A DNA stretch of 64,000 nt from Clostridia bacterium. Lineage in GTDB: Bacteria > Bacillota > Clostridia > Oscillospirales > CAG-382. This document shows, one piece after another, positions 1 through 64,000 of this stretch (positions are counted from its first letter, which is position 1; each line of letters begins with the position of its first letter). The stretch is taken from contig JAFRPL010000014.1 in assembly GCA_017429165.1 (NCBI GenBank), positions 130,113 through 194,112 on the forward strand, written 5' to 3'. The position numbers and the translations under genes were made by a program. The notes beneath the pieces are model-generated. The model had not been told where the DNA came from. It searched no databases and was given only the letters and a program-made list of their open reading frames with translations.

Positions 1-1
1 G

Positions 2-670
2 AATATGTATCTCGACGTCGCAAAGCAGCTGAGCAAGGAAGCCGGCAGAGAGATACCCATAGAAGTCGCCAACGACGGCGACGTCACCGCGCTCGCCGGC
101 GCAATGGATCTCAACGACAACGAAGTACTGGGCGTGGCGATGGGCACTTCCGAGGCCGGCGGCTACGTGGACGCCAACGGCAACATCACCGGCTGGCTCA
201 ACGAGCTGGCGTTCGTGCCCGTGGACTTTTGCGAAAACGCGGCTGTCGACGAATGGTCCGGCGACTACGGCTGCGGAGTCAAGTATTTTTCGCAGGACGG
301 CGTGATCAAACTGGCTCCTCTCGCCGGGATCGAGATCGACGAATCGCTTTCGCCCGCCGAAAAACTCAAGGTCGTGCAGAAACTGATGGCTGAAGGCGAC
401 GAGCGCGCCAAGAAGATTTACGAAAACATAGGCGTGTATTTCGGCTACGGAATAGCGCTTTACGCCGAATTTTACGATATAAAACACGTGCTCATAATGG
501 GCCGCGTCACCAGCGGCGAAGGCGGCGTGCTGCTTCTGGGCAAGGCGCAGGAAGTTCTGGATAAAGAATTCCCCGAGCTTGCAAAACAGATCACGCTCCA
601 TATCCCCGACGAATCCTCGCGCCGCGTAGGTCAGTCGGTCGCCGCGGCGAGCCTGCCCGAGATAAAATAA
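2..670 (+). CDS. ASKHA-superfamily sugar kinase (ROK/glucokinase-like), C-terminal part; the 5' end lies outside the window
   Basis: The ORF is open to the left edge. The stretch ANDGDVTALAGAM...GVAMGTSEAGGYVD has the shape of the phosphate-2/adenosine region of ROK-like kinases. A terminator follows. This is a family-level call only. Confidence 0.45.
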   Translation, partial: NMYLDVAKQLSKEAGREIPIEVANDGDVTALAGAMDLNDNEVLGVAMGTSEAGGYVDANGNITGWLNELAFVPVDFCENAAVDEWSGDYGCGVKYFSQDGVIKLAPLAGIEIDESLSPAEKLKVVQKLMAEGDERAKKIYENIGVYFGYGIALYAEFYDIKHVLIMGRVTSGEGGVLLLGKAQEVLDKEFPELAKQITLHIPDESSRRVGQSVAAASLPEIK

Positions 671-687
671 GCGAATCATTTAAAAAT

Positions 688-719
688 ACCGCGTTCACAT
701 ACGTGAGCGCGGTTTTTTT
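688..719 (+). terminator. Rho-independent terminator
   Basis: Stem accgcgttcac / gtgagcgcggt (one G-T pair), loop atac, followed by a T7 run. Confidence 0.75.
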
Positions 720-730
720 CTCAAAAACCA

Positions 731-758
731 TTGACAAACGGGGGGGGAACGTTATACT
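731..758 (+). promoter_or_regulatory. SigA-type promoter with a G8 tract in the spacer
   Basis: TTGACA at 731-736, a 16-nt spacer aacGGGGGGGGaacgt, and TATACT at 753-758. It lies 50 nt upstream of the ATG at 809. Confidence 0.55.
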
Positions 759-808
759 GTTATTGCAGAATAGATTATTCATCAAAAAAAACAGAAGGAG
801 CGCTTGAT

Positions 809-1612
809 ATGAAAAAACTCATCACGTTATTATGCGTTTTGCTCGTTCTTGCCGTCTGTTCGGTCGAGGCGTTTGCGGAAAGCGAAAACGGGGCGGACCG
901 GCTCGGCGAATACAGCGCCGCCTCTGTCGGCGAAACGGTCCTGCAGCAGCTGAACGCCAAAGACGGCGACACCGTGTTGAAAACGTACAACTGCGGCGTG
1001 GTAATGACTTTCGGAAAATATCCTTCCGTTGAGGACGTACTGCTGAACGGCAGGTATCTTCAGATCATATACGCCGTAAAAAGAAAAGGCGCCGCTGAAA
1101 ACGACTGGAGCTTCTATTCTTATTATGACGGCGAGCTGGTCAGGATGTATGACAACGACTCTTCTTTTACGGGCGTCATACCGGTGCTCAAGTATTTGAA
1201 GGATGACGATTTTGTAAAAGAAACCACCGGCGCAAAAGTGGTAATAAACAAGTTTTTGTTCTTCAACCCCACGATGCACCAGGGCACGGCGATTTACTAT
1301 CAAACAGACAAGGGAGATTACGTTTATTACAACAGATCGAACACCGGCCGTTATCTGTTCACGTCGGAGCGGTTTTTTGCAATAGTTGGAGAAGCGTATT
1401 CCAAAATGGGACCCGACGTTCCCCCGGGAGGCGGGAACTATATGGAGACCGTCGATTTATCGGCATACGATGTCGATTCGCCCGATTTCAAGCTTGAATC
1501 GCAAAGCGGTTCAAGCGTGATAATATGGGTGGTAATCGCCTTGGCCGCGAGTGCTGCCGCGGCGGTCTTTGTGATACTTACGCTCAAAAAACGCAAGGCG
1601 AAAAACGCCTGA
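809..1612 (+). CDS. Hypothetical exported protein with an N-terminal signal peptide and a C-terminal TM anchor
   Basis: AAGGAG lies 8 nt upstream of the ATG at 809. N-terminus is MKKLITLLCVLLVLAVCSVEAFA. C-terminus is IIWVVIALAASAAAAVFVILTLKKRKAKNA. I recognise no domain. Confidence 0.7.
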   Translation: MKKLITLLCVLLVLAVCSVEAFAESENGADRLGEYSAASVGETVLQQLNAKDGDTVLKTYNCGVVMTFGKYPSVEDVLLNGRYLQIIYAVKRKGAAENDWSFYSYYDGELVRMYDNDSSFTGVIPVLKYLKDDDFVKETTGAKVVINKFLFFNPTMHQGTAIYYQTDKGDYVYYNRSNTGRYLFTSERFFAIVGEAYSKMGPDVPPGGGNYMETVDLSAYDVDSPDFKLESQSGSSVIIWVVIALAASAAAAVFVILTLKKRKAKNA

Positions 1613-1647
1613 GCCACCGGATAAACAAACGAATAAAATGAAACAGA

Positions 1648-1682
1648 CCCGCTGCGGGGCTTACCGCAGCGGGCCGTTTTTT
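1648..1682. terminator. Terminator hairpin between convergent genes
   Basis: Stem cccgctgcgg / ccgcagcggg, then ccgTTTTTT. It sits between the stop at 1612 (+) and the stop at 1713 (-). Confidence 0.75.
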
Positions 1683-1712
1683 GCGTTTCGCCTTATATCC
1701 GGTTTACGGAGT

Positions 1713-3359
1713 TCACTGGCCGTCGACGACGGGCGGGCTTTCTTCGGAGGTCTCGGGTTTTTCGGGAGCGGCGTATCCGAGCCCGCAGTATTCGCACGAG
1801 ACGCGGATGATGCATTCGTTGAGCGGTTCCACGTCGTATTCGCCCACGGAAGCTTCGATATGCGAATTGCCGTAGCCCGAATGATCGGTGAGGAATATAT
1901 AGGTCCCGCCGGTCATCACCGCGTAGCTGCGGAGCTGGACTTCGGTCTCTTTATCTATGCCCGAAGACGCCACGGGGATTATGCGCACGCCCTTCGCGGC
2001 GGCGTCGGTGAGCGTCTTGACGATCTGGGAGTTGATGCTCTGGATCTCGTCTTCGGTGTGAGGAGGAGCGTCGAGCACGAGGAAGCAGAGCTTGACGGCG
2101 TTTTCGCGCCAGGCGTGGCCGTTGACGGCGTTTTCGAGCGCGGTGTGCACCGCCTCGGGATAATCGCCGCCGCCTTCGGAACGCTGCGCTTTGATCTGTT
2201 TGAGGCATTCTTCGATATCGGAGCGGAAATCGAAATATTTGACTATATAATCGTCGCCTTCGTCGCGGTAGAAGTTGACCGAAACGCGGATCGAAAGCGC
2301 CTGGCCGTTTTCGGCTATGCGGCTTATTACGTTGGCGAGTTCGATCTTGAGGTATTCGAGTTCGTCGCCCATACTGCCGGTGGTGTCGACCATGAGCATA
2401 AAGTCGAGCTCTTTAATTTCGGCGGACGCGGAATCGGTTTCGATTTCCACGCATTTGCCGCAGTCGGCGGAGGTGACTTCGAAGGTCTTGCCGCAGGCTC
2501 TGACCGCCGCCAGGGACTGTTTTTCTTTTTCGGGATATACGAGATACGCTCTGCCGTCGATATCCGTCACGGCGGCGAATATGACGTCGCCGGAGCGCGA
2601 AACGAGTTCGGCTTTGGCGCCGTAAACCGAAGAATCGCCGTTTTTGACGCAGACTTCTATTACGTTATAGGCGAAAAGTCCGCGGCGTTCGGAATACTGC
2701 ATCCAACTATCTTCTTCCGCAAACTTTTTGATCCATTCGCCAAGCTTGCGCACGTCGCGCCATTCGCCCGCGGTGAGCGTGCCGGCGCGGAACTGTTCGT
2801 CAAAACCGGGTATTTCTTCCCAGTCGACGCCGTCGACCGGGTAACCGGTCTCGTAATAAGTTTTTCCGTCGGCGGTGTGGTAATACGTCTTGCCGGTGCC
2901 CGAGGGAACGACGTAGCCGATTTCCGGATCATAAACGCCTGTCGGCGACTCTTCCGCCCATTCCGTGCCGGAATGCTCGCGGCCGCCGATAGTGCCGTCG
3001 GAATAAGAAGGATCGCCCGGAACGGTCTCGATCACGTCGTCTTTCGAACCGTGTTCGGTACCGTTTTCGGTATTTCCGCCTATGACGCCGTCGTTATACG
3101 GAACGCTCGTTTCGGTCCGGCTTACGCCGTCGACGACGCCATCCGTAACGCCGCGCCTGAGCGCGAACGCGCCTATAACGCCCGCTGCAAGCACGCATAT
3201 AACGAGCATTGCCGCCAGTGCCGGGCGGAAACCGCCGCGCTTTACGGGGTTCCTGCGCGGCTCCGCCGGCGCTTCGAGCGCGGCGCCGGGAAGCACGCGT
3301 TCTTTTTCGGGGACATTGAGCCCTTCGTATGAATTTTTGATTTTTCTTTTGATACCCAT
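1713..3359 (-). CDS. Single-pass membrane protein with an extracytoplasmic von Willebrand factor A (vWA) domain; it occupies the anti-sigma position
   Basis: ATG at 3359 with AAGGAG upstream. TM is ALAAMLVICVLAAGVIGAFAL. MIDAS-like motif is MLMVDTTGSMGDE...GGGDYPEAV...LVLDAPPH. It lies immediately downstream of the ECF sigma gene. Confidence 0.8.
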   Translation of the reverse strand: MGIKRKIKNSYEGLNVPEKERVLPGAALEAPAEPRRNPVKRGGFRPALAAMLVICVLAAGVIGAFALRRGVTDGVVDGVSRTETSVPYNDGVIGGNTENGTEHGSKDDVIETVPGDPSYSDGTIGGREHSGTEWAEESPTGVYDPEIGYVVPSGTGKTYYHTADGKTYYETGYPVDGVDWEEIPGFDEQFRAGTLTAGEWRDVRKLGEWIKKFAEEDSWMQYSERRGLFAYNVIEVCVKNGDSSVYGAKAELVSRSGDVIFAAVTDIDGRAYLVYPEKEKQSLAAVRACGKTFEVTSADCGKCVEIETDSASAEIKELDFMLMVDTTGSMGDELEYLKIELANVISRIAENGQALSIRVSVNFYRDEGDDYIVKYFDFRSDIEECLKQIKAQRSEGGGDYPEAVHTALENAVNGHAWRENAVKLCFLVLDAPPHTEDEIQSINSQIVKTLTDAAAKGVRIIPVASSGIDKETEVQLRSYAVMTGGTYIFLTDHSGYGNSHIEASVGEYDVEPLNECIIRVSCEYCGLGYAAPEKPETSEESPPVVDGQ

Positions 3360-3381
3360 AACGCTTTTCTCCTTTTTCAGA

Positions 3382-3906
3382 TCAACGGTATTCGGATTTG
3401 AGTTTTTGAAGCGCGCGCTTGTATTTTTTGCGCACGGCTTCGGCGGTGAGCCCCAGAGTTTCACCTATTTCGGCGTACCTGAAACCTTCGGCGGTTTTGA
3501 GCGTCACTATCTGCCGTTCTGTCTCCGGCAGGGACGAAAGCAGGTCTTTCAGCTCGCATTCGGCGGTGAAATCGCCCTCTTCCGCAACGATCGCCTGGCT
3601 TTCTTCCACGGGGACGTTTCTGAGCCTTTGGGCCTGGATATCCAACGCGGCGTTGCGGGCGATCGCCATGACCCACGCGCGTGCGTTGCCCTTTTCGTCA
3701 AAGCTCGCTGCGTGCCGCGCCACTTTGAGAAAAGTGTCCTGCATGGCGTCTTCGGCGTCGGCGCGGTTATTAAGTATGGTAAGCGCCAGCGCGTAGATCT
3801 GTCTGCCGAGCTGTTCGTAAAGCACGTCAAGACGCTGCATATTCCCCTGCGAAATTTCGGTTATCGCCTTTGCGCACAAGGCGTTCGCCGAAAAGATCGG
3901 CTGCAT
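3382..3906 (-). CDS. ECF-type RNA polymerase sigma-70 family factor
   Basis: Region 2-like DAEDAMQDTFLKV...ARAWVMAIARNAALD and region 4-like LPETERQIVTLKTAEGFRYAEIGETLGLTAEAVRKKYKRALQKL. Start chosen at the ATG at 3906, which has GGGGTGAG upstream. Confidence 0.85.
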   Translation of the reverse strand: MQPIFSANALCAKAITEISQGNMQRLDVLYEQLGRQIYALALTILNNRADAEDAMQDTFLKVARHAASFDEKGNARAWVMAIARNAALDIQAQRLRNVPVEESQAIVAEEGDFTAECELKDLLSSLPETERQIVTLKTAEGFRYAEIGETLGLTAEAVRKKYKRALQKLKSEYR

Positions 3907-4018
3907 GGACTCACCCCGTTTCAGGTCTTTCGTAATATAATACCGCGAAAAAAGGAAAAAGCGGACAAAAAATTTTGTTCCGCTTGAAATTTTATCATAT
4001 TTTTTCGGATTTGTCAAA

Positions 4019-5014
4019 TCAGGAAAAGCATTCCGCCATCGCGCGGGCGAGCAGGCGCGCGCTTTCTTCGGCTTCTTCGAGCGTGTTCCCCTGCGAACCG
4101 ACCTCGATTATCAGCGCGCCGGGCGAGATATCCTGGTTGAACGAGGCCGAGCGCAGATATATCGGGCGCACCAGCGACGGCGATATGGCGTACAGCGCTT
4201 TCCACAGTTTGACCGCGTTGGCGAGATTGGTCTTCCAGCCCGTGTGTCTTCCCGCTTTTTCGTCGGTGCCCACGACTATCATTATTTGCGCGGCGCGTCT
4301 GCCTTCCACCACGGCGACCGCCGCCGCGGCGAGTCCGCCGCTTTTGACGCTGTCGCGGTGGATATCTATTATGTACCGCAGCGTGGAATATTTTTTCATC
4401 CATTCCTCGCACGCATCGCGGCTTTTGGAATACGCCGCCGAAAAATCGTCTTTGTCGTACATATTAAGATCGTGCAGCGCGAACACGCCGTATTCGCGCA
4501 AGGCGTCGCACAGCGCTTCGCCGGCGGCGACCACGTTTTCGGCCACGTCTTCGCTGCGGAACGAATACGAGCCGCCGTATCCGCCGGAAGGCGAATAGCT
4601 TTCGGTCCCGTGGGTGTGGTATACCAAGACCGTGGGCGGAGTCCCGCGGATTTCGCCTTCGGTGCGCGGCAGCTCCGCTTTGGAAAGGTCTAACTTATAG
4701 CTTGTCTCGTTTTGCAGCGTGACTTCACCGGACGAACGCCGGCTAAGATCCAGACTCACCGGCAGAAACAGCCCGCCGCTTTCTTCGGACGCCGCCGTCT
4801 CTTCGGAAGGAGCGCTTTCGCTTTCTTCCGGCGCGGGCGCGGAAGGCGCCCGATACGAATACGAGGGCTTTATGACGCCCAGTTTTTCGAGCCGCTCGGG
4901 GGTATCCTCCGGCAGCAGGCTCACCAGATACGCCGCGCCGAACATAAGCCCCAGCAGCGCCAGCGCCCCGGCGCAGCATATGCCGAAATACGCGAATATT
5001 TTACGTTCCGCCAT
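4019..5014 (-). CDS. spoIIP: Stage II sporulation protein P
   Basis: N-terminal TM, the VLVYHTHGTESY motif typical of SpoIIP, and the conserved gpr-spoIIP gene order. Confidence 0.85.
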   Translation of the reverse strand: MAERKIFAYFGICCAGALALLGLMFGAAYLVSLLPEDTPERLEKLGVIKPSYSYRAPSAPAPEESESAPSEETAASEESGGLFLPVSLDLSRRSSGEVTLQNETSYKLDLSKAELPRTEGEIRGTPPTVLVYHTHGTESYSPSGGYGGSYSFRSEDVAENVVAAGEALCDALREYGVFALHDLNMYDKDDFSAAYSKSRDACEEWMKKYSTLRYIIDIHRDSVKSGGLAAAAVAVVEGRRAAQIMIVVGTDEKAGRHTGWKTNLANAVKLWKALYAISPSLVRPIYLRSASFNQDISPGALIIEVGSQGNTLEEAEESARLLARAMAECFS

Positions 5015-5045
5015 TCTTATCACCCGCAATGAATATATGCCGCGG

Positions 5046-5933
5046 CTAAGCGGTGTATTCCTGCATTTCGGCGAGCGTGAGCCCGCGGTGGACCGCGAGA
5101 TTCACCGCGTCGGCGAGAAAGCGCGATATCTTTTCGGTCATAACGTCGCATTCCTTGGGCGAAACGAACATCCTGCCTCCGGTCTCGAACACCGCGCGCT
5201 CGGTGGCTTCGTCCATACGGCCGCCGGCCTGTTCCAGCAGATCGTACGCCAGAGTGGCCGCGTCCACGACTGTGGGAACTCCCACCGCTATGACGGGGAT
5301 CCCCAGAGTCTGCCTGTCGAGCCCGCGGCGGTCGTTATAAACGCCCGAACCGGGCGAGATGCCCGAATCGGTGATCTGTACCGTTGTGCCTAGCCGCGCC
5401 AGTTTACGCGACGCGAGCGCGTCGATGACTATGACGCACGAAGCGCCGCAGCTTTTTGCGGCGCACCGCACGAGCTCGCTGCTTTCTATCCCCGTCTGCC
5501 CCAGCACCCCGGGCGCGAACGCCGCCAGATCCCCGAAACCGGCGCCGGCGAAAAGCGCGGGATCAGAACCCTTTATATGCCTGGTGACGAGCATCTTCGA
5601 AACGGCGCGCGGTCCTATGGCGTCGCCGGTAATGGAACCGTTCCCCAGCCCCGCCGCGAGCACGCAGCTTTTTTCGCCTCCGGCGGGCATGGCGCGCATA
5701 ATGAGCTCCGCAGTGACCGCCGCCGCGCGTTCGAACTCTTCCCTGCCGCATTCCCAGATCCTGCCTATATCGGCGGTCATATACACGCCGGCGCGCTTTC
5801 CGCTTTTTGCGTCGTCGTGCGCGAGCGTGACCGTGGCGATCTCTACGCCCTTTGAAATTTGCTTTGTCGAGCTGCACCCCGGCAGACCGTTTTCGGCAAG
5901 CTCGCTCGCCAGATCCGTGCGTACGGCGAACAT
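5046..5933 (-). CDS. gpr: Spore germination protease GPR
   Basis: N-terminus MFAVRTDLASELAE and the motif GIPVIAVGVPTVVDA. AGAGGGG RBS upstream of the ATG at 5933. Adjacent to spoIIP. Confidence 0.85.
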   Translation of the reverse strand: MFAVRTDLASELAENGLPGCSSTKQISKGVEIATVTLAHDDAKSGKRAGVYMTADIGRIWECGREEFERAAAVTAELIMRAMPAGGEKSCVLAAGLGNGSITGDAIGPRAVSKMLVTRHIKGSDPALFAGAGFGDLAAFAPGVLGQTGIESSELVRCAAKSCGASCVIVIDALASRKLARLGTTVQITDSGISPGSGVYNDRRGLDRQTLGIPVIAVGVPTVVDAATLAYDLLEQAGGRMDEATERAVFETGGRMFVSPKECDVMTEKISRFLADAVNLAVHRGLTLAEMQEYTA

Positions 5934-6042
5934 CAAAACACCCCTCTTTGTACGTTATTATTCGCACTCACGCCGCAAAAAATGCAAAAAGCTCTTGTAT
6001 TCGCGGCAAAAATATGTATAATGCTATTTGGGAGTTTGTATT

Positions 6043-6798
6043 ATGAAAAAGACAGACGGTTTCGGCATTATCGCCGCAAAATACGATATATACAACAGCG
6101 CCGATTACGACGCCTACGTTTCGTTCGTGCTCAAGGCGTTTGAAGAGGCGGATATCCCCGTGACCGAGGTGCTCGACCTGGGCTGCGGCACCGGCGAACT
6201 TTCGGTGCGGCTGGCAGACGCCGGCAAGAGCGTCACCGCCGCCGATATTTCGGAAGATATGCTTTCGGTGCTCGTTTCAAAATCCGCCGGACGCGATATC
6301 CAGCCCGTTCGCCAGGATATGCGCGGTCTTGACCTGTTCGGCACCGTGCAGGGGTGCGTTTCGGCGTTTGACTGCCTGAACTATCTGCTCACGGCGAAAG
6401 ACCTTGAAAAAGCGATGAGTTCGGTGGGGTTCTTTATGGAAAAAGGCGGCGTGTTCGTCTTTGACGTCAATACCGAATACGCCTACTCATGTATATACGA
6501 CGGCAAAAGCTACGTTTACGAGACCGAGGACAGCATGCTCGTATGGCAGAGCGGATACGATGCGAACACGCGCAGATGCCGCTTTTATCTGACTTCGTTC
6601 GACGAAACGGAAGGCGGGCTTTATTTGCGGCGCGACTGCGTGCACGCGCAGAAATTCCACCCGCACCGCACGATCTCCGCGGCGGCAAAGCGCGCCGGGT
6701 TCGATATTCTGGGAGTCTACGGCACGCCCGGATTCACGGCGCCGGAAAAAACGAGCGCCAAGAATTATTACGTCCTTAAGAAAAACAGGAGCTTGTGA
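6043..6798 (+). CDS. Class I SAM-dependent methyltransferase
   Basis: Motif I VLDLGCGTGELSVRLA followed by an acidic residue (AADIS). Typical size (251 aa). Confidence 0.8.
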   Translation: MKKTDGFGIIAAKYDIYNSADYDAYVSFVLKAFEEADIPVTEVLDLGCGTGELSVRLADAGKSVTAADISEDMLSVLVSKSAGRDIQPVRQDMRGLDLFGTVQGCVSAFDCLNYLLTAKDLEKAMSSVGFFMEKGGVFVFDVNTEYAYSCIYDGKSYVYETEDSMLVWQSGYDANTRRCRFYLTSFDETEGGLYLRRDCVHAQKFHPHRTISAAAKRAGFDILGVYGTPGFTAPEKTSAKNYYVLKKNRSL

Positions 6799-7670
6799 TG
6801 GCAAAGATACTGAGAGCTATGACGCGCGACGGCAGCGCGAGGATACTTGCCGAAAATTCCGCCGACATAGTAAACGAGGCGATACGGATACACGATACGT
6901 TCCCGGTCTGCACGGCGGCGCTGGGGCGCACGCTGACGGCTGCTTCTATGCTCGGCTCGCTTTTAGGCGAAGACGAGGACGCGCTGACCGTGAGCTTCCG
7001 CGGCGACGGGCCCGCGGGCAGGATAGTCGTTTCGGCCGACTGGAAAGGCAACGTACGCGGATACGTTCAGAACCCGCACGTGGACATACCGCTCAAGCCC
7101 AACGGCAAACTTGACGTTTCGGGCGCGGTAGGTAAAGGGCAGATGTATATCTTACGCGACGCGGGCGGCAGCGAACCGTACGTGGGCATAGCCGACATAG
7201 TGAGCGGCGAGATAGCCGAAGACATAGCTTCGTACTACGCGAAAAGCGAGCAGATACCCACGCTGTGCTCGCTGGGCGTGCTGGTGGGCACCGGCTGCAA
7301 ATGCCTGTGCGCGGGCGGCGTGCTGATACAGCTGCTGCCGTTCGCCGACGACGCGGTGGCGCAGAGGCTTGAAGAAAACGCTTCACGTCTGCCGGGTGTG
7401 ACCAAACTGCTTTCGGAGCACACGCTCGAAGAGACGCTCGGCATGTTCCTCGAAGGCGTCGAATACGACGTTTTCGATTCGATGGAATGCGCCTATGAGT
7501 GCAAGTGCAGCCGCGCCAAGACCGACGCCGCTTTGCGGGCTTTGGGCAAGGAAGAACTTTTGAAAATGGCGGATTCGGACGAAAAGGCCGAGATCTCGTG
7601 CCAATTCTGCGATAAAAAATACGTATATTCGAGATCCGAGATAAAGAAAATAGCGGAGGGATTAAAATGA
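6798..7670 (+). CDS. hslO: Redox-regulated chaperone Hsp33
   Basis: C-terminal zinc centre CKCSRAK...CQFCDKKY and an Hsp33-like N-terminal region (RAMTRDGSARILA...). AGGAG lies 7 nt upstream. Confidence 0.85.
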   Translation: MAKILRAMTRDGSARILAENSADIVNEAIRIHDTFPVCTAALGRTLTAASMLGSLLGEDEDALTVSFRGDGPAGRIVVSADWKGNVRGYVQNPHVDIPLKPNGKLDVSGAVGKGQMYILRDAGGSEPYVGIADIVSGEIAEDIASYYAKSEQIPTLCSLGVLVGTGCKCLCAGGVLIQLLPFADDAVAQRLEENASRLPGVTKLLSEHTLEETLGMFLEGVEYDVFDSMECAYECKCSRAKTDAALRALGKEELLKMADSDEKAEISCQFCDKKYVYSRSEIKKIAEGLK

Positions 7671-8737
7671 CAAAAGGCAGAAAAGTTTACGAAAAAATAC
7701 GTTCCGTCGCCGATGCGGCGCTGTTCTTCGACGACGTCTGTATGTACTGGGCGACCGGATTCTATTCCACCGACGGCGTAGTCATCGTCGACCGCGAAGC
7801 CACCAAACTCTGCGTGGATTCGCGTTATTACGAGGCCGCCTGCAACGCCAAAGAAAACGGCGGTCTGTTTGACGACGTGGAAGTGATATTGCTGGACAAA
7901 GGCGTTATTGACGCGGTGAACGCCAACGCCAAAGGCGAAACTTACGCGGTGGATTCAGAACTTGTGACCGTGGCGCGTCTGGAACGTCTCAAAAAGGCGT
8001 TTGAAGGCAAAACCGTAATAACGCAGGAAAATATATGCAAAGCCCTGCGCATGATAAAGACGCCCGACGAGATTAAAAAAATAAAGACCGCGCAGGCGAT
8101 AACCGACGCGGCTTTTGAACACATAACCGGGTTCATACGCAAGGGGCTCACCGAAAAACGCATAGCCGCCGAACTGGAATTCTTTGTAAAGAGCAACGGC
8201 GGCGACAATATGTCGTTCGACACGATATGCGTTTCGGGCCCGAACTCTTCGCTGCCCCACGGAGTGCCCGGCGACGCGGAAATATGCGAAAATTCGTTTT
8301 TGACCATGGATTTCGGCGTTAAATACAAGGGATATTGTTCTGATATGACTCGCACCGTGGTGTTAGGCAAAGCGACGGATGAGATGAAACACGTTTACGG
8401 TACGGTGCTCGAAGCCCAGCTTGCGGGCATCGCCGCCGCCAAAGGCGGGATCAGCGGAAGCGCGATCGACGCCGCCGCGCGCGATATAATAAAGGCGGCA
8501 GGCTACGGCAGGTATTTCGGCCACGGGCTGGGACATTCCGTGGGCATAGAGATCCACGAAGACCCCAGATTTTCGCCCAAATACGAAAAGAACGTGCCCG
8601 CCGGTTCGGTGATGACGGTGGAACCCGGCATTTATCTGCCCGGCAGATTCGGCGTGCGCATCGAAGACATGGTGTACGTCACCGAAAACGGGTGCGAGGT
8701 TTTGACAAATTCGCCCAAAAATCTTATTGAACTGTGA
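7667..8737 (+). CDS. M24 family Xaa-Pro aminopeptidase/dipeptidase
   Basis: Pita-bread metal ligands are in context: DFGVKYKGYCSDMTRT, HGLGHSVGIEIHE, VEPGIY, RIED. The start overlaps the hslO stop. Confidence 0.85.
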   Translation: MTKGRKVYEKIRSVADAALFFDDVCMYWATGFYSTDGVVIVDREATKLCVDSRYYEAACNAKENGGLFDDVEVILLDKGVIDAVNANAKGETYAVDSELVTVARLERLKKAFEGKTVITQENICKALRMIKTPDEIKKIKTAQAITDAAFEHITGFIRKGLTEKRIAAELEFFVKSNGGDNMSFDTICVSGPNSSLPHGVPGDAEICENSFLTMDFGVKYKGYCSDMTRTVVLGKATDEMKHVYGTVLEAQLAGIAAAKGGISGSAIDAAARDIIKAAGYGRYFGHGLGHSVGIEIHEDPRFSPKYEKNVPAGSVMTVEPGIYLPGRFGVRIEDMVYVTENGCEVLTNSPKNLIEL

Positions 8738-8755
8738 TTTATTTCAAAAAAAGCA

Positions 8756-8784
8756 TTGACAAAACAGAATATTTGCGTTAAAAT
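8756..8784 (+). promoter_or_regulatory. SigA-type promoter of efp
   Basis: TTGACA at 8756-8761, a 17-nt spacer, TAAAAT at 8779-8784. Confidence 0.65.
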
Positions 8785-8820
8785 TTGCATAGTATTGAAC
8801 CAAGAAAGGAAAATCTGTAT

Positions 8821-9378
8821 ATGGTAACAGCAGGCGATTTCAGAAACGGCCTCACCTTTGAAATGGATGGCAACGTAATGCAGGTCATCGAATTTCAGCA
8901 CGTAAAACCCGGCAAAGGCGCCGCTTTTGTCAGAACCAAAATGCGCAATCTTATAACCGGCGCAGTCGTTGAACAGGCGTTCAACCCCACCGCAAAATTC
9001 CCCGCCGCGCAGGTCGAAAGAAAAGACATGCAGTACAGTTACGCCGACGGCGATCTGTATTACTTTATGGATATGGAGACTTACGATCAGGTCCCGCTCA
9101 ACAGCTCTCAGCTGCCCGACTCGTTCAAATTCGTCAAAGAAGGCGATATGTGCCGTCTTGTATCCTATAAAGGCAACGTGTTCTCGGTCGAACCCCCCAC
9201 GTTCGTCGAACTCGAGATCACCAAAGCGGAACCCGGCGTGAGAGGCAACACCGCCACCAACGTCACCAAGATCGCCGAAGTCGAGACCGGCGCGGAGATC
9301 AAAGTGCCCATGTTCATCAACGAAGGCGACGTAATAAGAATAGACACACGTACCGGCGAATATCTCGAAAGAGTATGA
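8821..9378 (+). CDS. efp: Elongation factor P
   Basis: N-terminus [44 protein letters not shown] is a canonical EF-P N-terminus. 185 aa. Confidence 0.95.
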
Positions 9379-9416
9379 CGCTGCCCGTATAAAACGAACG
9401 GGAGAAAGGAAACAAA

Positions 9417-9737
9417 ATGAATCCATCCGAAAAAGCCGCTTATATCAAAGGCCTTATGGAAGGCATGAAATTCGACACCCAGTCCGACGTGGGCAAGCTC
9501 ATTGCCAAAATAGTCGACCTGCTCGAGGATCTTTCGCTTTCCGTTCAGGATCTTGAAGACGAAGTTGCTCAGCTCAACGATTTCACCGACGAACTCGACG
9601 AGGATCTCGGCGCCGTTGAGGAAGAGCTTTACGGTGAATGCGACTGCTGCGACGACGACTGCTGCTGCGACGACGACTGCTGCTGCGACGACGACTGCGA
9701 CTGCGGCTGCTGCGACGGCGAAGAAGAAGACAAATAA
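9417..9737 (+). CDS. Small acidic protein with an extreme Cys/Asp C-terminal tail
   Basis: GGAGAAAGGA RBS. A helical acidic N-terminal region is followed by CDCCDDDCCCDDDCCCDDDCDCGCC, which has 13 Cys and 11 Asp in 25 residues. A hairpin follows the stop. Confidence 0.7.
   Translation: MNPSEKAAYIKGLMEGMKFDTQSDVGKLIAKIVDLLEDLSLSVQDLEDEVAQLNDFTDELDEDLGAVEEELYGECDCCDDDCCCDDDCCCDDDCDCGCCDGEEEDK
9642..9695 (+). repeat. Roughly 3 tandem copies of an 18-nt unit (tgctgctgcgacgacgac) encoding CCCDDD
   Basis: Read directly from the sequence. It lies in frame inside the 9417-9737 CDS. Confidence 0.9.
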
Positions 9738-9757
9738 TCCCTTTACAATAACATATT

Positions 9758-9785
9758 AAAAATCGGTCCCCGCGGCCGATTTTTA
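9758..9785 (+). terminator. Possible terminator
   Basis: aaaatcggtc / ggccgatttt stem with a 7-nt loop. The T-run is largely part of the stem. Confidence 0.4.
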
Positions 9786-9802
9786 ATGTTTGCGACAAAA
9801 AA

Positions 9803-10591
9803 ATGGAACACATATACGACATCCACACACATATTTTCCCGCAAAAAATAGCCGCGCGCGGCGTTGAGAACATAGGAAAATTCTACGGTCTGCAAATGCG
9901 CTGCGACGGCACCGGCGAATCGCTCGGAAATCTTCTCGTTCCCGGTATGAAATGCGTGATCTCGTCCGCCTCGCTCAAAGAAGACACCATGAGCATAGGC
10001 AACGATTTTCTGCTCGGTTTTGCAAAAAGGAACGAAAATTTTATACCGTTTTCTTCGTTTTTCCCGTTCTGTTCGGTGCTCGACGCCGCGCACGAGCTCG
10101 AAAGATGCAAAAAGCTGGGGACAAAGGGCGTAAAAATGCACCCGGATTTTCAGCAGTACTATCTCGACGATCCGCACGCCGTGGAGATCTACCGCGTCTG
10201 CGCCGAGCTCGAGCTGCCCGTGATGTTCCACGTCGGCGACAGGCGGTACGATTATTCGTCGCCCAGGCGCACGCTGAACGTGGCGGAAAAGCTGCCGGAT
10301 CTTAAAATAATCGCCGCGCATATGTGCGGTTATTCCGTTTGGGACGAAGCTGAAAAATACCTTATAGGCACGAACGTTTATACCGAGACTTCGGATTCGC
10401 TCGACAACATGGAGCCCGGGGCGCTTGCGGATATGATCCGCCGCCACGGCGTGGACAAGGTGATGTTCGGTTCCGACTTCCCCATCATTTCGCCGGCGGA
10501 CGAATACGAGCGGTTCAAAAACGTCCCGCTCACAGACGAAGAAAAAACAAAGATACTCACCCAGAACGCCGAAAAACTTTTAGATCTATAA
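9803..10591 (+). CDS. Amidohydrolase-family metal-dependent hydrolase (TIM barrel)
   Basis: N-terminal YDIHTHIFP metal motif, later HMCGY and FGSDFP, as in the amidohydrolase_2-type fold. Confidence 0.7.
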   Translation: MEHIYDIHTHIFPQKIAARGVENIGKFYGLQMRCDGTGESLGNLLVPGMKCVISSASLKEDTMSIGNDFLLGFAKRNENFIPFSSFFPFCSVLDAAHELERCKKLGTKGVKMHPDFQQYYLDDPHAVEIYRVCAELELPVMFHVGDRRYDYSSPRRTLNVAEKLPDLKIIAAHMCGYSVWDEAEKYLIGTNVYTETSDSLDNMEPGALADMIRRHGVDKVMFGSDFPIISPADEYERFKNVPLTDEEKTKILTQNAEKLLDL

Positions 10592-10607
10592 AGACAGGTG
10601 GACCGAA

Positions 10608-12095
10608 ATGTTCAAAATAGGGTTCGACAACGACAAATATATCAAACTGCAATCCGAAAAAATAAAGGAGCGCATAGCGTATTTCGGCGGCAAGCTCTAC
10701 CTCGAATTCGGCGGCAAGCTGTTCGACGACTACCATGCGTCGCGCGTGCTGCCGGGTTTTCAGCCCGACAGTAAGCTGCAAATGCTATTGAAGCTGAAAG
10801 ATCAGGCGGAGATAGTTATAGCAATAAACGCCTTTGACGTTGAAAAGAGCAAGATGCGCGGCGACTTGGGCATAACTTACGAATCGGAAGTGCTGCGGCT
10901 GATAGACGCGTTCCGTTTCGTGGGGCTTTACGTGGGCAGCGTAGTTATGACTCGTTATTCCGCGCAGCCGGCGGCGCTGGCTTTTTCGGAAAAGCTGGGG
11001 CGGCTGGGCGTTAAGGTATACCATCATTACGCCATAGAGGGCTACCCTTCCAACGTACATAAGATCGTTTCGGACGAAGGCTACGGCAGGAACGACTTTA
11101 TCGAAACTTCGCGCTCGCTGGTCGTCATCACCGCGCCGGGGCCCGGCAGCGGAAAAATGGCGGTCTGCCTTTCGCAGCTCTACCACGAGCACAAGCGCGG
11201 CATAGCCGCGGGCTACGCCAAGTTCGAAACGTTCCCCATATGGAACCTTCCGCTCAAGCATCCGGTCAACATCGCTTACGAGGCCGCCACGGTAGACCTG
11301 GGCGACGTGAATATGATAGACCCGTTCCATCTGGAATCTTACGGCGTGACCACCGTCAACTATAACCGCGACGTGGAGATATTCCCCGTGGTGAACGCCA
11401 TGTTCGAACTCATCTACGGCAGATCGCCGTACAAATCGCCCACCGACATGGGCGTCAATATGGCGGGGCTGTGCATCACCGACGACAAAGCGGTGTCCGA
11501 CGCCGCCAAGCAGGAAATAATCCGCCGCTATTACAACTGCCTGTGCGCCGAGCGCAAGGGGCTGGCTTCGACCGAGCCGGAATCGGCCAAATGCGAACTG
11601 CTTATGCGTCAGGCGGGCGTTTCCGCCGGCGACAGGCCGGTCATAATCGCCGCTCTGAGCAAAGCCAACGAGACCGGCGCCCCGGCCACGGCCATGGAGC
11701 TTTGCGACGGCAGGATAATCACCGGCAAGACTTCTTCCCTTCTGGGCGCTTCGTCCGCGATGCTGCTCAACGCGCTCAAAGCGCTCGCCGGCATAGCCGA
11801 CGACGTAAAACTCATATCCGAAAAACTCATAGAGCCCATACAGGATATCAAAGTGCGCATCCTGGGCAACCATAATCCGCGCCTGCACACCGACGAAGTG
11901 CTCATCGCGCTCAGCATTTGCGCGTCGACCGATCCGGTGGCGGCGAAATGCCTGGCGCAGCTGACGAACCTGCGCAACTGCGAGGCGCATTCCAGCGTCA
12001 TCCTTTCGCAGGTGGACGACGGCGTTTTCAAGAAGCTGGGCGTGAACCTGACCTGCGAACCGGTCTACCAGACAAAGAAACTTTATCATAAATAA
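10608..12095 (+). CDS. DUF1846 (UPF0371) family protein
   Basis: N-terminus MFKIGFDNDKYIKLQSEKIKERI...GGKLFDDYHASRVLPGF is characteristic of this family. 495 aa. Confidence 0.8.
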   Translation: MFKIGFDNDKYIKLQSEKIKERIAYFGGKLYLEFGGKLFDDYHASRVLPGFQPDSKLQMLLKLKDQAEIVIAINAFDVEKSKMRGDLGITYESEVLRLIDAFRFVGLYVGSVVMTRYSAQPAALAFSEKLGRLGVKVYHHYAIEGYPSNVHKIVSDEGYGRNDFIETSRSLVVITAPGPGSGKMAVCLSQLYHEHKRGIAAGYAKFETFPIWNLPLKHPVNIAYEAATVDLGDVNMIDPFHLESYGVTTVNYNRDVEIFPVVNAMFELIYGRSPYKSPTDMGVNMAGLCITDDKAVSDAAKQEIIRRYYNCLCAERKGLASTEPESAKCELLMRQAGVSAGDRPVIIAALSKANETGAPATAMELCDGRIITGKTSSLLGASSAMLLNALKALAGIADDVKLISEKLIEPIQDIKVRILGNHNPRLHTDEVLIALSICASTDPVAAKCLAQLTNLRNCEAHSSVILSQVDDGVFKKLGVNLTCEPVYQTKKLYHK

Positions 12096-12118
12096 TCTTA
12101 GAAAAACGGGAGAAAGTT

Positions 12119-13813
12119 ATGGAAAAATTCAAGGACTTAAAATACGTGCGCCCCGATATAAAGGCGCTTAAAAAGGATTATCTCGCCGCTGTCAAAAAAA
12201 TGAAGACCGCGCAGAGTTTTGAAGAGGCGGACGCCGCGCTGCACGAATGGAGCGACGTGGGCAGCCGCGTGAGCACGCAGTGCGTCATAGCCAACGTGCG
12301 CCACACCTGCAATATGAAAGATGAATTTTACGATAACGAAAACACATTCATCGACAGCGCCATGCCCAAGCTGATGCCCGTTATGAAAAAGGGCACCGCC
12401 GTGCTTATAAAAAGCAAATTCCGCCCGCAGTTAGAAGAACGCTACGGCAAGCTGATGTTCCAAAGCGCCGAAATAGAAGAAAAGCTGATGAAGCTTTCCA
12501 TAATACTGCCTACGATAAAAGAAAACAAGCTTTCCAGCGAATATTCCAAGCTGGCGGCGGGCTGCTCTGTAGAGTTCATGGGCGAAAAATGCAATTTCTA
12601 CGGCCTGCTCAAGCATATGCAGTCGACAGACCGCGCCGAACGCAAAGCGGCGTTTGAGGAATGGGCGAAGCTTTACGCCGGCATAGCTCCGCAGCTTGAC
12701 GATATCTACGGCAAGCTCGTAAAGCTCAGATGCAGGATCGCGAAGAAGCTCGGGTTCAAGAGCTACATAGATTACGTTTATCTTGCGCGCGGAAGATACG
12801 ATTACGACGCCAAAGCGGTCGCCGAATTCCGCGACGCGGTGAGCAAATACATAACTCCGCTTTGCGACAGACTGTATAAGGAACAGGCGGAACGCATAGG
12901 AGTCGACAAGCTCTGCTGGTACGACGAATCGCTCGTCTTCCCCGAAGGCAACGCCGACCCGCAGGGTACGCCCGAAGAGCTTGTGGCAAAAGCGCAGGAG
13001 ATGTATTCCGAACTTTCGCCCGAGACCAAAGAGTTTTTTGACTTTATGGTCAAATACGAGCTGTTCGATTTCGTCACGCGCGAAAACAAACATCTTGGCG
13101 GCTACTGCACGTTCCTCGCCGATTACAAGGCGCCGTTCATTTTCTCGAACTTCAACGGCACTTCCGCCGATATAGACGTGCTCACGCACGAGGCCGGGCA
13201 CGCGTTCGAAGCCTATTACGCTTCGCGCCGGCTGCCGCTTCCCGATATGACATATTCCACAAGCGAGATCAACGAGATCCATTCCATGGCGATGGAACAC
13301 TTCACCTACCCGTATATGGATAAATTCTTCGGCGAAAACGCCGACAAGCGCAAGTATTCGCATTTCTGCGAAGCGCTCATGGTCATCCCCTACCTCGTTT
13401 CGGTAGACGAGTTCCAGCACCGCGTGTTCGAAAACCCGGATTCCACTTCCGCCGACTGGCGCAGGTTCTGGAAAGAGACCGAGCAGAAGTATATGCCGTG
13501 GAGGAGCTACGACGGCAACGAATTCCTCGAAGGCGGCGGGTTCTGGATGCAGAAACAGCACATATTCCTTTACCCGTTCTATTACGTGGATTACGCTCTG
13601 GCGCAGCTGGGCGCGTTTGCGCTTTACCGCAAGAACACCGAAGGCGGCGACGCCTGGGGCGATTATCTCAAGCTGTGCGGCATGGGCGGCAAATACGGCT
13701 ACTTCGAAACGCTCAAAGAAGCCGGTATACCCTGCCCGCTCAAGGAAGAGACCGTCAAATCCACCGCCGAATTCGCCGAAAAGCAGATAGCGGAACTGAA
13801 AGCGAAGATCTGA
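12119..13813 (+). CDS. M3 family oligoendopeptidase (PepF-like)
   Basis: Zincin motif LTHEAGHAF with a downstream glutamate (EIHSMAMEHF). About 560 aa, typical of M3B. Confidence 0.85.
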   Translation: MEKFKDLKYVRPDIKALKKDYLAAVKKMKTAQSFEEADAALHEWSDVGSRVSTQCVIANVRHTCNMKDEFYDNENTFIDSAMPKLMPVMKKGTAVLIKSKFRPQLEERYGKLMFQSAEIEEKLMKLSIILPTIKENKLSSEYSKLAAGCSVEFMGEKCNFYGLLKHMQSTDRAERKAAFEEWAKLYAGIAPQLDDIYGKLVKLRCRIAKKLGFKSYIDYVYLARGRYDYDAKAVAEFRDAVSKYITPLCDRLYKEQAERIGVDKLCWYDESLVFPEGNADPQGTPEELVAKAQEMYSELSPETKEFFDFMVKYELFDFVTRENKHLGGYCTFLADYKAPFIFSNFNGTSADIDVLTHEAGHAFEAYYASRRLPLPDMTYSTSEINEIHSMAMEHFTYPYMDKFFGENADKRKYSHFCEALMVIPYLVSVDEFQHRVFENPDSTSADWRRFWKETEQKYMPWRSYDGNEFLEGGGFWMQKQHIFLYPFYYVDYALAQLGAFALYRKNTEGGDAWGDYLKLCGMGGKYGYFETLKEAGIPCPLKEETVKSTAEFAEKQIAELKAKI

Positions 13814-13831
13814 AAAAGCATAAAGAAAAGA

Positions 13832-13860
13832 AAGCCGTTCCTCGCCGGAACGGCTTTTTC
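13832..13860 (+). terminator. Rho-independent terminator
   Basis: Stem aagccgttcc / ggaacggctt, loop tcgcc, then TTTTT. Confidence 0.8.
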
Positions 13861-13943
13861 GTATTTCGTGCGCGAAGCGCATAACTCATAACGCATAGCT
13901 CTAAGCTCTAAATTTTTCATATTCGAATACGGGTTGGGAGTTT

Positions 13944-13977
13944 AGAACTAAGAACTAAGAACTAAGAACTAATAACT
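13944..13977. repeat. Heptanucleotide tandem repeat (aagaact) x4-5
   Basis: tagaactaagaactaagaactaagaactaataact, read directly. Confidence 0.9.
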
Positions 13978-13987
13978 TCAGAGGCTT

Positions 13988-14093
13988 TTCGCCTTGCGGC
14001 GAAAAGCTGAATTGCTCGCATACGCTCGCAGCTAAAACATTTGCCTTGCGGCGAAAAGCTGAATTGCTCGCATACGCCCGCAGCTAAATTAAA
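13988..14093. repeat. Two tandem copies of a 53-nt unit
   Basis: ttcgccttgcggcgaaaagctgaattgctcgcatacgctcgcagctaaa at 13988 and ttgccttgcggcgaaaagctgaattgctcgcatacgcccgcagctaaa at 14041. The first copy folds as cttttcgcc-TTGC-ggcgaaaag. Confidence 0.9.
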
Positions 14094-14099
14094 TTCGCT

Positions 14100-14186
14100 T
14101 TTAGCTCGGCGCAGCCGTATTTAGCTCGCGTTAGCGAATTTAGCTCGCGTAAGCGAATTTAGCTCGCGTTAGCGAATTTAGCTGCG
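14100..14186. repeat. 19-nt tandem array (tttagctcgcgttagcgaa), giving TTAGC pentamers phased at 9-10 bp
   Basis: TTAGC occurs at 14101, 14121, 14131, 14140, (TAAGC at 14150), 14159, 14169 and 14178. Inverted GCTAA occurs at 14031 and 14083. Confidence 0.9.
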
Positions 14187-14298
14187 ACCGCCGCCGCGCT
14201 GTAACGATTTGTCGCTTTACTTTTGGCGCGATTTGTGGTTTAATGATAACGGTAAACGAGATCCCGGCCGGAAAACGTTACCGAAAGGAGGGCGGCGA

Positions 14299-14751
14299 TT
14301 GGAAACAGGCAGAATAATATCCGAACTGCGTATAAGCGCGGGGCTGACCCAGGAAGAACTTGCCGAACGTCTTTACGTTTCGCGCACGCTGGTGCAGAAA
14401 TGGGAGACCGGCAAACGCAGACCCGGCAAAAGCGATCTGGAATCCGTTGCGGCGATACTCGGCGCCGATCGCGGCGTTTTTTGTGAAAAAGACGACGGGA
14501 TAATGGCCGAGCTTGAGTCGTGCGTTCCGGAAAACTGCGGTATGACCGAAGAAAGCGTGATACCTCTTTTGGAAAACTTTTTGCAGACGCTGCCGCCGAG
14601 AGAACGCAATATCTTTATAAAACGTTATCATTTCCTGCGTTCCGCAAAAGAAATAAGCACGGAAACGGGGATACGCCAGGGACACGTGCGCACCATACTT
14701 TCGCGCACGAGATCCAAACTGAAAGAGTATTTTAAGGAGAATATAAAATGA
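14299..14751 (+). CDS. Chimeric regulator: XRE-family HTH fused to a sigma-70 region-4 domain, with no region 2
   Basis: AAGGAGG lies 7 nt upstream of the TTG at 14299. XRE HTH is ISELRISAGLTQEELAERLYVSRTLVQKWETGKRRP. The region 4-like part is LPPRERNIFIKRYHFLRSAKEISTETGIRQGHVRTILSRTRSKLKEYF. The start codon is uncertain (the ORF is open from 14209). Confidence 0.7.
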   Translation: METGRIISELRISAGLTQEELAERLYVSRTLVQKWETGKRRPGKSDLESVAAILGADRGVFCEKDDGIMAELESCVPENCGMTEESVIPLLENFLQTLPPRERNIFIKRYHFLRSAKEISTETGIRQGHVRTILSRTRSKLKEYFKENIK

Positions 14752-16724
14752 ACGCAAACACTCTTTACGACGCTTTTGCAAAAATAAGCGATTCGCTCAC
14801 CGATACCGCTTACGAAGCGAAAAAACCCGAACGCACCAAAAACTTCAAAACCATCGCGATCGCCGCAGCGGCGCTGGTCGTGGCCGCCGCTGCAATATTC
14901 GCGATCCCGGCGTTCCGCAGCGATCCGAATAACGTTTCCGCCGTCGAAGACACGTCGGAAGTTGATGACAGCAACGTATTATACAGGTCGGAAAACGGCG
15001 AATTCGTCGTGCGCGTCGTCGAGCCGCTGGAAAAGCCAATATGTAGTAATAGTCTGTGGGTGCCGATTTCAGACGGCTTAATGCGCGAAGCCACTGATGT
15101 GGTTTTGGGAACTATAACTAACGTGACTGAAATCTTTTTTGAAACCGAACATAAACCTGACGATTGGTATATCGAAGGTGTCGGGTATGTCACTGATCTT
15201 TCACGATATCGTTCACTAGTAACAGTTAAAATCAAAGATACCATAAATGGCAATCTTTCAGCAGGGGAATCTGTGACTTTTATATTCTACGCTTCTTCTC
15301 GGAACGCCGAGTATACTGCAGGTTACTCGGAAATACTGCCGATTACAGGGGACGAATACGTATTTTATCTGAAAAAGACTGCGGAACTGGATTCCGGCCA
15401 TTTTTACATTCCGATCGCAGATTATTATTATTGCTTGACTGGTCCCTGTTTTGTACCATACGACGAACCGCAACGTCCTGAACTGCTGGCGGTCATAGGA
15501 GCCGAAGAAGGCGCTTGCGGTGAGGAATTTATAGAAGCGCTTGCGAATTATTATGCCGACAGTAACGGAAACGTACTTTACCGTTCCGAAAACGGCGATT
15601 TCGTCGTGCGCGTCGTCGAGCCGCTGGACGTGCCGAAGGTTTATAACTATTTATGGGCGCCCATAACGGACAATATGCTGAATTCTTTTTCGACCGTCAT
15701 AACCGGAACGATAGAAAAGGTGGAAGAAATAGAGATCTCTTACAGCCTTTTTGATCAAGACCTTACCGCTTACTGGTCGCTCCTTACCGTGTCTGCAGAC
15801 GACGTCATAAAAGGAAACGGCGACGTGATCAAGGGCGAGACCGTGAGCGTGCTGTTCGAATTATCCACCCATTCGGCAAATGAAGACAATATTTATCCCC
15901 TGGTAAACGAAAAATACGTTTTCTTCCTTAATAAGACGTCGGAGCTCAAGAACGTTCCGGATTATTCGTCGATCGCCGATTATATGTATGAAATGACCGG
16001 AGATGCGTTTATTCCCCTTGACGAACCTCAAAATCAGCGGCTTTCAGAGATTTTGGGCAGCGAGGATAATTTCGGCGAGAAGTTCGTTGAAGCGCTTGCG
16101 AATTATTATGCCGGCAGTAACGGAGACGTACTTTACCGTTCGGAAGACGGCGATTACACGGTGTGGAAAGTCAATCCCGATAGCCTTTCCGGGGTTAGGT
16201 CAGCCGCTTGCTGGGTGCCGGTAGACGACGAGATGCTTCACAGAGCGAGCGACGTGGTCGTGGGGACGATCAAGGACATTACGGATATATATATCGAGAC
16301 CGGGGATCACGATTATTTAGAAACCCAATACGGCGTCATCGACCTTTCAGAGGTCGATCGTTACAAATCGCTTGTAACCGTGGAAGTGAAAGAAACGATC
16401 AACGGCGATATCGCCGAAGGCGAAACCATCACTTTTGTGTACGAATCGCCTTTGGCGAGCTATCCGAAAAACGTATCGTCAAGCTTATGGGGCGATGAGT
16501 CCGCCATAGTAGGCAGAGATTACGTATTCTTTCTTAAAAAAACTTCCGAAAAGGACTACAAGTTCGATCTGACGCCGATCGCGGCTTACGCATACGGCAT
16601 TATCGGGCCCTGCTTTGTTCCGTACGACGAGCCGCAGGATGCATCCCTGCTGGAGACAATCGGCGCACAAAAAGGCACTTGCGGCGAAGAATTCATTGAA
16701 GCGGTGAAAAAATATTATGAATGA
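14748..16724 (+). CDS. Single-pass membrane protein with three ~190-200-aa internal repeats; it occupies the anti-sigma position
   Basis: ATGA overlap with the upstream gene. The N-terminus has a short cytoplasmic peptide plus the TM AIAAAALVVAAAAIFAIPAF. It contains three copies of NVLYRSENG(E/D)FVV...YVF(Y/F)L(K/N)KT...FIEALANYYA. Confidence 0.8.
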   Translation: MNANTLYDAFAKISDSLTDTAYEAKKPERTKNFKTIAIAAAALVVAAAAIFAIPAFRSDPNNVSAVEDTSEVDDSNVLYRSENGEFVVRVVEPLEKPICSNSLWVPISDGLMREATDVVLGTITNVTEIFFETEHKPDDWYIEGVGYVTDLSRYRSLVTVKIKDTINGNLSAGESVTFIFYASSRNAEYTAGYSEILPITGDEYVFYLKKTAELDSGHFYIPIADYYYCLTGPCFVPYDEPQRPELLAVIGAEEGACGEEFIEALANYYADSNGNVLYRSENGDFVVRVVEPLDVPKVYNYLWAPITDNMLNSFSTVITGTIEKVEEIEISYSLFDQDLTAYWSLLTVSADDVIKGNGDVIKGETVSVLFELSTHSANEDNIYPLVNEKYVFFLNKTSELKNVPDYSSIADYMYEMTGDAFIPLDEPQNQRLSEILGSEDNFGEKFVEALANYYAGSNGDVLYRSEDGDYTVWKVNPDSLSGVRSAACWVPVDDEMLHRASDVVVGTIKDITDIYIETGDHDYLETQYGVIDLSEVDRYKSLVTVEVKETINGDIAEGETITFVYESPLASYPKNVSSSLWGDESAIVGRDYVFFLKKTSEKDYKFDLTPIAAYAYGIIGPCFVPYDEPQDASLLETIGAQKGTCGEEFIEAVKKYYE

Positions 16725-16831
16725 GTACCGGCGCATAAAAGGGTGCGCTTTGTACCTTGACATTTGCAAATTTTCAGATATACTGTAACTGAAAGGCAAA
16801 GAAGTCTGAACGCGATATAAAGGAGATCGTT

Positions 16832-17422
16832 ATGAAAAAGCCGCTATCGCTTGCCATGGTATGCCTGCTGCTCGCCGTTTCCGCTTTTACGTTTATCGCC
16901 TGTGGAACCCGGACCGACGACGGATCCGACGGATCAAATCACGGCAGGCTTGTCGAGATATCTTATGACGCGTCGACCGGCGCTCATTATTATTCCACAA
17001 AAGAATCTATGCAAGAACGACAAAGCAAAATAGTTCAGTTGACGCCGGAACAGTTATCGTTGCCCACGGGCGAACTGGTGGATCTGATCCTGGATTTTCC
17101 GTTTTGGACCGAGTATTTTTCATCCACATCCCCATATGCCAAAACTTATGAAATAATCACAACCGCGTACGAATATAACGGCTTTGCAGAATTAGAAAAG
17201 AGGCCGGATTCCTCAAACGCGATGCTTTGCAGGTTTAAGGAACTGGTAAAAGAGTCGGATTACGGATCGCTTCACGCTTCGTATCTGTATTTCATTCTTT
17301 CCACGCCTGTTTATTATGATCGGTTGACGCCGGAAGAGCTTGCCGAATTCGAGTGCGTTTGCGACGAGTATAATACGGCGCATACTCGGCATGATAATGT
17401 ATCAAATGAAAACGGATCCTGA
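16832..17422 (+). CDS. Hypothetical lipoprotein
   Basis: AAGGAG RBS. Signal peptide with the lipobox FTFIAC|G. I recognise no domain. Confidence 0.65.
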   Translation: MKKPLSLAMVCLLLAVSAFTFIACGTRTDDGSDGSNHGRLVEISYDASTGAHYYSTKESMQERQSKIVQLTPEQLSLPTGELVDLILDFPFWTEYFSSTSPYAKTYEIITTAYEYNGFAELEKRPDSSNAMLCRFKELVKESDYGSLHASYLYFILSTPVYYDRLTPEELAEFECVCDEYNTAHTRHDNVSNENGS

Positions 17423-17475
17423 ACGGGCCGATCGCGTTTTACGCCTAAGAACTTGTTTATGCGTTTTCCAACGCC

Positions 17476-17520
17476 GAAGGGAGAAGCCGCGCAAAAGCGG
17501 CTTCTCCCTTCGCTTATTTT
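17476..17520. terminator. Bidirectional terminator
   Basis: 15-bp stem gaagggagaagccgc / gcggcttctcccttc, flanked by a T-run on the + strand. It sits between convergent genes. Confidence 0.85.
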
Positions 17521-17536
17521 TATGTTGTAAATCTTT

Positions 17537-19633
17537 TTATATCTTGGAAAACAGCAGATCCGAATACGTGGGCACGGGCCAACGGTCTTTGGCTACGTGC
17601 GTTTCGGCTTCGTCGACGAGCGCGCGGAGGCGGTCCATGAGCGGCAGCACGGTGTCGCGGCACGAGATCGCGCGTTCGGTTATATCTTCCACGCTCCTGG
17701 TGCGGCGCACGGCGGTGCGGAGCGCCTCGTTGTGCGCGTAAATATCGGTGCACAGCTCGTTAAGGCGGCGGTAAACGGCGTCCTCGTAGCCGTTGGCGAG
17801 CGTGGGATCCGCGGCGCGGCGGGTGTCGATCGCGCCGCCCAGCTCGGAAGCAAAGCGGCTAATGGCGGGCAGGAAATCGCGCATGACCATGCCTATGGCG
17901 GTGCGCGCCTCTATATTGATGTGCTTGCAGTAATTTTCAAGTATTATCTCGCATCTGGAAGCGACTTCGGCGCTTGTGAACACCTTGTGCCGGGCGAAAA
18001 GATCTATGTTCTTTTGGTCAAGATACCGCGGCAGGCAGTCGGGCACGGTGCGCAGATCGTAAAGCCCGCGCTCCTTTACGGCTTCGTTGAGCCATTCCTC
18101 GCCGTAGCCGTTGCCGTTGAATACTACGCGCTTGTGTTCGCGGTAGGTACGGCGGATGAGCGACTGCAGCGCCGCGTTGAGGTCGGACGCTTTTTCGAGC
18201 TCGGCGTTGAACGCCATGAGCGAATCCGCCACGGCGGTATTTATCATAATATTGGCGCACGCTATGGAATCGGCAGAGCCGAGCATGCGGAATTCGAACT
18301 TGTTGCCGGTGAACGCGAACGGCGACGTGCGGTTGCGGTCGGTGGAATCCTGCGGGATGCGCGGCAGGATATCGGCGCCCAGCCTGAGCTGTTTTTTGCC
18401 CATACCGGCGTACGGCGTTTCGTTATCTATGGAATCGAGCACGGCGGTGAGCTCGTCGCCCAAAAACATGGAAACGACGGCGGGCGGCGCCTCGTTCGCG
18501 CCAAGACGCATATCGTTGCCGGCGGAAGCCACCGAAAGCCTGAGCAGATCGGAATATTCGTCCACCGCCTTTATTACCGCGCACAAGAAAAGCAGAAAAC
18601 GCGCGTTCTTGTGCGGCGTGTCGCCGGGCGAAAGCAGGTTGACGCCCGTATCGGTGCAGAGCGACCAGTTGTTGTGCTTGCCGGAGCCGTTCACGCCGCG
18701 GAAAGGTTTTTCGTGCAGCAGACACACCAGCCCGTTGCGCTTTGCGACGTTCTGCATTATTTCCATAATGAGCTGGTTCTGGTCGGCGGCGACGCTGCAT
18801 TTGCAGTAATAGGGCGCGAGCTCGTGCTGCGAGGGGGCGACTTCGTTGTGCTCGGTGCGCACGGGGATCCCCAGCTTCCATAGCTCGGTATCCAGTTCGC
18901 GGAAATATTCCGAAACGCGCTGCTTTATTGCGCCGTAGTAATGGTCGTCCAGCTCCTGCCCTTTGGGCGGCATGGCGCCGAAAAGCGTGCGGCCCGTGAA
19001 CACGAGGTCGGGGCGTTTATCGTAAAGCTCTTTATCTACCAGAAAATATTCCTGTTCGGCGCCAACGTTGGGGAACACCGACTTGACGTCGGTATCGCCC
19101 AGCAGACGGAGCGTGCGCACCGCCTGGCGGTCGAGCGCTTCCATAGAACGCAGAAGCGGCGTCTTTTTATCGAGCGCGAGCCCGCCGTAGGAACAGAACG
19201 CGGTGGGGATGCACAGCACGTTGTCTTTTATAAAGGCGTTGGAGGTGGGGTCCCACGCGGTGTAGCCGCGCGCTTCGAACGTGGCGCGCAAGCCGCCGGA
19301 AGGCAGCGAGGACGCGTCGGATTCGCCGCTTATGAGCTCTTTGCCCGAAAATTTCATTATCACTTCGCCGTCGCCCACCGGGGTGAGGAACGAATCGTGC
19401 TTTTCGGCGGTGACGCCGGTCATGGGCTGGAACCAGTGCGTGTAGTGGGTGGCGCCCTTGCTCACCGCCCATTCCTTCATCGCTTCGGCAATGGATTCGG
19501 CGGCGGCGGGGTCGAGCGGCAGGCCTTCGTCGACCGTGCGGCGGAACGCCGTGTAGATCTCGGGCGCGAGAGTTTGGCGCATGGCTTTGTCGCCAAACAC
19601 CATGCAGCCGAAATATTCGGTAAGCTTTTCCAT
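17537..19633 (-). CDS. glnN: Type III glutamine synthetase
   Basis: 698 aa. The N-terminal GATHYTHWFQPMTGVTAEKHDSFL and the overall length are typical of GSIII. GGAGG lies upstream of the ATG at 19633. Confidence 0.85.
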   Translation of the reverse strand: MEKLTEYFGCMVFGDKAMRQTLAPEIYTAFRRTVDEGLPLDPAAAESIAEAMKEWAVSKGATHYTHWFQPMTGVTAEKHDSFLTPVGDGEVIMKFSGKELISGESDASSLPSGGLRATFEARGYTAWDPTSNAFIKDNVLCIPTAFCSYGGLALDKKTPLLRSMEALDRQAVRTLRLLGDTDVKSVFPNVGAEQEYFLVDKELYDKRPDLVFTGRTLFGAMPPKGQELDDHYYGAIKQRVSEYFRELDTELWKLGIPVRTEHNEVAPSQHELAPYYCKCSVAADQNQLIMEIMQNVAKRNGLVCLLHEKPFRGVNGSGKHNNWSLCTDTGVNLLSPGDTPHKNARFLLFLCAVIKAVDEYSDLLRLSVASAGNDMRLGANEAPPAVVSMFLGDELTAVLDSIDNETPYAGMGKKQLRLGADILPRIPQDSTDRNRTSPFAFTGNKFEFRMLGSADSIACANIMINTAVADSLMAFNAELEKASDLNAALQSLIRRTYREHKRVVFNGNGYGEEWLNEAVKERGLYDLRTVPDCLPRYLDQKNIDLFARHKVFTSAEVASRCEIILENYCKHINIEARTAIGMVMRDFLPAISRFASELGGAIDTRRAADPTLANGYEDAVYRRLNELCTDIYAHNEALRTAVRRTRSVEDITERAISCRDTVLPLMDRLRALVDEAETHVAKDRWPVPTYSDLLFSKI

Positions 19634-19670
19634 ATAGCGCACCTCCAAAGACAAACTTTTCTCTTTTATG

Positions 19671-19698
19671 ATTTTATCCTCTTTTTTTGCGCTTGTCA
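19671..19698 (-). promoter_or_regulatory. Possible promoter of glnN
   Basis: On the minus strand: TTGACA (19698-19693), a 16-nt spacer, TAAAAT (19676-19671). Confidence 0.4.
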
Positions 19699-20036
19699 AT
19701 GCTTTTATCGCACATTTTCGCCTGACGGGAACGAAAACGTTGTGCAACTTGAAATAATATCAGTCGATATAATAAGGCAAAGCGCAAAAAACCTGCGGCG
19801 GGGTTGACAAAACGGAATTACTTAAAGTATGATAAAAAAGAAAAAATCTGCAAAAAATGAACCTTTTCGGTTTTTGATTCGTTATATTATGCGGATACGT
19901 GAAAACATACTGCGACCATATAAAAAAATTGACACGGCACGGTTTATATAGTTAAAATTTCAGATTTAAACGCAAGCTCACACAACGCCACAACATACTA
20001 TAGCTTTTCTATAGTAAAACCTTTAGGATGGTAATT

Positions 20037-20762
20037 ATGAAAAAAACAATTTTTATTACGATCACGCTGCTCCTTGTCGCCGCGATAACCGTCGGCGTCG
20101 TCGTTTACGCCGCGAATAACAAAGCCAACGGAGACATTGGATCGGAACAAACGTGTGATGCAAATGAAACCGACGCAAAAACCGATACGGATCTTGAAAC
20201 GTTTTGGAACGGAAAGAAACAAAAAGCAGGGAAAGATGCTTTCACTTTGAAAGAAATATACAGAAGCGTTTACGATCTGTATATGGAAGGTAACCCCGTT
20301 TCGTACAACGACAACTTTTACGTCCATTTTTTCAGGACCGGTAACAATAATTATTTCGCCGCACCTATGTTCACCGATACAAAGATCGTCGTTGAAATAC
20401 ATACTGACGATGCTGCGGAAAGAGATATTTACGAACTGTTCATCGCGTCTGTTACTAATTGTTTCAAGGATTTTTATTACTTTACGGACTGGCATTTTTT
20501 ACAGAACTGGGAAACTCGCAATATGAATATGGTAGCGACTCTGTTTTATGCGCCCGATTTTAAAGAATTTGGGTATGAAACGGCAGAAGAATACTATAAA
20601 GCGGCCGTCTTAGACAATTCATTATTTACAGATAACGCTTATTTGCTTGGCTTTGATTCTTTGGGATTAAAAAAACTTGTCGGGACAGGCAACAAAACCA
20701 TAAACGATTACGATTCCTTCGTTGCCGATGCGCTTAAAGGGATCACTGATTCCGTTGATTGA
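20037..20762 (+). CDS. Hypothetical exported/membrane-anchored protein in an A+T-richer segment
   Basis: N-terminus MKKTIFITITLLLVAAITVGVVVYAANN. No recognisable domain. A terminator follows. Confidence 0.6.
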   Translation: MKKTIFITITLLLVAAITVGVVVYAANNKANGDIGSEQTCDANETDAKTDTDLETFWNGKKQKAGKDAFTLKEIYRSVYDLYMEGNPVSYNDNFYVHFFRTGNNNYFAAPMFTDTKIVVEIHTDDAAERDIYELFIASVTNCFKDFYYFTDWHFLQNWETRNMNMVATLFYAPDFKEFGYETAEEYYKAAVLDNSLFTDNAYLLGFDSLGLKKLVGTGNKTINDYDSFVADALKGITDSVD

Positions 20763-20818
20763 TTATACGGAGTTAACGTATCGTATTGCGTAATATCATT
20801 CGTATTCACCCCCCGGCC

Positions 20819-20852
20819 GCGGGCGCGTAAAACACGCGCCCGCGTTTAATTT
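20819..20852 (+). terminator. Rho-independent terminator
   Basis: Stem gcgggcgcg / cgcgcccgc, loop taaaaca, then gtttaattt. Confidence 0.7.
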
Positions 20853-20876
20853 ACTCGGCAAATTGTATCATACCGC

Positions 20877-20905
20877 TTGACACGGCGCGCGGGGTGTGGT
20901 ATAAT
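20877..20905 (+). promoter_or_regulatory. Consensus SigA promoter with an extended -10
   Basis: TTGACA at 20877-20882, a 17-nt spacer ending in TGg, TATAAT at 20900-20905. Confidence 0.75.
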
Positions 20906-20921
20906 CCATACAACTGAATAA

Positions 20922-21060
20922 GCAGAAACCGCGGCGGCGGACCCGTAACGAAAAACGGGAACGCCTCAGAGGGAAGTTCGGTGCGAATCCGTCACAACCG
21001 CCATTACCGTGATCGGCGCGTAATATGCGCGCCGTAAGCCGGAATACTTGCCGCAGTTTC
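20922..21060 (+). promoter_or_regulatory. Cobalamin (B12) riboswitch aptamer
   Basis: Core is agaGGGAAgttcGGTGcgAATCCgtcACaaCCGCCattaCCGTGa. The B12-box-like element AAGCCGGAATACTTGCCG lies at 21036-21053. P1 candidate is gcagaaaccgcggc / gccgcagtttc. The downstream genes are B12-type (DUF4430, ECF). Confidence 0.8.
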
Positions 21061-21223
21061 GTTCGGTGATCTTACACTTTTGGGCATGAAGAGTGCGGCC
21101 GTTTATGAATTTTTCCGTGTGGGCGTTTGCCCATGCGGTTTCTGCCGTTGCGCCATGCCCTTATTATCATTATTATCAAAGAAAGGGCGGGCGTGATTTT
21201 TTGTCCGTTGGGTGGCCGGGAAA

Positions 21224-21508
21224 ATGGAAAACAAAAAATACACGTGCGACGACGCTTTGCGTCTGCTTACGGAAAAGCAAGCCGAACTGAACGCAAAAGG
21301 TATAACGCGCTACCCCAGACGTTCGGATTTCACCGAGCCCGAGACCGCCGCCGTAAAGGCGTTTTTGGGCCCGTGGCCGCGGGCTTTGGAAAAAGCGGGC
21401 TTAAAGCCCCCCAGAGCCGACGACCGCCTGCAGAAGAACCGCGAAAAACGCATACGCGCCAAAAGGAAACGCCGGCTCGCCCTTAAAGAGGAGGAAAAGA
21501 CCAAATGA
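21224..21508 (+). CDS. Small basic protein with a FLGPWPRALEKAGLK motif, reminiscent of the homing-endonuclease-associated repeat
   Basis: ATGA overlap with the next gene supports translation. The C-terminus is Lys/Arg-rich. The RBS is weak and the start is uncertain (GTG at 21212 or ATG at 21224). Confidence 0.45.
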   Translation: MENKKYTCDDALRLLTEKQAELNAKGITRYPRRSDFTEPETAAVKAFLGPWPRALEKAGLKPPRADDRLQKNREKRIRAKRKRRLALKEEEKTK

Positions 21509-22266
21509 AAAGAACACTCGCACTCATCCTGGCAGCGGTCATCGTCGCCGCATTCGCCTCGTTCCTTTGCGCCGCGAAAGATCCCGTCGTTTACGTGACC
21601 ATCGCCAACGGCGAGCTCGTACTCGCGCGCGAAGCGGTAACGCTCACCGACGCAGATAACGACGGCGCGCTCACCGTCAACGACGCGCTCTATCTTGCGC
21701 ACGAAGCCAAATACGAAGGCGGCGCCGCCGCCGGCTACGCCAGCTCCACCGGCGACTACGGACTTTCGCTCACCAAGCTGTGGGGCGTTGAAAACGGCGG
21801 CAGCTACGGCTATTTTGTAAACGACAATTCCGCCATGTCGCTTGCGGATCCGCTGAGCGACGGCGACGAGATCGTGGCGTTCATCTACACCGCTGCCGAC
21901 TGGAGCGACGCTTACTCGTTCTTCGATGTGAAATCCGGCAAATCGGGCGCCGAGCTCACTTTTTACGTATGCAGTTACGACGAAAACTGGGCGCTTGTCA
22001 AAACGCCGACCGCCGGCGCCGAGATCACTATCGACGGCGTCAAGACAGGCGTGAAGACCGACGCGAACGGCAAAGCCAAAGTGGAACTTGAAGAAACCGG
22101 CGAACATATAATATCGGCCGTGCTCGAAGGCGCCGTTATCGTTCCGCCGGTATGCACGCTCAAAAAATCCGCCACTCCGGCGACGGGCGACAGCGGCATG
22201 ATCGTGCTTGCGGTCATCGGCGCAATGGCGCTCGCAGGTTTTGCCGCGGCAAAAAAAGCAAAATAA
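21505..22266 (+). CDS. Surface protein with a DUF4430 (transcobalamin-like beta) domain and a sortase-like C-terminal anchor
   Basis: Has a signal peptide. The segment VYVTIANGELVL...GYFVNDNSAMSLADPLSDGDEIVAFIY resembles DUF4430. The C-terminus is TPATGD followed by a hydrophobic stretch and KKAK. Confidence 0.65.
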   Translation: MKRTLALILAAVIVAAFASFLCAAKDPVVYVTIANGELVLAREAVTLTDADNDGALTVNDALYLAHEAKYEGGAAAGYASSTGDYGLSLTKLWGVENGGSYGYFVNDNSAMSLADPLSDGDEIVAFIYTAADWSDAYSFFDVKSGKSGAELTFYVCSYDENWALVKTPTAGAEITIDGVKTGVKTDANGKAKVELEETGEHIISAVLEGAVIVPPVCTLKKSATPATGDSGMIVLAVIGAMALAGFAAAKKAK

Positions 22267-22279
22267 AGGGTATTCAAAA

Positions 22280-23953
22280 ATGAAACGTTCGCTCAGCTTC
22301 ATACTCGCGTGTCTGCTCGTTTTCGCGCTCGGATGCGGCGTTTTCGCCGCGGATGAGACCGCGGATTATCTGGCGCGCAGTTCGGGAAAAGCCGATATAA
22401 AAGAATATGCCGCGTCGCTCGGTTACGGCGACGAATGGAGCATATTCGCTTTGGCGCGCTTTGACGTGAGCTTTGAAAGCTACGAGCGTTCGATCGATGA
22501 AAACCGCGAAAAACTCATAAGCCCCGTGGAACGCGAGCGCTGCGCGCTTGCGCTCGCGATCTGCGGCGGAAACGCGGAAAAAATAACTTCCATTGCGGAA
22601 GGAGCGGCAGGCAGTCAGGGGATAATGAGCGTTATCTTCGGGCTGCATCTTTGTGCAAACGGGGCGGAGTCAGCCGGAACGGGCGCGGAAAAACTCGTAA
22701 ACGACCTGATCTCCATGCAGCTTTCCGACGGCGGATTCGCGCTGTTCGGATCCGTTTCGGACGTGGACGTTTCGGCAATGGCGCTCCAGGCGCTCGCCGA
22801 ATTCCGCTCATTCGACGGCGTGGACCGCGCAGCCGAAAAAGTCATGGCGTTCCTGTCATCAGCACAGAAAGAAAACGGCGGGTTCATTTCGTTCGGGAAC
22901 GAAAGCAGCGAAAGCATTTCACAGGTGATAATAGCCCTTTCGTCGCTGGGCATAGACTGCAAGGCGGACGAAAGGTTCATCAAGAACGGCAAAACGCTGT
23001 TCGACGCGCTCGGCGCGTTCAAACTGAGCGACGGCTCGTTCGAGCACGTCGCGGGCGGCGGCGTGAACCGCATTGCCACCGTTCAGGCGCTGTGCGCCGC
23101 CGAATCGTACAAGATACTCGGAAAACCGTTCTGGGTCTTTGAAAAAGAAGATCCTGCGGAGGAAAGTTCGGAAAGCACCGAAGAAGAAAGCGATACCGAA
23201 AGTTCTATAGAAGAAGCAAGCGAAGAAACAAGCGCGCCGGAAGGATCTTCGGAAGAAACGGCCGAAGAAAGCGTTGTATCCGGCGCGGTATCCGGACAAA
23301 GCGAAAGCTCAAAGGAAGAGCCTTCACAAGAAGAAATATCCGCCGGAGAAAGCGCGCCCGACGGGAGCGAGCCGCAAAATAAAAACGGCGGAAAGAAAAT
23401 AAAACTGATAATTCTGTGCGCACTCGCTCTGCTCGCGCTCGGGGCGTTATGCGCGCTTATAATAATGCACAAGGCAAACGTCATCAATATATGCGTGATC
23501 GTTTGCTTGTTCGCGCTGCTGGCGGCGGTCGTACTGTTTGTCGATATCGTGTCACCGATCGATTATTACGGCAGGACCGAAAGCAAAGCGAACGCGGCGG
23601 GGACAGCGTATATGAGCATACGCGCGTTCGGCATGGAAGGTAAAGATATTATCCTTGAAAAGACGGCGTTCGAGTTCGAAGAAAACGCCACGGTCTACGA
23701 TATGCTCGTTGACGCGGCGCGGATATATTCAATCCCGCTTGACGTTTCGGGCACCGGTGCGTTCGTGTACGTGCGGGCGATAGAACGCATATACGAGCGC
23801 GCGCACGGCGATCTTTCGGGCTGGGTATATACCGTGAACGGCGTTTCGGCGAACGTGGGCTGCGGCTCGTATCATCTCAAGGACGGCGACGTGGTCGAGT
23901 GGCTTTACACCACCGACGGCATAGACAGGACGGGAACGTATGAGAACTCTTGA
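22280..23953 (+). CDS. Two-module surface protein: a prenyltransferase/alpha-alpha-barrel-like domain, an acidic linker, a TM hairpin and a DUF4430 domain
   Basis: Has a signal peptide. Repeats of the LSDGGF / KENGGF / LSDGSF type are present, then an E/S-rich linker and two TM segments. The C-terminal segment YDMLVDAAR...GWVYTVNGVSANVGCGSYHLKDGDVVEWLYT is DUF4430-like. Confidence 0.7.
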   Translation: MKRSLSFILACLLVFALGCGVFAADETADYLARSSGKADIKEYAASLGYGDEWSIFALARFDVSFESYERSIDENREKLISPVERERCALALAICGGNAEKITSIAEGAAGSQGIMSVIFGLHLCANGAESAGTGAEKLVNDLISMQLSDGGFALFGSVSDVDVSAMALQALAEFRSFDGVDRAAEKVMAFLSSAQKENGGFISFGNESSESISQVIIALSSLGIDCKADERFIKNGKTLFDALGAFKLSDGSFEHVAGGGVNRIATVQALCAAESYKILGKPFWVFEKEDPAEESSESTEEESDTESSIEEASEETSAPEGSSEETAEESVVSGAVSGQSESSKEEPSQEEISAGESAPDGSEPQNKNGGKKIKLIILCALALLALGALCALIIMHKANVINICVIVCLFALLAAVVLFVDIVSPIDYYGRTESKANAAGTAYMSIRAFGMEGKDIILEKTAFEFEENATVYDMLVDAARIYSIPLDVSGTGAFVYVRAIERIYERAHGDLSGWVYTVNGVSANVGCGSYHLKDGDVVEWLYTTDGIDRTGTYENS

Positions 23954-24815
23954 ACGCTCCAACCCATTCGCCTCGCTCGTCTGCATAGTGTGCGTGACGC
24001 TCACCGCGGCGCTGTGCCAGTACCCGGGAATGCTGATCCCGGCGCTTTTGGGCGGCGCGGCGTTTTATTCCCTGCTCGCGGGCAGATCCGGCAAACGCAC
24101 GCATATCTTGTGCGCGCTGCTCGTCGTCGTTTCGGCGCTGGTCAACCCGATATTTTCACACAACGGAATCACTGTGCTGTTCGTGCTCAACGACCGCCCC
24201 GTGACGCTGGAAGCGGTCTGCGTGGGGCTTATGAACGGTATGACGCTTGCGGCGGTGATATACTATTTCGGCGCGCTGACGCGTATCATGACAAGCGACA
24301 AACTGCTTTACGTTTTCGGCAAAGTGTCGCCCAAATCGGCGCTGCTCATATCCGGCGCTCTAAGATTCGTCCCCCTGCTCGGGGCGAAATCGCGCCGCAT
24401 TGAAGAAACGCAGACCGCGCTGGGGCTTTACCGCAAGGGGAATATGATATCGGGCGCCAAAAACAAGCTCAAAGTGTTTTCGGCGCTCACGTCCTGGGCG
24501 CTCGAAAACGGCATAATCACCGCCGATTCCATGGCGGCGCGCGGATATTCCGACGGCAGGCGCACCTATTTCGCGCCGTATCCGTTCAGGGCGTGCGACG
24601 CGGTATGGATAGCGGTATATTCCGTTTCGGCGGCGGTACTCATAACGTTTTCCGCGATCGGAACGTACGGATTCACTTACTACCCGCAGATGGTGCGGAC
24701 CGGCGGCGCGTATTCCGCGGCGTTTTACGCGCTGTACGCGGCGATATGCTTTTTGCCCGCGGCGGTGCAATTGAAGGAGGCGGCGAGATGGAAATACTTG
24801 ATATCAAAAACCTGA
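23940..24815 (+). CDS. ecfT: ECF transporter transmembrane (T) component
   Basis: Polytopic, with the SMAARGY coupling-helix motif. It overlaps both neighbouring genes. Confidence 0.8.
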   Translation: MRTLERSNPFASLVCIVCVTLTAALCQYPGMLIPALLGGAAFYSLLAGRSGKRTHILCALLVVVSALVNPIFSHNGITVLFVLNDRPVTLEAVCVGLMNGMTLAAVIYYFGALTRIMTSDKLLYVFGKVSPKSALLISGALRFVPLLGAKSRRIEETQTALGLYRKGNMISGAKNKLKVFSALTSWALENGIITADSMAARGYSDGRRTYFAPYPFRACDAVWIAVYSVSAAVLITFSAIGTYGFTYYPQMVRTGGAYSAAFYALYAAICFLPAAVQLKEAARWKYLISKT

Positions 24816-26419
24816 GTTTTTCGTACGCCGGCTGCGAAGAAAAAGCTCTGGACGGCGTGTCCTTTACTGTGAACGAAGGCGAATTCGTGGCGCTGTGCGG
24901 CGAAACAGGCAGCGGAAAATCCACGCTGCTCAAACTTTTGAAGCGCGAGCTGCGCCCCAACGGGAAACTGGAAGGCGCGGTGCTGCTCGGCGGCGAAGAC
25001 ATATCGTCTTTCACGCCGGCGAGATCCGCGCGCGAAGTGGGGTTCGTGATGCAGCACCCCGAACAGCAGATAGTGTGCGACAAAGTCTGGCACGAGCTGG
25101 CGTTCGGGCTGGAAAACCTGCGCGTTCCCGAACAGGAGATACGGCGCAGAGTTGCCGAGACCGCGTGTTATTTCGGGCTGGACGGCATTTTCAAGCAGAA
25201 CGTATCTTCCCTTTCGGGCGGACAGAAACAGCTGCTCAATCTGGCTTCGGTGTGCGTGATGCAGCCGCGCGTGCTCATACTCGACGAGCCGACTTCGCAG
25301 CTCGACCCCATAGCCGCTTCGCAGTTCATAGCCACGGTGCGCCGTATGAACCGCGAGCTTTCGATGACCGTGATCATCTGCGAGCACCGATTGGAAGAAG
25401 TACTTCCGCTCGCCGACAAGGCGCTGGTGCTGAAAAACGGAAAAGCCGCGTTCTACGGACCCGCGAGAGAAGCGGCGGCAAGATTCGCCGCCGATGAAAA
25501 ATGCGATATGCCTGCGGCTTCGCGCGTGTTTGCGCGCACCGGCGGCGACGGCGAATGCCCTGTCGACGCGCTGGAAGGCAAAAAATACGTGACGCAAAAC
25601 TTTTCGAACCGCGTCCGTTCGCTCGGGCGCGAAGAAAATAAACGTTCTTCCGGACCCGCGCTCGAATTTTCGCACGTCTTCTTCAGATACGAAAAAAACG
25701 CGCCGGACGCGCTTTTTGACCTTGAGCTCAAGGCCTACCCGGGCGAGCACACCTGCATACTCGGCGGAAACGGCAGCGGAAAGACCACAGCGCTCTGCGC
25801 CGCGGTGGGGCTCAGGCGTATATACGACGGGAAGATAAAGATACTGGGCAAAAACATAGATACGTACCGCAACGGCGCACTCTACCGCAACTGTGTGGCG
25901 ATGCTGCCGCAGGACGTGCAGACGGCGTTTTTGCGTATGACCGTGCGCGAAGAACTCAAGGATTCCGGCTGCGCGCCGGAAAGCCTTCCGTTCGACGTGT
26001 CGCACCTTTTGGAAAGGCATCCGTACGACCTTTCGGGCGGCGAGATGCAGCTCGTCGCGCTTGCCAAAGCGCTGGCGACCAAGCCGAAGATACTGCTGCT
26101 GGACGAACCGACCAAGGGCCTGGATTCGGGATTCAAGCAGATCCTTAAAAGAATAATAAAAGAGCTGTGCGATTCCGGCGCGGCGGTAGTGACCGTCACG
26201 CACGATGTGGAATTCGCCGCCGAAAGCGCCGATATGTGCGTGCTTCTGTTCGGCGGCAGCGCGGCGGCGTGCTCCGGACCGCGCGAATTTTTCGGCGGAA
26301 ACGCCTATTACGCCACCACATGCGCGCGGATGACGCGCGGTTACTTTGAAAACGCCGTGACCGCGGACGACGTCTGCGCCCTGTGCGAAGCCAACGGCAA
26401 GAAGGAGGCGGGCGTATGA
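24788..26419 (+). CDS. Fused ECF transporter ATPase (EcfA1-EcfA2 duplicated ABC ATPase)
   Basis: Two full motif sets: GETGSGKST/LSGGQKQ/LILDEPTSQLD and GGNGSGKTT/LSGGEMQ/LLLDEPTKGLD. Start chosen at MEILDIKNLSF. Confidence 0.9.
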   Translation: MEILDIKNLSFSYAGCEEKALDGVSFTVNEGEFVALCGETGSGKSTLLKLLKRELRPNGKLEGAVLLGGEDISSFTPARSAREVGFVMQHPEQQIVCDKVWHELAFGLENLRVPEQEIRRRVAETACYFGLDGIFKQNVSSLSGGQKQLLNLASVCVMQPRVLILDEPTSQLDPIAASQFIATVRRMNRELSMTVIICEHRLEEVLPLADKALVLKNGKAAFYGPAREAAARFAADEKCDMPAASRVFARTGGDGECPVDALEGKKYVTQNFSNRVRSLGREENKRSSGPALEFSHVFFRYEKNAPDALFDLELKAYPGEHTCILGGNGSGKTTALCAAVGLRRIYDGKIKILGKNIDTYRNGALYRNCVAMLPQDVQTAFLRMTVREELKDSGCAPESLPFDVSHLLERHPYDLSGGEMQLVALAKALATKPKILLLDEPTKGLDSGFKQILKRIIKELCDSGAAVVTVTHDVEFAAESADMCVLLFGGSAAACSGPREFFGGNAYYATTCARMTRGYFENAVTADDVCALCEANGKKEAGV

Positions 26420-27099
26420 TAGTACTCAAAAACGCCAAAGCGCGCACGGCGATACGCTTTATAGTGCCGCTGGCGCTGTTTCCCGCCGTGGCGGCGGCTT
26501 CGGCGATCGCGGGGGGCAGAGCGTACGTGGCGGGCGCCTCGGTCTGCGCGCTGCTCGCGGTGCTGGTGTTCCTTGCGGGATTCGAGCAGAAAAAGATCGG
26601 TTCGCGGCGGCTGATAATAACGACCGTGTTCGTGGCGCTTTCGGTGGCGGGAAGGTTCCTGCCGCTGTTCAAGCCCGTGACCGCGCTTACTATGATCGCC
26701 GGTATCTATCTGGGGCGCGAATCCGGCTTTGCCGCCGGAGCTTTTTCGGCGCTTATTTCGGATTTCTATTTCGGGTTCGGGCCGTGGACTCCGTTCCAGA
26801 TGCTGACCTGGGGACTTATCGGCTATATCGCCGGCGCGCTCGGCGAAAAGCTCAAGAACTCAACGCCTCGCCAGATAGTGTTCGGCGTGATATCGGGGCT
26901 TATGTTTTCGGCGCTTATGGACGTGTGGGCGACGCTGGATTTCACGGGCGGTTTCACGGCGCAGACCTACCTTGCGGCGCTGGTCAATTCCCTGCCGTTC
27001 ACCGCACTCTACGCCGTTTCGAACGCCGTATTCATACTGCTCATGTCACGCCCGTTCGGCGAAAAGCTCACGCGCATAAAGATAAAATACGGGATATGA
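26416..27099 (+). CDS. ECF transporter substrate-specific (S) component; the riboswitch context predicts a cobalamin-related substrate
   Basis: ATGA overlap with the ATPase gene. About 6 TM segments in 227 aa. The position in a T-A-S operon supports the call. Confidence 0.65.
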   Translation: MIVLKNAKARTAIRFIVPLALFPAVAAASAIAGGRAYVAGASVCALLAVLVFLAGFEQKKIGSRRLIITTVFVALSVAGRFLPLFKPVTALTMIAGIYLGRESGFAAGAFSALISDFYFGFGPWTPFQMLTWGLIGYIAGALGEKLKNSTPRQIVFGVISGLMFSALMDVWATLDFTGGFTAQTYLAALVNSLPFTALYAVSNAVFILLMSRPFGEKLTRIKIKYGI

Positions 27100-27101
27100 A
27101 A

Positions 27102-27136
27102 AACGCTTTTCCAAAACGGAAAAGCGTTATTTTTTT
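27102..27136. terminator. Bidirectional terminator
   Basis: Stem aacgcttttcc / ggaaaagcgtt, then TTATTTTTTT. Confidence 0.85.
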
Positions 27137-27142
27137 GCGTTT

Positions 27143-27775
27143 TCAGTAAATGAACATATGCTTTCTTTTGCGGTAGTAGATGTAATTGAGCAGAATGTAT
27201 ACGGCTAAAATGATAAACGCGAACACCGGGCTCGAAAACCTTACCTGCACGCCTTCGCCGCCGCTGCTTGTCACATAGTAACTGACCTCAGTGCTGAACA
27301 AAGGCAGCCGGAGAATTATCACTTCGAGTAACTGGTATATCACGCTGCACGAAGTTGCGGCGACGAGAAACCAAATATAGAACCGCGGCGCGCCTTTTTT
27401 CATTTTGAGCAGACAGTAAAGCGCAAAACCGCCGAGCACGGCGCAGCCGAGCAGCGATATACCGTATATAAGATTGATCGCTTTGACGCCGGGATATTCG
27501 GAATAATAAGCCACGGTGTCGGGATCCGTGCTGAGCGCCGTTATTATAACGGTCAGGAACGCTGCTATAATCAAAAAGAGTATTTCGACCCACAGCGCGA
27601 AAAGCGTAAGGAACTTATGCCATTTCATGGGCAGCGCGGGGCCTTTCGCCACGGCGGTCTGCGGCTCTTCCTGCACGGGGGTCTCGGGCTCCGGCTGTTT
27701 TTTAACGGAAACGCTGCACACGGGGCAGATGAGCGAGTTATCGGGGATCTTTTCCCCGCAGTTCGGGCAGATCAT
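27143..27775 (-). CDS. Zinc-ribbon domain membrane protein
   Basis: N-terminus MICPNCGEKIPDNSLICPVCS, followed by 4-5 TM segments. Confidence 0.7.
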   Translation of the reverse strand: MICPNCGEKIPDNSLICPVCSVSVKKQPEPETPVQEEPQTAVAKGPALPMKWHKFLTLFALWVEILFLIIAAFLTVIITALSTDPDTVAYYSEYPGVKAINLIYGISLLGCAVLGGFALYCLLKMKKGAPRFYIWFLVAATSCSVIYQLLEVIILRLPLFSTEVSYYVTSSGGEGVQVRFSSPVFAFIILAVYILLNYIYYRKRKHMFIY

Positions 27776-27889
27776 TTTTTACCTCCTTACTTCTTTTCCA
27801 AAGACTGCGCGCGGCGCGCGGAAACGTTCTTTGAACCCATTATATATATTGTCAAGGGGCAATCCGTTCTTTTTTTGCTTTTTTATTTT

Positions 27890-28930
27890 TCAGTCTTCGC
27901 AGACGTAGCCTTTAAGGAGCTTCAGCGTGTTGAACACGCCGTCCTTGTGCGAACGCTCGTAGCCGTGGCTGGCGTAAACGCCGCTGCCTATGAGCCCGTG
28001 GCGGATATCGTAGCCCGCGCCCAGCGTGGCTTCGACGTCCGACCCGTAATGCGGGTAAACGTCCACCGCGTAATCGGCGTTTTCGCGTTTGGCGGCCTCT
28101 ATGAGCGCGCCCACAGTGAGATAGCTGTAGGGCCCTCCGGAATCCTTTGCGCACACGGAGACCTGCTTTTCGGTGCACTGCAGCCCTTCGCCCACGCAGC
28201 CCATATCCACGCTTACGGATTCGGTGACTCCTTCGGGCACCGAAGCGGCGCCGCCGTGGCCGACTTCCTCGTAAACGGTAATATGTATGTAAACGTGGCG
28301 GTTGAGCGCCGCATATTTATCACGCACGTACTTGGCGAACGCGAGAAGTATGCCTACCGAAAGTTTGTCGTCCAAAAAGCGGCTCTTTATATAACCGGAA
28401 TCGGTGACGCGCGTGCGCGGATCGAAGCAGACGATATCGCCCACCTCTACGCCCAGAGCGCGCGTATCCTCGGCGGACTTGACGTCTTCGTCGAGCACGA
28501 TCTCGGTGGTGTCGAAGCTGCGCTTAGTATCGCCGTATTCGCCGTTGACGTGCACCGACGCGTTGCAGAGCTGCAGCGTGCCTTCTATGACCTTGCCGCC
28601 GCGCGTGTGAACGCGCACGTTTTCGGTCTCGCCGTTTTCGGCGCGCATCCCGCCCAGCGCGGTGAGCCGCAGACGGCCGTTGGCTTTGATCTCGGCGACC
28701 ATGGCGCCCAGAGTATCGGTGTGCGCCTGCAAAAGCAGGCCCTCGCCTTCGCCGCCCAGGTCGACGAAAACGCCGCCTTTTTCGGTGATATAGCTGTGGC
28801 ATCCCAGCGATTCGAATTCGGCGTTGACGTACGCCGCCGCCCTGTCGGTGAAACCGGTGGGGCTGTCTATTGCAAGCAGCTCGCACGCTTTCTTGACCGC
28901 GTATTCCGCGTAATAGTATTCCATTTCCAT
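27890..28930 (-). CDS. M42 family metallopeptidase (glutamyl aminopeptidase/endoglucanase-like)
   Basis: Motifs LLLQAHTDTLGAMV, FLDDKLSVG and EEVGHGGA. ATG at 28930 lies 1 nt after the upstream stop, and a GAGGG RBS is present. Confidence 0.8.
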   Translation of the reverse strand: MEMEYYYAEYAVKKACELLAIDSPTGFTDRAAAYVNAEFESLGCHSYITEKGGVFVDLGGEGEGLLLQAHTDTLGAMVAEIKANGRLRLTALGGMRAENGETENVRVHTRGGKVIEGTLQLCNASVHVNGEYGDTKRSFDTTEIVLDEDVKSAEDTRALGVEVGDIVCFDPRTRVTDSGYIKSRFLDDKLSVGILLAFAKYVRDKYAALNRHVYIHITVYEEVGHGGAASVPEGVTESVSVDMGCVGEGLQCTEKQVSVCAKDSGGPYSYLTVGALIEAAKRENADYAVDVYPHYGSDVEATLGAGYDIRHGLIGSGVYASHGYERSHKDGVFNTLKLLKGYVCED

Positions 28931-28931
28931 A

Positions 28932-29252
28932 TCATTTGCCCTCACTTTGCCCTGTTTTTTCATCGGTCTTTCTTTTGCGCCTCGAAATCGCGTTAAACGT
29001 TATGCCGGCGGCGATATACAGCGCTCCGGCGCCGAAAAACGCCCAGCCGAGCGCACTGCGCGCACCTTGGGAAAACAATATGACGATCCCGGCAAAAAGC
29101 ATGCAGTAAAATATCAGCGTTATAACGGCAAAAACGTTTCGGACCGTTTTTCTTTGCCTTTCAGTAACGCATCCGAACGCCGAAGCGACCTTGCCGGCAA
29201 ACGTTTCGTAAACGAATTCCAGAACGTCTATCAAAAGATCCACTTTTATCAC
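28932..29252 (-). CDS. Small membrane protein (2 TM), hypothetical
   Basis: Two hydrophobic segments and a basic C-terminus. The stop abuts the M42 start, which suggests translational coupling. Confidence 0.5.
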   Translation of the reverse strand: MIKVDLLIDVLEFVYETFAGKVASAFGCVTERQRKTVRNVFAVITLIFYCMLFAGIVILFSQGARSALGWAFFGAGALYIAAGITFNAISRRKRKTDEKTGQSEGK

Positions 29253-29291
29253 CTTTTTTAATTATACCATAACGCAATTCTATTTGCAATA

Positions 29292-29320
29292 CAAAAAATC
29301 GCGGGAGCGCACGCTCCCGC
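29292..29320 (-). terminator. Rho-independent terminator after dpaB
   Basis: On the minus strand: gcgggag-cgtgcg-ctcccgc followed by gaTTTTTTg. Confidence 0.7.
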
Positions 29321-29335
29321 ATAATACAAACAGAT

Positions 29336-29899
29336 TCACAAAAACAGGGGCTGTATCTGCTCGCCGCGCGCGGCGTATTCCGCGGCGGAAAGGACTTTTG
29401 AAAAATCGCATACGAGCGAATTTGGCTTTTTGACGGGATCGTCCTGCCGCACGGGTACGAAAAACACGTGCTTTTTGTCCATGCAGACGCCGACGTTTTT
29501 TAAGTTTCCGCTGAGCGAATCGTTTGAAGCCAGCGCCAGAAGCACGCTGCCGCCGTTCCTGAGCTGCGCCTTGACCGCCATTGTCACGGGCGTATCGGTT
29601 ACGCCGCACGCTATCTTGGCGCAGGTGTTGCCGGTGCAGGGACAGACGGCGACGCAATCGAATCCGCCGCCGGTGACGGTCTGTTCCGCGCCGGTGATAT
29701 CGCAGATAACGTCCCTGCCGCAGATAGAGCGCACCCGTTCTTCAAACGCTCCTGCGTCGCCGAACCGCGTGGAGAGGTTTTTTACGTTATACGAAAGCAC
29801 CGGCCACAGATCGTGCCCGCTTTCCGCCGCTTCGCGCAATACTTCCAAAGCGCGGGCATGGTTGCAGAACGATCCGGTCAATGCAAAACAAAGCTTCAT
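29336..29899 (-). CDS. dpaB: Dipicolinate synthase subunit B
   Basis: N-terminus MKLCFALTGSFCNH has a flavoprotein-like fold motif, and CPCTGNTCAKIA is present. 187 aa. It overlaps dpaA by 4 nt. Confidence 0.85.
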   Translation of the reverse strand: MKLCFALTGSFCNHARALEVLREAAESGHDLWPVLSYNVKNLSTRFGDAGAFEERVRSICGRDVICDITGAEQTVTGGGFDCVAVCPCTGNTCAKIACGVTDTPVTMAVKAQLRNGGSVLLALASNDSLSGNLKNVGVCMDKKHVFFVPVRQDDPVKKPNSLVCDFSKVLSAAEYAARGEQIQPLFL

Positions 29900-30783
29900 A
29901 ATACGCCTTCCTCCTTCAATATGGCGCAGATCGCGCTTTTGATGATCCTGCCCGCCGTAACGGGCGCGCATTTTCCGGGCAGCGCCGGCGCGGGGATGAT
30001 GTTCACGCCCGCGCGTTCGGCTTCCGCCTTGTCGGCGCATCCGGGGGCCGAGGCGAGCTCTATGAGCGGCGCGGAACGCTTTACGGACGCGAGCTCTTTT
30101 TGCGTGAGTATGCGCTCGGGCACGGTGTTGAAAACGCAGTCGGCGCCTTCGAGCGCGGCGCAAAGTTCGCGTATGTCGGCGCTTTCCATCCCCAGCGAAT
30201 CCGCAAGCGCAAGATCCGATCTGCTGCGCGCGCACACGCACACCTTGGCGCCCAGAGCGCGCAATCTTAACGCCAGCGCCTTGCCCACTCTGCCGAACCC
30301 CAGCACCGCGGTACGCGCGCCGTGCAGAGTGATATCCAGTTCGCGCATGGCGATCGCAATGGCGCCTTCTGCGGTGGGGACGGCGTTCATGATCCTGAGC
30401 TCTTCGCGTCCGAAATAATCAAAAGTCTTTTTATGCACCTCGTTTATGCGTATGTCGGTCCTGCCGCCAAGCAGCAGCTGATCTTCATTAAGCAGCGAAA
30501 GCACCGATACAAGGTAAACGTCTTTTTCGGCGTACGGCGCGAAAACGCGAAGGCCGTCTTTACTTGCCGGAAGCGGAAGCACTACCGCGCACGCTCCGCT
30601 GACGGCGTCTTCGGGAGTCTGCGCGCGGGTGAAATTTTCGGAATCCGTCTTGTATTTTTCAAAGCCGTACACCGCGCATTCGGCGTTTTCTTCGGCGGCG
30701 AGAGCCCCCGCCGCCGCAAGCATGCGAGAATCGCCGCCTATGAACGCTATTTTACTGCTTATGCCGCTGTTTTCGCTTTTCAT
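29896..30783 (-). CDS. dpaA: Dipicolinate synthase subunit A
   Basis: Rossmann motif VLGFGRVGKAL. 295 aa. The pairing with dpaB supports the call. ATGA overlap with the upstream gene. Confidence 0.8.
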   Translation of the reverse strand: MKSENSGISSKIAFIGGDSRMLAAAGALAAEENAECAVYGFEKYKTDSENFTRAQTPEDAVSGACAVVLPLPASKDGLRVFAPYAEKDVYLVSVLSLLNEDQLLLGGRTDIRINEVHKKTFDYFGREELRIMNAVPTAEGAIAIAMRELDITLHGARTAVLGFGRVGKALALRLRALGAKVCVCARSRSDLALADSLGMESADIRELCAALEGADCVFNTVPERILTQKELASVKRSAPLIELASAPGCADKAEAERAGVNIIPAPALPGKCAPVTAGRIIKSAICAILKEEGVL

Positions 30784-32294
30784 TTGACCGCCACGAACGC
30801 CGCGCCGGGCGCAAGTCCGCCTTCCGGTGTGAACGCGCCGGGGTTTTCGGCGACGAGTTTTTCGGGATCCACGCGGCAGCATTTGGCGATACTCCACGCG
30901 GTCTCGCCTTCTTCGGGATAATAGAACCGTATTCCGCACGGCGGCTTCGGCAAGGGTTCGGAAACGTTCGCCGAAACGAGCGCCGAGGTCTCTTCGGCGC
31001 GGTAAAGTTCGGCGCACAGGCACGCGGAGACTTCGAGTGAAAGGACGCCGCCGCCTTTTACGTCGTACACGGCTTCCAGCGGAAAGACGCGCACGCGCAT
31101 CACTCCGCAGCCGTCTTCGCACACGGCGCTTTCTTCGAATTCACCGCCGAAACTGCCGCCGGTCATGCCGGAATCGGTATCGGTGAGATAATCGGCGGTG
31201 AAAACGCCTTTGACGACCAGCCTGCCTTCGGCGCATTCGGCGGAGTTTACCGAAAACGACACCGTGATATCGCTCACACCGCGGATATCGGTCTTTTCGG
31301 TGTCGAATTCCTTTTGAACACGGAATTCTTTTTTTATCTCATCCGCTCTGTCGCGGTAGGCGACACGCTTCGATTCCGTTTCGCAGACCGCCGCGGCGCT
31401 GAACGCGTCCGTCGCCACGGTTTCGCGGGTCTTTTCAAAGCACACTGCGTTGACGCGCACGGAATAATCGAACTTTATCACGCGCATCTCGCCGTATTCG
31501 TCGCTTTCGGCGGACGAAACGCACGAAGGGACGCAGGCGTCGACCGAAAACGTGCTTTCGGGAGTGATATCGGGATCTTCGGCGGTGAGCACGGACACGG
31601 CGGAAAACGGCACCGTGATGAACGAGCCGTCTTCGGTCTCGCAGAACGCTTTCAAAAACACCGGCACGCGCACGGTGAGCCGCCCTTCGCCGGATTCCCA
31701 TTCGGGAGAAGAAACGTGATAATCGGTGAACAGCACCGCTTCGACTCCCGCCGGGCTGACCGCGCTGCCGGTCTCTCTGCGCTCTTCGGTAAACAGTCGG
31801 CACGGCAGCGAGTAAACGCGTTCTTCGGTCCTTAAGAACACGCCGTCTTCGCCGGACGCGGGGATATCGATCGCCGGCTGTTCTTTTACCGAAACGACCG
31901 AGACCGAAGTTTCCATGGCCGCGCGTATGACGTAGCGCCGCGCGCCGAGCAGCTTGCAGGTGAGGTAAGTGCAGCGGATATCGGCGAGCGCGTAGTATTC
32001 GCCCGCGGGCGAAACGATATCGGTGGATTGAGTGAAATCCGCTTCCGTCTGCGCGTACGCCGGCCTGCCGCGGAGATCGCTTTCGTAAAGAATGCCGAAG
32101 ACCACCCTGCTCTTTACGCACAGTTTACCGTTTTCGTTTTCGACTTCGGGCTCGGACGCGTGCGCGTCTATGCGTATGAGCCGCGAAATATCGGGCTGAT
32201 CTTCGCTTAAAGCGCCGTCGAGTTCAAGATCTTTGCGGTAGACCGTGCCGGGCGTGATCTCCGGCAAAAAAATGTTCTTCTTTTCAAGTTCCAT
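30780..32294 (-). CDS. DUF3794/SPOCS-like repeat protein with a C-terminal LysM domain (probably sporulation-associated)
   Basis: C-terminal LysM-like segment FYYPEEGETAWSIAKCCRVDPEKLVAENPG...APGAAFV. It lies in an operon with dpaAB. Start chosen at MELEKK (GGAGAA RBS); the ORF is open to 32333. Confidence 0.5.
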   Translation of the reverse strand: MELEKKNIFLPEITPGTVYRKDLELDGALSEDQPDISRLIRIDAHASEPEVENENGKLCVKSRVVFGILYESDLRGRPAYAQTEADFTQSTDIVSPAGEYYALADIRCTYLTCKLLGARRYVIRAAMETSVSVVSVKEQPAIDIPASGEDGVFLRTEERVYSLPCRLFTEERRETGSAVSPAGVEAVLFTDYHVSSPEWESGEGRLTVRVPVFLKAFCETEDGSFITVPFSAVSVLTAEDPDITPESTFSVDACVPSCVSSAESDEYGEMRVIKFDYSVRVNAVCFEKTRETVATDAFSAAAVCETESKRVAYRDRADEIKKEFRVQKEFDTEKTDIRGVSDITVSFSVNSAECAEGRLVVKGVFTADYLTDTDSGMTGGSFGGEFEESAVCEDGCGVMRVRVFPLEAVYDVKGGGVLSLEVSACLCAELYRAEETSALVSANVSEPLPKPPCGIRFYYPEEGETAWSIAKCCRVDPEKLVAENPGAFTPEGGLAPGAAFVAVK

Positions 32295-32356
32295 ATCTCG
32301 ATTCTCCATTCCGTTTGAAAATAGTTCATTCAAACGTTATGAAGCGAGAGACGGAT

Positions 32357-33652
32357 TTATGATTGTTCGCCTTTTATATACGGCTCTATCCCCGCCGCTT
32401 CGGCGGCCGAATACGGGTTGGGCTCGCCCGTGAGCGGATCTATGAAATACGAAAGGCAGAAAAAGCACCAGCCGTCGGCTTTGCCCCATTCGGCGAGATA
32501 CCGCATACAGCGCGCCAGCACGTCCTTGTGCTCGATCCATTCGCGTTTTCCCTCCGGCGTGGACGCCCATTTGTCTTCTTCGTCCTTGCTCCCGGCGACC
32601 GCCTTGCCCAGCGACATACCTATATACAGCTTAACGCCGGGGTCCTTTACTATGGTCGCCCATTTTGCCGCTTCCGCGTCGAACGGGCACACTCCGTGTT
32701 CCAGCCCGAAATACAGCTGCGGCAATATGTAATCCAGATACCCGCGCCGCGAACACCACTCGTACACGTCGGCGGAATATTTTTGGACCACCGAACCCAG
32801 GTTCCCCGCGGGAGATACGCCGAACAGAAGACGTTCATCGACATCTTTGGCGACGCGGTACAATCCGCGCACCAGCGCGTTTATGTTGTTTTTTCTGAAC
32901 CGTTCGAGCGATGTTTCGCCGGAGGCGGCAAAAGTGGCTTTGTCGAACCGTTCTTCCTGAGTGGGATAAAAATAATCGTCTATATGCAGTCCGTCGAACG
33001 TATGATCAATGAGCGCCTCTTTCGCGCCGTCGAGCACGAGCGCCAGCGCGTCGCCGCGGGCGGGGTCGAGATACAGACGCCCTTCGAATTCGACGAGCTC
33101 GCCCGCTTCGTACATGCGCCGAACGGCAAAACGCGCGTCGATAAGCTTCACCTCTTCGGGCGTCATAAGGCGCATGGGATTGATCCACGCCTGCACCGAA
33201 AGCGAAAGCGCGTGCGCTTCTTCTAAAAAGATATCCACGGGATCGTATTCGAGTTCCCTGCCGTATCTGCCCGTGACGTAACGCGACGCGGGAAAGAGAT
33301 CGCTTTTGCAGAAGCTGTCGCCGTTGGGGCGTATCTGCAGAAAGACCGTGTTGAACCCCATATCCGAAATATCGCGCACGATCCGCGCCGCGGCGGCGCG
33401 GTATTCTTCCATACTCCGCTGGACGCCGCCTTTTTTGTATACGCTTTCCATATCGAACTGCGATACCCATATTCCTTTGAGATCGGTATAATTCGTCACT
33501 ATTCGTTCCTCCTCTTTTTCCGGCTCGATCACAACGGCGGAAAACTCGCTTTTTGCATCTTCCCCGCCGGAAGGAGCGCCGTGTTTTTCCCCGGCGCAGC
33601 CGCAAAGCAGCGCCAAAATCATAAAAGCCGCCCTTAAAACCGTTTTTTTCAC
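32357..33652 (-). CDS. Lipoprotein, glycoside-hydrolase-like family 10 (GHL10/YngK-like)
   Basis: Lipobox LLCGC. The motifs KGIWVSQFDM...GFNTVFLQIRPNGDS...VQAWINPMR match my memory of the GHL10 TIM-barrel family. Confidence 0.65.
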   Translation of the reverse strand: MKKTVLRAAFMILALLCGCAGEKHGAPSGGEDAKSEFSAVVIEPEKEEERIVTNYTDLKGIWVSQFDMESVYKKGGVQRSMEEYRAAAARIVRDISDMGFNTVFLQIRPNGDSFCKSDLFPASRYVTGRYGRELEYDPVDIFLEEAHALSLSVQAWINPMRLMTPEEVKLIDARFAVRRMYEAGELVEFEGRLYLDPARGDALALVLDGAKEALIDHTFDGLHIDDYFYPTQEERFDKATFAASGETSLERFRKNNINALVRGLYRVAKDVDERLLFGVSPAGNLGSVVQKYSADVYEWCSRRGYLDYILPQLYFGLEHGVCPFDAEAAKWATIVKDPGVKLYIGMSLGKAVAGSKDEEDKWASTPEGKREWIEHKDVLARCMRYLAEWGKADGWCFFCLSYFIDPLTGEPNPYSAAEAAGIEPYIKGEQS

Positions 33653-33721
33653 ACTTTACTCCTTTACATCGGCGTTTTGATGTGTTATACTTTATTATAA
33701 ATCAAATCGAGGTGGTTTTCA

Positions 33722-35197
33722 ATGGTAAAAAAAATATGTCTGCTTTTGGCAGTCCTGTTGCTGTTGGCGCCGTTAACTGCTTATGCGGAAAGTGAGGATA
33801 ATATGCAGTTCATCAAAGAAAAGGATTATTACAAAAAAATACTTGAAAAAGAGCTCGAATATTTCTTTGAGCTTTCGCTTCCGTGCGGAGCGGTGGGTAT
33901 GTACCCGCCCGCAGTCAATTCGTATTCCGGTTTTGACCTGCCCGAAATAGACGGGATCAAGCCCGAGGAATACACCCGCTGGCCTTCTTCGCGCATAATT
34001 TCGTATTTTTCCGACACCTCGGTGCTGGGAGCTATCCGCGCGGACGCCGCGCTGGGGACCGAAGTCGCCAAAGAAAAAGTGCTCGCCTACCTTGAATGGT
34101 ATATGCGCCATATGAACACCAAGGAAAGCGACCTTTCGGGCGTGGCGGGGACCGTTTATGACTACCAGATCTTTACGTCGCCGGACGGCAGGACCGTGGA
34201 GCTCACCGAGCATGATATGTACGAATCGCAGTACCCCAACGGCGGCAATCCCCACGATTATGATTCCACCGATTCCTACGCCGCCATGTTCATACAGTTG
34301 CTGTACGAATACGCCAAAACTTACGACAAAGACTATCTGACCGATAAAAAAGACACCGTGCAGACGCTGGTGGACGTGCTGATGTCGACCTATATAGAAA
34401 AGCTCGACCTCACCATAGCAAAGCCCACCTACCCCGCCTGCTATCTTATGGATAACTGCGAAGTGTACTGCGGTTTCGTTTCGGCAAAGGATATCTTCAC
34501 CGAATTCCTGCCCGATTCCGAAAAAGCGGCGTTCTGCGCCGAAAAAGCCGAAAAAGTAAAGAACGCCATAAACAAACGTATGTGGATAGAAAAAGACAAG
34601 TGCTTCACCGCCGCCGTCTCGGACAGAGGCGTTTCGATGTATACCATCGACCTCAAGGAGTTTTATCCGCAGGCGAGCTGCCAGCTGTTCCCGCTCATCT
34701 TCGGGCTGATGGATCCCGCCGACGAGCGCGCGGCTGTAATAATGGACCGCTTTAAGAAAGATTTCGGCACTTCGTGGATGACTTTCGGGGTAGGCACGTA
34801 TCCGTGGTGCCTGCTGGTGCGCGGCGTGCTCGCGTACGGGGATTACGAATTCGCCGGCAAATACATAGACGCCGTAAACCGCCGATTTATCAAGCGCACC
34901 CACAGCGCGCCGTATTATAATTCCGAATCCGGCTCCATAATGATCGCCGCCGCCGAGCTTTACGCGCTGGCGCCGGAAGAAGAGCCTGCAAGCGAGCCCG
35001 AAGACGAAAGCTGCGCCGAGCCGGTCACCGAGCCGGTGACGGAAGAAGTATCCGCGCCCGAAAGCGAACCCGTAAGCGAACCCGAAGCCGGTGAAAGCGC
35101 GGGCAAGCTGCCGCTCATTATCGCCGGCATAGGCGCCGCAGCGGTCGCCGCCGCTGTGATATCGATACTCTTCTTTAAAAAGAGAAGCAAAAAATAA
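33722..35197 (+). CDS. Hypothetical exported protein with an acidic PE-rich linker and a C-terminal TM anchor
   Basis: Signal peptide ...APLTAYA. Mostly helical ectodomain. The C-terminus is EPVTEPVTEEVSAPESEPVSEPE followed by a TM and KKRSKK. Confidence 0.6.
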   Translation: MVKKICLLLAVLLLLAPLTAYAESEDNMQFIKEKDYYKKILEKELEYFFELSLPCGAVGMYPPAVNSYSGFDLPEIDGIKPEEYTRWPSSRIISYFSDTSVLGAIRADAALGTEVAKEKVLAYLEWYMRHMNTKESDLSGVAGTVYDYQIFTSPDGRTVELTEHDMYESQYPNGGNPHDYDSTDSYAAMFIQLLYEYAKTYDKDYLTDKKDTVQTLVDVLMSTYIEKLDLTIAKPTYPACYLMDNCEVYCGFVSAKDIFTEFLPDSEKAAFCAEKAEKVKNAINKRMWIEKDKCFTAAVSDRGVSMYTIDLKEFYPQASCQLFPLIFGLMDPADERAAVIMDRFKKDFGTSWMTFGVGTYPWCLLVRGVLAYGDYEFAGKYIDAVNRRFIKRTHSAPYYNSESGSIMIAAAELYALAPEEEPASEPEDESCAEPVTEPVTEEVSAPESEPVSEPEAGESAGKLPLIIAGIGAAAVAAAVISILFFKKRSKK

Positions 35198-35287
35198 ACC
35201 GAAAAAACGCTCAAAACGCCAAAAAAGCACTTGCAAAACCGTTTTTGATGTGATATAATGACTCCTGCCCGCGAAAAACGGGCGAAC

Positions 35288-35362
35288 GCTGGTGTAGCAC
35301 AGGGGTAGTGCAGCTGATTCGTAATCAGCAGGTCGTGAGTCCGAATCTCACCACCAGCTCCA
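35288..35362 (+). tRNA. tRNA-Thr (anticodon CGT)
   Basis: Cloverleaf folded by hand: acceptor gctggtg/caccagc, D arm gcac-aggggta-gtgc, anticodon arm gctga-ttCGTaa-tcagc, T arm gtgag-tccgaat-ctcac, discriminator t, encoded CCA. Confidence 0.9.
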
Positions 35363-35364
35363 GC

Positions 35365-35390
35365 AAAAAGCCCGCGGAAGCGGGCTTTTT
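35365..35390 (+). terminator. Rho-independent terminator after the tRNA
   Basis: Stem aaaaagcccgc / gcgggcttttt, loop ggaa. Confidence 0.85.
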
Positions 35391-35475
35391 GCAACTAAGT
35401 GTTCCGCTTGCGCGGAACGTAAAGCGAGGCTGCGCTCAGTGAAGCGCGCTCCGCGCGTGAAGCGTGCATTCGGCA

Positions 35476-35499
35476 CGATATCCGGAACGATATCCGGAA
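35476..35499. repeat. 12-nt tandem duplication (cgatatccggaa x2)
   Basis: Read directly. A nearby hairpin gttccgc-TTGC-gcggaac lies at 35401-35418. Confidence 0.85.
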
Positions 35500-35591
35500 C
35501 GCATTGTTTTACTTTATCCCACGGGATATTGACATTTCCTTTGCCTTATGCTAAAATAATATCACCACAAATAAATATGGAGGAAAACAAC

Positions 35592-35933
35592 ATGAAAAAA
35601 GTCATTGCGTTCACACTCGTTGCAGTCATGGCGCTTGCGATGCTCGTTTCCTGCGGCGGAAGCAAAAACGATATCTTAGGCAAATGGAAGGGCGAGGAAG
35701 CCGGCGTTGAAGCCGTTTACGAATTCAAGAACGACGGAACCGTTGAGATCACCGCCATGGGCTTTACGATGACCGGCACTTACAAAGTGGAAGGCGATAC
35801 GCTCACCATGGGCATTGAAATGATGGGAGTAAACGACGAAAGCACCGCCAAGTTCAAGATCGAAGGCGACGCCCTTACCATATACGAAGACGGCGGCGAC
35901 GAAACCATCACCATGACCCGCGTAAAAGAATAA
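35592..35933 (+). CDS. Small lipoprotein, lipocalin-like beta-barrel candidate
   Basis: GGAGGA lies 8 nt upstream of the ATG at 35592. Lipobox MLVSC|GG. The segment ILGKWKGEE...TGTYKVEGDTLTM resembles lipocalin-like small lipoproteins. Confidence 0.65.
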   Translation: MKKVIAFTLVAVMALAMLVSCGGSKNDILGKWKGEEAGVEAVYEFKNDGTVEITAMGFTMTGTYKVEGDTLTMGIEMMGVNDESTAKFKIEGDALTIYEDGGDETITMTRVKE

Positions 35934-35951
35934 TCCGAGTTACGTCCCCGA

Positions 35952-35980
35952 AAAGACCGCGCACGCGGTCTTTTTGTTTT
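35952..35980 (+). terminator. Rho-independent terminator
   Basis: Stem gaccgc / gcggtc with flanking A/T pairs, then TTTTTGTTTT. Confidence 0.75.
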
Positions 35981-36035
35981 AGTAAAATACACAACTTTAA
36001 CGCCAAATTTATTGCGAATATTTCTGTTTTTATAC

Positions 36036-36064
36036 TTGCAATACTTGCGAAGTGCGTGTATAAT
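36036..36064 (+). promoter_or_regulatory. Probable promoter of pckA
   Basis: TTGCAA at 36036-36041, a 17-nt spacer, TATAAT at 36059-36064. Confidence 0.55.
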
Positions 36065-36141
36065 ATTTATACAGCGAAATTTGGGCTGTACCGATTCGAT
36101 AATAAAATTTAAAATACAACAAACGGAAAGAGGTAACTTTC

Positions 36142-37755
36142 ATGGCAAAAATCGATCTTACCAAATACGGTATCACCGGCACCACCAAGATCATCCGCAA
36201 CCCTTCTTACAAACAGCTTTTTAAAGACGAGATGGATCCTTCGCTCGAAGGGTACGACAAAGGCGTGCTCACCGAGCTGGGCGCCGTAAACGTTATGACC
36301 GGCATCTACACCGGCCGTTCGCCCAAAGACAAATATATAGTCATGGACGAAAATTCCAAAGACACCGTCTGGTGGACCACCGAAGGATACAAGAACGACA
36401 ACCATCCCATGAGCAAAGAGACCTGGGGCGTTGTCAAGGATCTTGCCAAAGAACAGCTTTCGGGCAAAAAGCTTTACGTCGTGGACGCTTTCTGCGGCGC
36501 CAACAAAGACACCCGCATGGCGATCCGCTTTATAATGGAAGTCGCCTGGCAGGCGCATTTCGTTACCAATATGTTTATAAAGCCCACCAAAGAAGAGCTT
36601 AAGGATTTCGAGCCCGATTTTGTGGTCTACACCGCTTCCAAAGCCAAATGCGAAAACTATAAAGAACTCGGGCTCAATTCCGAGACCGTGGTTGCGTTCA
36701 ACGTCACCAGCCGCGAGCAGGTCATAATCAACACATGGTACGGCGGCGAGATGAAAAAAGGTATGTTCTCAATGATGAACTACTACCTGCCGCTCAAGGG
36801 TATCGCCGCAATGCACTGCTCCGCCAACACCGATATGAACGGCGAAAACACCGCCATCTTCTTCGGCCTTTCCGGCACCGGCAAGACCACCCTTTCCACC
36901 GATCCCAAGAGATTGCTCATCGGCGACGACGAACACGGCTGGGACGACAACGGCGTGTTCAACTTCGAAGGCGGCTGCTACGCCAAGGTCATAAATCTGG
37001 ATAAAGATTCCGAACCCGATATCTATAACGCCATCAAGCGCGACGCCCTGCTCGAAAACGTCACCGTCGACAAAGACGGCAAGCTCGACTTTGCAGACAA
37101 GAGCGTCACCGAAAACACGCGCGTTTCGTATCCTATTGAACATATAGAAAAGATCGTCAAGAACGTCAACCCCGTTTCCGCCGGCCCTGCCGCCAAAAAC
37201 GTCATCTTCCTTTCCGCCGACGCTTTCGGCGTGCTGCCTCCCGTTTCCATACTCACTCCGGAACAGACCCAGTACTACTTCCTTTCCGGCTTCACCGCAA
37301 AGCTCGCGGGCACCGAACGCGGCATAACCGAACCCACCCCGACTTTTTCGGCTTGCTTCGGCCAGGCGTTTTTGGAACTGCACCCCACCAAGTACGCGGA
37401 AGAGCTTGTTAAGAGGATGAAGATGAGCGGCGCAAAAGCGTATCTCGTCAACACTGGCTGGAACGGCACCGGCAAGCGCATTTCCATCAAAGACACCCGC
37501 GGCATAATCGACGCCATCCTGGGCGGCGACATCAACGGCGCTCCCACCAAGACTATTCCGTATTTCAACTTTGAAGTTCCCACCGAGCTCAAAGGCGTCG
37601 CCACCGAGATCCTCGACCCGCGCGACACCTACTCCGACCCCGCGGTCTGGGACGAAAAAGCCAAAGATCTCGCAGGAAGATTCATCAAGAACTTTGTCAA
37701 ATATGAATCCAACGAGGCGGGCAAAGCTCTTGTTGCGGCCGGCCCCCAGCTTTAA
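36142..37755 (+). CDS. pckA: Phosphoenolpyruvate carboxykinase (ATP)
   Basis: Motifs [14 protein letters not shown], kinase-1a [13 protein letters not shown], and [12 protein letters not shown]. 537 aa. Confidence 0.95.
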
Positions 37756-37774
37756 AACCCAAGAGCGCATTAAA

Positions 37775-37868
37775 GCGGTGATTTACGCACCGTGATTCAA
37801 TACTGTTTAATGCCCGGAGGCTTATTTGCCTCCGGGTTTCGTTTTTGCATATATATCAGTTCCGCCTT
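37775..37868 (+). repeat. Copy 1 of a 94-nt direct repeat containing the pckA terminator
   Basis: Identical to 37983-38076 except at 2 positions. Contains the hairpins cggtg-atttacg-caccg and cccggaggc-ttattt-gcctccggg. Confidence 0.9.
37813..37846 (+). terminator. Rho-independent terminator (copy 1)
   Basis: Stem cccggaggc / gcctccggg, then tttcgttttt. Confidence 0.8.
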
Positions 37869-37982
37869 CCCCGAAAATGGTGCTTCGATGAAAAACTCGA
37901 CTGCCGTACAATCGTACGGCGACGCTCGCTTTTCATCGAAAATCTCTCGCTTTACCGCGCTCTTGTCAGCCGCCGTCATAAG

Positions 37983-38076
37983 GCGGTGATTTGCGCACCG
38001 TGATTCAATACTGTTTAATGCCCGGAGGCTTATTTGCCTCCGGGTTTCGTTTTTACATATATATCAGTTCCGCCTT
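37983..38076 (+). repeat. Copy 2 of the 94-nt direct repeat
   Basis: See copy 1. The offset between the copies is 208 nt. Confidence 0.9.
38021..38054 (+). terminator. Rho-independent terminator (copy 2)
   Basis: Same hairpin and T-tail as copy 1. Confidence 0.75.
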
Positions 38077-38085
38077 TTTCGCATA

Positions 38086-38114
38086 TTGATATTTTATTGA
38101 TTTGATGATATAAT
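38086..38114 (+). promoter_or_regulatory. SigA-type promoter upstream of the ECF sigma gene
   Basis: TTGATA at 38086-38091, a 17-nt spacer, TATAAT at 38109-38114. Confidence 0.6.
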
Positions 38115-38188
38115 TTTTATGAAAAGTGAAACCTTCTCCTTATTTTTTCGTCTTAATAAGTGAAAGCGGCTTTCGAAAGGAACATTTC

Positions 38189-38752
38189 ATGAGCATTCCG
38201 GAATATCTGCCAGACAATGAAATAGTCAAGCTGTTTTACGCGCGCGACGAACGCGCCCTGAGCGAGACCGCCCGCAAATACGGCGCGCTCTTCCGCTCGG
38301 TCGCCAACAATCTGCTGCAAAGCGTTCCCGACGCAGAAGAATGCGAAAACGACGCGTATCTGCGGCTGTGGAACGCCATACCGCCCGCCGAGCCAAAAGA
38401 CCTTGGGGCATACGGCGTGAAGATAGCGCGCAATCTTGCGCTGGACGCGGTAAAAAAGCGCACTGCGCAGAAACGCGGCGGATGCGCGGCGATAGAAGAG
38501 CTCTGCGCGGATTTCGACGACGTCCCCGACACTGCCGCCGACGGGCGCGAGCTCGGGGAACTGCTGGATGAATTCCTGCGCACACAGGAAAAATGCGACC
38601 GCGTGATGTTTGTGCTGCGCTACTTTTACGGCGAGCCGCTCAAAAAGACAGCCGAAAGATGCGGGATCAGCGAAAGCGGAGTCAAGACGCGCCTGTTCCG
38701 CACCCGCCAAAAACTCAAATCCTTTTTAAAGAAGAAGGGAGTAACTGTATGA
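38189..38752 (+). CDS. ECF-type sigma-70 family factor
   Basis: Region 2-like DAEECENDAYLRLWNAIPP...GVKIARNLALDA. Region 4-like CDRVMFVLRYFYGEPLKKTAERCGISESGVKTRLFRTRQKLKSFL. Start at the ATG at 38189. Confidence 0.85.
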   Translation: MSIPEYLPDNEIVKLFYARDERALSETARKYGALFRSVANNLLQSVPDAEECENDAYLRLWNAIPPAEPKDLGAYGVKIARNLALDAVKKRTAQKRGGCAAIEELCADFDDVPDTAADGRELGELLDEFLRTQEKCDRVMFVLRYFYGEPLKKTAERCGISESGVKTRLFRTRQKLKSFLKKKGVTV

Positions 38753-41700
38753 AAAACGAAAAATTCATGCGTTCGGTAGGCGAAATAGGCGACGACCTGC
38801 TGCAGGAAGCCGCCGGATACAAAGCCGAAAGCAAGGCAAAAGCCAATGTCCCGGCGCCGCGCGGCAAACTGTTCCGCCGGGCGGGACTCATCGCCGCCGT
38901 GCTCGCGGTAGTGATAGCCGCCGCGTTCGTGATACCCGCGCTGTTCAGGCAGCCGGATCATGTAAAGATCGAGATCCCGCCCGATAACGGAATCATCTTA
39001 AAAGGCGGCGCCTACAGCACCGACGCGAACGCAAACCTGCCTGAATCGCTCAGAGAAATAGAAGTGCTCGCCAACGGCTCGGGCGAAAAGCTTATGGCGA
39101 CCGATTCCACGCTGGTCGTAAAGACCGCCGCGGAATGCGACACCGAAACGTTTGTCAAATACGTTTCGGTCACCCCCGAACTCCCCATGGCGGTGACCAA
39201 AGTCAGCGCCACCGAATTCCATTTGAAACCGGCGCAGACCGCGTTCGCGCCCAACACGCTTTACCGCGTGACGGTGGGCGATCCGCAAAACCCCGCCGCA
39301 AGCTTTGCGTTCCAGACGGTGAGCGAGCTTGCGATAAAAAACATACTCCCCGGCGCGGGCAGCACCGAAGTTCCCGTGAACACGGGAATAGAAGTCACCT
39401 TCACAGATTCGGTGAAGAACGCGGATTTTTCGGATTATATCACTTTGACGCCCGCGGTCAGCGGCAAATTCATGCTCTACCCCAACGGCAAGACCGTGGC
39501 GTTCATACCCAAAGAGCCGCTGGAATACGATTCGGTCTATACCGTCACCGTTAAAGAAGGGCTCGAATCGATCTCCGGCAAGCCGCTGAATGCCGGCCGC
39601 ACCGCGGTGTTCCGCACGGAGGGTCCGGACGAAGACACGCAGTTCGTAAGCTGGATAACCGCCTCGGCGAACGGTTCGCGCAAGGCGATGTTTACTCCCG
39701 GCGATCCGTATTCGCTCGGAAGCTTCGTGGAATACACCGCGGAAATCTATTACAACGACGTGAGCCGCACGTTTGCCGAGCTTCCCGCCGGTCAGGTCGC
39801 TCTCACCGCGACTTTCTACCGCGCCGTTTCGTGGGATTCCGTAGCGGAAGCCGTTACTCAGCTGCTCAGCAGCGATTTTGCCGCCGATTACGACGAAAAC
39901 GCGCTGCTCGACAAATATTTTGAAAAGGTCGACGAAATAGAGTTCGAGCCCAAAGACGGAGTGTTCAGATACAATTGTTCGTACACGCCCGAAAAAGAAG
40001 GCTTTTACTACACCGTTATTACCGCCCGGAAAAACGGCACAGTCCGCACTTTCCGCGACGTGTTCCAGATCTCCAATCTGCGCCTCGGCGGCACGGCGAT
40101 CGACGGCAAAGCGGTCGTAGTCGTTTCGTACGATAACGGGGCGCGCGTCGCAGGCGCGACCGTAAAAGGCCTGCGCTTCAGCGAAAATGCGTTCTACGAA
40201 AGCGTAAACCGCCCCGAAATGACCGCGTTCGAAATAACGTGCGGCTCCGACGGCACCGCGGTGCTGGAATACGGCGCGGGCAACGCGCTGGCGTTCATCT
40301 ACACCGACGGCGAACGCTCGGCGCTGGCGCTGAAAAGCGTGCCGGGATTCGACGATAACGATTACTATATCAACACGCTTTACACCGACCGCAGCGTGTA
40401 TTTCACCAACGACGCCATCAACGTATGGGGCACGCTTAAAGGCCTTTACGGCGCGGAAGTGCCCGAAGAACTGTATGTCTTCACCGGTTTTTCTTCGGTG
40501 GGGACGCCCGTGACCGTGAGCGAAGACGGTTTCTTCAGCGCGAGCCTGAAAATAGAAAACGTTATGCGCACCTACACCTATGTGCGCGTAGAAGACGCGA
40601 ACGGGATCGTACTCGCCAACACGATGATCAGCGTGACCGAGGAAGAAAAGCCCGTGATCAAAGCGGAAATGAGCTTTGAAAAGCCATATTATTTTTACGG
40701 CGATACGGCGGTCGCCACGATAAGAGTCACGTTCTACGACGGCACGCCCGCCGAAGGTTACGAGGTGAGCGCGCGCTGTTACGAATTCGACGGCGACTAC
40801 GGCAAAGTGACCGACGAAAACGGCTGCGCCACGTTCCGTATAAAGACGGGCAGCGTGAATGCGAACTCGACGAACCCGTGGACTGTCAGCGCTTACGCGT
40901 ATATCAGCGGCGAAGGAGTCGATACGCTGCGCTGCGCGGCGTCGTTCGTGTATTTCCATTCCGATTACGTGCTGGCTTATGAAGGCCGAGTCATAAAGCT
41001 CAACGAGCTCGACCGTTCCAAATGCCCCGAATACGCCGCGGGCAAACCGGTCACCACCAAACCGGGAAACGTCGGAGCGGGATCGCTTGAATACGCCCTT
41101 ATTCAGGTCAAATACAACGTATACACCTATACGGAATACGATATGTATCTCAAACGCAGCGTGGAGCGCACACGCTCCGAACGCATCGAGACCTGCGAAG
41201 AACAGGGCAAACTGTATTTTGAAGACGGCAGGATAGAACTTAAAAAGGTCGATTACGACCCGGAAAAGTACTACTACTATTACAGACTGTACTTCACCGA
41301 CGCGCACGGGCGCTACGAATTCACAGTCCCGGCCCGCGATTACGATGATTCTTATTACACCCGCTATTACACCTATTACGACCGCGCGTATACCGTAGTG
41401 CTGGATAAAGACGCGTACCTTCCGGGCGACACCGTGAACGCCAGGTTCATATACGGTGAAACGAACAACTGCCCCGAACCCGTGCTCGTATTCACCGGCA
41501 CAAGCTATATCAGCCACACGAGCGGCAGCGAAGGCGCGGAACTGTTCACCGAAGAACGGCTTCCCGAAATGCGCGTGACGGCGCTGTTTTTCGACGAAAT
41601 CAGAAAGAGCTGGCGCGCGGCAGGATCGACCGCTTCGTATGATTACGGCAGCGCTGTCGACGGCGAGATAAGCGTCAAGACCGACAAAGACGTCTATAAA

Positions 41701-44016
41701 CCCGGCGACACCGTCACGGTCACCGTGACCGCTCCGCAGCTTGCGGGCGGGAAAGCGCTTATAAGCATTGTGGACGAAGCGTGCTTCGCCTTGGGCGAAA
41801 ACGCGTACAGTCTGCTTAATTACCTCAAATCGAGCGGCTATTTCGCGTCACAGTCTTATATGATCCGTTCTTACAATGCTTACAATGAATATAGGTACCG
41901 CGGTTATATTCAGGGTTATCACACCGGCGGAAGGCTCACTTCGTTTTCCGATATCCCGCTTTCGCGCCTGATCGGCTCGAAACTCGGGGGCAATTCCGAT
42001 TATATATATATCGACGGCAAAATGTATAGGTATGAGTACATGGAAGCAGAAGCGGAAGCGCCCGGAGACGCCGTCAACACGGAAGGCGAAAAATCGTACT
42101 ATGTGCGCGAAAACTTCGCCGACAACCCCGTTTTTGCACAGCTCGAATTCGACGAAAACGGCACGGCGACGCTGGTATTCAAGGTACCGGACAACCTCAC
42201 GACCTGGCGCGTGACCGCGCTGGGCATAAAGAATGCGGAAAAATTCAGCGACATCCGCATTGCGCAGAGCACGGGCGATCCCGTGTGCACGCTGCCGTTC
42301 TTCGTAAAGACCGATATGTGTTCCACCTACGTCAAAGGCGACGACATTGCGCTTTCGGTCCGCTGCTTCGGTACAAAAGCGCAGGGACATGCAAATTATA
42401 CGGCGGTGATATGCGACGCTGAAGGCAGCGAGATAGCGCGCAAAGAGGTTTCCGGCGACACCAAGGCGTTCACCGGAGTCAATTTCGGCAAGCTGGACGC
42501 AGGCGATTACAGTCTCACCGTTTACGCCGACTGCGGCGAATACACCGACGCTTTGAAGAGCACGTTCAGAGTGGTGACTTCCACGCTCGCGGTAGACGCT
42601 GTGGCGACGGTCACCTTGGACGAACTCAAATCCCTTAAAACGCTCGCATACCCCGTGAACGTGGTCGTAAGCGCCGGCGGAAGCGATTCGTTCTATTCCG
42701 GGGTGCTCGGCAGTCTCTATTACTCATACGGCGAACGCGCCGACGCGCTGGCGGCGAAATATGCCGCGGCGGTCATAATGAAAAACGTCTACGGCGGCGA
42801 TTTCGGCATTTCGGATATCGAAAGCAAGTTCGAATCGTTCTGCGGGACGGCCGGCGTCAAGCTTTTGCCTTACGGCGAAGCGGACGTCGAATTGACCGCT
42901 CTCATTGCGGACGTCGCTCCGGAGCTTTTGGCAGGAAAACTCACTGCTGCCGATCTGTTTGCAAACAAGCTTAACCGTAACGTGTTCCAAAGCGACGTGG
43001 AGCTTTGCGCTTCGATATACGGACTCGCCGCGTGCGGCGAACCCGTGCTCGACGTGCTGTACACGGTATCGTCGCAGGCCGGCGACTACAGCGACGAAGC
43101 CAAGTTTTACCTTGCGTGCGGATTTGCCGCAGCGGGCGATTATACCGCCGCGGAAAGCATCTATTCGCAAATAGTCGGCAAACTTGCGGTCGGCGTTGAA
43201 AACGCGATGTACCTCAAAGGCGCCGACGAAGACGCAAAGATCAAGCTCACTTCCCTTGCGCTGGTCGTCGCTTCGCGCATCAGGCGTTCCGACGCGATCA
43301 GATTCGCGCGCTACGCGGTAAGTATCCCGAACACGCACGGCGAAGCCGCGCATCTGGGACTTGCGGCGTTTGCAAAGTATTATCTGCCCGCCGAAAAGCA
43401 GGAACTGCAGAATATAAGCTACACTCTCGCCGACGGCGTTAAGCACGAGTCCGCAATAGGGTTCGGCAAGCAGCTTTGCCTTACGCTTTACAAATCGGAT
43501 CTCGAATCGCTCGTCCTTGAAGGGTGCGAAAACGCCGCGATAACCGTGCGTTACAGCGCGAGCGCCGCCGAGGCCGCGCGCGATTACGGCAAAGGCAGAG
43601 TGAAAGTGCAGAAGACCGTAAGCGGCGACGTGGTGACGATAACCGTTTCGGGTACTTCCAACAGGTACTGGGAATACTTCTCGTTCGACGACGTCATCCC
43701 TTCGGGCGCCCGCCTGCTCTACACTTTCAACCACGGCGACTACGCCAGAGGCAGCAACGCGACCGCGTATATCTACAACCGCGCCGGTCAGCGGATGGAA
43801 GGCCACATTTCGGTATCGGCCCCCGAAAGCTACTTTAAAAACTACCGCAAAGACAACACGGAATTCTGCAAGCAATATTCGTTCTCAGTCACCGTGAGTT
43901 ACCGCATACGCAAGGCGGTCAGCGGCGAGTTCAAGGTGGAACCCGCGGTGGTCGGTTCCGAATACAGCGAAGTATTTGAATTTTCAACAGGCAGTACGAC
44001 CGTTGTTTACGATTGA
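38749..44016 (+). CDS. Giant (1755 aa) single-pass membrane protein with an alpha-2-macroglobulin-like ectodomain; it occupies the anti-sigma position
   Basis: ATGA overlap with the sigma gene. TM is AGLIAAVLAVVIAAAFVIPALF. A bacterial Ig-like domain is present (ILPGAGSTEVPVNTGIEVTF...YTVTVKEGL). The A2M hallmark VPDNLTTWRVTALG is followed by LPFFVKTDM..GDDIALSV. The C-terminal FDDVIPSGARLL completes the pattern. Confidence 0.8.
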   Translation: MKNEKFMRSVGEIGDDLLQEAAGYKAESKAKANVPAPRGKLFRRAGLIAAVLAVVIAAAFVIPALFRQPDHVKIEIPPDNGIILKGGAYSTDANANLPESLREIEVLANGSGEKLMATDSTLVVKTAAECDTETFVKYVSVTPELPMAVTKVSATEFHLKPAQTAFAPNTLYRVTVGDPQNPAASFAFQTVSELAIKNILPGAGSTEVPVNTGIEVTFTDSVKNADFSDYITLTPAVSGKFMLYPNGKTVAFIPKEPLEYDSVYTVTVKEGLESISGKPLNAGRTAVFRTEGPDEDTQFVSWITASANGSRKAMFTPGDPYSLGSFVEYTAEIYYNDVSRTFAELPAGQVALTATFYRAVSWDSVAEAVTQLLSSDFAADYDENALLDKYFEKVDEIEFEPKDGVFRYNCSYTPEKEGFYYTVITARKNGTVRTFRDVFQISNLRLGGTAIDGKAVVVVSYDNGARVAGATVKGLRFSENAFYESVNRPEMTAFEITCGSDGTAVLEYGAGNALAFIYTDGERSALALKSVPGFDDNDYYINTLYTDRSVYFTNDAINVWGTLKGLYGAEVPEELYVFTGFSSVGTPVTVSEDGFFSASLKIENVMRTYTYVRVEDANGIVLANTMISVTEEEKPVIKAEMSFEKPYYFYGDTAVATIRVTFYDGTPAEGYEVSARCYEFDGDYGKVTDENGCATFRIKTGSVNANSTNPWTVSAYAYISGEGVDTLRCAASFVYFHSDYVLAYEGRVIKLNELDRSKCPEYAAGKPVTTKPGNVGAGSLEYALIQVKYNVYTYTEYDMYLKRSVERTRSERIETCEEQGKLYFEDGRIELKKVDYDPEKYYYYYRLYFTDAHGRYEFTVPARDYDDSYYTRYYTYYDRAYTVVLDKDAYLPGDTVNARFIYGETNNCPEPVLVFTGTSYISHTSGSEGAELFTEERLPEMRVTALFFDEIRKSWRAAGSTASYDYGSAVDGEISVKTDKDVYKPGDTVTVTVTAPQLAGGKALISIVDEACFALGENAYSLLNYLKSSGYFASQSYMIRSYNAYNEYRYRGYIQGYHTGGRLTSFSDIPLSRLIGSKLGGNSDYIYIDGKMYRYEYMEAEAEAPGDAVNTEGEKSYYVRENFADNPVFAQLEFDENGTATLVFKVPDNLTTWRVTALGIKNAEKFSDIRIAQSTGDPVCTLPFFVKTDMCSTYVKGDDIALSVRCFGTKAQGHANYTAVICDAEGSEIARKEVSGDTKAFTGVNFGKLDAGDYSLTVYADCGEYTDALKSTFRVVTSTLAVDAVATVTLDELKSLKTLAYPVNVVVSAGGSDSFYSGVLGSLYYSYGERADALAAKYAAAVIMKNVYGGDFGISDIESKFESFCGTAGVKLLPYGEADVELTALIADVAPELLAGKLTAADLFANKLNRNVFQSDVELCASIYGLAACGEPVLDVLYTVSSQAGDYSDEAKFYLACGFAAAGDYTAAESIYSQIVGKLAVGVENAMYLKGADEDAKIKLTSLALVVASRIRRSDAIRFARYAVSIPNTHGEAAHLGLAAFAKYYLPAEKQELQNISYTLADGVKHESAIGFGKQLCLTLYKSDLESLVLEGCENAAITVRYSASAAEAARDYGKGRVKVQKTVSGDVVTITVSGTSNRYWEYFSFDDVIPSGARLLYTFNHGDYARGSNATAYIYNRAGQRMEGHISVSAPESYFKNYRKDNTEFCKQYSFSVTVSYRIRKAVSGEFKVEPAVVGSEYSEVFEFSTGSTTVVYD

Positions 44017-44031
44017 TATTCAGGCAAAACG

Positions 44032-44078
44032 AAACTGCGTCCGGGAGCGTTATACTCCCGGACGCAGTTTGTTTCTTT
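44032..44078. terminator. Bidirectional terminator
   Basis: 16-bp stem aaactgcgtccgggag / ctcccggacgcagttt, followed by a T-rich tail. Confidence 0.85.
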
Positions 44079-44083
44079 ATGAT

Positions 44084-44914
44084 TCAGAACGATTCCATAT
44101 CGCTTACGGCTTTTATTTTTTTCATCACCGTGCAGACGATTTTTTCAATAAGCGAACCGGCGGTGAAATCGGCGGGGACGCAATAGTTAACTCTTCCGGA
44201 TGAAAGCAGGTATTTGGCGGTGTTGTCGCCTTTCTTTTCGTTATACACCGCAATGGATTGTCCGCCGTACGCCTTTACCAGCCGCATGCACGGGACGTCG
44301 GTTATGCCGTCGCCGACGTAGATCATATTGCCGAACGGCACGCGGCGGGCGTTTTCGGGCGTGTATTTGTTGAGAAGAGCGGCGCTTTTGCTGTCGATAT
44401 CGAGCACGCCCTTGTTTATGCGGAACAAAAACTGAGTTTTGGCGGTGTAGTTGACCGCCACCTTTGGCCAGCGGATGGATCCGTTTTCGTCGTACATGAA
44501 TTCGCACGCGTAAATGCGCTTGAAATTGCCCGCGCGGGCGATGGAGGTGCCTTCGATTATCTCTTTTATTCCGGAAGAGACTATGTAATGCTCGACGTTC
44601 ACGCCCGTTTCCGCCGCCGCGGCGTTGATGCGCCCGAACCAGGATTCGACTCCTTCGAAATATTCTATTCCTCGCCCGAGTTCAAAGAATTTGTCGCGCG
44701 TTATGCGTATGTTCTTTTCGCCGCATTTCTGCACCATAAGGAACATATACGCAAGTATGCTGTCCATGTGCTGAGTGTCGGTCAGACGATCCACCTCGCC
44801 CCAGAACTCGTCGGGCGAAAGGCCCAGTTCGGGTATGAAACCGTAATCCTGCATATCGCGCGTGGAAAGCGTTTTGTCAAAATCGTACATCAAGGCAATG
44901 ACGGGTCCGCTCAT
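44084..44914 (-). CDS. HAD-superfamily hydrolase
   Basis: Motif I is YDFDKTLS (DxDxT). Motif IV is YVGDGITDVP. Start at MSGPVIAL. Confidence 0.75.
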   Translation of the reverse strand: MSGPVIALMYDFDKTLSTRDMQDYGFIPELGLSPDEFWGEVDRLTDTQHMDSILAYMFLMVQKCGEKNIRITRDKFFELGRGIEYFEGVESWFGRINAAAAETGVNVEHYIVSSGIKEIIEGTSIARAGNFKRIYACEFMYDENGSIRWPKVAVNYTAKTQFLFRINKGVLDIDSKSAALLNKYTPENARRVPFGNMIYVGDGITDVPCMRLVKAYGGQSIAVYNEKKGDNTAKYLLSSGRVNYCVPADFTAGSLIEKIVCTVMKKIKAVSDMESF

Positions 44915-45014
44915 AACGTTATACCTTTCTTTTTTAAAAAACCAGTTGTGAAACGCGTTTATTCTATTATACCAGAAACCGCGCAAATGTCAATAACGCG
45001 TGCGACGATAGATA

Positions 45015-45043
45015 TTGACAACCGCCGCGTTATCTGTTATAAT
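45015..45043 (+). promoter_or_regulatory. Consensus SigA promoter of the partner-switching operon
   Basis: TTGACA at 45015-45020, a 17-nt spacer, TATAAT at 45038-45043. Confidence 0.7.
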
Positions 45044-45126
45044 TTTCAGGTGATATAATGTGTTTTTGTGCGGTCCGAGCGCGCATCGAATAACGCCCGG
45101 GCGCGTTTTTTGAAAGGAGAACCCGA

Positions 45127-45732
45127 ATGGAATCAACGGTAATCGAAGTCACGAGCAAAGGCGGCGGAATAAGCGAGGCGCTTTCGCTGACCGAAAAACT
45201 GGGTATCGAAAGCGGTATCCGCAAAAAATCCGTGATACATCTGCGGCTGCTCGCCGAAGAGCTGTTCGGCATGCTCCGCAGCATAGCCGGCGACGTAAGC
45301 GCGAACTACTGGATAGAATACAACGGGCCGGATTTTGAACTGCATCTGAAATCGACGGTGGAAATCACCGACAAAATGCGCGACCAGTTCATTTCAGCTT
45401 CCAGCAGCGGCAAAAACGACGCGGCCCGCGGAGTGATGGGCAAGATAAAGGTGATGATAGCGAACTTTATGTTTTCCGCCAGAGAAGCCCTGCCCTACAC
45501 GCTTATCAACACCCCCGCCTCCTATCATATGGGGGCGGCCGCGGGCGAGACGGCGGCTATGTGGTCCATGTCGCTTTACAAGGACGAGATCAAAAAGACC
45601 GGCGGCAAAAAATCCGCCGAAGCATGGGACGAACTTGAAAAATCCATTGTCGCAAATATCGCAGACGACGTGAAAGTGTGTATTCTGGGCGACACTGTGG
45701 AGATAATCATAAACAAAACATTCTGGCACTGA
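45127..45732 (+). CDS. Hypothetical protein; first gene of the partner-switching operon
   Basis: AAAGGAG RBS. 201 aa and soluble. The N-terminal segment IHLRLLAEELFGMLRSIAG vaguely resembles the N-terminal helix of RsbW-like ATPases, but there is no N/G1/G2 box. Confidence 0.6.
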   Translation: MESTVIEVTSKGGGISEALSLTEKLGIESGIRKKSVIHLRLLAEELFGMLRSIAGDVSANYWIEYNGPDFELHLKSTVEITDKMRDQFISASSSGKNDAARGVMGKIKVMIANFMFSAREALPYTLINTPASYHMGAAAGETAAMWSMSLYKDEIKKTGGKKSAEAWDELEKSIVANIADDVKVCILGDTVEIIINKTFWH

Positions 45733-45759
45733 TACAAATAACGGAAAGAGGGTAAAACA

Positions 45760-46056
45760 ATGACTATCAACAAACAGAAAAACGAAAACGGGCTTTTGAT
45801 ATCGCTCGAAGGAAGACTGGACACCACCACTTCCCCCGCGCTCGAACAGGAGCTTAAAGCATCGCTCGACGGCGTGGATTCGCTGGTGCTTGATTTTGAA
45901 AAACTCGACTACATATCTTCCGCCGGACTTCGCGTGCTGCTTTCGGCTCAGAAAACGATGAACAAGCAGGGCGAAATGAAGATAAAGAACGTAAACGAAA
46001 CGATACTCGAAATATTCGAAGTCACAGGTTTCAACGACATCCTCACCATAGAATAA
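45760..46056 (+). CDS. STAS-domain anti-sigma-factor antagonist (SpoIIAA/RsbV-like)
   Basis: 98 aa. Contains LDFEKLDYISSAGLRVLL with the conserved phosphorylatable Ser context. Confidence 0.85.
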   Translation: MTINKQKNENGLLISLEGRLDTTTSPALEQELKASLDGVDSLVLDFEKLDYISSAGLRVLLSAQKTMNKQGEMKIKNVNETILEIFEVTGFNDILTIE

Positions 46057-46102
46057 ACTTGTCGCCGGCATTTTGCCGGATCTGACGAAAGGAGCCGCAT
46101 AA

Positions 46103-47740
46103 ATGCAGGGTGACAAGAGCAGCATCTGGAGCAGGTTTCGCTCCGGGATGACTTTCAACATAATAGGCATGATCGTGCTTTTGCTCATAGTATTCGGCAT
46201 AATCGCCGGCGCCGTGGGGCTTGTGAACTTTACCCAGGCGTTCGAAAACGAATACGCCACCACGACCTACCATATGGCGGATACCGCCACCACGCTGATA
46301 AACGGCAGCCATATAGCGGACTATCTGGAAGGCAAGCGCACCATAGAATATATGCAGAGCAAATCGTATCTGGAAGCGTACTGCAAGCGCATAGGCGTTT
46401 CGCTGGTCTACGTCATAATAGTGGATACGAGCGACTACGGCAGGTTCGTTTCGGTATTCAACCACGTCGACAACACCGTGGGCAATACCAGTTACGTCGA
46501 ATGGGAGCTTGGGCACAAGCGCGACACCACCAACGACGAATACCGCGCAAAATATAAAGCGATCTACGAACAGCAATCCGCGTACGAGACCGTCTACCGC
46601 AACAACCCTTCCGACGGCAGCCTTCCGCACATCACCACTATGGTGCCGGTCAAGGATTCCGAAGGTGAAGTGACGGGCATACTCTGCATACAGCGCCCGA
46701 TGAGCGAGCTTATGGGAGCGCGCAGGCCGTACGTGATAGCGGTCGCCTTGGCGACGGTGCTGCTCGCCGCTTTCGTGGCGGTGTTCTACACGTTCTTTAT
46801 GAGACGTCAGTTCGTCAATCCCATTTCGAAAGTCGCTTCGGAAGCGTCGCGTTTTGCGCGCGAAAACACCAAAGGCGAACCGCTCGGCAAAGTCAGCCGC
46901 TTTAAAGAGATATCCGACCTTTCCGAATCCATAGACACCATGGAATCCGACATGGTTAACTATATGCAAGCCATCACCGCTTCGGCCGCCGAAAAAGAGC
47001 GTATCGGCTTTGAGCTTTCGCTCGCCAACACCATTCAGGTGAATTCAATACCCAACGTATTCCCGGCGTTCCCCGAGCGGACCGATTTTGACATTTATGC
47101 TTCCATGACTCCGGCAAAACAGGTGGGCGGCGACTTTTACAATTTCTTCTTCGTGGACGACGATCACCTTGCGATATCCATAGGCGACGTTTCCGGCAAG
47201 GGCATTCCCGCCGCGCTGTTTATGATGGTAACCAACATACTCGTCAGCGACAGGACCCGTATGGGCGGGACGCCGGGCGAGATACTCACTTTTGTCAATC
47301 ATAATATATGCGCGCACAACAAAGCGGATATGTTCGTGACTCTGTGGCTCGGCGTACTGGAGCTTTCCACCGGGACCCTGATCGCCTCAAACGCCGGGCA
47401 CGAATATCCGGTGATAATGCAGCCGGGCGGAAAATACGAAATATTCAAAGACAAACACTGTCTCGCCGTGGGAGCGATGGACAGCATAAAATACAAAGAT
47501 TACACGCTCAAGCTCGAACGCGGCGCCCGTCTCTTCATTTACACCGACGGCGTTCCCGAAACGACGGATCAAGACAACCGGATGTTCGGAATGGAGCGTA
47601 TGGTCGAAACGCTCAACTCCGCAGCGGATGCAGATCCCGAAAACGTGATAACCGGCATGCGCCATGCGGTTGAGCTCTTTGCAAACGGCACCGAACAGTT
47701 CGACGATCTTACGATGCTGTGCATCGAACTCAAAAAGTGA
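46103..47740 (+). CDS. Membrane sensor PP2C (SpoIIE-family) phosphatase with an extracytoplasmic Cache-like domain and HAMP
   Basis: Two TM segments flank a ~180-aa ectodomain. A HAMP-like linker follows. PP2C motifs are GGDFYNFF, IGDVSGKGIPAALFM and YTDGVPE. Confidence 0.85.
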   Translation: MQGDKSSIWSRFRSGMTFNIIGMIVLLLIVFGIIAGAVGLVNFTQAFENEYATTTYHMADTATTLINGSHIADYLEGKRTIEYMQSKSYLEAYCKRIGVSLVYVIIVDTSDYGRFVSVFNHVDNTVGNTSYVEWELGHKRDTTNDEYRAKYKAIYEQQSAYETVYRNNPSDGSLPHITTMVPVKDSEGEVTGILCIQRPMSELMGARRPYVIAVALATVLLAAFVAVFYTFFMRRQFVNPISKVASEASRFARENTKGEPLGKVSRFKEISDLSESIDTMESDMVNYMQAITASAAEKERIGFELSLANTIQVNSIPNVFPAFPERTDFDIYASMTPAKQVGGDFYNFFFVDDDHLAISIGDVSGKGIPAALFMMVTNILVSDRTRMGGTPGEILTFVNHNICAHNKADMFVTLWLGVLELSTGTLIASNAGHEYPVIMQPGGKYEIFKDKHCLAVGAMDSIKYKDYTLKLERGARLFIYTDGVPETTDQDNRMFGMERMVETLNSAADADPENVITGMRHAVELFANGTEQFDDLTMLCIELKK

Positions 47741-47770
47741 TATATTTCCTTATTGAACACGAGGTCCTTT

Positions 47771-49372
47771 ATGGCAGACAACAATAAAAACACGGTCGTT
47801 TACAGGCTTTGCGGAAAGATCGATTCCGGCAACGCGCCGCAGATCGAACAGGAGATCTTCACCGCGCTTGCCGGCAGGGGCGACGTATTGCCCGTACTGG
47901 ATGCCGAAGCGCTCGAATATATTTCGAGCGCGGGGCTGCGGATAATCCTGCGGCTGAAAAAGTCATGCGGCGACGTAAAAATCACAAACGCGAATTCCGA
48001 TATATACGAAATACTGGAAATGACCGGTTTTACCGAGATAATGCAGGTCGAAAAAGCGTACCGCAAAGTGTCGGTCGAAGGCTGCGATGTCGTCGGCGAG
48101 GGTCAGAACGGCAAAGTCTACCGCGTGGACCGCGACAACGTGGTGAAGGTGTATAAAAACGCCGACGCGCTGGAAGACATTAAGCACGAACGCGAAATGG
48201 CAAAACTGGCGCTGATACTGGGCATCCCCACCGCGATTTCGTACGACGTGGTCAAAGTGGGCGAAAGCTACGGTTCGATGTTTGAGCTTCTGGACGCGAG
48301 ATCTTTTTCAAACATACTCGCAAAGGAACCCGAACGGATAGACGAATGCGTATACGAATACGTGAAGATATTAAAGAAACTCCATTCCACGCACGTGCCC
48401 GAAGGCAAACTCCCCCGCTTAAAGGAACGCGTGGTCAAGGCGGCTTCGTATACTAAGGATCAGCTTCCGGAGGGCCTGGGCGACAAGCTTATGCGGATGA
48501 TAGAGGCGATACCCGAGACCGATACCCTGATCCACGGCGACTGCCACACCAAGAATATAGTGATGACGGGCGAAGAAGTCATGCTTATAGACATGGACAC
48601 GCTTTCGGTTGGCCACCCGATATTTGAATTTATGCGAATGTACAATTCGTATATAGGGTATTCGGAATACGACCCACAAGTGCTGGAAGATTTTCAGGGC
48701 TACCCCGCCGAGACGGCGCGCGTTTTCTGGAAAAAAACGCTGTGCGCGTATTTCGGCACGGATGACGAAGATGTGATAAATTCCATAGAAGAAAAGATCC
48801 GCTGCGTTTCGTACGCGTATCTTATCGACTGGTCCCGCCGTCACAAAGCGGCGGAAACCGAGCGCGGCCGTCTTACGTGCGAGCTTTGGAAAAAGCGCAT
48901 TACGGAACTGATACCGCGTCTGGATTCGCTCGACTTTGAAGTGAACGAAGCGACGCGAGACGATCCGAACGAGCTTACGCTGGAAGCCGAAAAAGACAAT
49001 CTGACCCGCGTGCTTGAATTCTTGGACCGGCGGCTTGAAAGCTGCGATTTGCCGCCCAAGGCGCAGATGCAGTTAGACCTTGCGGTGGAAGAGATATTCA
49101 TAAACATAGCGAGCTATGCATATTCCCCCAACAAAGGAAAAGCGACCGTCCGCGTGGAAGTCACGGGCGACCCCGTGACCGTGACGATAACGTTCATAGA
49201 CCGCGGCGTTCCTTACGACCCGCTCAAAAAGACCGATCCCGACGTGACGCTTTCGGCGGACGACCGCGAAATAGGCGGGCTCGGGATATTCCTCGCCAAA
49301 AAGATAATGGACGATATATCTTACGAATACAAAAACGGACAGAATATATTGCGGCTCAAAAAAAAGATTTGA
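47771..49372 (+). CDS. Triple fusion: STAS domain, APH/protein-kinase-like phosphotransferase domain, and RsbW/SpoIIAB-like HATPase domain
   Basis: STAS part: LDAEALEYISSAGLRIIL. Kinase-like part: GEGQNGKVYRV..VKVYK, HGDCHTKNIVM, LIDMDT. HATPase part: N box EEIFINIASYAY, G1 DRGVPYDP, G2 GGLGIFLAKK. Confidence 0.85.
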   Translation: MADNNKNTVVYRLCGKIDSGNAPQIEQEIFTALAGRGDVLPVLDAEALEYISSAGLRIILRLKKSCGDVKITNANSDIYEILEMTGFTEIMQVEKAYRKVSVEGCDVVGEGQNGKVYRVDRDNVVKVYKNADALEDIKHEREMAKLALILGIPTAISYDVVKVGESYGSMFELLDARSFSNILAKEPERIDECVYEYVKILKKLHSTHVPEGKLPRLKERVVKAASYTKDQLPEGLGDKLMRMIEAIPETDTLIHGDCHTKNIVMTGEEVMLIDMDTLSVGHPIFEFMRMYNSYIGYSEYDPQVLEDFQGYPAETARVFWKKTLCAYFGTDDEDVINSIEEKIRCVSYAYLIDWSRRHKAAETERGRLTCELWKKRITELIPRLDSLDFEVNEATRDDPNELTLEAEKDNLTRVLEFLDRRLESCDLPPKAQMQLDLAVEEIFINIASYAYSPNKGKATVRVEVTGDPVTVTITFIDRGVPYDPLKKTDPDVTLSADDREIGGLGIFLAKKIMDDISYEYKNGQNILRLKKKI

Positions 49373-49398
49373 ATCAAAAAAAGGAGCGTGAGAGTTCC

Positions 49399-50262
49399 GT
49401 GGAAAAGCGCTTGCGCAATATAGACCTGCATATGCACACGACGGTCTCCGACGGGACCGACACGCCCGAAATGCTGATTGGCGCGGTGAAAGCCGCCGGG
49501 ATAGAGGTTTTTTCCGCCACCGATCACGACGCGGTGAAGACCGGGCTCATTATCAGGTCGCTCCTCGAACCCGGCGACCCGGTATTCATTACGGGCGCCG
49601 AGTTTTCGTGCAAGGACGAGGAAGGCAAATATCACATACTCGGCTACGGGTTCGATCCGTCGGGCGCGCCGATGGCCGGACTCGTGAGGAAAGGCCACGC
49701 GCTGAGAATGAAAAAAGTCGCGGCGCGGATCGGCTTTATAAAGAGCGAATTCGGGTTCGAATTCCGTAAAGAAGATATCGACTCGCTGTTTGCGCTGGAC
49801 AACCCGGGAAAGCCGCACATAGCCAACCTTATGGTGAAATACGGCTACGCGACCGACAAGGATACGGCGATGCGCGAATACCTCAACCGCATGCGGTTCA
49901 GAAGCGAATACGTGCGCCCCGAGGAAGCGATATCCGCCGTCACCGCCGCGGGCGGGATCCCCGTGCTGGCGCATCCGTTTTACGGCAGCGGCGACGAACT
50001 CATATTGGGCGACGAGATGGAAGACCGTCTGCGCCGGCTCATGGAAATGGGGCTGCGCGGCGTGGAGGCGTTTTATTCCGGTTTTTCGGCGAAACTGCGC
50101 GAAAACATGCTTGCGCTTGCGCGGAAATACCGCCTTTACGTGACCGCCGGCAGCGACTATCATGGCTCAAACAAGCTCGTAACGCTCGGCGATACCGGCC
50201 TGCGCGACGCCGGAGAAATGCCCGAAGGGCTGATACGTTTTTTGAAAGACGCGGTAAAATGA
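49399..50262 (+). CDS. PHP-domain phosphoesterase
   Basis: Motif IDLHMHTTVSDGT...FSATDHD. AAAGGAG lies upstream of the GTG at 49399. The ORF is open from 49369. Confidence 0.75.
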   Translation: MEKRLRNIDLHMHTTVSDGTDTPEMLIGAVKAAGIEVFSATDHDAVKTGLIIRSLLEPGDPVFITGAEFSCKDEEGKYHILGYGFDPSGAPMAGLVRKGHALRMKKVAARIGFIKSEFGFEFRKEDIDSLFALDNPGKPHIANLMVKYGYATDKDTAMREYLNRMRFRSEYVRPEEAISAVTAAGGIPVLAHPFYGSGDELILGDEMEDRLRRLMEMGLRGVEAFYSGFSAKLRENMLALARKYRLYVTAGSDYHGSNKLVTLGDTGLRDAGEMPEGLIRFLKDAVK

Positions 50263-51473
50263 GAATAGAGTTTGATACGTTAGATAAAAAACCGCATTTA
50301 TATCTGCTGATACTGCCCGTCGTCATTGCGGCGGCCGCGGTTTTTCTGCTTGTGCGTTCGACGCCGGACGGTAATCCCGCCACGGTTTGCGCTGTGACTG
50401 TGTCGCTGTGCGCGGTCATTATTTTCGCGCTCGTGCGGGCGCTGATACGCCAGATACGGTATAATCCATACTCGTACAACACCATATACTACGCGGGCTT
50501 CGCGCTGTTTACGACGTTCGTGCTTTTCAATCACTTTTACCTGTTCTATATGCTCGCCAAATACTCGGGGCAGATCACTGCCGCGGACGTGCTGAGCATA
50601 TGGCTCAATTCGGCAAAGAACTATATGCTCATGACTTCGCCGTTTTTGCTCTTCTTTTCGACGGCGCTGTGCGTTGCGAATATCTCGCTGATACGGCACG
50701 AGGGCAAAAAGATTTCCAACCTTTTCGGCATACTGCTCTCATTCGTCATAGTGGCGGGCGGCGTTTTTATTTACCGGTACGATTATTACGCCACGGGCAG
50801 CGAATTCGAAGTGATGATGCACGACATTTTCATCAACACCGTCGCCGCGCTGTATCTGTATCTTGAATGCATGATAGCGGGCGTCATATTCGCCGGAGTG
50901 CTGGCGGCGCGCCACGAACCGAAAAAAGACAAGGATTTTATCATAATACTTGGGTGCGGACTCAGAAAAGACGGCACGCCCACGCCGCTTCTGCGCGGCA
51001 GGATCGACCGCGCGCTTGAATTTGCGCGCAGGCAGGAAGAGCAGACCGGCAAAGCTCCGTGTTTTGTGACTTCCGGCGGCAAAGGCGCGGACGAAGCGGT
51101 TTCCGAAAGCGCCGCGATGGCAGATTATCTGCTTGAAAACGGCGTGCCGGAAGAGCGTATAATCAGAGAGGACCGTTCGACCAGCACGTTTGAGAATATG
51201 AAGTTTTCAAAAGAGCTTATAGAAAGCTCCGGCGGCGGAAAGATCGCCTTTTCGACCACCAATTACCACGTTTTCCGCAGCGGGTTGTACGCGCGGCGCG
51301 TCAAAATGCGCGCAGTGGGTATGGGCGCAAAGACCAAGTGGTATTTCTGGCCGAACGCCGCCGTGCGCGAATTCGCGGGGCTGTTGAGCGCCCATCGCCT
51401 TAAACAGGCGATAATAATCGGCGCTATGATAGCCGTGTACGTGGCGCTGACGCTGCTCGCATATAATCCTTAA
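50259..51473 (+). CDS. Polytopic membrane protein with a C-terminal DUF218 (YdcF/SanA-like) domain
   Basis: ATGA overlap with the PHP gene. Five or more TM segments are followed by DFIIILGCGLRKDG...VTSGGKGADEAVSESAAMADYL...STSTFEN. Confidence 0.75.
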   Translation: MRIEFDTLDKKPHLYLLILPVVIAAAAVFLLVRSTPDGNPATVCAVTVSLCAVIIFALVRALIRQIRYNPYSYNTIYYAGFALFTTFVLFNHFYLFYMLAKYSGQITAADVLSIWLNSAKNYMLMTSPFLLFFSTALCVANISLIRHEGKKISNLFGILLSFVIVAGGVFIYRYDYYATGSEFEVMMHDIFINTVAALYLYLECMIAGVIFAGVLAARHEPKKDKDFIIILGCGLRKDGTPTPLLRGRIDRALEFARRQEEQTGKAPCFVTSGGKGADEAVSESAAMADYLLENGVPEERIIREDRSTSTFENMKFSKELIESSGGGKIAFSTTNYHVFRSGLYARRVKMRAVGMGAKTKWYFWPNAAVREFAGLLSAHRLKQAIIIGAMIAVYVALTLLAYNP

Positions 51474-51499
51474 CGCTTTTTGATTCCGGAGTGAGCTAT

Positions 51500-52159
51500 A
51501 TGAACGAAGTAAGCAGAAACGACATAAGGTACGATCCTTCCGGGTTCGTGCCGCTGGGGGATTTCGTCCCGCAGGCGATACAGGAGATACGTTATTACTC
51601 GACATACAATTTCATAGGCGACCGCATAGACGGCTACGAGCAGCCGTGCGCTCTGCTCACGGCGGAAGCGGCGCGCGCGCTGAAGAGCGCCGCCGGCGAG
51701 CTTGCGGTGCAGGGCTACCGCATAAAGGTCTTCGACGCGTACCGCCCCGCCTGCGCGGTCCGGCATTTTGTGCTATGGGGCATAGAAGACACCGACGTGC
51801 GTATGAAACCTTTCTTTTACCCAGGCCTTGAAAAACAGGAGCTGTTTGCAAAAGGATATATCGCAAAGCTTTCTTCGCACAGCCGCGGCAGCGCCGTGGA
51901 TCTTACGCTTTTGGATATGGCGACGGGCAAAGAGCTCGATATGGGCAGTCCGTTCGACTTTTTCGGCGAGATCTCACACCCTTCGTACACCGGAATAACG
52001 CCCGAACAGTACGAAAACCGAATGATACTGCAACGCGCGATGCTGCGCGCCGGCTTTGAGATACTCGACTGCGAATGGTGGCATTTCAAGCTGAAAAACG
52101 AGCCGTATCCCGACACCTATTTCGAATTCCCCGTCTCGGCCAATTATCTGCGCCGCTGA
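51500..52159 (+). CDS. M15 D-alanyl-D-alanine dipeptidase (VanX/DdpX-like)
   Basis: Motifs FDAYRP, SSHSRGSAVDLTL and EWWHF, which are the zinc and catalytic motifs of VanX-type dipeptidases. Confidence 0.85.
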   Translation: MNEVSRNDIRYDPSGFVPLGDFVPQAIQEIRYYSTYNFIGDRIDGYEQPCALLTAEAARALKSAAGELAVQGYRIKVFDAYRPACAVRHFVLWGIEDTDVRMKPFFYPGLEKQELFAKGYIAKLSSHSRGSAVDLTLLDMATGKELDMGSPFDFFGEISHPSYTGITPEQYENRMILQRAMLRAGFEILDCEWWHFKLKNEPYPDTYFEFPVSANYLRR

Positions 52160-52178
52160 CAGTTCAAGGAGGCGCGAT

Positions 52179-52982
52179 ATGGAGATAAGAACGGGAAAAG
52201 TGCGTACCGGGTCATTTTGCATGGATCACTTCTCTTTCGGAAGCGGCGGCAAACCGCTCGTCATCCTGCCAGGGCTGAGCGTTCAGCCGATAACGCCCGC
52301 GTCTCAGGCGGTCGCTCTCGCGTATTCCGTTTTTGCAAAAGATTTTACGGTATATCTGTTCGATCGTGTGAGCGATCCGCCCGCCGGATACACCGTGCGC
52401 GATATGGCGCGCGACACCGAAAACGCGATATCCTCGCTGGGACTTGACGAAATATACCTTTTCGGCGCGTCTCAGGGCGGGATGATTGCTCTGGAAATGG
52501 CCGCGGAACACAAAATCAACGTAAAAAAGCTCGCCGTTGCTTCCTCGGCGCTGCATACCGGCGACGCCGCGGCGGCGATAACGGAAAGCTGGATAAATAA
52601 AGCCCTTTCCGGCGACGCCGAAGGACTTTATTCGGAGTTCGGCAGAACGGTGTACACCGAAGACGTGTTTTTGCGTTACGTGGATACGCTTTCCGCCGCC
52701 GCAAAGACCGTAACGCGCGACGAGCTCGAACGGTTCGCGATCTTCGCTTCGGCGGTAAAGGGATATTTCTCGTCGGCGAACAGGAACAACGTCCGCTGCC
52801 CGCTGTTTGCAGTCGGTTCGGACGACGACGCGATCTTCGGCGCGGACAGCGTGAATGCATTTGACGCGGAATTCGGCGAAAACGCGTATTTTTCGTCGTT
52901 CCTATACCGCGGTTTCGGACACGCGGTCTACGACACCGCGCCGGATTTCAAAGAACGCCTTTACGGTTTTTTCATTTCATGA
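52179..52982 (+). CDS. Alpha/beta hydrolase
   Basis: Nucleophile elbow GASQGG. A late G-F-GH-AV histidine motif is present. Confidence 0.75.
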   Translation: MEIRTGKVRTGSFCMDHFSFGSGGKPLVILPGLSVQPITPASQAVALAYSVFAKDFTVYLFDRVSDPPAGYTVRDMARDTENAISSLGLDEIYLFGASQGGMIALEMAAEHKINVKKLAVASSALHTGDAAAAITESWINKALSGDAEGLYSEFGRTVYTEDVFLRYVDTLSAAAKTVTRDELERFAIFASAVKGYFSSANRNNVRCPLFAVGSDDDAIFGADSVNAFDAEFGENAYFSSFLYRGFGHAVYDTAPDFKERLYGFFIS

Positions 52983-52996
52983 CACAGTAAAAAAAG

Positions 52997-53028
52997 CGCC
53001 GCTTGCAAAAGCAAGCGGCGTTTATATT
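52997..53028. terminator. Bidirectional terminator
   Basis: Stem cgccgcttgc / gcaagcggcg, loop aaaa, with A/T runs on both sides. Confidence 0.85.
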
Positions 53029-53033
53029 ATTAC

Positions 53034-54788
53034 TCAGAGGACGAGCGTAAGGTTGTTCAAGCCGAGAGAATTGACGTAATTTGCGCTTTTGACCATCTTC
53101 ATGACCATTCTAATGCCTATATGCGCGGTCGGCTCGTCGACGCGGTGGAGTTCCATATACTTTACGGGATCGAAATCCGCGCAGTTGTCGCGTATACGTA
53201 TGACGCGCCTGCCGCCTTTATAAACCAGGCGGATATCTATGCTGTGCTCCTTGCCGTCGCCTGCAAACCCGTGGCGCACGATATTGACCGCCATTTCTTC
53301 TATGCAAAGCGCTAAAAGAGAGCTGTTTCGCCGCGTTTCGCCGTAGCGGATACAGAATTCCTGCGCTTTTTCCGAAGCTTCAACGACACGCTCTATGGAA
53401 TCGGCGGAGGTTTCAAAGCAGTCGTTTTGAGCGGCGCCGAATTCCGCGGGCAGGAACGCGAACGTTTCGGCGGAAAACGAGACGCGGCGGCTTTTTATGA
53501 ATACGATGGCCGCCATTATGATAAGCGTAAGCGTTTCGCCGCACAGGAACGAAAGCCAAACGCCCGTGACTCCCCAAAAGCGTGAAAGCAGAAACGCAAA
53601 CGCCGCGACAAGGGCGAAGTTCTGCATAAGCGAAATCGCCTGCGTGAGCCACGCCTTGTTCACGCCCTGATAGTAGTTCTTGAACGTGGTGTTCAGCGCG
53701 CCGGGCAGCAGCGAAAGCGAAAACAGCCGCACGCCCAGGACCGCCATATCCGCCGCGGCGGGCGCTTCGGTAAGGAACAGCGCCACGAGCGCAGGCGCGG
53801 AAAAGAACACCGCGACAGTCAGCAGCGAAACGAGCAGCGCCGAATAGAAAGACATGGTCTTGACGAGCGAGCACAGTTCGGATCTGTCCTCGTCGCTGTA
53901 AAAGATGGAAGAAAGCATAAGCGCGACCGAAGCGACGCCCGAACCCACGCAGTAGCAGATATTGCCCACGGTGGAAATGACCGAATACGCAGCCACGGCG
54001 TTGTTTTTGCCCACGTCCAGCAGTATGGAGTTCATAACGAACACCATAAGGACAAGACTTACCTGATTCACGACCGTAGGTACGCCGTATTTGAGCAGCG
54101 TGCCGCAGGTCTTAGCCTTGACATAAGCAAAATTGAAACGGAACACGCATTTCTTTTTGAAGAAATACACAAGCCCTATGAAAAACGCTATGTAATAGCT
54201 CACGCTCGAAGCGACGCCCATGCCGAACGTGCCCTGCTTTACCACGAAGACGTTGAGGATATCGAGCGCCACGTCCGCCGCGGTCATAGCCGCCACGGCT
54301 GTGATGAGGCGCGTCCTGTTGCCGGTGATCTGCATATACGGCACCATTATCTGTGCAAATATGAACGCCGGCGCGCCGATTATGAATCCTCGCAGGTAGT
54401 CGCGCGTCAAAAAGAAAACGTCGTTGCCGGGTACGGGATTGCCCGCGCCGAGCAGGGTGCAGATAGGCGAGGAAAAAAGTATGACCAGAACCGAACCGGC
54501 GACCGAAATGACGAACGCCAGAAACACCGATACCGAAAAGCACGCGTTGGTGCCTTTCATGTCGCCGCCGCCCATCGTCTTGCCGCACATCACCTGTATG
54601 CCGGCCGAAAGCGTCGTCCCGACCGCCGCGAAAACGAGCAGCACGGGAGTGGCGAGCCCGTAAGCGGTCATTGAATCGACGCCCAGAAAGCGGCCTATCA
54701 TGATGCTGTCCACGAGCATACACAGCATGACGGTCATCGACGATATTATCTGTGCGGAAAGCATTTGCCTGAAAACTCTTTTTATCAT
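53034..54788 (-). CDS. MATE-family efflux transporter fused to a C-terminal cytoplasmic RsbW-like HATPase domain
   Basis: A 12-TM MATE-like body (MIKRVFRQMLSAQIISSMT...). The ~130-aa tail has the N box CIEEMAVNIVRHGF and the G1-like motif IRDNCADFDP. The G2 box is degenerate (AHIGIRMVMKM). Confidence 0.8.
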   Translation of the reverse strand: MIKRVFRQMLSAQIISSMTVMLCMLVDSIMIGRFLGVDSMTAYGLATPVLLVFAAVGTTLSAGIQVMCGKTMGGGDMKGTNACFSVSVFLAFVISVAGSVLVILFSSPICTLLGAGNPVPGNDVFFLTRDYLRGFIIGAPAFIFAQIMVPYMQITGNRTRLITAVAAMTAADVALDILNVFVVKQGTFGMGVASSVSYYIAFFIGLVYFFKKKCVFRFNFAYVKAKTCGTLLKYGVPTVVNQVSLVLMVFVMNSILLDVGKNNAVAAYSVISTVGNICYCVGSGVASVALMLSSIFYSDEDRSELCSLVKTMSFYSALLVSLLTVAVFFSAPALVALFLTEAPAAADMAVLGVRLFSLSLLPGALNTTFKNYYQGVNKAWLTQAISLMQNFALVAAFAFLLSRFWGVTGVWLSFLCGETLTLIIMAAIVFIKSRRVSFSAETFAFLPAEFGAAQNDCFETSADSIERVVEASEKAQEFCIRYGETRRNSSLLALCIEEMAVNIVRHGFAGDGKEHSIDIRLVYKGGRRVIRIRDNCADFDPVKYMELHRVDEPTAHIGIRMVMKMVKSANYVNSLGLNNLTLVL

Positions 54789-54997
54789 ATATAAGGCTCC
54801 GTTTTTTGATGAATATATTGTACCATATAACTGCGGTTTTTTCAAGTGATAAATTTCGCACGTTCGACAGTTTTCGCTTGCTGTGAAAAACGGCAAGAAG
54901 GCAAAAAACCACTTGTAGAATCATTTGACGTATGCTATAATGATACGGGCGAAAACCGTTTTGCCGAATGATCTCCTAAAAGGACGGTATATGCGAT

Positions 54998-56122
54998 ATG
55001 AAAAAGATCATCACACTCATCCTTGCGCTGCTGCTCTGTTCCGCCGCGCTGTTTGCCTGCGGCAAGGCTGGCGCGTCCGGGCTTCGCGGCTCGGCGGTCA
55101 CGCACGAGACCAAGTTCGGCGGCGTATATTTTGACAAGACCATTGAAGAATTCAACGCTTTGGGATTTGAATACGGCGACAGCGTGAACATAACGTTTTC
55201 CAACGGAAAATCGCTCGCAGACATCCCCTATTACAACGGTTATTACGTCGATATAGGCTATCCGCTGCTGGTGGCGTATCCCGGGTACCCGTATATAGAG
55301 GCCATGGTCAACTACGGCGACGATCTGTTCGTGACTCTGGAGCTCGACGAAACCTGCACCGCGGATATCGAGCTGTGCGAGCGCGGCAAGTATGCGGGCG
55401 TGCAGAAAGCGCGCGACATACAGTATTCCGACGAGCAGGGCGATCAGAGCGACGAAGTGTTCGCCAATTTCCGCGCCGTCAACATGGGAGAGTTGAAAAA
55501 AGACGTGCTCTACCGTTCGGCTTCGCCCTGCAACGACGAGCACAACCGCGCCGCCGTCACCGACAGGCTCGCCGCCGGAGCGAAAATAGGATTTATGCTC
55601 AACCTTTCGGATAACGAAAGCGATATACTCGGCTTCATCGCCGCGGACACGTTCGATTCGCCTTATTTCCTTTCGCTTTTCAACAGCGGCAACGTGGCGC
55701 CGCTGGGGCTGAGCGCCAACTTCAAAAGTGCGTCTTTCGGCGAAAAGCTGGCGCGCGGTCTCGAAGCGGTCGCGCAGAGCGAAGGCCCGGTGCTGATCCA
55801 TTGCGTGGAAGGTAAAGACCGCACCGGCTACGTGCTGATGCTGCTCGAAGCGCTGTGCGGCGCTTCTTACGGCGAGATAGTCGACGACTATATGCTCACC
55901 TACGATAACTACTACGGCATAAACAAGACGAGCGACCGCGAACGGTACGATATTATCAAAGAAAAGAATCTTGACGTAATGATATCCTATATGACCGGCA
56001 CGCCGGCGTCGGAAGGGTTCGAAAACGCCGACCTGGCAAAGAGCGCCCGCGAGCTGCTCGTAAGAATTGGTATGACCGAAGAATCGGTGAACAGACTGTA
56101 TTCAAAACTGACCGGAGAATAG
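54998..56122 (+). CDS. Lipoprotein with a CX5R tyrosine/dual-specificity phosphatase domain (Y_phosphatase3-like)
   Basis: Lipobox ALFAC|GK. Active site is IHCVEGKDRTGYV. An N-terminal ~130-aa beta-rich domain has unclear identity. Confidence 0.75.
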   Translation: MKKIITLILALLLCSAALFACGKAGASGLRGSAVTHETKFGGVYFDKTIEEFNALGFEYGDSVNITFSNGKSLADIPYYNGYYVDIGYPLLVAYPGYPYIEAMVNYGDDLFVTLELDETCTADIELCERGKYAGVQKARDIQYSDEQGDQSDEVFANFRAVNMGELKKDVLYRSASPCNDEHNRAAVTDRLAAGAKIGFMLNLSDNESDILGFIAADTFDSPYFLSLFNSGNVAPLGLSANFKSASFGEKLARGLEAVAQSEGPVLIHCVEGKDRTGYVLMLLEALCGASYGEIVDDYMLTYDNYYGINKTSDRERYDIIKEKNLDVMISYMTGTPASEGFENADLAKSARELLVRIGMTEESVNRLYSKLTGE

Positions 56123-56139
56123 ACCTGTAAATAAACATA

Positions 56140-56170
56140 CCCGTCCGCGAAAAACGCGGACGGGTTTTTA
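56140..56170. terminator. Bidirectional terminator
   Basis: Stem cccgtccgcg / cgcggacggg, loop aaaaa, then TTTTTA. Confidence 0.85.
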
Positions 56171-56183
56171 CATATATTCTGTT

Positions 56184-57761
56184 CTAACGCTCGGTGAGCG
56201 GGTAGGAATCGCCGAAGAGCACATGGCGAAGCAGATAAATCGCGTCGTTGGAACTGACTTTTCCGTTGCCGTCGAAATCGGCGTAAGCATAGATCGCGTA
56301 CGATTCGCCGAAGAGCACGTGGCGAAGCAGATATATGGCGTCGTCGGAATCGACGTCGCCGTCGCAATCCAGATCGCCGAGCTCATATTCATAGACTCCG
56401 GCGCCCGCGGTGATATAGTGTTCGATACTGCCGTATGAGTTCGCCAGAAGCACGTATTCCAGATAAACGTCTTTTTGCTTTCCGGGGTTGACGTTCACGC
56501 TGAACACGGGCGACGATGCGTCCCAGTGATAAAGCGAATCCAGAAGTCCGCCGTCCGCGGAACGCAGGTTGACCGCCAGCACGCCGTTATTTTTTAAGAA
56601 AAGCGTGAACGTGCGCGGACGCGTGCCGCTGTTGTAAAAGCTGAGCGTCTCTTCGTAAACGACCATCCAGTTGCCTATGTTGGCGGGCTTACCGGTGCCG
56701 TCGTTGTGGTAAATATCTATGACTACGGGCGTGCCGTCTTCGGTGACGCATTCGAACGGCATCATGTCGGTGCCTATATATTCGTTATGGTTGGTGGGAT
56801 TGATGTGCGTGAACCAGCCGGTGCCGGACATATGCCTGACCGAAGGTTTGCCCGTGTAAGCGCCGTACACGCCGTACGAAGTGGGATCGTCGTAATATTC
56901 GACGTCGTATTCGACTTTTAGCTTATCGCCGTCAGGCAAGCTGTCGTTGACGTTCCACGCCATGGAAGCCTGCGCGCAGAGATAAGGCGCCGACCCCAGA
57001 TACTGTCTGCCGTAGTTTCTGCCGTCGCGTTCGACTATATATCCCTGCTGCTTATCGGTCGTGACGGGCGAAGCGGACGAGGTATAGCAAACGAATGCCA
57101 GCGACACGCCGCTCTTGGGACCCTTGACTTCGAAATACACCGCGCCGTTGACGACCTGACCGTCGCCCGCAAATTTGTCGGCGGTATTGCCGACGTTGAT
57201 ATTCTTGTACGAATCGGCGGAAGAGCCGCCCATAACATATATATATTTTCCGCTGGGGACGGTATAAGTGACTTCTTTGAAGTTGCTCGGAGCGTAGGTG
57301 TTTGTAAAAGAGTAATTTCCGCCCGCTTTCTCCAGACGGTATTTGGTGTTGAAAAAGTCGGTCCATTCCACCTGGCCCACCCAGTCTATACCGGTCTGGT
57401 AGCCGATGTTTTTGACTTTTACTTCGATATCCTGACCCGAATCGTTGCGCAGCTGAAGACCGAGAATTATCTTCTTTCCGGTGAGGTTGCGATTTTCGCT
57501 GGTAAAATAGACTTCTCCGCAGACGTTTCTTTCTATGAGCAGCGCCTGGCCTATGTTGAAAGCGTAAAGCGCTTCGGGATTGTTGCAGTAAATGAATTTT
57601 CCGCCTCTGCGCAGCGAATATTCGATTTTTGCCGCGGCGTTCGCCTCGCCGGGATCGTCGGGTTCCGTGAGCCCGAACGGTGAAGAATAGGCGAACGCGG
57701 GCAGAACGGCGCAGAACAGCGCCAATATGACTGCGAGCAATATGCTTACGGCTTTTTTCAT
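56184..57761 (-). CDS. Secreted protein of unknown catalytic/binding function with a C-terminal type-I dockerin
   Basis: Has a signal peptide. Two dockerin Ca-binding repeats are present: DLDCDGDVDSDDAIYLLRHVLF and DFDGNGKVSSNDAIYLLRHVLF. Confidence 0.85.
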   Translation of the reverse strand: MKKAVSILLAVILALFCAVLPAFAYSSPFGLTEPDDPGEANAAAKIEYSLRRGGKFIYCNNPEALYAFNIGQALLIERNVCGEVYFTSENRNLTGKKIILGLQLRNDSGQDIEVKVKNIGYQTGIDWVGQVEWTDFFNTKYRLEKAGGNYSFTNTYAPSNFKEVTYTVPSGKYIYVMGGSSADSYKNINVGNTADKFAGDGQVVNGAVYFEVKGPKSGVSLAFVCYTSSASPVTTDKQQGYIVERDGRNYGRQYLGSAPYLCAQASMAWNVNDSLPDGDKLKVEYDVEYYDDPTSYGVYGAYTGKPSVRHMSGTGWFTHINPTNHNEYIGTDMMPFECVTEDGTPVVIDIYHNDGTGKPANIGNWMVVYEETLSFYNSGTRPRTFTLFLKNNGVLAVNLRSADGGLLDSLYHWDASSPVFSVNVNPGKQKDVYLEYVLLANSYGSIEHYITAGAGVYEYELGDLDCDGDVDSDDAIYLLRHVLFGESYAIYAYADFDGNGKVSSNDAIYLLRHVLFGDSYPLTER

Positions 57762-57843
57762 GATTATCACCTTTTCCCTTTTTTCCTATATCATTATACC
57801 GCATTATACCGCGCCGGGCGCGCTTTGTCAACACGCCTTTTCG

Positions 57844-57877
57844 AATAAAAATGCCCGTCCTGAAACGGAACGGGCAT
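57844..57877 (-). terminator. Rho-independent terminator after the sipW-like gene
   Basis: On the minus strand: atgcccgt-tccgtttcagg-acgggcat, followed by TTTTTATT. Confidence 0.75.
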
Positions 57878-57887
57878 TCGTTGTAAA

Positions 57888-58499
57888 CTATTCGGTTTGG
57901 TCGCGGTCGTTTTTGCCGCCGTTTTCGCCAAGCTCCTGTTTAAGGCGCTCAATTTCGTGCATAAGCTCTTCGGCTTTGTCGGATTCTTCGCTTTCGGCAG
58001 CCTTGCCGCGCACCGAAACGAACAACAGCGCGAACAAGACCAGCAAAACTATGAAAAGTCCGGGGACGGTACGTATAAAGCGCGGTATCGCACCCACAAA
58101 AGGTATTGCAAATAACATTTTGCCTTTTATGCGCGAAACGGAAATAGGATCGTCATCGGTGTTGTTTGCATCACCGCGTGTGATTATGATTCCGCTTTGC
58201 ATATCCGCCTGCACCACACGATGGACGACCGGCGTTCCGCCGGTGGAATAGACGACTATGTCGCCCACTCCGTATTCGCCCGACTTGACCACAAAGATGA
58301 GGTCGTTGACCGAAAGCGCGGGCTCCATACTGCCGGAAAGCACCACGGCGCTGCCGAAGCCGAGCGGCATTGGCAGCGGATCGCCGGTTGCGATAACGGC
58401 GACAAGATACGCCAGGCAGTACAGCGCTATGATGACGGCCAGCGTGACGCAGATCGTCTTAAGTACGCCGGCCTTTTTGCGTGAAGCTTGTTCGTTCAT
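57888..58499 (-). CDS. SipW-type (S26B) signal peptidase I
   Basis: Motifs VVLSGSMEPAL, GDIVVY, VVHRVV and TRGDANNTDD. A C-terminal TM and a coiled-coil tail are present. Confidence 0.85.
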   Translation of the reverse strand: MNEQASRKKAGVLKTICVTLAVIIALYCLAYLVAVIATGDPLPMPLGFGSAVVLSGSMEPALSVNDLIFVVKSGEYGVGDIVVYSTGGTPVVHRVVQADMQSGIIITRGDANNTDDDPISVSRIKGKMLFAIPFVGAIPRFIRTVPGLFIVLLVLFALLFVSVRGKAAESEESDKAEELMHEIERLKQELGENGGKNDRDQTE

Positions 58500-58511
58500 T
58501 TAAAGGCGCAA

Positions 58512-59267
58512 TTATTCCTCTTCCGCTTTTTTGCGGCGTCTTCCCACAATTATGAGTACGAGGCACACACCGGTGACTACCAGCGCGATGATCTGCGGCA
58601 GCATGCTTCTGTCGCCCGTCTGCGGAGGAATGACTTCCTCTTCGCCTTCGACGACAATATAAAGTCCGAGCACTATGTTGTCGGCTTTGCCTTCGGCCGC
58701 AAGGTTGCCCAACGCAGTATCGATCTGATCCTGAGCGTCGCTTTCGTAGAATTTCCATTTCCATTCAGTGGTGAAATCCACGATCTCTTCACTCTTGATC
58801 ACGCCGGTGTACGAAGCTATCACATCGGCGCCGGCGGCGTGTTCGGGCAGCACGTATTCGTCGGTAAGCGTGCCTTCTTCGCAGATGAGATCCGCGGTGA
58901 CGGGCAGCTCGCTCGACTGGATGACGTAGAGCGTGGCGATATATGTCGCCTCTTCCTTATTTGCGTTTTTGAGGCGGACTATACTGTCGCTTTCGGTGCC
59001 GGGAGCGACCACCTTATCGCCGTTGTCGCTCTTGACGTTCTGATATTCATCCGAAAACAGGCGAAATTCCGCACAGCCGCAAGGGAGGATATTCTCGGAA
59101 GTCGACCAAACGAGTTCCTGGCCTTCAAGCGTGAGAACGTGATCTGGCGCTTCGCTCTTGCCGGCGTAAGTGAAGAAATAGGTGAGTGGGAGCGTTATGA
59201 CTTCGCAAATGAACAGAATAAGCACAACGGGAAGAATCCAACCGGTCTTGCTTTTTTTGCTTTTCAT
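58512..59267 (-). CDS. Exported protein with a C-terminal (S/P)PxTG-type sorting signal
   Basis: N-terminal TM/signal. The C-terminus is IPPQTGD followed by a hydrophobic segment and RRRKKAEEE. Flanked by two SipW-type peptidase genes. Confidence 0.75.
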   Translation of the reverse strand: MKSKKSKTGWILPVVLILFICEVITLPLTYFFTYAGKSEAPDHVLTLEGQELVWSTSENILPCGCAEFRLFSDEYQNVKSDNGDKVVAPGTESDSIVRLKNANKEEATYIATLYVIQSSELPVTADLICEEGTLTDEYVLPEHAAGADVIASYTGVIKSEEIVDFTTEWKWKFYESDAQDQIDTALGNLAAEGKADNIVLGLYIVVEGEEEVIPPQTGDRSMLPQIIALVVTGVCLVLIIVGRRRKKAEEE

Positions 59268-59337
59268 TGCGTTGCCCTCCTTTCTTCTGAAGAAATGGTA
59301 TTTAATGTGTTATTATTCGGATATTTGAACGCGCAGT

Positions 59338-60225
59338 TCATTGGTTGCCTGCGCTTTCTTCGCCTGCGGCGGTAACGTTGTCCTGCTGAATATCTGGCGA
59401 TGCGTCTTTGCCTTCCATTTCAGCGACACGCTTGCGCAGACGTTCGAGCTCGTCTTCGAGTTCGTTGACCTTGCCGCCTTTACCGGCGTTGCGCTGCCTG
59501 CGGATAATATCGTAAATGATGAATGCAAGCACGGGGATGCCGATGAAGATCACCATGCCCCACGGCTTTTGCAGAAACAGCACCAGAGCTCCGAGCTTGG
59601 CAACTCTGCTCTTGTAAACGCCTATTATGTTCTGCGGCCTGACAGGTACAGTATCAATGGTATTGTTGGCATCGCCTTTAGTACGGTAAACGCGCGCGCC
59701 GTCTATTTCAGTCACTTCGACTATACGGTGAGTGATGACCATTCCGGTTCTGTCACCATTGTCATTAGCTTCGAAGAATGTGATTATTTGACCGACCTCA
59801 AGATCCTGAAAATCACCGCCGCCTACGAAAATGAGGTCGTCGACTTCGATATGGCCAGATGCGGGGCGCGAAGCGATGAAGACGATAGGACCGTCGTCGG
59901 ATGAGGAAACGGTCTCGACTATATTGGTTTCGATATAATCGCCGCTCTTGGTCTTGAACGTATCGCCGACTTTAAGCGACTGTATCTGTTCCTCGGTAAG
60001 ATCAATTATGCTGTCGGAAACGACTCTGTGTGGTTGATCGCTGCTCATAGAGCCGGATTTGACGACCATTGGCGTTATGCCGAAAACCGAAGGAGGCCAA
60101 TCGGGATTTATGAGGCCCTTGACTATAATGGTGATATTCATTAAAAGCAGAGCTCCGAATACCACACACAGAATGATACCTATGACGGTTACCGTTCTGT
60201 TCAATGCCTTTATGTTACCTTTCAT
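59338..60225 (-). CDS. SipW-type signal peptidase I paralog with a ~60-aa insertion after the Ser box
   Basis: Motifs VVKSGSMSS, ITHRIV and TKGDANNTID. A C-terminal TM and coiled coil are present. The start is uncertain: ATG at 60225, and the ORF is open to the TTG at 60288. Confidence 0.75.
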   Translation of the reverse strand: MKGNIKALNRTVTVIGIILCVVFGALLLMNITIIVKGLINPDWPPSVFGITPMVVKSGSMSSDQPHRVVSDSIIDLTEEQIQSLKVGDTFKTKSGDYIETNIVETVSSSDDGPIVFIASRPASGHIEVDDLIFVGGGDFQDLEVGQIITFFEANDNGDRTGMVITHRIVEVTEIDGARVYRTKGDANNTIDTVPVRPQNIIGVYKSRVAKLGALVLFLQKPWGMVIFIGIPVLAFIIYDIIRRQRNAGKGGKVNELEDELERLRKRVAEMEGKDASPDIQQDNVTAAGEESAGNQ

Positions 60226-60318
60226 TGCAAGCGAGTGGATTCCTTTCTTTTTCTTATATAAGCGCTGCGCAACTGCGCGCGCCGACAAAAGATACTATTC
60301 CATTTAATTATTCATGGT

Positions 60319-60347
60319 ATTATAACACACGGCACTTGATATGTCAA
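60319..60347 (-). promoter_or_regulatory. Consensus SigA promoter of the sipW-like operon
   Basis: On the minus strand: TTGACA (60347-60342), a 17-nt spacer, TATAAT (60324-60319). Confidence 0.7.
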
Positions 60348-60388
60348 CCCTTTTAATGCTTTTTTTAAACTTTGCTTTTCAATAAGCT

Positions 60389-60414
60389 GAAAAAAATCCG
60401 ATCTTTTGATCGGA
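60389..60414 (-). terminator. Rho-independent terminator ending the met/cys operon
   Basis: On the minus strand: tccgatc-aaaa-gatcgga followed by a T-run. Confidence 0.75.
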
Positions 60415-60440
60415 CTTTAGGCTTGAGCGCAGAATGCGCG

Positions 60441-60896
60441 TCAAACAGTATCTCTTTCTTCCGCCTCATAAAGCTTTTCGCCGCGCAGCGATTCGAACGC
60501 TTCGCGCAGTTCGCCGATCAGCTCGTAATCTTTTTTAGAATACTTTTTATACTGCGATATACTGTGGTATTCGCGGTCGTATCTCGGATCGGAAGGATCC
60601 CTTAGCGCATAACTGTAGCTCCACGGGCTGTAATCGGTGATAAAATCATCGGAATCGGGTCGTTTTTCAAGCGATCTTATCTTCTTTTGGCGCAGGAACC
60701 GTTCGAATTCCTCCGCTGCTTCTGCGGATACGGCGTACACGGTGACGCGCTCGGGCGCGCTGTGATGTTCGCGGTCGCGGCAGATAAAGCGCCATTCGCC
60801 GTTTTCGCCTCTTTCGAGTCCCTTGCTGTGATAAGAGCCGAGCATATCGCTGTAACCGGGTTTATATGAAAACGAATAGAGCACGAGTTCAGCCAT
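60441..60896 (-). CDS. Hypothetical protein (151 aa)
   Basis: The ATG at 60896 overlaps the metA stop by 8 nt. Charged and Tyr-rich. I recognise no domain. Confidence 0.5.
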
Positions 60897-61857
60897 TATT
60901 TTTCTCCTTACCGTCGGCACGGACGTCCGCACCCGCGATATCGCTTATTGCGGAAATACTGTACGGCGTTTCCTGATACACGTAATAGTTGAGCCAGTTC
61001 GCGTATAGCAGATTGGCGCCGCTGCGCCAGTTGCACAGCGGTTTTTCGTTTTCGTCGTCGTTGGGAAAATAATGTTTGGGCAGCGAAATGTTTATGCCGG
61101 CGTTTTTATCGCGCCGGTATTCTTCACCCAGCGTGCCGACGTCATATTCGGAATGTCCGGTGATGAATATCTGCCTGCCGTCTTTGGAAGCTACGGCGTA
61201 AACGCCCGCTTCGTCGCTTTCGGCGAGTATCTCCAGCCCCGGAGCGCGGCGGATCTGTTCGGCGTCGACCGTGGTGTAACGCGAATGCGGCGTCCAGAAA
61301 ACGTCGTCGAACCCGCGGAAAAGCATTGACTGCCTGTCGAGCACGCGGTGAGCAAACACGCCGAAGATCTTTTCACTAAGCAGCGTCTTGCCTATGCCGT
61401 AATGATAATACAGCCCCGCCTGAGCGCCCCAGCAGATATGGAACGTGCTGAAAACGTGCGTCTTGCTCCATTCCATTATTTCGCAGAGCTCGTCCCAGTA
61501 ATCGACGTCTTCAAACGGCATATGCTCGACCGGCGCGCCGGTGATTATAAGACCGTCGTAGTAGTTTTCCCTGACTTCGGAAAACGGCTTGTAAAACGTC
61601 AGCATATGCTCCATCGAAGTATGCCTGGGTATCCTTCCGCTCACCGCGATCAGTTCGACCTCCACCTGCAGAGGCGTGTTGGACAAAAGCCGCGCCAGTT
61701 GAGTTTCGGTCACGATCTTGGTGGGCATGAGATTAAGTATGAGTATATGCAGCGGGCGTATATCCTGCGACGCGGCGCGCAGAGTATCCATAACGAAAAT
61801 ATGCTCGCTCTGCAGAGTTTTGGTCGCGGGCAGGTCGCGGGGAATCTTGATAGGCAT
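60889..61857 (-). CDS. metA: Homoserine O-acyltransferase (MetA family)
   Basis: N-terminus [11 protein letters not shown]...[16 protein letters not shown] is a canonical MetA N-terminus. Confidence 0.9.
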
Positions 61858-61895
61858 TTACGTTGCCTCGCTTTCGTTTTTTCTTGGGATGACCT

Positions 61896-62276
61896 TTATT
61901 CGGATTCCGTCGCCGAAATCGCATCTATTTCGATCAGCACTCCCCGGGGCAGCGCAGATGCTTCGATGCAGCTGCGCGCCGGCTTACCGGTGAAATATCC
62001 GGCGTAGACCCGGTTGAATTCGGCAAAGTCCGCCATATCCTTGAGAAAGCAAGTGGTCTTAACCGTTTTTTCAAGCGAGCTTCCCGCGCTTTCCAGCACG
62101 GCTTTAAGATTTTCGATCGCGCGTTCTGTCTGAGCGGCGATCCCTCCGGGAACGACGGCGCCCGTCCGGGGATCTACCGGGAGCTGCCCGGAAGAAAAAA
62201 CGAACTTTTCGGCTTTGACCGCCTGGGAATACGGTCCTGCCGCCGCCGGAGCGGAATCTGTGCTTATTATTTTCAT
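61896..62276 (-). CDS. ridA: RidA family reactive-intermediate deaminase
   Basis: N-terminus MKIISTDSAPAAAGPYSQAV...SGQLPVDP. 126 aa. Confidence 0.85.
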   Translation of the reverse strand: MKIISTDSAPAAAGPYSQAVKAEKFVFSSGQLPVDPRTGAVVPGGIAAQTERAIENLKAVLESAGSSLEKTVKTTCFLKDMADFAEFNRVYAGYFTGKPARSCIEASALPRGVLIEIDAISATESE

Positions 62277-62312
62277 AAATCCAATTCCTTTCGGGCGCAA
62301 AAACCCGCCGGT

Positions 62313-63248
62313 TCAGTCGGCGAACAGCTGAGTGGAAAGATATCTGTCACCGGTATCGGGAAGAAGGACGACTATCGTCTTCCCTTCGTTTTCCGGACGT
62401 TTTGCGAGTTGTATCGCAGCGTATGCGGCGGCGCCGGAAGATATGCCCACGAGCACGCCTTCGTTTTTACCTATGGCTTTTCCGGTTGCAAAAGCGTCTT
62501 CGTTGGAAACGGGGATTATTTCATCGTAAATACCGGTGTTGAGCACGTCAGGCACGAACCCCGCGCCGATACCCTGTATCTTATGCGGACCGGCGACGCC
62601 GGTGGAAAGCACGGCGGAACTGGCGGGTTCGACAGCCACTGCCTTGACCGCCGGATTCTTAGATTTGAGGTATTCGCCGACGCCGGTGAGCGTGCCGCCG
62701 GTACCTACGCCCGCTACGAAGATATCGACTTTGCCTTCGGTATCCTCCCAGATCTCGGGGCCGGTGTGCGCGCGGTGAGCGGCGGGATTGGCGGGGTTGA
62801 CGAACTGGCCGGGGATAAAGCTGCCGGGGATCGAAGCGGCGAGCTCTTCGGCTTTTGCAATGGCGCCTTTCATTCCCTTTGCGCCTTCGGTCAGCACTAT
62901 CTCGGCTCCGTACGCCTTGATGAGCTGGCGGCGTTCGACCGACATTGTTTCGGGCATGGTGAGGATGAGCCGGTATCCGCGCGCCGCGGCGACGGAAGCG
63001 AGGCCGATGCCGGTATTGCCGGAAGTAGGTTCTATAATGACCGAACCTTTTTTAAGCTTGCCGGACTTCTCGGCGTCGTCTATCATGGCTTTGGCGATAC
63101 GGTCCTTGACCGAGCCCGCCGGGTTGAAATATTCGAGCTTTGCGACAACTTTTGCTTTGAGTCCGTAAATCTGTTCTATATGAGTGAGTTCAAGAAGCGG
63201 TGTTTTGCCGATAAGCTGATCGGCGGAAGTATATATAGACATAGTCAT
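62313..63248 (-). CDS. cysK: Cysteine synthase A (O-acetylserine sulfhydrylase)
   Basis: Motifs [13 protein letters not shown]-lysine motif [11 protein letters not shown], and GTGGT. Confidence 0.9.
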
Positions 63249-63297
63249 TATTCCTTTCTGATAAACGCATACGTGCGGCGAATGCCCTGCCGCGTTC

Positions 63298-64000
63298 TCA
63301 TTTTATCGCCTCGAACCCCTGCGCGAGGTCCGCGATGATATCGTCTATGTGCTCGGTACCTATGGAAAGCCGTATTGTCGTGGGCGTTATGCCGGAAGCG
63401 AGCAGTTCTTTTTCGTCGAGCTGGCTGTGCGTGGTCGACGCCGGATGGATGACGAGCGATTTGACGTCGGCGACGTTGGCGAGCAGCGAGAAGAGTTTGA
63501 GCTTTTCGGTGAACTTTTTGGCGTCTTCGGCGCTTCCTTTGAGCTCAAAGGTGAATATCGAAGCGGCGCCGTTGGGAAAATATTCGTCGTAAAGCTCTTT
63601 TTCACGTCCGGTCGAAAGAGACGGATGATTGACACGCGCGACCTGCGGATGCCCGTTCAGGAATTCCACGACTTTGAGCGCGTTCTGCACGTGGCGTTCC
63701 ACGCGGAGCGAAAGCGTCTCGAGTCCCTGCAAAAGCATGAAGGAATTGAACGGAGAGATCGCGGCGCCCTGGTCGCGAAGCAGCGTACAACGCATTTTGA
63801 CGATATATGCGAGATTCCCCGCCGCCTGCGTGAACACCACGCCGTGGTACGAGGGGTTGGGTTTGGAAAGCCCGGGGAATTTGTCGTTCTGCGCCCAGTC
63901 GAATCTGCCCGAATCCACTACGACGCCGCCCATGACGGTGCCGTGGCCGCCGATAAATTTGGTGGCGGAATGCACCACGACGTCGGCTCCGTATTCTATC
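63298..64000 (-). CDS. O-acetylhomoserine sulfhydrylase (MetY-type PLP enzyme), C-terminal part; the 5' end lies outside the window
   Basis: PLP-lysine context [21 protein letters not shown]. The C-terminal [16 protein letters not shown] is typical of the Cys/Met-metabolism PLP family. Confidence 0.85.

Follow-up and report, generated by a model that had tools for sequence, protein, structure and literature searches.

The window (the whole stretch of DNA analysed, 64 kb) carries on its forward strand a gene for a fusion protein of an XRE-type HTH and a sigma region 4, coupled to a gene for a single-pass membrane protein (Table 1). On its 5' side this transcription unit is delimited by the terminator of the M3 peptidase gene that precedes it, and the coding region is preceded by an operator, a sigma-A-type promoter and an inverted repeat that is conserved at the loci L001-L003 and L085; the ribosome-binding site, AGGAGG (14286-14291), lies 7 nt 5' of the TTG start. 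Further downstream there is a second copy of the operator in front of a candidate target gene, as well as a bona fide ECF sigma factor (hereafter ECF 38189) with a coupled partner of its own.

Table 1. Features of the fusion-gene locus and of the ECF sigma factor used for comparison.
Feature	Position	Strand	Remarks
Intrinsic terminator of the upstream M3 peptidase gene	13829..13859	+	13-bp stem, then T run
Distal operator half-site GTAACG (motif positions 1-6)	14201..14206	+	PWM; putative sigma-4 HTH target
T-rich spacer and proximal half-site ATTT-GTCGC (motif positions 7-15)	14207..14215	+	PWM; putative XRE HTH target
Sigma-A-type core promoter	14216..14244	+	-35 TTTACT, 14216-14221; -10 TTTAAT, 14239-14244
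5' UTR inverted repeat CGGTAAACG...CGTTACCG	14250..14283	+	just 5' of the ribosome-binding site
XRE-sigma4 fusion gene	14299..14751	+	150 aa; TTG start, stop 14749-14751
XRE HTH of the fusion protein	nt 14317-14466	+	Pfam HTH_3, residues 7-56
Linker helix ELxxC(I/V)PE of the fusion protein	nt 14494-14517	+	conserved
Sigma region 4 of the fusion protein	nt 14569-14727	+	Pfam Sigma70_r4, residues 95-143
Single-pass membrane partner	14748..16724	+	658 aa, start inside the ATGA of the fusion gene
Partner N-terminal helix MNANTLYDAFAKISDSLTDTAY	nt 14748-14813	+	
Partner transmembrane segment	nt 14850-14915	+	about residues 35-56
Partner ectodomain, three ~190-aa repeats	nt ~14973-16721	+	
Second operator copy (GGTGCGCTTTGTACC) and TTGACA-N16-TATACT	16742..16784	+	PWM 22.5 bits; directly 5' of the next gene
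Candidate target gene	16832..17422	+	196-aa predicted lipoprotein
ECF-type promoter TGAAAC-N16-CGTC of ECF 38189	38127-38152	+	read from sequence
Bona fide ECF sigma and promoter	38127..38752	+	CDS 38189-38752; Sigma70_r2 and r4 matches
ATGA-coupled partner of ECF 38189	38749..44016	+	N-terminal motif MKNEKFMRSVGEIGDDLLQEAA, same type as family partners

The original prediction had read the N-terminal half of the fusion protein as a classic XRE HTH standing in for region 2, and the C-terminal half as sigma region 4; the Pfam profiles bear out both identifications. HTH_3 was found with an E value of 3.4e-13 (49.8 bits versus a cut-off of 23), Sigma70_r4 with 6e-13 (48.5 bits versus 24.1) and Sigma70_r4_2 with 2e-11 (43.8 bits versus 25.7); likewise, the NCBIfam model TIGR02937 (sigma70-ECF) aligns at its profile positions 110-164 only, i.e., region 4. 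Among the Pfam models, LytTR gave no match to the protein, and Sigma70_r2 gave none at E <= 1 with either the TTG at 14299 or an upstream TTG at 14209 as the start. A region 2 hidden behind the upstream start was ruled out, since the extension from 14209 brings no domain and runs across the conserved promoter/operator (14201-14244) and the 5' UTR, and since the equivalent Met is the start in every member of the family. In sigma factors, region 2 is the part that docks on the beta' coiled coil and that both recognises the -10 element and melts it; region 4 contacts RNA polymerase at the beta-flap. The further claim that the protein has none of the core-binding or -10-melting region thus stands as regards region 2 but was overstated, given that region 4 itself contacts RNA polymerase.

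The AF2 model of the protein shows two helical domains and the conserved linker helix with a pLDDT of 92; its pTM of 0.59 leaves the interdomain geometry uncertain. The XRE head is a canonical five-helix HTH_3 of the Cro/C1 type, and Foldseek superimposed it on the N-terminal domains of C.BclI, SinR, ImmR and CapH with rmsd values of 1.1-2.2 over about 60 residues. A structure search of the PDB gave no match to the whole fold, single-domain XRE matches being the only ones returned, and in a PDB sequence search each domain was matched separately.

The C-terminal half is 22/58 identical to ECF 38189 (BLASTP, E 6e-10), and when the C-terminal profile of the family was aligned to this sigma factor with hhalign, the match spanned 72 columns and took in part of the linker (E 5e-17). 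ECF 38189 is the sigma factor of the window that is closest to this profile, the other ECF reaching 3e-7. Its promoter hexamer TGAAAC also resembles the distal half-sites TGAAAC, TGTAAC and TGCAAC that precede family genes, where GGTGCG occurs as well. Judged by these sequence comparisons, an ECF ancestry of the family is demonstrable. When databases were searched with the C-terminal profile, dozens of fusions, with 81-121 bits, ranked ahead of the first true ECF, with 41-43 bits; from this ranking, a one-off local chimera of ECF 38189 was ruled out, and a single old fusion followed by a later radiation is indicated. The protein is therefore a sigma-derived chimera in its XRE/region 4 architecture, as had been proposed, but it is neither recent nor local, belonging instead to an old and diversified lineage with many paralogues.

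The database survey for this architecture that the original prediction had called for returned about 60 clusters at 50% identity that share it, all of them from uncultured gut and rumen Clostridia. The family became visible through an exhaustive profile search, in which about 60 full-length matches of ~150 aa were found among the 150 best cluster representatives, together with a DNA-pattern scan; word-index searches, made with the whole protein as well as with its C-terminal half, gave close relatives only. In species-representative genomes 104 loci were confirmed, often with several paralogues per genome, and none of the family loci comes from a cultured host. HTH_3 was detected in 58/58 aligned relatives and Sigma70_r4 in 55/58, and Sigma70_r2 in 0/58. 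Some sources annotate cluster members as 'helix-turn-helix protein', others as 'sigma factor' ('sigma-70 family RNA polymerase sigma factor'). No description of such fusions was found in the full-text literature searched, whose coverage is incomplete, and the XRE-sigma4 proteins appear to be a widespread and unstudied family of gut and rumen Clostridia. ECF classification schemes demand both regions 2 and 4, so these proteins may have been missed by them.

Upstream of 81-82 of the 82 family genes compared there is an asymmetric element, GnTRCGTTTTGTMCC (15-18 nt), which occurs once per promoter, abuts a sigma-A-type -35 and stands at a fixed distance from a TATAAT found 16-17 nt further on; no palindromic operator was found upstream of the genes at these 82 loci. 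Its distal half-site resembles an ECF -35 element (PWM values G1 0.98 and C5 0.86), the proximal one has the family consensus TTTTGTMCC (T12 0.98, C15 0.97), and the centres of the two are separated by about 10 bp. The core promoters of the 82 loci have TTKACA at -35, a spacer of 16 nt (23 loci) or 17 nt (54 loci), and a -10 that is a perfect TATAAT in 50 loci and matches it at 5/6 positions in 28; in the window, the spacer is 17 nt long and contains a TGn at 14236-14238. Many loci nevertheless have poor -35 hexamers such as TTGCGG, TTTCCC, TTGTTA or TTTATT, and the first two -35 bases are conserved in the PWM (T16 0.98, T17 0.96). The ECF-type autoregulated promoter (-35 AAC, a spacer of about 16-17 nt, -10 CGT) is absent from the family promoters, which are TTKACA-N16/17-TATAAT with an AAC-like element ~10 nt further upstream of the -35. 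Among orthologues whose proteins are 69% identical, the core promoter region is nearly invariant. A PWM scan of 545 kb of loci on both strands gave 89 matches of at least 16 bits, of which about 80 precede family genes and most of the remainder precede further paralogues or adjacent secreted-protein genes.

The correspondence between the protein and this element was addressed with an unbiased covariation scan in which every variable column of the protein was compared with 14 operator positions. The four pairs that ranked highest were residue 30 with position 13, residue 136 with position 2, residue 40 with position 11, and residue 132 with position 4, i.e., the residues of the XRE domain (30, part of the recognition helix, and 40, part of the loop that follows) pair with proximal bases, and those of the sigma-4 recognition helix (136 and 132) with distal ones. 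The combination D30/C13 occurs in 46 loci and E30/A13 in 30, the combination E-C being seen in 4 cases and D-A in 0; 10/14 phylogenetically independent contrasts were concordant for this pair, versus 1-2/14 at control positions. R40 accompanies G11 in 73 loci and S/N40 accompanies T11 in 9, with no exceptions and 3/3 independent contrasts concordant. For residue 136 and position 2 there are 2 independent contrasts, and for residue 132 and position 4 one of two was concordant, so that the link between sigma-4 and the distal half-site, read from sequence covariation, is suggested by few independent events. The asymmetric operator, with proximal bases that covary with the XRE domain and distal bases that covary with the sigma-4 helix, gives comparative support to the proposal that the protein has two DNA-binding modules. 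A simple link of T30/Q33, found in the subfamily of the window, to the unusual GTCGC half-site was not supported, as L085 has the same residues with GTCCC, and L084 has A30/Q33 with GTCGC.

The membrane partner was likewise as anticipated, its gene starting inside the ATGA and encoding one transmembrane segment and a large ectodomain; its cytoplasmic N-terminus is 34 residues long. About 76 of 80 family loci have such a coupled downstream membrane-protein gene, mostly with a -4 nt overlap. The family partners have in common an N-terminal helix (MNgxdLFnAisxIDExLIdRa), followed by a basic stretch, one transmembrane segment (residues 30-48) and an ectodomain that is variable and 150-824 aa long. 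The N-terminal motif of the ECF 38189 partner, a protein that crosses the membrane near residue 39 and has an alpha-2-macroglobulin-like ectodomain, is of the same type, and this common motif points to a kinship of the family partners to anti-sigma factors. DUF4179 matched below its cut-off (E 0.0027-0.024), NF052375 'antisigma' matched 3/26 partners far below its own (best E 0.0013), and CnrY matched 1/26 (E 0.05). As none of the curated anti-sigma models (zf-HC2/ASD, DUF4179, RsgI_N, CnrY) recognises the partner N-termini at threshold, membrane sequestration of the factor is something that we infer. The covariation between factor and partner showed a weak excess for the sigma-4 domain, with 24 of the top 40 pairs versus about 17.5 expected.

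On balance, the explanation that we regard as probable is that the product of 14299-14751 is an ECF-derived, two-headed transcription factor devoid of region 2 and held by an anti-sigma-like membrane partner. The transmembrane module formed by 14299-14751 and 14748-16724 would descend from an ECF sigma/anti-sigma pair in which an XRE-type HTH took the place of region 2, its product being no longer a sigma factor. Probably as a monomer on its asymmetric site, the factor would read the distal half-site GnTRC (GTAACG in the window) with the sigma-4 HTH and, about one turn of the helix further downstream, the proximal half-site TTGTMCC (TTGTCGC in the window) with the XRE HTH. This bipartite operator would lie at roughly -50 to -36, flush with the -35 of an ordinary sigma-A promoter, a position from which the factor is expected to act on the sigma-A holoenzyme. 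The partner would interact with the factor and keep it at the membrane until a signal frees it; the freed factor would then activate its own operon and nearby secreted-protein genes. Positive feedback on the own operon is known from ECF systems.

The sign of this regulation could be the opposite. An autorepressor at -50 to -36 would repress a strong sigma-A promoter, reaching the -35 TT and either competing with sigma-A region 4 or over-stabilising the closed complex, and sequestration at the membrane would derepress the operon and its targets. Near-consensus core promoters usually need repression, not activation, and those of the family, with TATAAT in 50/82 loci, a 16-17 nt spacer and often TTTACA, as well as TTGACA-16-TATACT at 16757-16784, are of this kind, which counts against activation. 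Moreover, T16 and T17 are conserved beyond what is expected for a -35 element alone, and XRE-family proteins are mostly repressors. On the other hand, a co-translated partner that sequesters the factor 1:1 would leave a repressed operon constitutively on in the absence of a signal, and the poor -35 hexamers of many loci are those of activator-dependent promoters. Sites flush with the -35 are also typical of activators, as in the case of lambda cI at PRM. The same is true of the LytTR systems (PMC6193735). Repression is thus considered unlikely, and activation by the freed factor is inferred by analogy with these LytTR systems, which present a comparable case.

In these systems, of which HdrRM and BrsRM of Streptococcus mutans are examples, a two-gene operon encodes a transcription factor and its transmembrane inhibitor, and the regulators bind to repeats that immediately precede the -35 of the operon itself, giving positive feedback; they were presented as a sensory class apart from two-component and ECF systems (PMC6193735). 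The fusion family has the operon logic and the site just upstream of its own -35 in common with them, but the folds are unrelated (LytTR versus XRE and sigma-4), the LytTR sites are direct repeats instead of a single asymmetric bipartite site, and the ECF ancestry is particular to the fusion family.

A role of the membrane protein as a tether or co-activator instead of an inhibitor, with a factor that works while membrane-bound as in a two-piece ToxR or CadC, or as a mere stabiliser of the factor, is rather improbable. The 1:1 stoichiometry implied by translational coupling would suit such a role, as would the failure to detect a curated anti-sigma domain in the partners and the fact that no protease gene is conserved in the family loci; nevertheless, the N-terminal motif recurs in the partner of ECF 38189, and for partners of true ECF sigmas inhibition is the established role; moreover, a cytoplasmic part of about 30 residues can cap a surface and do little else.

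That the protein has remained a component of a sigma factor, recognising the -35 and binding the beta-flap while a separate protein or the XRE head serves as region 2, is very improbable. A precedent exists in the two-subunit sigma SigO-RsoA (YvrI-YvrHa) of Bacillus subtilis, in which a region-4 protein that has no functional region 2 needs a separate region-2-like protein encoded alongside. The likeness lies in such a region-4 protein; in addition, region 4 of the fusion scores well against sigma models, some cluster members are annotated as sigma factors, and the polarity on the DNA, with sigma-4 upstream and the N-terminal domain downstream, is sigma-like. However, the half-sites are about one turn apart and not 23-24 bp, each promoter has a complete and separate sigma-A-type -35/-10 pair at fixed spacing, and the third gene varies among the loci. 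A region-2 search of the ORFs of 83 loci and of the window, made with a crude profile of 3 sequences, gave no region-2 ORF next to the fusion genes, its matches being ordinary ECF sigmas elsewhere, one of which is 2.4 kb away at L057; furthermore, an XRE HTH has no known ability to bind the beta' coiled coil or to capture flipped -10 bases. Finally, a role of the sigma-4 domain as a decoy that titrates the anti-sigma factors of related ECFs, with the XRE head alone binding DNA, can be given almost no credence, for although ECF 38189 uses the same partner motif type and PhyR is a precedent for a sigma-like domain as a mimic in anti-anti-sigma control, the conserved distal half-site needs a reader and covaries with the sigma-4 recognition helix, and every fusion gene is coupled to a dedicated partner gene of its own.

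If the two-headed, partner-held factor is taken as the working explanation, its closest relatives are the ECF (group 4) pairs such as the one at 38189-38752 and 38749-44016, with which the family shares a homologous region 4 and part of the 2-4 linker, the gene order, the ATGA coupling, the type of N-terminal motif in the partner, the single transmembrane segment with a variable ectodomain, the ECF-like distal half-site, and the many paralogues per genome. It differs from them in the loss of region 2, in a promoter of its own with the sigma-A-type TATAAT instead of AAC-N16-CGTC, and in a second head, the XRE HTH, which is proposed to read duplex DNA one helical turn away. With the XRE/Cro-cI regulators (lambda cI, 434 repressor, SinR, C-proteins) it has the five-helix HTH_3 in common, and the operator beside the -35 recalls lambda cI at OR2/PRM. 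XRE-family proteins typically, though not universally, bind as homodimers to dyad-symmetric operators; the fusion family, in contrast, has neither a dimerisation domain nor a palindromic operator that could be found, possesses a dedicated membrane partner, and apparently reads its second half-site with a different fold of the same chain.

Were this explanation true, the family would provide a clear record of how a sigma factor evolved into a conventional transcription factor without losing its anti-sigma layer of control, and it would mean that sigma region 4 can work as a reading head in its own right, next to an unrelated HTH of the same chain. Whether the family should moreover be regarded as a distinct and widespread class of transmembrane signalling of gut and rumen Clostridia, in which a monomeric ECF-derived factor acts through the sigma-A holoenzyme with an evolvable code and paralogue arrays, we judge to be evenly balanced. 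The sigma-4 domain would in that case be purely a reader of duplex DNA beside the XRE head, and the code would assign D or E at residue 30 to C or A at position 13, R40 to G at position 11, and K136 to G at position 2; through their different ectodomains (repeats, VWA and others), the arrayed paralogues would connect different cues from outside the cell with genes for secreted, dockerin-type and lipoprotein products. Both the proposed residue-base code and the compact asymmetric operator, which is fused to a standard promoter, lend themselves to direct testing and could give orthogonal membrane-gated switches for Firmicutes, and the variable ectodomains together with dockerin-repeat and lipoprotein targets suggest extracellular sensing in fibre-degrading gut and rumen communities.

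A candidate for such a target is the predicted lipoprotein gene that follows the partner gene, whose product gave no family match. The 64-kb window has two strong PWM matches only, at 14201 and at 16742, the latter adjoining the lipoprotein promoter, which scored 11/12 in the promoter scan. The half-sites at 16742 are GGTGCG and GTACC, unlike the GTAACG and GTCGC of the autoregulatory copy, and judging from this sequence difference the operator may be read by another paralogue.

The protein encoded at 14299-14751 carries two domains that score well over the curated Pfam cut-offs, an XRE-type helix-turn-helix (HTH_3, residues 7-56, E 3.4e-13) in its N-terminal half and a sigma-70 region 4 (Sigma70_r4, residues 95-143, E 6e-13; r4_2, E 2e-11) in its C-terminal half. 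This agrees with the original prediction, in which the protein was read by eye as a sigma factor whose region 2 had been replaced by an XRE domain, and whose C-terminal half could be aligned with the ECF sigma factor encoded at 38189. The alignment shows 38% identity over 58 residues (E 6e-10), and the profile of the family, i.e., of the relatives with this architecture, matches the same ECF protein with an E value of 5e-17 over 72 columns, reaching into the linker between regions 2 and 4. Region 2 is indeed missing: Sigma70_r2 was not matched by Pfam, even when the ORF was lengthened to the upstream TTG at 14209 in case a cryptic region 2 lay there, and only the final 55 positions of the general NCBIfam sigma70-ECF model were matched by the 150-aa protein. 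No solved structure was found to match both domains together. With neither region 2 nor an ECF-type promoter, the fusion protein falls outside the ECF sigma family; its domain places it in the HTH_3 superfamily, where it is atypical for its asymmetric site and its second, heterologous head.

A word-index search retrieved only five close relatives; an exhaustive profile search of 1.8 billion cluster representatives returned, among the best 150 matches, approx. 60 proteins of 143-175 aa that matched the whole profile in one stretch. HTH_3 was detected in 58 of 58 aligned relatives, Sigma70_r4 in 55 and region 2 in none (0/58); the domain combination recurs and is not a lone accident. The aligned relatives come throughout from Clostridia metagenome-assembled genomes, and their source names are only 'helix-turn-helix domain-containing protein', 'transcriptional regulator with XRE-family HTH domain' or 'sigma-70 family RNA polymerase sigma factor'. 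A pattern scan using one genome per species confirmed 104 loci, in rumen and gut Ruminococcus, Acutalibacteraceae, Oscillospiraceae and unclassified Clostridia; several paralogues often share a genome or even a contig. A profile built from the C-terminal halves alone matched dozens of fusions, with scores of 81-121 bits, ahead of the first true ECF sigma factor at only 41-43 bits, which argues for an old and single fusion; on these scores, a recent origin from the neighbouring ECF gene was rejected. Closely similar modules with identical 21-nt operators occur at four loci (L050, L054, L056 and L066) in bins labelled Paludibacteraceae, Butyricicoccaceae, Phascolarctobacterium and Muribaculaceae, which points to bin contamination or to a mobile element crossing phyla.

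Coordinates of the features in the window
Feature	Position	Strand	Details
XRE-sigma4 ORF	14299-14751		TTG start, stop 14749-14751, 150 aa; AGGAGG seven nt 5' of start
Membrane partner gene	14748-16724		start within ATGA; 658 aa, 34-residue cytoplasmic N-terminus, one transmembrane segment, repeat ectodomain
Operator	14201-14215		GTAACGATTTGTCGC
-35 element	14216-14221		TTTACT
TGg and -10 element	14236-14244		TTTAAT after TGg
Second operator	16742-16762		fused to TTGACA-N16-TATACT; directly 3' of partner gene
Tandem repeats	13944-14190		AGAACTA (7-nt) x4; 52-nt unit x2, 13988-14088; 19-nt unit x3-4, 14109-14183
ATGA-coupled partner of bona fide ECF sigma (38189-38752)	38749-44016		1755 aa; N-terminal motif MKNEKFMRSVGEIGDDLLQEAA; transmembrane segment near residue 39
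Second ECF-type sigma	~3385-3990	minus	N-terminus of downstream membrane partner differs: MGIKRKIKNSYEGLNVPEKERV

The membrane partner described at the outset, coupled through an ATGA, was also confirmed and has one transmembrane segment, and the coupling is a feature of the family: a same-strand downstream gene is present in approx. 76 of 80 loci, with 4 nt as the commonest overlap. Across loci, the N-terminus of the partner is a conserved amphipathic helix (consensus MNgxdLFnAisxIDExLIdRa) followed by a basic stretch and by a single transmembrane segment at residues 30-48; the ectodomains, of 150-824 aa, are wholly variable in length and sequence. In the window the ectodomain (14973-16721) consists of three tandem repeats of approx. 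190 aa with 36-48% identity and without a Pfam match, and repeat number varies, as the orthologous partners have only 377-459 aa. Synteny with an M3 peptidase gene is retained in the nearest relatives. A regular-expression scan for the N-terminal layout found exactly two genes in the window, 14748 and 38749. Given that no curated anti-sigma model reached threshold with the partner N-termini, the probable kinship to anti-sigma factors rests on this layout and on the motif in common with a real ECF partner.

The 100 nt located 5' of the start codon are near-invariant between the window and orthologues with only 69% protein identity. An asymmetric element, with the consensus G1 n T/A3 A/G4 C5 G/A6 T7 T8 T9 T10 G11 T12 C/A13 C14 C15, precedes the family genes in 81-82 of 82 regions; T16 T17 K18 A C A follows directly, and after a spacer of 16 nt (23 loci) or 17 nt (54 loci) there is a TATAAT that is perfect in 50 of the 82 loci and conserved at 5/6 positions in 28. 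Judged by sequence, the upstream region is a complete sigma-A-type -35/-10 pair, abutted at about -50 to -36 by an element peculiar to the family. When 545 kb of loci were scanned on both strands, 89 matches of at least 16 bits were obtained, approx. 80 of them upstream of family genes; most others preceded additional paralogues (L015, L038), formed a tandem with the main site (L041), or stood before a divergent gene whose secreted product bears dockerin-like repeats (L018, L032, L037 and L040). In these last four loci the second operator (~3899, minus strand) is near-identical to the autoregulatory copy and the divergent product has 525 aa, which hints at cellulosome-related targets. The window holds two strong matches, the autoregulatory site and the copy at 16742-16762, which lies 90 nt 5' of a predicted lipoprotein gene (16832-17422); because both half-sites differ between the two copies, this gene may be controlled by another paralogue or via relaxed specificity.

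Other features were noted around these operators. In the 5' UTR, directly before the ribosome-binding site, an inverted repeat (14250-14283, CGGTAAACG...CCGGCCGG...CGTTACCG) is conserved in orthologues and might act as an RNA hairpin or as one more binding site for a protein. A tandem-repeat cluster lies between the peptidase terminator and the operator; the orthologous intergenic regions in L001-L003 and L085, each only approx. 165 nt long, lack it. In the single example of the P0006 subfamily (L084, 100-140), the half-sites are apparently 2 bp wider apart (GTTACAAAAATTGTCGC), the linker is approx. 7 aa longer, and the partner (659-2119) has a VWA ectodomain.

Mutual information with average-product correction, calculated for all pairs of a variable protein column and a variable operator position in 67 sequences less than 85% identical to each other, placed four pairs at the top: residue 30 with position 13, 136 with 2, 40 with 11, and 132 with 4. 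According to the predicted structure, residue 30 starts the XRE recognition helix, residue 40 is part of the loop that follows this helix, and residues 132 and 136 belong to the sigma-4 recognition helix. From these locations, the XRE head and sigma-4 both seem to recognise the operator, the former at the promoter-proximal half-site and the latter at the distal one. D30 and C13 are found together in 46 loci, and E30 and A13 in 30; the four exceptions are all E-C, and D-A never occurs. By parsimony on a neighbour-joining tree there were 17 residue and 14 base changes, and in 10 of 14 phylogenetically independent D/E contrasts the base shifted as predicted, compared with 1-2 of 14 for control positions. 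Likewise, R40 accompanies G11 (73 loci) and S/N40 accompanies T11 (9 loci) without exception, with 3/3 independent contrasts concordant. Contacts of Arg with guanine and of Asp/Glu with cytosine or adenine are common in protein-DNA complexes. The XRE residue-base links are robust. For sigma-4 the associations are clean, but as independent evidence they are weak: K136 is found with G2 in 28/28 loci with only two independent contrasts behind the association, and 1/2 contrasts is concordant for residue 132 and position 4. They are indirectly backed by the distal half-site variants TGAAAC, TGTAAC, TGCAAC and GGTAAC, which resemble ECF -35 elements; one of them, TGAAAC, is also present in the window's own ECF promoter (TGAAAC-N16-CGTC, 38127-38152). 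The half-site centres are approx. 10 bp apart, which would place the two helix-turn-helices in successive major grooves on one DNA face.

By analogy with ECF/anti-sigma pairs, and given the motif in common, the N-terminal helix of the partner would bind and sequester the factor, with sigma-4 weakly favoured by factor-partner covariation as the docking domain; once freed, the factor would act as an activator. Among the readings with a two-headed factor, activation is clearly preferred to repression, since 1:1 co-translation with an inhibitor fits positive feedback, the -35 hexamers are poor in many loci, and sites flush with the -35 are typical of activators. The nearest working analogue is provided by the LytTR systems, which combine a regulator and a membrane inhibitor with binding sites immediately 5' of the -35 and with positive feedback (PMC6193735). 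Repression by the factor remains a serious rival, as the -10 is close to consensus and the promoter at 16757-16784 is strong. The protein is unlikely to have kept a residual sigma function or to be one part of a split sigma factor: a full sigma-A promoter lies 3' of the operator, a crude profile found no region-2 ORF adjoining the genes in 83 loci, and the half-site spacing is wrong for a sigma factor, which needs approx. 23 bp between its two elements. It is improbable that the partner works as a tether or co-activator, and still more so that sigma-4 is a decoy with an anti-anti-sigma role, which would leave the conserved, covarying distal half-site without explanation. The module resembles an ECF sigma/anti-sigma pair at its input end, and a LytTR system or a class II-positioned XRE regulator at its output end. 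The pairing of a transcription factor with a membrane inhibitor is, as a general scheme, already known; what would surprise a sigma specialist is the exaptation of region 4 with anti-sigma-like control retained, and the recognition code is immediately testable. A full-text literature search of incomplete coverage returned no description of the XRE-sigma4 family.

The ECF systems of the window differ from each other. The ectodomain of the 38749 protein contains Big_5, A2M, MG2 and bMG10, i.e., alpha-2-macroglobulin-like domains, an unusual sensor for an anti-sigma-type protein. The minus-strand ECF-type sigma factor was matched far less well by the family profile than the one at 38189, and the different N-terminus of its partner indicates at least two partner types in this genome. 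Upstream of the 38189 operon, a direct repeat of approx. 95 nt (~37768-37862 and ~37983-38077), each copy with a GC hairpin followed by a T run, was seen by eye.

Follow-up and report, generated by a model that had tools for sequence, protein, structure and literature searches.

The stretch of DNA analysed here, a window of 64,000 nucleotides from an Oscillospirales bacterium, carries two genes for large membrane proteins (hereafter gene 1 and gene 2), each directly behind a gene for a sigma-like regulator, and it raises the question of what their short cytoplasmic N-termini do. A preliminary description of the sequence had proposed that the two N-termini are alike despite unrelated ectodomains and that they may be a minimal, portable peptide that binds sigma region 4. 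Both reading frames and both N-termini were recovered exactly as it had quoted them (Table 1). Our analyses indicate that the two proteins start with the same predicted helix of ~24 residues, which is widespread in Bacillota, and that it forms the cytoplasmic end of the members of a large family of single-pass membrane proteins in that group, a family that lacks annotation.

Table 1. Features of the two loci, in positions of the window
Feature	Position	Strand	Size, sequence or basis
Regulator cognate of gene 1 (XRE-HTH + sigma-70 region 4)	14299..14751	+	~150 aa
Sigma region 4 of gene 1 regulator	14569..14727	+	Pfam coordinates
Gene 1 ORF	14748-16724	+	658 aa; coordinates and N-terminus identical to the preliminary description
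Gene 1 N-terminal module (predicted amphipathic helix)	14748..14819	+	MNANTLYDAFAKISDSLTDTAYEA; combined helix HMM from other genomes, E=0.0037; family consensus
Basic cytoplasmic linker of gene 1	14820..14849	+	KKPERTKNFK; from the sequence, matching family columns K/R-rich
Gene 1 transmembrane helix (single, Ala-rich)	14850..14915	+	TIAIAAAALVVAAAAIFAIPAF; hydropathy scan
Gene 1 ectodomain	14916..16724	+	three repeats of ~190-200 aa
ECF sigma factor cognate of gene 2	38189..38752	+	regions 2 and 4; Pfam, NCBIfam, subfamily search, consensus
Region 4 of gene 2 ECF sigma factor	38600..38719	+	Pfam; covarying sites read FL[R]TQ and D[R][V]MF
Gene 2 ORF	38749-44016	+	1755 aa; coordinates and N-terminus identical to the preliminary description
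Gene 2 N-terminal module (predicted amphipathic helix)	38749..38820	+	MKNEKFMRSVGEIGDDLLQEAAGY; ECF-partner helix HMM, combined HMM
Gene 2 transmembrane helix (single, Ala-rich)	38881..38946	+	AGLIAAVLAVVIAAAFVIPALF; hydropathy scan
Gene 2 ectodomain (Big_5 + bacterial alpha-2-macroglobulin-like)	38947..44016	+	Pfam Big_5, A2M, A2M_BRD, bMG10

Taken as a pair, the two proteins are hardly alike. BLASTP aligns only their membrane segments (E=3.5), a helix-only HMM built from the six XRE-type paralogues of the genome misses gene 2, as does the XRE-partner helix HMM from other genomes when used alone, and in a full-length HMM of the same six paralogues it is the membrane helix that dominates the signal. 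Given the BLASTP value and the failure of the paralogue HMM to find gene 2, the likeness seen by eye is not significant for the pair alone, and the link to gene 2 required both the set of ECF partners and a profile-profile comparison. The combined helix HMM, made from 204 sequences of which none came from this genome, was scanned against 20,776 ORFs and returned both window proteins (E=0.0037 for gene 1, E=0.0089 for gene 2), with the next non-member at E=0.68. They are two of its six matches at E<0.01, each of which is the N-terminus of a protein whose reading frame begins where a sigma4-bearing gene stops. Gene 2 is also the best match in the genome to the ECF-partner helix HMM (E=7.6e-5), and the XRE-partner and ECF-partner profiles align over 23 columns with an hhalign probability of 98%. 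The shared N-terminal pattern is thus borne out between families of sequences, but not between the two proteins compared directly.

Not every detail of the proposed pattern survives at the family level. The membrane-helix ending (F/V)(A/I)IPA, which had been taken as a shared feature, occurs in 1 of 75 XRE-type and 0 of 129 ECF-type relatives, and proline is no commoner there than in control anchors. The 'EA..Y' tail is present in 28 of the 129 ECF-type partners but in only 2 of the 75 XRE-type ones, and is consequently a subgroup marker only. The cytoplasmic part is indeed short, although it is longer than the 25-30 residues first estimated (34 in gene 1, 44 in gene 2, family median 37-40). 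The consensus of the module is M-x4-(L/F)-(F/Y/L)-x-A-(I/L)-(G/S)-x-I-D-(D/E)-x-(L/Y/F)-(I/L/V)-x-(E/R)-(A/S), and it is followed by a basic linker and then by one membrane helix, which begins at about residue 37-40 (median residue 40 in the XRE type and 37 in the ECF type). Its most conserved Asp (present in 83% of the partners of XRE type and 73% of those of ECF type) is replaced in both window proteins (by Ser in gene 1 and by Gly in gene 2), each of which has an Asp one position later.

It is evident from the surrounding genes that the module is tied to a particular kind of regulator. In other genomes, a protein with this helix and a membrane helix follows 75 of 80 XRE-HTH+sigma4 genes, the regulator at 16 of 17 further loci from other Bacillota families and, within the order Oscillospirales, every one of the 129 genes of a single ECF sigma subfamily. 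The partner gene usually starts 4 nt ahead of the stop of the regulator gene, and genes 1 and 2 each overlap the upstream stop by ATGA. An association with sigma-like genes had been set as the test of the original idea, and every significant match, in the genome and in the sampled relatives, lies directly after a regulator gene. Other ECF partners in the same genome begin differently, with zf-HC2-like or MKTYEET-type N-termini, the zf-HC2-like one being paired with a different sigma factor. We found no match to the helix motif in Pfam, NCBIfam, PDB or the literature: a profile search of PDB with the helix family returned membrane-helix noise only, and publications on XRE-sigma4 hybrids, short anti-sigma helices and Rsi24C contained nothing on it. 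A homologue search of 5.8 billion sequences with residues 1-70 of a 500-aa member, for which the motif is too short, yielded only three near-identical 'hypothetical proteins'.

What lies outside the membrane is far more variable. Among 108 family members, the ectodomains fall into 54 clusters unrelated by BLAST, 4 of which mix XRE-type and ECF-type partners, and the single helix-linker-membrane-helix head that they have in common is what the notion of a portable module grafted to different ectodomains had anticipated. Pfam recognizes serpin, LRR_5, DUF4349 and SBP_bac_5 domains in some, while most ectodomains have no match at all, including that of gene 1. The repeat module of gene 1 also recurs in the partners of two ECF sigma factors elsewhere in the genome.

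The regulators themselves are of two classes, and only gene 2 accords with the earlier view of both proteins as sigma partners. The gene 2 regulator matches Sigma70_r2, Sigma70_r4_2 and Sigma70_ECF as well as TIGR02937 (78 bits), having regions 2 and 4 only, as expected of an ECF sigma factor, and belongs to a subfamily with an ELxECIP linker and an RRYWY-type region 4. The gene 1 regulator starts at a TTG codon preceded by a GGAGG ribosome-binding site and contains HTH_3/HTH_31 and Sigma70_r4/r4_2 domains only (Pfam). Region 2 was not found in it with Pfam or NCBIfam, the TIGR02937 match being limited to positions 110-164, so this neighbour is not a sigma factor. There are six paralogues of this XRE-sigma4 type in the genome. 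The two classes share only the ELxECIP linker and one sigma4 clade: region 4 queries from XRE-sigma4 proteins match other XRE-sigma4 paralogues and the three ECF sigma factors with helix partners, the sole further match being a marginal one from one of three queries to another sigma factor on contig C7 (E=0.0035). With that match set aside, the clade in this genome consists of nine regulators, all with helix-bearing partners, and the module is coupled to this clade exclusively. Six to nine regulator-partner pairs are encoded here, and sigma paralogues of the subfamily reach up to 12 per genome.

Helix and regulator positions covary in both families. Among 132 ECF pairs and 4,440 position pairs, the first rank joins FL[R]xL of the sigma factor to IDD[x]LI of the helix (Z=0.34) and the second joins EER[N]IF to LIE[E]A (Z=0.23), while the maximum over random pairings was 0.112±0.011 in a shuffle control in which phylogenetic signal remains. 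At the leading pair of positions, the ECF set contains 46 (+/-), 16 (-/+) and 9 same-sign combinations. Both position pairs also rank within the top four among 71 XRE pairs and show charge swaps there (AD with R versus RS with E, for example). Along the sigma tree, every covarying column switched between charge classes 41 times or more. A sister-pair test supports both pairs, which co-changed in the majority of cases (9/15 versus 6/26 for the first and 7/9 versus 7/32 for the second); over all column pairs these two were not top-ranked in that test, which has 41 cherries and low power. The helix positions are spaced i, i+4 and the sigma positions i and i+7/8, which places each pair on one helix face, and the sigma sites are equivalent to E134 and R141/M142 of sigmaE in region 4.1, not to R149/R178. 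Gene 2 and its sigma factor combine R with D and RV with E, both of the dominant complementary classes. In the gene 1 regulator the sites, columns 97 and 104/105 of the XRE-family alignment, read FL[Q]TL ... R[N]IF; they lie in region 4.1, and we propose them as a candidate docking surface. A sigma2-side signal in the ECF family (columns 40-46 with helix positions 6-8) was set aside, as it came from a single small clade whose five sequences are near-identical. The common sigma4 clade and the recurrence of the same two charge-swapping pairs in both families agree with the original suggestion that the helix is directed at region 4, and together with the gene context they lead us to infer direct binding between the two.

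AlphaFold2 modelled the helix peptide alone as a single helix (pLDDT 86/89/73). For a fusion that arises naturally by in-frame read-through (L005, with its TGA taken as Gly), the model reached pLDDT 86.9 and pTM 0.78; since its helix (pLDDT 64/83/64) scores no higher than the peptide by itself, the model is no evidence for or against docking, and a Foldseek search with it against PDB found XRE-type HTH domains only. An unpaired block alignment for AlphaFold2 was discarded, MAFFT having put helix fragments on the XRE recognition helix. When the genome was examined for natural sigma/anti-sigma fusions, its four long sigma ORFs proved to have soluble C-terminal extensions without the helix or a membrane helix.

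Based upon these features, we consider it probable that the module works as a tether. Translation of every family member is coupled to that of a regulator carrying the particular sigma-70 region 4 clade. For gene 2 this regulator is a complete ECF sigma factor, and for gene 1 it would be a derivative in which an XRE helix-turn-helix has replaced region 2. The hydrophobic stripe of the helix would lie against the first two region 4 helices (region 4.1), flanked by two salt bridges, one at the variable site x of ID(D/E)-x-L-I and the other at the residue that comes four places later. Such docking would presumably hold the regulator at the membrane, away from RNA polymerase or DNA, with the variable ectodomain acting as the sensor of an outside signal. 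The regulator would then be freed in two steps, a site-1 cut and a subsequent cleavage within the Ala-rich membrane helix by an M50 site-2 protease. Release by proteolysis is feasible, as M50 proteases are present and the inner end of the membrane helix is enriched in Ala-rich AAC/AAA motifs (61% and 27%, compared with 13% in controls). Against the tether reading stand the covarying sites, which differ from those of the R149/R178 contact of class I helix 1, the loss of the consensus Asp from both window proteins, and the region 2 that a full ECF sigma factor would keep free of a helix bound to region 4.

It is also conceivable that the helix binds the regulator and acts positively, as a co-factor or as a membrane recruitment tag that the regulator needs for stability or activity, much as a second subunit of a sigma factor would. 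Coupling and covariation show partnership and not the sign of its effect, a contact with region 4 only would leave region 2 of an ECF sigma factor free, and the XRE-sigma4 proteins lack a core-binding region that would need a block. We nevertheless regard a positive role as unlikely, since the +1 position, translational coupling, single membrane pass and variable sensor ectodomain are the known anti-sigma layout (PMC7826278), and a membrane tether would hold a DNA-binding protein off most of the chromosome. A job unrelated to the regulator (insertion or topology, docking of a protease or adaptor, oligomerisation), with the sigma4 co-occurrence reflecting operon descent, appears quite improbable. 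It would fit a free amphipathic helix that needs no partner in AlphaFold2, and phylogenetic co-inheritance does inflate covariation scores; yet ectodomains have been swapped often while the helix stays with its sigma4 clade, even after XRE replaced region 2, the same two charge-complementary pairs lead in two separately sampled families, and the other ECF partners of the genome use different N-termini. Chance likeness between two short, Ala-rich signal-anchor N-termini, for which the pairwise BLASTP value, the failure of XRE-type helix HMMs to find gene 2 and the unconserved IPA ending might speak, is already contradicted by the combined HMM, the profile-profile match and the presence of the motif at nearly all orthologous loci of both types, and is highly improbable.

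ECF sigma/anti-sigma pairs are a main transmembrane signalling route in bacteria, yet in the majority of predicted anti-sigma factors no characterised domain is recognised (PMC7826278). If the tether reading is correct, one uncharacterised domain of the anti-sigma type is now defined at residue level, with two predicted salt-bridge positions that are open to charge swapping. Its search profile labels hundreds of 'hypothetical' membrane proteins of gut and rumen Bacillota as probable anti-sigma-type sensors, including serpin-, macroglobulin- and LRR-headed ones. The XRE-type pairs point to a takeover of anti-sigma control by a transcription factor other than a sigma factor. A 24-residue region-4 binder could furthermore serve as a compact, orthogonal part for synthetic biology, the paralogous pairs being presumably mutually insulated.

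Among known systems, a close parallel is helix 1 of class I anti-sigma factors (RseA-sigmaE, PDB 1OR7; RsiW, ChrR, RskA), which binds region 4, with Asp11 of RseA helix 1 contacting R149 and R178 of sigmaE (PMC7406223). There too, an N-terminal cytoplasmic helix heads a single-pass protein encoded directly after the sigma factor, and the Phi-D-x-x-Phi pattern with its conserved helix Asp recurs here. In the regulators studied, the counterparts of R149 and R178 show no or almost no variation; with both this Asp and these Arg residues conserved, the contact could not appear as covariation, and the sites that do covary are different ones. Class I domains consist of a three-helix bundle plus a fourth, region-2-binding helix (~80-90 residues), in contrast to one ~24-residue block in a cytoplasmic part of 37-40 residues, and class I anti-sigma models of Pfam and NCBIfam matched neither window protein, nor (Pfam, E<=1) any of 41 N-termini.

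The cytoplasmic part had been called much shorter than the classical anti-sigma domains, which overlooks the two-helix class II domains of CnrY and NepR (PMC6101532). In CnrY the first helix replaces class I helix 1 on region 4 (PMC7406223, PMC6101532). Class II elements (CnrY-CnrH, NepR-EcfG/PhyR) are similarly minimal and very short, although they clamp regions 2 and 4 with two helices, whereas a single helix is conserved and predicted here, and six partners in the genome and 75 elsewhere pair with regulators devoid of region 2. Profile searches of Pfam and PDB revealed no sequence similarity to class II. RsiV, the partner of SigV, is likewise a single-pass protein of Firmicutes, its ectodomain being a receptor and its release of SigV proceeding by regulated intramembrane proteolysis. 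The weak matches to its domain type, DUF4179 (PF13786), score 15-17.5 bits against a cut-off of 30.1, concern 6 of 41 members at E<=1 and cover the membrane helix, not the N-terminal one. PhyR-NepR provides a precedent for an anti-sigma element that binds a sigma-derived domain in a non-sigma protein (PMC6101532). PhyR, however, has both sigma domains and serves as a decoy under the control of phosphorylation; the XRE-sigma4 proteins, by contrast, retain only the linker and region 4, have gained a second DNA-binding domain and each have their own co-encoded membrane partner.

With the ATGA overlap, one membrane helix and basic residues inside, the setting is that of a membrane anti-sigma factor, and we conclude from the sequences that the module is probably a new form of the anti-sigma domain, one that consists of a single helix and is directed at sigma4. 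A bolder proposition, on which we are evenly divided, is that a ~20-residue helix touching only region 4.1 constitutes a fourth, minimal anti-sigma class. As such a helix needs no region 2, it might have let an ECF sigma factor trade that region for an XRE HTH while keeping membrane control, giving rise to a new type of signalling, a two-HTH transcription factor on an ectodomain-driven tether, that would have spread in rumen and gut Oscillospirales with dozens of sensors.

Two operons of like layout lie in the window, each placing a regulator gene ahead of a membrane-protein gene. In one, gene 1 encodes the partner of an XRE-sigma4 regulator (XRE-type); in the other, gene 2 encodes the partner of an ECF sigma (ECF-type). 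Both products carry the N-termini that led the preliminary description to propose a shared short module, perhaps a portable sigma4-binding peptide, after which come basic residues and a single Ala-rich membrane helix. Compared directly by BLASTP, the two proteins align through their membrane helices alone (E=3.5), and judged from sequence the likeness of the bare pair would be no more than chance; it is at the level of the family that the shared module stands.

Coordinates of features in the window and on other contigs (C-numbers) of the source genome
Feature	Position	Remark
XRE helix-turn-helix (HTH_3/HTH_31) + sigma-70 region 4 protein, 150 aa	window 14299-14751	region 2 absent
Gene 1 product, 658 aa	window 14748-16724	start overlaps regulator stop (ATGA)
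Gene 1 membrane helix	window 14850-14915	
Gene 1 NVLYRSENG(D/E)F repeat module	window 14916-16724	
Complete ECF sigma	window 38189-38752	Sigma70_r2 + r4_2; TIGR02937 78 bits
Gene 2 product, 1755 aa, alpha-2-macroglobulin-like domains	window 38749-44016	start overlaps ECF sigma stop (ATGA)
Gene 2 membrane helix	window 38881-38946	
Other XRE-sigma4 genes	C24:2213-2656; C37:174297-174740; C8:121224-121667; C26:52191-52634; C29:83357-83800	
Other carriers of the gene 1 repeat module	C8 near 122703; C26 near 36662	partners of full ECF sigmas
Three clustered ECF sigma genes	C37:21073-27058	
Four ECF-like sigmas	C8:58326; C29:4027; C29:188867; C37:7785	

The source genome (2.16 Mb, 33 sigma-like matches) contains six XRE-sigma4 paralogues, each with a single-pass protein downstream that starts MNxxxLYDAFAxIDExLI, and partners with a similar start accompany three full ECF sigmas: that of gene 2 and two others, on C35 and C17. 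Other genomes were sampled in order to keep the helix models independent of the source genome. The six XRE-sigma4 proteins, aligned and used as query, retrieved 80 XRE-sigma4 loci, all from rumen or gut Clostridia; the downstream protein is present in 75 of these and has the consensus M-N-x3-L-F-(D/N)-A-(I/L)-(S/A)-x-I-D-(E/D)-x-L-I-(D/E)-(R/E)-(S/A), then a K/R-rich linker and a membrane helix. Of 151 genomes from the order, 72 carry the subfamily of gene 2's sigma, a single genome having as many as 12 paralogues, and xxLxxAIGxIDDx(L/Y)IxEA plus a membrane helix was found in the partners at 129/129 loci examined. A 301-genome sample of the phylum gave 17 further loci in other Bacillota families, 16 of which show the same regulator/partner pairing. 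Aligned by hhalign, the XRE-type and ECF-type helix profiles agree with 98% probability (E=2e-13, 23 columns), while a combined model (24 positions, 204 sequences, none from the source genome) matches six of the 20,776 six-frame ORFs of that genome at E<0.01 (the next has E=0.68). The six include gene 1 (E=0.0037) and gene 2 (E=0.0089); each is an N-terminus whose start lies at the stop codon of a gene carrying sigma4. Because the family loci, the profile match and the independent model agree, the N-terminal motif is real and family-wide. Both window proteins replace the consensus Asp of the helix with Ser or Gly and are somewhat divergent members.

The initial observation is thus partly confirmed, in that the N-terminal motif holds and the membrane-helix ending does not: the '(F/V)(A/I)IPA' ending recurs in 1/75 XRE-type and 0/129 ECF-type relatives. 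Likewise, the 'EA..Y' tail is confined to a subgroup of ECF-type partners rather than being family-wide, and the cytoplasmic part, originally put at ~25-30 residues, typically measures 37-40 residues and holds one conserved helix. Regulator and partner genes usually share a 4-nt ATGA overlap; at a single locus of about 225 (L005:3436-3470) the partner gene lies 18 nt past a TGA and shares the regulator's reading frame. In two ECF-type partner genes (L094 and L104), the helix motif occurs twice in tandem ahead of the membrane helix (LFNAMNKIDDGLIGSAF...LNNAITNIDDDIIEAAL).

The two classes of regulator have only their C-terminal halves in common. Within the source genome, XRE-sigma4 region 4 used as query matches the other paralogues and exactly those three ECF sigmas whose partners bear the helix, together with a marginal match to a sigma on C7 (E=0.0035, from one of three queries); apart from the latter, none of the ~20 other sigma-like proteins is matched. 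The ECF subfamily consensus and the XRE-sigma4 proteins also have in common an ELxECIP linker. Since linker and region 4 are both shared, the XRE-sigma4 proteins look like this ECF clade after an XRE HTH had taken the place of region 2. The full-length hybrid was found only in the source genome among the 301-genome phylum sample. Elsewhere in this genome, the partners of three clustered ECF sigmas each start MKTYEETxRxVLxRVxE, a second, different family of short N-terminal motifs, and four ECF-like sigmas (ORFs of 441-887 aa) are extended at the C-terminus by a long soluble part that lacks a membrane helix.

Covariation between regulator and helix columns was measured as mutual information with average-product correction on a reduced alphabet. 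Among 132 ECF-family pairs, the first of 4,440 column pairs joins FL[R]xL to the x of IDD-x-LI (Z=0.34) and the second joins EER[N]IF, with the neighbouring R, to the second E of LIE-E-A (Z=0.23), whereas randomly shuffled pairings reach a maximum of 0.112±0.011. At the first pair the charges complement each other (basic/acidic in 46 cases and acidic/basic in 16, versus 9 same-sign), and gene 2 with its sigma has the dominant complementary states (R with D, RV with E). In the XRE family, which was sampled separately (71 pairs), both position pairs again fall within the top four (0.30-0.36 versus a shuffle maximum of 0.204), with charge exchanges, for example 'AD' paired with Arg but 'RS' with Glu. 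The covariation is not a single clade split, since the sigma tree requires at least 41 charge-class changes in each column; co-change in sister pairs is enriched (9/15 versus 6/26; 7/9 versus 7/32), though in a low-powered test in which it is not top-ranked. On the helix the two positions are spaced i, i+4 and lie next to the hydrophobic stripe; on the sigma they are spaced i, i+7/8 within region 4.1 and correspond to E134 and R141/M142 of E. coli sigmaE (sequence checked against PDB 1OR7). Covariation of the helix with region 2 was weak and traced to one small clade. In one MAFFT alignment, A4, the partner helices were matched with the region of the XRE recognition helix (MSQEDLSNRLFVSKDLVSKW versus MNxxDLFNAISxIDExLIDR), which is probably an artefact of two amphipathic helices.

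The ectodomains are diverse: 108 of them fall into 54 clusters without BLAST similarity between clusters, four of which unite partners of both regulator types. Pfam recognizes serpin, LRR_5, DUF4349 or SBP_bac_5 domains in a few and no domain in most; that of gene 2 is macroglobulin-like. The repeat module of gene 1 also forms the ectodomain of two full-ECF-sigma partners, on C8 and C26, whose cytoplasmic N-termini are longer and without the helix motif. Heads and ectodomains have evidently undergone recombination many times.

We infer that the helix would dock on region 4.1 of its cognate regulator, tethering it to the membrane in a presumably inhibited state, and that an ectodomain signal could lead to anchor proteolysis and regulator release. 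M50 site-2 proteases are present. At its cytoplasmic end, the membrane helix has an Ala-rich AAC/AAA[ACG] motif in 61% of the ECF-type partners and 27% of the XRE-type ones, versus 13% of N-anchored control proteins, and this motif might be connected with site-2 proteolysis or act as a degron; Ala-rich degrons occur in other anti-sigma factors, which this motif recalls. An AlphaFold2 model of the L005 in-frame read-through translation, treated as a natural regulator-partner fusion, was confident overall (pLDDT 86.9, pTM 0.78), but predicted on its own the helix reaches equal confidence, and the model therefore carries no information on docking.

Family members are named 'hypothetical protein' in databases; Pfam, NCBIfam and PDB sequence searches returned no match for the helix module, and no paper was found on the motif or on XRE-sigma4 hybrids. 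Most predicted anti-sigma factors in the ECF reclassification match no characterised Pfam domain (PMC7826278). Class I anti-sigma domains consist of a three-helix bundle and a fourth helix, of which helix 4 binds region 2 and helix 1 binds region 4, its conserved Asp touching sigmaE R149 and R178 (PMC7406223), while in class II (CnrY, NepR) two helices clamp both sigma domains (PMC6101532). With one helix, a short cytoplasmic part and partners that lack region 2, the module falls outside both definitions. It does, however, resemble class I helix 1 alone in its conserved Asp (83% of XRE-type, 73% of ECF-type), and the equivalents of R149 and R178 are invariant in the helix-partnered sigma4 clade. 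The genomic and covariation evidence supports the portable module first suggested, as a putative one-helix, sigma4-directed anti-sigma module that was also adopted by an XRE-sigma4 transcription factor.

Follow-up and report, generated by a model that had tools for sequence, protein, structure and literature searches.

A two-gene ECF sigma factor operon from Clostridia with a membrane-anchored alpha-2-macroglobulin-like protein in the anti-sigma position

We analyzed a 64-kb stretch of DNA (hereafter, the window) from a gut or rumen Clostridial bacterium, and found a self-contained two-gene operon in which an ECF sigma factor gene is followed by the gene for a 1755-aa membrane protein (the giant protein) with an alpha-2-macroglobulin (A2M)-like ectodomain. 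The giant protein is a true A2M-family member, and within a large family of cassettes it takes the anti-sigma position. Our preferred reading, to which we give about an even chance of being right, is that the pair would be a self-regulated ECF sigma/anti-sigma operon whose anti-sigma factor is a membrane-anchored, thioester-less A2M that senses proteases. No paper linking a macroglobulin to an anti-sigma factor was found in the literature searched, relative to which the sigma/A2M pairing is new.

Results

Coordinates are those of the window, and the features lie on its forward (+) strand unless noted otherwise. The sigma factor gene (38189..38752, 187 aa; Pfam, NCBIfam) starts with ATG at 38189 and ends at 38752, and the gene for the single-pass giant protein (38749..44016; ORF, Pfam, AlphaFold, Foldseek) opens with ATG at 38749. 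The two share 4 nt, ATGA (38749..38752), made up of the start codon of the giant gene and the stop codon of the sigma gene. The ribosome-binding site of the giant gene, GGGAG, is located about 9 nt upstream of its start, inside the end of the sigma gene; this internal site and the overlap bear out the translational coupling proposed in a preliminary description of this DNA. A bidirectional intrinsic terminator-like hairpin with a 16-17 bp stem (44032..44070, no strand assigned) closes the operon, and terminators bracket both ends of the gene pair. The next gene, encoding a HAD hydrolase (44084-44986), runs in the opposite direction.

Upstream of the sigma gene, we found an ECF-type promoter, GAAAC-N16 (T-rich)-CGTCTT (38128..38154), 35-61 nt from the start codon. 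It was the single match to this motif in the window, where 0.2 would be expected by chance, and the motif was also present at the equivalent position in the orthologous loci L087, L167, L022, L001, L169 and L002. For the sigma clade described below, 10 of 62 unique upstream regions contained the strict motif (background 0.5%) and 21 the relaxed motif (background 1.3%), a 20- to 30-fold enrichment. A search with the ECF-type motif within the 64-kb window revealed no sigma targets beyond the operon itself. Just upstream of the ECF-type promoter sits a sigma-70 type housekeeping promoter-like site (38086..38114), TTGATA-17-TATAAT with a TG extension, which was assigned by consensus match only (11/12 positions).

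The sigma factor is of the canonical ECF (group 4) type with regions 2 and 4. It matched Sigma70_r2 (residues 29-92), r4_2 (residues 138-176) and Sigma70_ECF in Pfam, as well as TIGR02937 in NCBIfam (78.7 bits, cut-off 42.9), where no equivalog-level match was obtained. It is 40-53% identical to the sigma factors whose genes precede those of A2M homologs. The sigma/partner cassette is generic, with one sigma clade (at least 571 loci) and many unrelated ectodomains, among which A2M is a rare payload. Specifically, the downstream partner was almost always a protein with the same cytoplasmic peptide as the giant protein, a transmembrane (TM) segment and a variable ectodomain (approximately 76 of 80 loci; ectodomains unrelated, 68-763 aa), and the 4-nt overlap was found in approximately 76 of 80 cassettes. 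Alternative ectodomains were PepSY plus RsgI_M, beta-propeller, Ig-like and unknown; one partner type has an RsgI-like anti-sigma central domain (PF23750), and minimal partners of 68-77 aa comprise the peptide and TM segment only. With many other ectodomains in the family, coupling could reflect regulation of surface proteins generally.

The giant protein consists of a cytoplasmic part (residues 1-41), a TM helix (residues 42-65; 38872..38943) and an ectodomain of about 1690 aa. The single TM helix and the ectodomain are as the preliminary description had them, whereas its estimate of about 30 cytoplasmic residues was too short. The TM helix is Ala-rich with a conserved Pro near its outer end, and a TM segment was found in all homologs; because the basic residues, including the cluster RGKLFRR that precedes the helix, are on its N-terminal side, an N-in topology is indicated. 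Residues 7-22 (38767..38814), MRSVGEIGDDLLQEAA, form a conserved cytoplasmic peptide, a putative sigma-binding (anti-sigma) element. Its motif, phi-x-x-phi-G-x-phi-D-(D/E)-x-phi-phi-x-E-A, was present in 32 non-redundant partners of the sigma clade, and the peptide was seen only in partners of this clade. The peptide was modeled as two short helices (residues 4-10 and 15-22) with low pLDDT, and no Pfam anti-sigma domain was matched at E ≤ 10. Judging from the sequence pattern, the 41-residue tail probably binds and holds the sigma factor. The same motif had been claimed for the 14748 partner, but this was a likeness by eye without statistical support, since BLASTP aligned nothing at E ≤ 100. 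The 14209 protein, with an XRE HTH and sigma region 4 only, falls short of a full ECF sigma factor. Outside the membrane follows a disordered juxtamembrane linker (residues about 66-95; 38944..39033). The model has pLDDT below 50 at residues 62-93, and across homologs the linker is poorly conserved (0.27) and ranges from 26 to 83 aa.

Pfam placed A2M_BRD, A2M and bMG10 in the canonical A2M domain order, each above its cut-off. The N-terminal run of beta-sandwich domains extends from about residue 100 to 720 in the model and includes a Big_5 Ig-like domain (residues 194-290; 39328..39618; 52.8 bits). The structured part of the A2M bait-region domain (A2M_BRD, residues 883-1015; 41395..41793; PF07703, 27.0 bits, cut-off 22.7) aligned with its counterpart in Salmonella A2M up to the VDEACFALG / VDSGVLNIT motif. 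The A2M family domain (residues 1132-1207; 42142..42369; PF00207, 32.0 bits, cut-off 21) includes PDNLTTWR, in which P1147, D1148, N1149, T1151, W1153 and R1154 are invariant in 15 homologs. The helical TED-like domain (residues 1314-1544; 42688..43380) had structural matches to A2M-family structures and, like the TED of A2M and C3, sits between beta strands: its helices span model residues 759-989, with strands on either side at 697-754 and 999-1049. The C-terminal bacterial MG10 domain (bMG10, residues 1620-1739; 43606..43965; PF17973, 26.3 bits, cut-off 26.2) includes DVIPSGAR, has invariant D1648, P1651 and G1653, and matches the C-terminal part of YfhM (4ziu).

The family profile matched Salmonella A2M (3.2e-35) and ECAM (1.7e-33) over nearly full length. 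With the AF2 model (pLDDT 79.8), the top Foldseek matches were ECAM (8e-42) and Salmonella A2M (1.7e-40), followed by C4, A2ML1, A2M, TEP1, C5 and CD109; note that global TM-scores were low (0.2-0.46), the domain arrangement being different or flexible, although the E-values are decisive. Both the Pfam HMM and the AlphaFold/Foldseek checks thus upheld the A2M hallmarks, and their order, as recognized in the preliminary description: N-terminal Ig/MG-like beta domains, VPDNLTTWRV (1146-1155) in the A2M domain, a long helical TED-like region, and FDDVIPSGARLL (about 1646-1657) in bMG10.

Between landmarks that also bound the bait of Salmonella A2M lies a disordered, hypervariable, Tyr/Ser/Gly/Arg-rich bait-like segment (residues 1019-1116; 41803..42096). 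Its pLDDT was 21-33 over residues about 1028-1113 and its conservation 0.29, versus 0.47-0.59 elsewhere in the ectodomain; across homologs its length ranged from 49 to 108 aa, whereas the flanking domains varied by 1-3 aa. The thioester-equivalent site (residues 1322-1332; 42712..42744), LYYSYGERADA, contains no Cys and no Gln. In the thioester columns, the outgroup P0028 has YPYECTEQ, and the giant protein and 26 other homologs have neither Cys nor Gln there; the site instead has conserved R1330 and D1332. The thioester-less giant protein resembles type II A2Ms (MagD/YfaS) rather than ECAM. We also considered CEEQ at residue 816 as a thioester and rejected it, as it is not conserved and is in the wrong domain.

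A search of species-representative genomes turned up at least 495 A2M-like relatives, the majority in Clostridia/Bacillota MAGs. Usually they are lipoproteins or have a signal anchor, with no sigma gene, and the uncoupled lipoprotein relatives keep the A2M architecture of the giant protein. A2M-like proteins are no rarity in Firmicutes and are common in monoderm MAGs; the anti-sigma placement did not appear in the literature searched. All 14 peptide-bearing A2M homologs had a sigma gene upstream with the 4-nt overlap; of 15 close relatives that have a lipobox or signal anchor instead, none had an upstream sigma gene. These counts come largely from one clade and are not phylogenetically independent. 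Conservation beyond the source genome, a check posed beforehand, was found for homologs down to 32-37% identity, always with the 4-nt overlap. Furthermore, A2M-like ectodomains in separate clades are coupled to two or three further ECF sigma types, which are unrelated (20-25% identity) and are accompanied by different, unrelated cytoplasmic peptides. A2M-like proteins have been coupled with ECF sigma genes on at least three occasions.

Discussion

With type II A2Ms (P. aeruginosa MagD, E. coli YfaS), the giant protein has in common a multi-MG-domain architecture, a bait region and the lack of a CXEQ thioester. MagD, a type II A2M without a thioester, traps protease non-covalently after bait cleavage (PMC5764988). 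Both proteins sit on the outer side of the cytoplasmic membrane; however, MagD is in the Gram-negative periplasm, held at the inner membrane by MagB and encoded in the six-gene magABCDEF operon, whereas the giant protein has its own N-terminal TM anchor and belongs to monoderm Clostridia, where its gene forms a two-gene operon with an ECF sigma gene and has no mag genes next to it. The best structural and profile matches were to type I A2Ms (E. coli ECAM/YfhM, Salmonella A2M; PDB 5a42, 4u48, 4ziq, 4rtd), which have the same order (MG domains, BRD, A2M domain, TED, C-terminal MG10) and size (about 1650-1750 aa). Type I A2Ms carry a CLEQ thioester and an N-terminal lipobox and have a pbp1C neighbor (PMC4498604), and the giant protein has none of the three.

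Among Firmicutes single-pass anti-sigma factors, RsiV is the closest conceptual precedent for a receptor of an attacking enzyme. In Bacillus subtilis, Clostridioides difficile and Enterococcus, RsiV serves as the lysozyme receptor of the RsiV-sigmaV system: its ectodomain directly engages the attacking host enzyme, this is followed by regulated intramembrane proteolysis, and sigmaV then induces resistance to lysozyme (PMC4183432, PMC5014341, PMC9044953). RsiV differs in its DUF3298/DUF4163-type ectodomain and classical cytoplasmic anti-sigma domain and has no sequence relationship to the giant protein; its trigger is binding that exposes a signal-peptidase site, not bait cleavage. The RsgI-sigmaI systems likewise form a modular Clostridia family with a short cytoplasmic element, one TM helix and interchangeable extracellular sensors, and RsgI of Clostridium thermocellum and Bacillus is cut by RseP within the TM helix (PMC12203970, PMC10328401). 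On the other hand, the sigma factor here is canonical ECF rather than sigmaI type, the cytoplasmic element is about 20 residues rather than an RsgI N-terminal domain, and the A2M partner is without the RsgI_M autoproteolytic domain. Short (class II-like) anti-sigma domains, such as CnrY and NepR, are very short helical peptides rather than four-helix class I domains. The short helical peptide of the giant protein would similarly have to hold an ECF sigma factor; this is an analogy only, and no sequence similarity between them is known.

Our preferred mechanism is as follows. In the resting state, the tail would hold the sigma factor at the membrane, and the ATGA overlap and internal ribosome-binding site would favor coupled production of both proteins. 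Foreign proteases of host, dietary or microbial origin in the gut or rumen may attack the exposed ectodomain, and a cut at the bait and/or the disordered juxtamembrane linker would cause the ectodomain to collapse or be shed. The remaining stub could then undergo intramembrane (site-2) proteolysis, as for RsiV, RsiW, RsgI and RseA, to release the sigma factor. Because a bait cut at ~1030-1110 leaves ~950 extracellular residues, far above known site-2 substrates, an extra step has to be assumed, either a juxtamembrane cut or breakdown of the N-terminal half after its collapse. The freed sigma factor would switch on transcription of its own operon, which would replenish the trap, and it may also act on genes in other parts of the genome. 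Protease-triggered sigma release is thus proposed by analogy with these systems.

A sigma/anti-sigma system could also use the A2M-like ectodomain to sense a non-protease signal (a polysaccharide, the cell-wall state or a host surface molecule), the A2M scaffold being exapted as a large binding platform like the carbohydrate-binding modules in RsgI. We consider this unlikely: although the many unrelated ectodomains of the sigma clade suggest a general sensor slot, the thioester has been lost with a conserved R-x-D instead, dockerin and glycoside-hydrolase genes are among the neighbors in related loci, and the N-terminal third (Ig-like Big_5 plus MG domains) is typical of adhesins, the whole A2M architecture is kept with a hypervariable, length-variable, disordered bait-like segment at the canonical position, as is the architecture of the uncoupled lipoprotein relatives, and thioester-less MagD still traps protease.

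The overlap and coupled translation favor 1:1 production, the operon itself was the only ECF-type promoter target detected in the window, a housekeeping promoter lies upstream too, and most relatives are plain lipoproteins needing no signaling. These points would fit a system without external signal, in which the tail gives stoichiometric negative feedback until enough A2M shield is inserted; the A2M-like protein would be purely an effector (a protease shield), whose turnover sets expression. However, a closed loop that always makes the sigma factor together with its inhibitor would remain silent unless some release step intervened, the studied Firmicutes single-pass anti-sigma factors (RsiV, RsiW, RsiP, RsgI) are all freed by regulated proteolysis, and independent recruitment by at least three sigma types suggests that the ectodomain gives input, making this explanation quite doubtful. 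It is very improbable that the giant protein is merely sigma-regulated, with its N-terminal peptide serving membrane targeting, insertion or sorting of surface proteins. The peptide occurs only beside the sigma clade, with a lipobox or plain anchor instead where the sigma gene is absent (14/14 vs 0/15, largely one clade), the 68-77-aa partners fit an anti-sigma factor and not a cargo protein, and different peptides accompany the other A2M-coupled sigma classes, as expected for cognate sigma-binding elements, even though the peptide matches no known anti-sigma domain and N-terminal signal-anchor regions are often lineage-specific.

Under the preferred protease-sensing reading, the pair would be a protease shield on the outward-facing side of the cell membrane in a bacterium that has no outer membrane, plus a sensor of shield consumption. 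The sigma/A2M operon suggests a previously undescribed bacterial mechanism for detecting attacking proteases.

The 1755-Residue Protein Is a Thioester-Less A2M

The giant gene at 38749-44016 on the forward strand encodes a 1755-aa membrane protein, for which the preliminary description had proposed an alpha-2-macroglobulin (A2M)-like ectodomain. Pfam detected Big_5 at residues 194-290, A2M_BRD at 883-1015, A2M at 1132-1207 and bMG10 at 1620-1739; the last three exceeded the curated cut-offs and followed the canonical order, as the proposal had predicted. The peptides quoted in that description lie inside these A2M-family domains and include residues invariant in 15 homologs. Single-sequence phmmer against PDB sequences returned nothing at E ≤ 1 for the giant protein. 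On the other hand, a profile of 28 homologs matched Salmonella A2M at 3.2e-35 and E. coli ECAM at 1.7e-33, in two stretches that together covered nearly the whole chain. Thus, the A2M relationship was visible by family profile and fold search only, and not by single-sequence search.

An AlphaFold2 model of residues 556-1755 had a mean pLDDT of 79.8 and a pTM of 0.69. When the fold was compared with the PDB by Foldseek, the best match was indeed ECAM (5a42, 8e-42), followed by Salmonella A2M (4u48, 1.7e-40) and then by complement C4, A2ML1, A2M, TEP1, C5 and CD109. Global TM-scores were low (0.2-0.46, the best against trypsin-activated ECAM, 4ziq), which is not surprising in a flexible chain of some ten domains. 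The long helical region that had been likened to a thioester-containing domain (TED) appears in the model as helices at 1314-1544 inserted between beta strands, and a beta-sandwich closes the chain after it, which is the typical A2M-family arrangement.

The sole long low-confidence stretch of this model, residues about 1028-1113 (pLDDT 21-33), is bounded by VDEACFALG, aligned to VDSGVLNIT in Salmonella A2M, and by PDNLTTWR, namely at the location of the bait. Conservation of the bait-like segment (1019-1116) was 0.29, the lowest in the ectodomain, as compared with 0.47-0.59 in the rest of it, and its length ranged from 49 to 108 residues while the adjoining domains varied by 1-3 residues. The predicted order of domains, with a probably flexible bait-like region between A2M_BRD and A2M, is that of the A2M superfamily. 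In the alignment column of the thioester, the giant protein has YYS--YGERAD and the outgroup homolog P0028 has YPYECTEQ; CXEQ was absent from 27 of the 28 family members including the giant protein, and the other 26 homologs lack both Cys and Gln there. Note that a CEEQ at residue 816 is a chance match, being unconserved and located in an MG domain rather than in the TED. Given the A2M fold and the bait segment in the absence of CXEQ, the giant protein is a thioester-less A2M.

An ECF Sigma Gene and the Giant Gene Form a Two-Gene Operon

The sigma gene runs from an ATG at 38189 to a stop codon ending at 38752 on the forward strand and encodes 187 aa. The giant reading frame starts with the ATG at 38749 on the same strand, so that the two genes have ATGA in common, and the GGGAG ribosome-binding site of the giant gene is within the end of the sigma gene. 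Both the ORF table and the junction sequence agree with the overlap noted in the preliminary description, and its assignment of the upstream gene to the ECF type was borne out by Pfam (Sigma70_r2 at 29-92, Sigma70_r4_2 at 138-176, and Sigma70_ECF) and by NCBIfam TIGR02937 (78.7 bits against a cut-off of 42.9). No equivalog-level NCBIfam match was obtained for the sigma factor. Its composition, regions 2 and 4 only within the length of about 170-200 aa, is that of ECF group 4.

A near-consensus housekeeping promoter is located at 38086-38114, downstream of two identical terminator hairpins, and an ECF-type promoter, GAAAC-N16-CGTCTT, is found at 38128-38154 between it and the sigma gene. The latter is the sole match in the 64-kb window (0.2 expected by chance), and the motif is present at the equal position in orthologous loci. 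The sigma clade provided 62 unique upstream regions, of which 10 had the strict form of the promoter (background 0.5%), 21 a relaxed form (background 1.3%) and 24 an extended -10 form (background 1.8%), corresponding to a 20- to 30-fold enrichment; since the strict pattern covered only 10 regions and the looser forms reached just 34-39%, the clade-wide promoter is only partly defined. The putative promoter places an AAC-containing -35 and a CGT-containing -10 before the sigma factor's own gene, supporting predicted autoregulation of the operon. Many loci of this sigma clade (hereafter class 1) also have a (T/A)ATA(A/G)GTGAA(A)G element downstream of the -10 CGTC, at 38150-38172 in the window; examples are CGTCTTAATAAGTGAAAG (window) and GTCTATATAGGTGAAAGG (gut loci). 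Transcription may start in this element, or it may be a conserved feature of the 5' leader.

A bidirectional terminator with a 16-17-bp stem is located at 44032-44070, 3' of the giant gene. The pair is flanked by pckA on one side and by a convergent HAD hydrolase gene on the other, and these flanks together with the terminators indicate an operon of just the sigma and giant genes. Between pckA and the sigma gene, a 98-nt direct repeat is present at 37771-37868 and 37979-38076 (97% identical, 208 nt apart). Both copies hold an identical terminator-like hairpin, GCCCGGAGGC-TTATTT-GCCTCCGGGT, together with a T-run, and local duplication or a small repeated element are candidate origins. Just downstream of the operon, at 45760-49372 on the forward strand, there is a partner-switching module composed of a 98-aa STAS protein, a 545-aa membrane-associated SpoIIE/PP2C phosphatase, and a 539-aa protein in which a STAS domain, an APH-type kinase fold and a HATPase_c_2 anti-sigma-type kinase are fused.

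Sigma Genes Accompany the Peptide-Bearing Relatives

A large protein database contained only 28 relatives of the giant protein, all from metagenomes or metagenome-assembled genomes (MAGs). Three kinds of N-terminus were distinguished among the relatives: a cytoplasmic peptide followed by a transmembrane (TM) helix (P0001-P0010), lipoprotein signal peptides (P0011-P0015), and plain signal anchors. The co-occurrence of sigma and A2M-like genes, which the preliminary description had suggested testing, was clear in the first kind, in which a sigma gene lies upstream with a 4-nt overlap in 14/14 peptide-bearing homologs (the window, L087, P0003-P0010, L008, L011, L012 and L022, with identities down to 32%), as compared with an adjacent sigma gene in 0/15 of the close relatives that have a lipobox or a plain anchor. 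As one clade supplied most of these loci, the counts do not represent independent events. The gene order pckA-sigma-A2M-HAD recurred in one of the coupled loci, and the other flanks were unrelated.

In species-representative genomes, at least 495 relatives were found, most of them in Clostridia/Bacillota MAGs from rumen, gut and digesters and others in Chloroflexota and CPR, indicating that A2M-like proteins are common in bacteria without an outer membrane.

Several of these loci had individual features. In L012 (JAFYHA010000043.1, ~2036-7309) the A2M-like gene is split, with a tblastn match from 2051 and the longest open frame from 3098; the gene is a pseudogene, or else the MAG is misassembled here. 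The sigma gene of L008 (1405-1986) gave a weak match, mainly to region 4 (E 3.5e-6), and may be decaying. In L006/L007, a Memo-like gene (PF01875, 10851-11726) lies downstream of the uncoupled signal-anchored homolog P0016 with a 4-nt overlap, and is a different conserved partner of a monoderm A2M-like protein. Genes for an FtsW/RodA/SpoVE-family protein, a PqqD-like protein and a small unknown protein (L003/L004, 4001-5872) are directly upstream of the A2M lipoproteins P0013 and P0015 of two different MAGs, faintly echoing the linkage of Gram-negative type I A2Ms to cell-wall synthesis through pbp1C. On L001, the 184-kb contig with P0004, the sigma-A2M pair is followed by genes for a dockerin-containing protein and a large glycoside-hydrolase-related protein (11408-12064 and 13875-17364), which points to a cellulosome-producing Clostridial host.

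The Peptide Is a Portable Module of the Class-1 Sigma Clade

When metagenomes were scanned with the class-1 sigma alignment, at least 571 relatives came up, and human gut, rumen and termite gut were the source of many. Of the 80 sigma loci that were fetched, about 76 have a partner gene directly after the sigma gene at a 4-nt overlap. The partner consists of the same kind of peptide (phi-x-x-phi-G-x-phi-D-(D/E)-x-phi-phi-x-E-A), a basic linker, one TM helix, and an ectodomain of anything from nothing to 763 aa. The only A2M-like payload among these 80 loci was that of L087, a 95%-identical ortholog; other payloads were PepSY repeats with an RsgI-like anti-sigma central domain (PF23750), a beta-propeller and an Ig-like domain. 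The ectodomains of several class-1 partners had no Pfam match, and NCBIfam gave no name to the giant protein or to the other class-1 partners. Conservation of the peptide across partners with such unlike ectodomains indicates a portable module specific to this sigma clade.

In a common human-gut variant of the cassette (L131, L132, L140, L146, L148, L162, L166 and similar loci), the partner is ~580-611 aa long and carries the RsgI-like central domain PF23750 and then three PepSY domains. Near-identical copies often differ in length (148-611 aa), suggesting frameshifts or assembly errors. The smallest partners (L114, L115, L118 and L139) are 68-77 aa, comprising the peptide and one TM helix with essentially no ectodomain; their genes start at the sigma stop codon, and at least L114, L115 and L118 bear contig names of the JGI 'Ga' metagenome type.

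In the giant protein, a second model (residues 1-720) placed two short helices on the conserved peptide at 4-10 and 15-22, with low confidence. The TM helix was modelled at 42-65 and is Ala-rich with a conserved Pro; the basic cluster RGKLFRR before it indicates an N-in orientation. The juxtamembrane linker (62-93) was disordered, with beta-sandwich domains beyond it, and such a linker and such a TM helix would be permissive for site-1 and site-2 proteolysis. The protein thus has the layout of an anti-sigma factor, in that its gene is directly downstream of the sigma gene and probably co-transcribed with it and its cytoplasmic N-terminus precedes a single N-in TM helix. Pfam searches at E ≤ 10 detected no anti-sigma domain (zf-HC2, RskA, RsgI_N, DUF4179 and others) either in residues 1-81 of the giant protein or at the N-terminal ends of proteins from the other coupled classes. 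Given that some class-1 partners are peptide and TM helix only, the most economical reading is that the peptide serves as an anti-sigma element.

The preliminary description had also ascribed the same N-terminal motif to the 658-aa protein of a separate ATGA-overlapping pair in the window. BLASTP of the N-terminal 81 aa gave no alignment with that protein, so the claim was dropped. The upstream gene of that pair (14209-14751) does not encode a complete ECF sigma factor; its product has an XRE-type HTH at 37-86 and sigma region 4 at 125-173, without region 2. The downstream product (14748-16724) has a short N-terminal peptide, one TM helix with a weak DUF4179 match over it, and three tandem ~190-aa repeats without a Pfam match. 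Together they make up an unusual pair of a 'half-sigma' regulator and a membrane protein.

A2M-Like Proteins Were Coupled to ECF Sigma Factors Repeatedly

When phmmer was run with the window sigma factor alone, the second and third sigma classes were missed; these were found by an iterative multi-seed search over all loci and by looking at the genes upstream. In the second coupled class (L027, L030, L057, L068 and L073, from Oscillospiraceae/Butyricicoccaceae) an A2M-like gene follows a different ECF sigma gene, and the cytoplasmic peptide is also different (M.KL.DL..IVD..L..V.MTEEQK..VRRR). Further ECF sigma factors were found at L079 (Clostridiaceae) and L071 (CPR, Ca. Doudnabacteria). Identities were 20-25% between sigma classes and 41-70% within a class. 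In total, 12 of 79 genome loci were coupled, about 70 of the 79 having enough upstream sequence to judge.

A neighbour-joining tree was constructed from the ectodomains alone. The class of the giant protein formed one clade, within which the sigma gene has been lost from two nested members, L010 and the lipobox-bearing L009. The second coupled class formed a separate, distant clade, and L071 and L079 were isolated. These positions indicate that the coupling arose at least three times.

Discussion

Bacterial A2Ms have been studied as protease traps linked to PBP1c or to the mag operon, and their role has largely been inferred. PMC5764988 and PMC4498604 describe them only as periplasmic Gram-negative proteins. 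Type I members have a thioester, an N-terminal lipoprotein anchor and a pbp1C neighbour in the Gram-negative periplasm (PMC5764988, PMC4498604). The giant protein is not of this type, as it has no thioester, lipobox or pbp1C and is instead TM-anchored with pckA and a HAD hydrolase gene as neighbours; its relatives occur in Clostridia MAGs. Type II members lack CXEQ and keep the bait, and MagD of this type still traps protease, non-covalently and after bait cleavage (PMC5764988); the giant protein resembles MagD and YfaS in having the A2M architecture and a bait-like segment without CXEQ. MagD is encoded in the six-gene magABCDEF operon and anchored through MagB (PMC5764988); mag operon membership was rejected, since mag-like genes are missing next to the pair, both in the window and in related loci, and the operon comprises two genes between terminators. 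Membership in the thioester-domain adhesins of Gram-positive pili was likewise rejected, as these have single TED domains with a Cys-Gln bond and do not have the A2M architecture.

As for signalling systems, the giant protein is like single-pass anti-sigma factors in position and topology, without a recognised anti-sigma domain. The RsgI family, being modular, is the closest architectural precedent; the pair is not a SigI/RsgI system, as its sigma factor has the canonical ECF form and its A2M partner lacks RsgI_N and RsgI_M. In function, RsiV comes closest as a precedent, since this anti-sigma factor is the receptor for lysozyme, an attacking host enzyme.

We tentatively propose that A2M bait-and-collapse has been turned into a transmembrane receptor. 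In this model, the cytoplasmic peptide would sequester the sigma factor, and foreign proteases would attack the exposed ectodomain at the bait and/or at the disordered juxtamembrane linker. Collapse or shedding of the ectodomain would then permit intramembrane cleavage, by analogy with RsiV, RsiP, RsgI and RseA, and the freed sigma factor would re-induce the operon, so that the protease trap replenishes itself. We hold this course of events to be about as likely as not. In its boldest form, a bacterial protease-activated receptor would have had at least three separate origins in monoderms (Clostridia and a CPR lineage), built from unrelated sigma factors and tether peptides; this wider reading is possible yet rather doubtful. 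The main weakness of the mechanism is geometric, in that bait cleavage alone would leave ~950 membrane-bound residues, too large for known site-2 proteases, so that one more trimming event must be supposed.

Three other, less likely explanations remain. The ectodomain of the sigma-coupled A2M might sense a ligand other than a protease; the many unrelated ectodomains used by this sigma clade speak for such a role, and the variable, disordered bait-like segment speaks against it. Alternatively, the tail of the giant protein might provide dosage feedback only, to an effector protein, in line with the coupled translation of the two genes, although such a loop would stay off if nothing released the sigma factor. 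Finally, the giant protein might not be an anti-sigma factor at all, in keeping with the Pfam result on its N-terminus; against this stand the restriction of the peptide to partners of this sigma clade and the partners reduced to the peptide and TM helix.

A full-text literature search for macroglobulin together with anti-sigma factor returned incidental co-mentions only, and macroglobulin partners go unmentioned in the large ECF reclassification. The operon is therefore made of known modules in an undescribed, recurrent combination. It indicates that A2M-family proteins occur widely in bacteria that lack an outer membrane, being exposed at the surface of such cells, and that the family has been wired repeatedly to ECF sigma factors, through a large uncharacterised family of sigma/tether-peptide cassettes abundant in human-gut, rumen and termite-gut Clostridia. 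Should the protease-sensing model fail, the short peptide would still merit structural study, as it would be a minimal anti-sigma element of a new kind. If the model is true, a bacterial A2M-family protein would for the first time have a signalling function, with a promoter as a direct and testable read-out of A2M activation; it would provide a modular protease biosensor for engineering, and gut commensals would have a means to detect host or competitor proteases.
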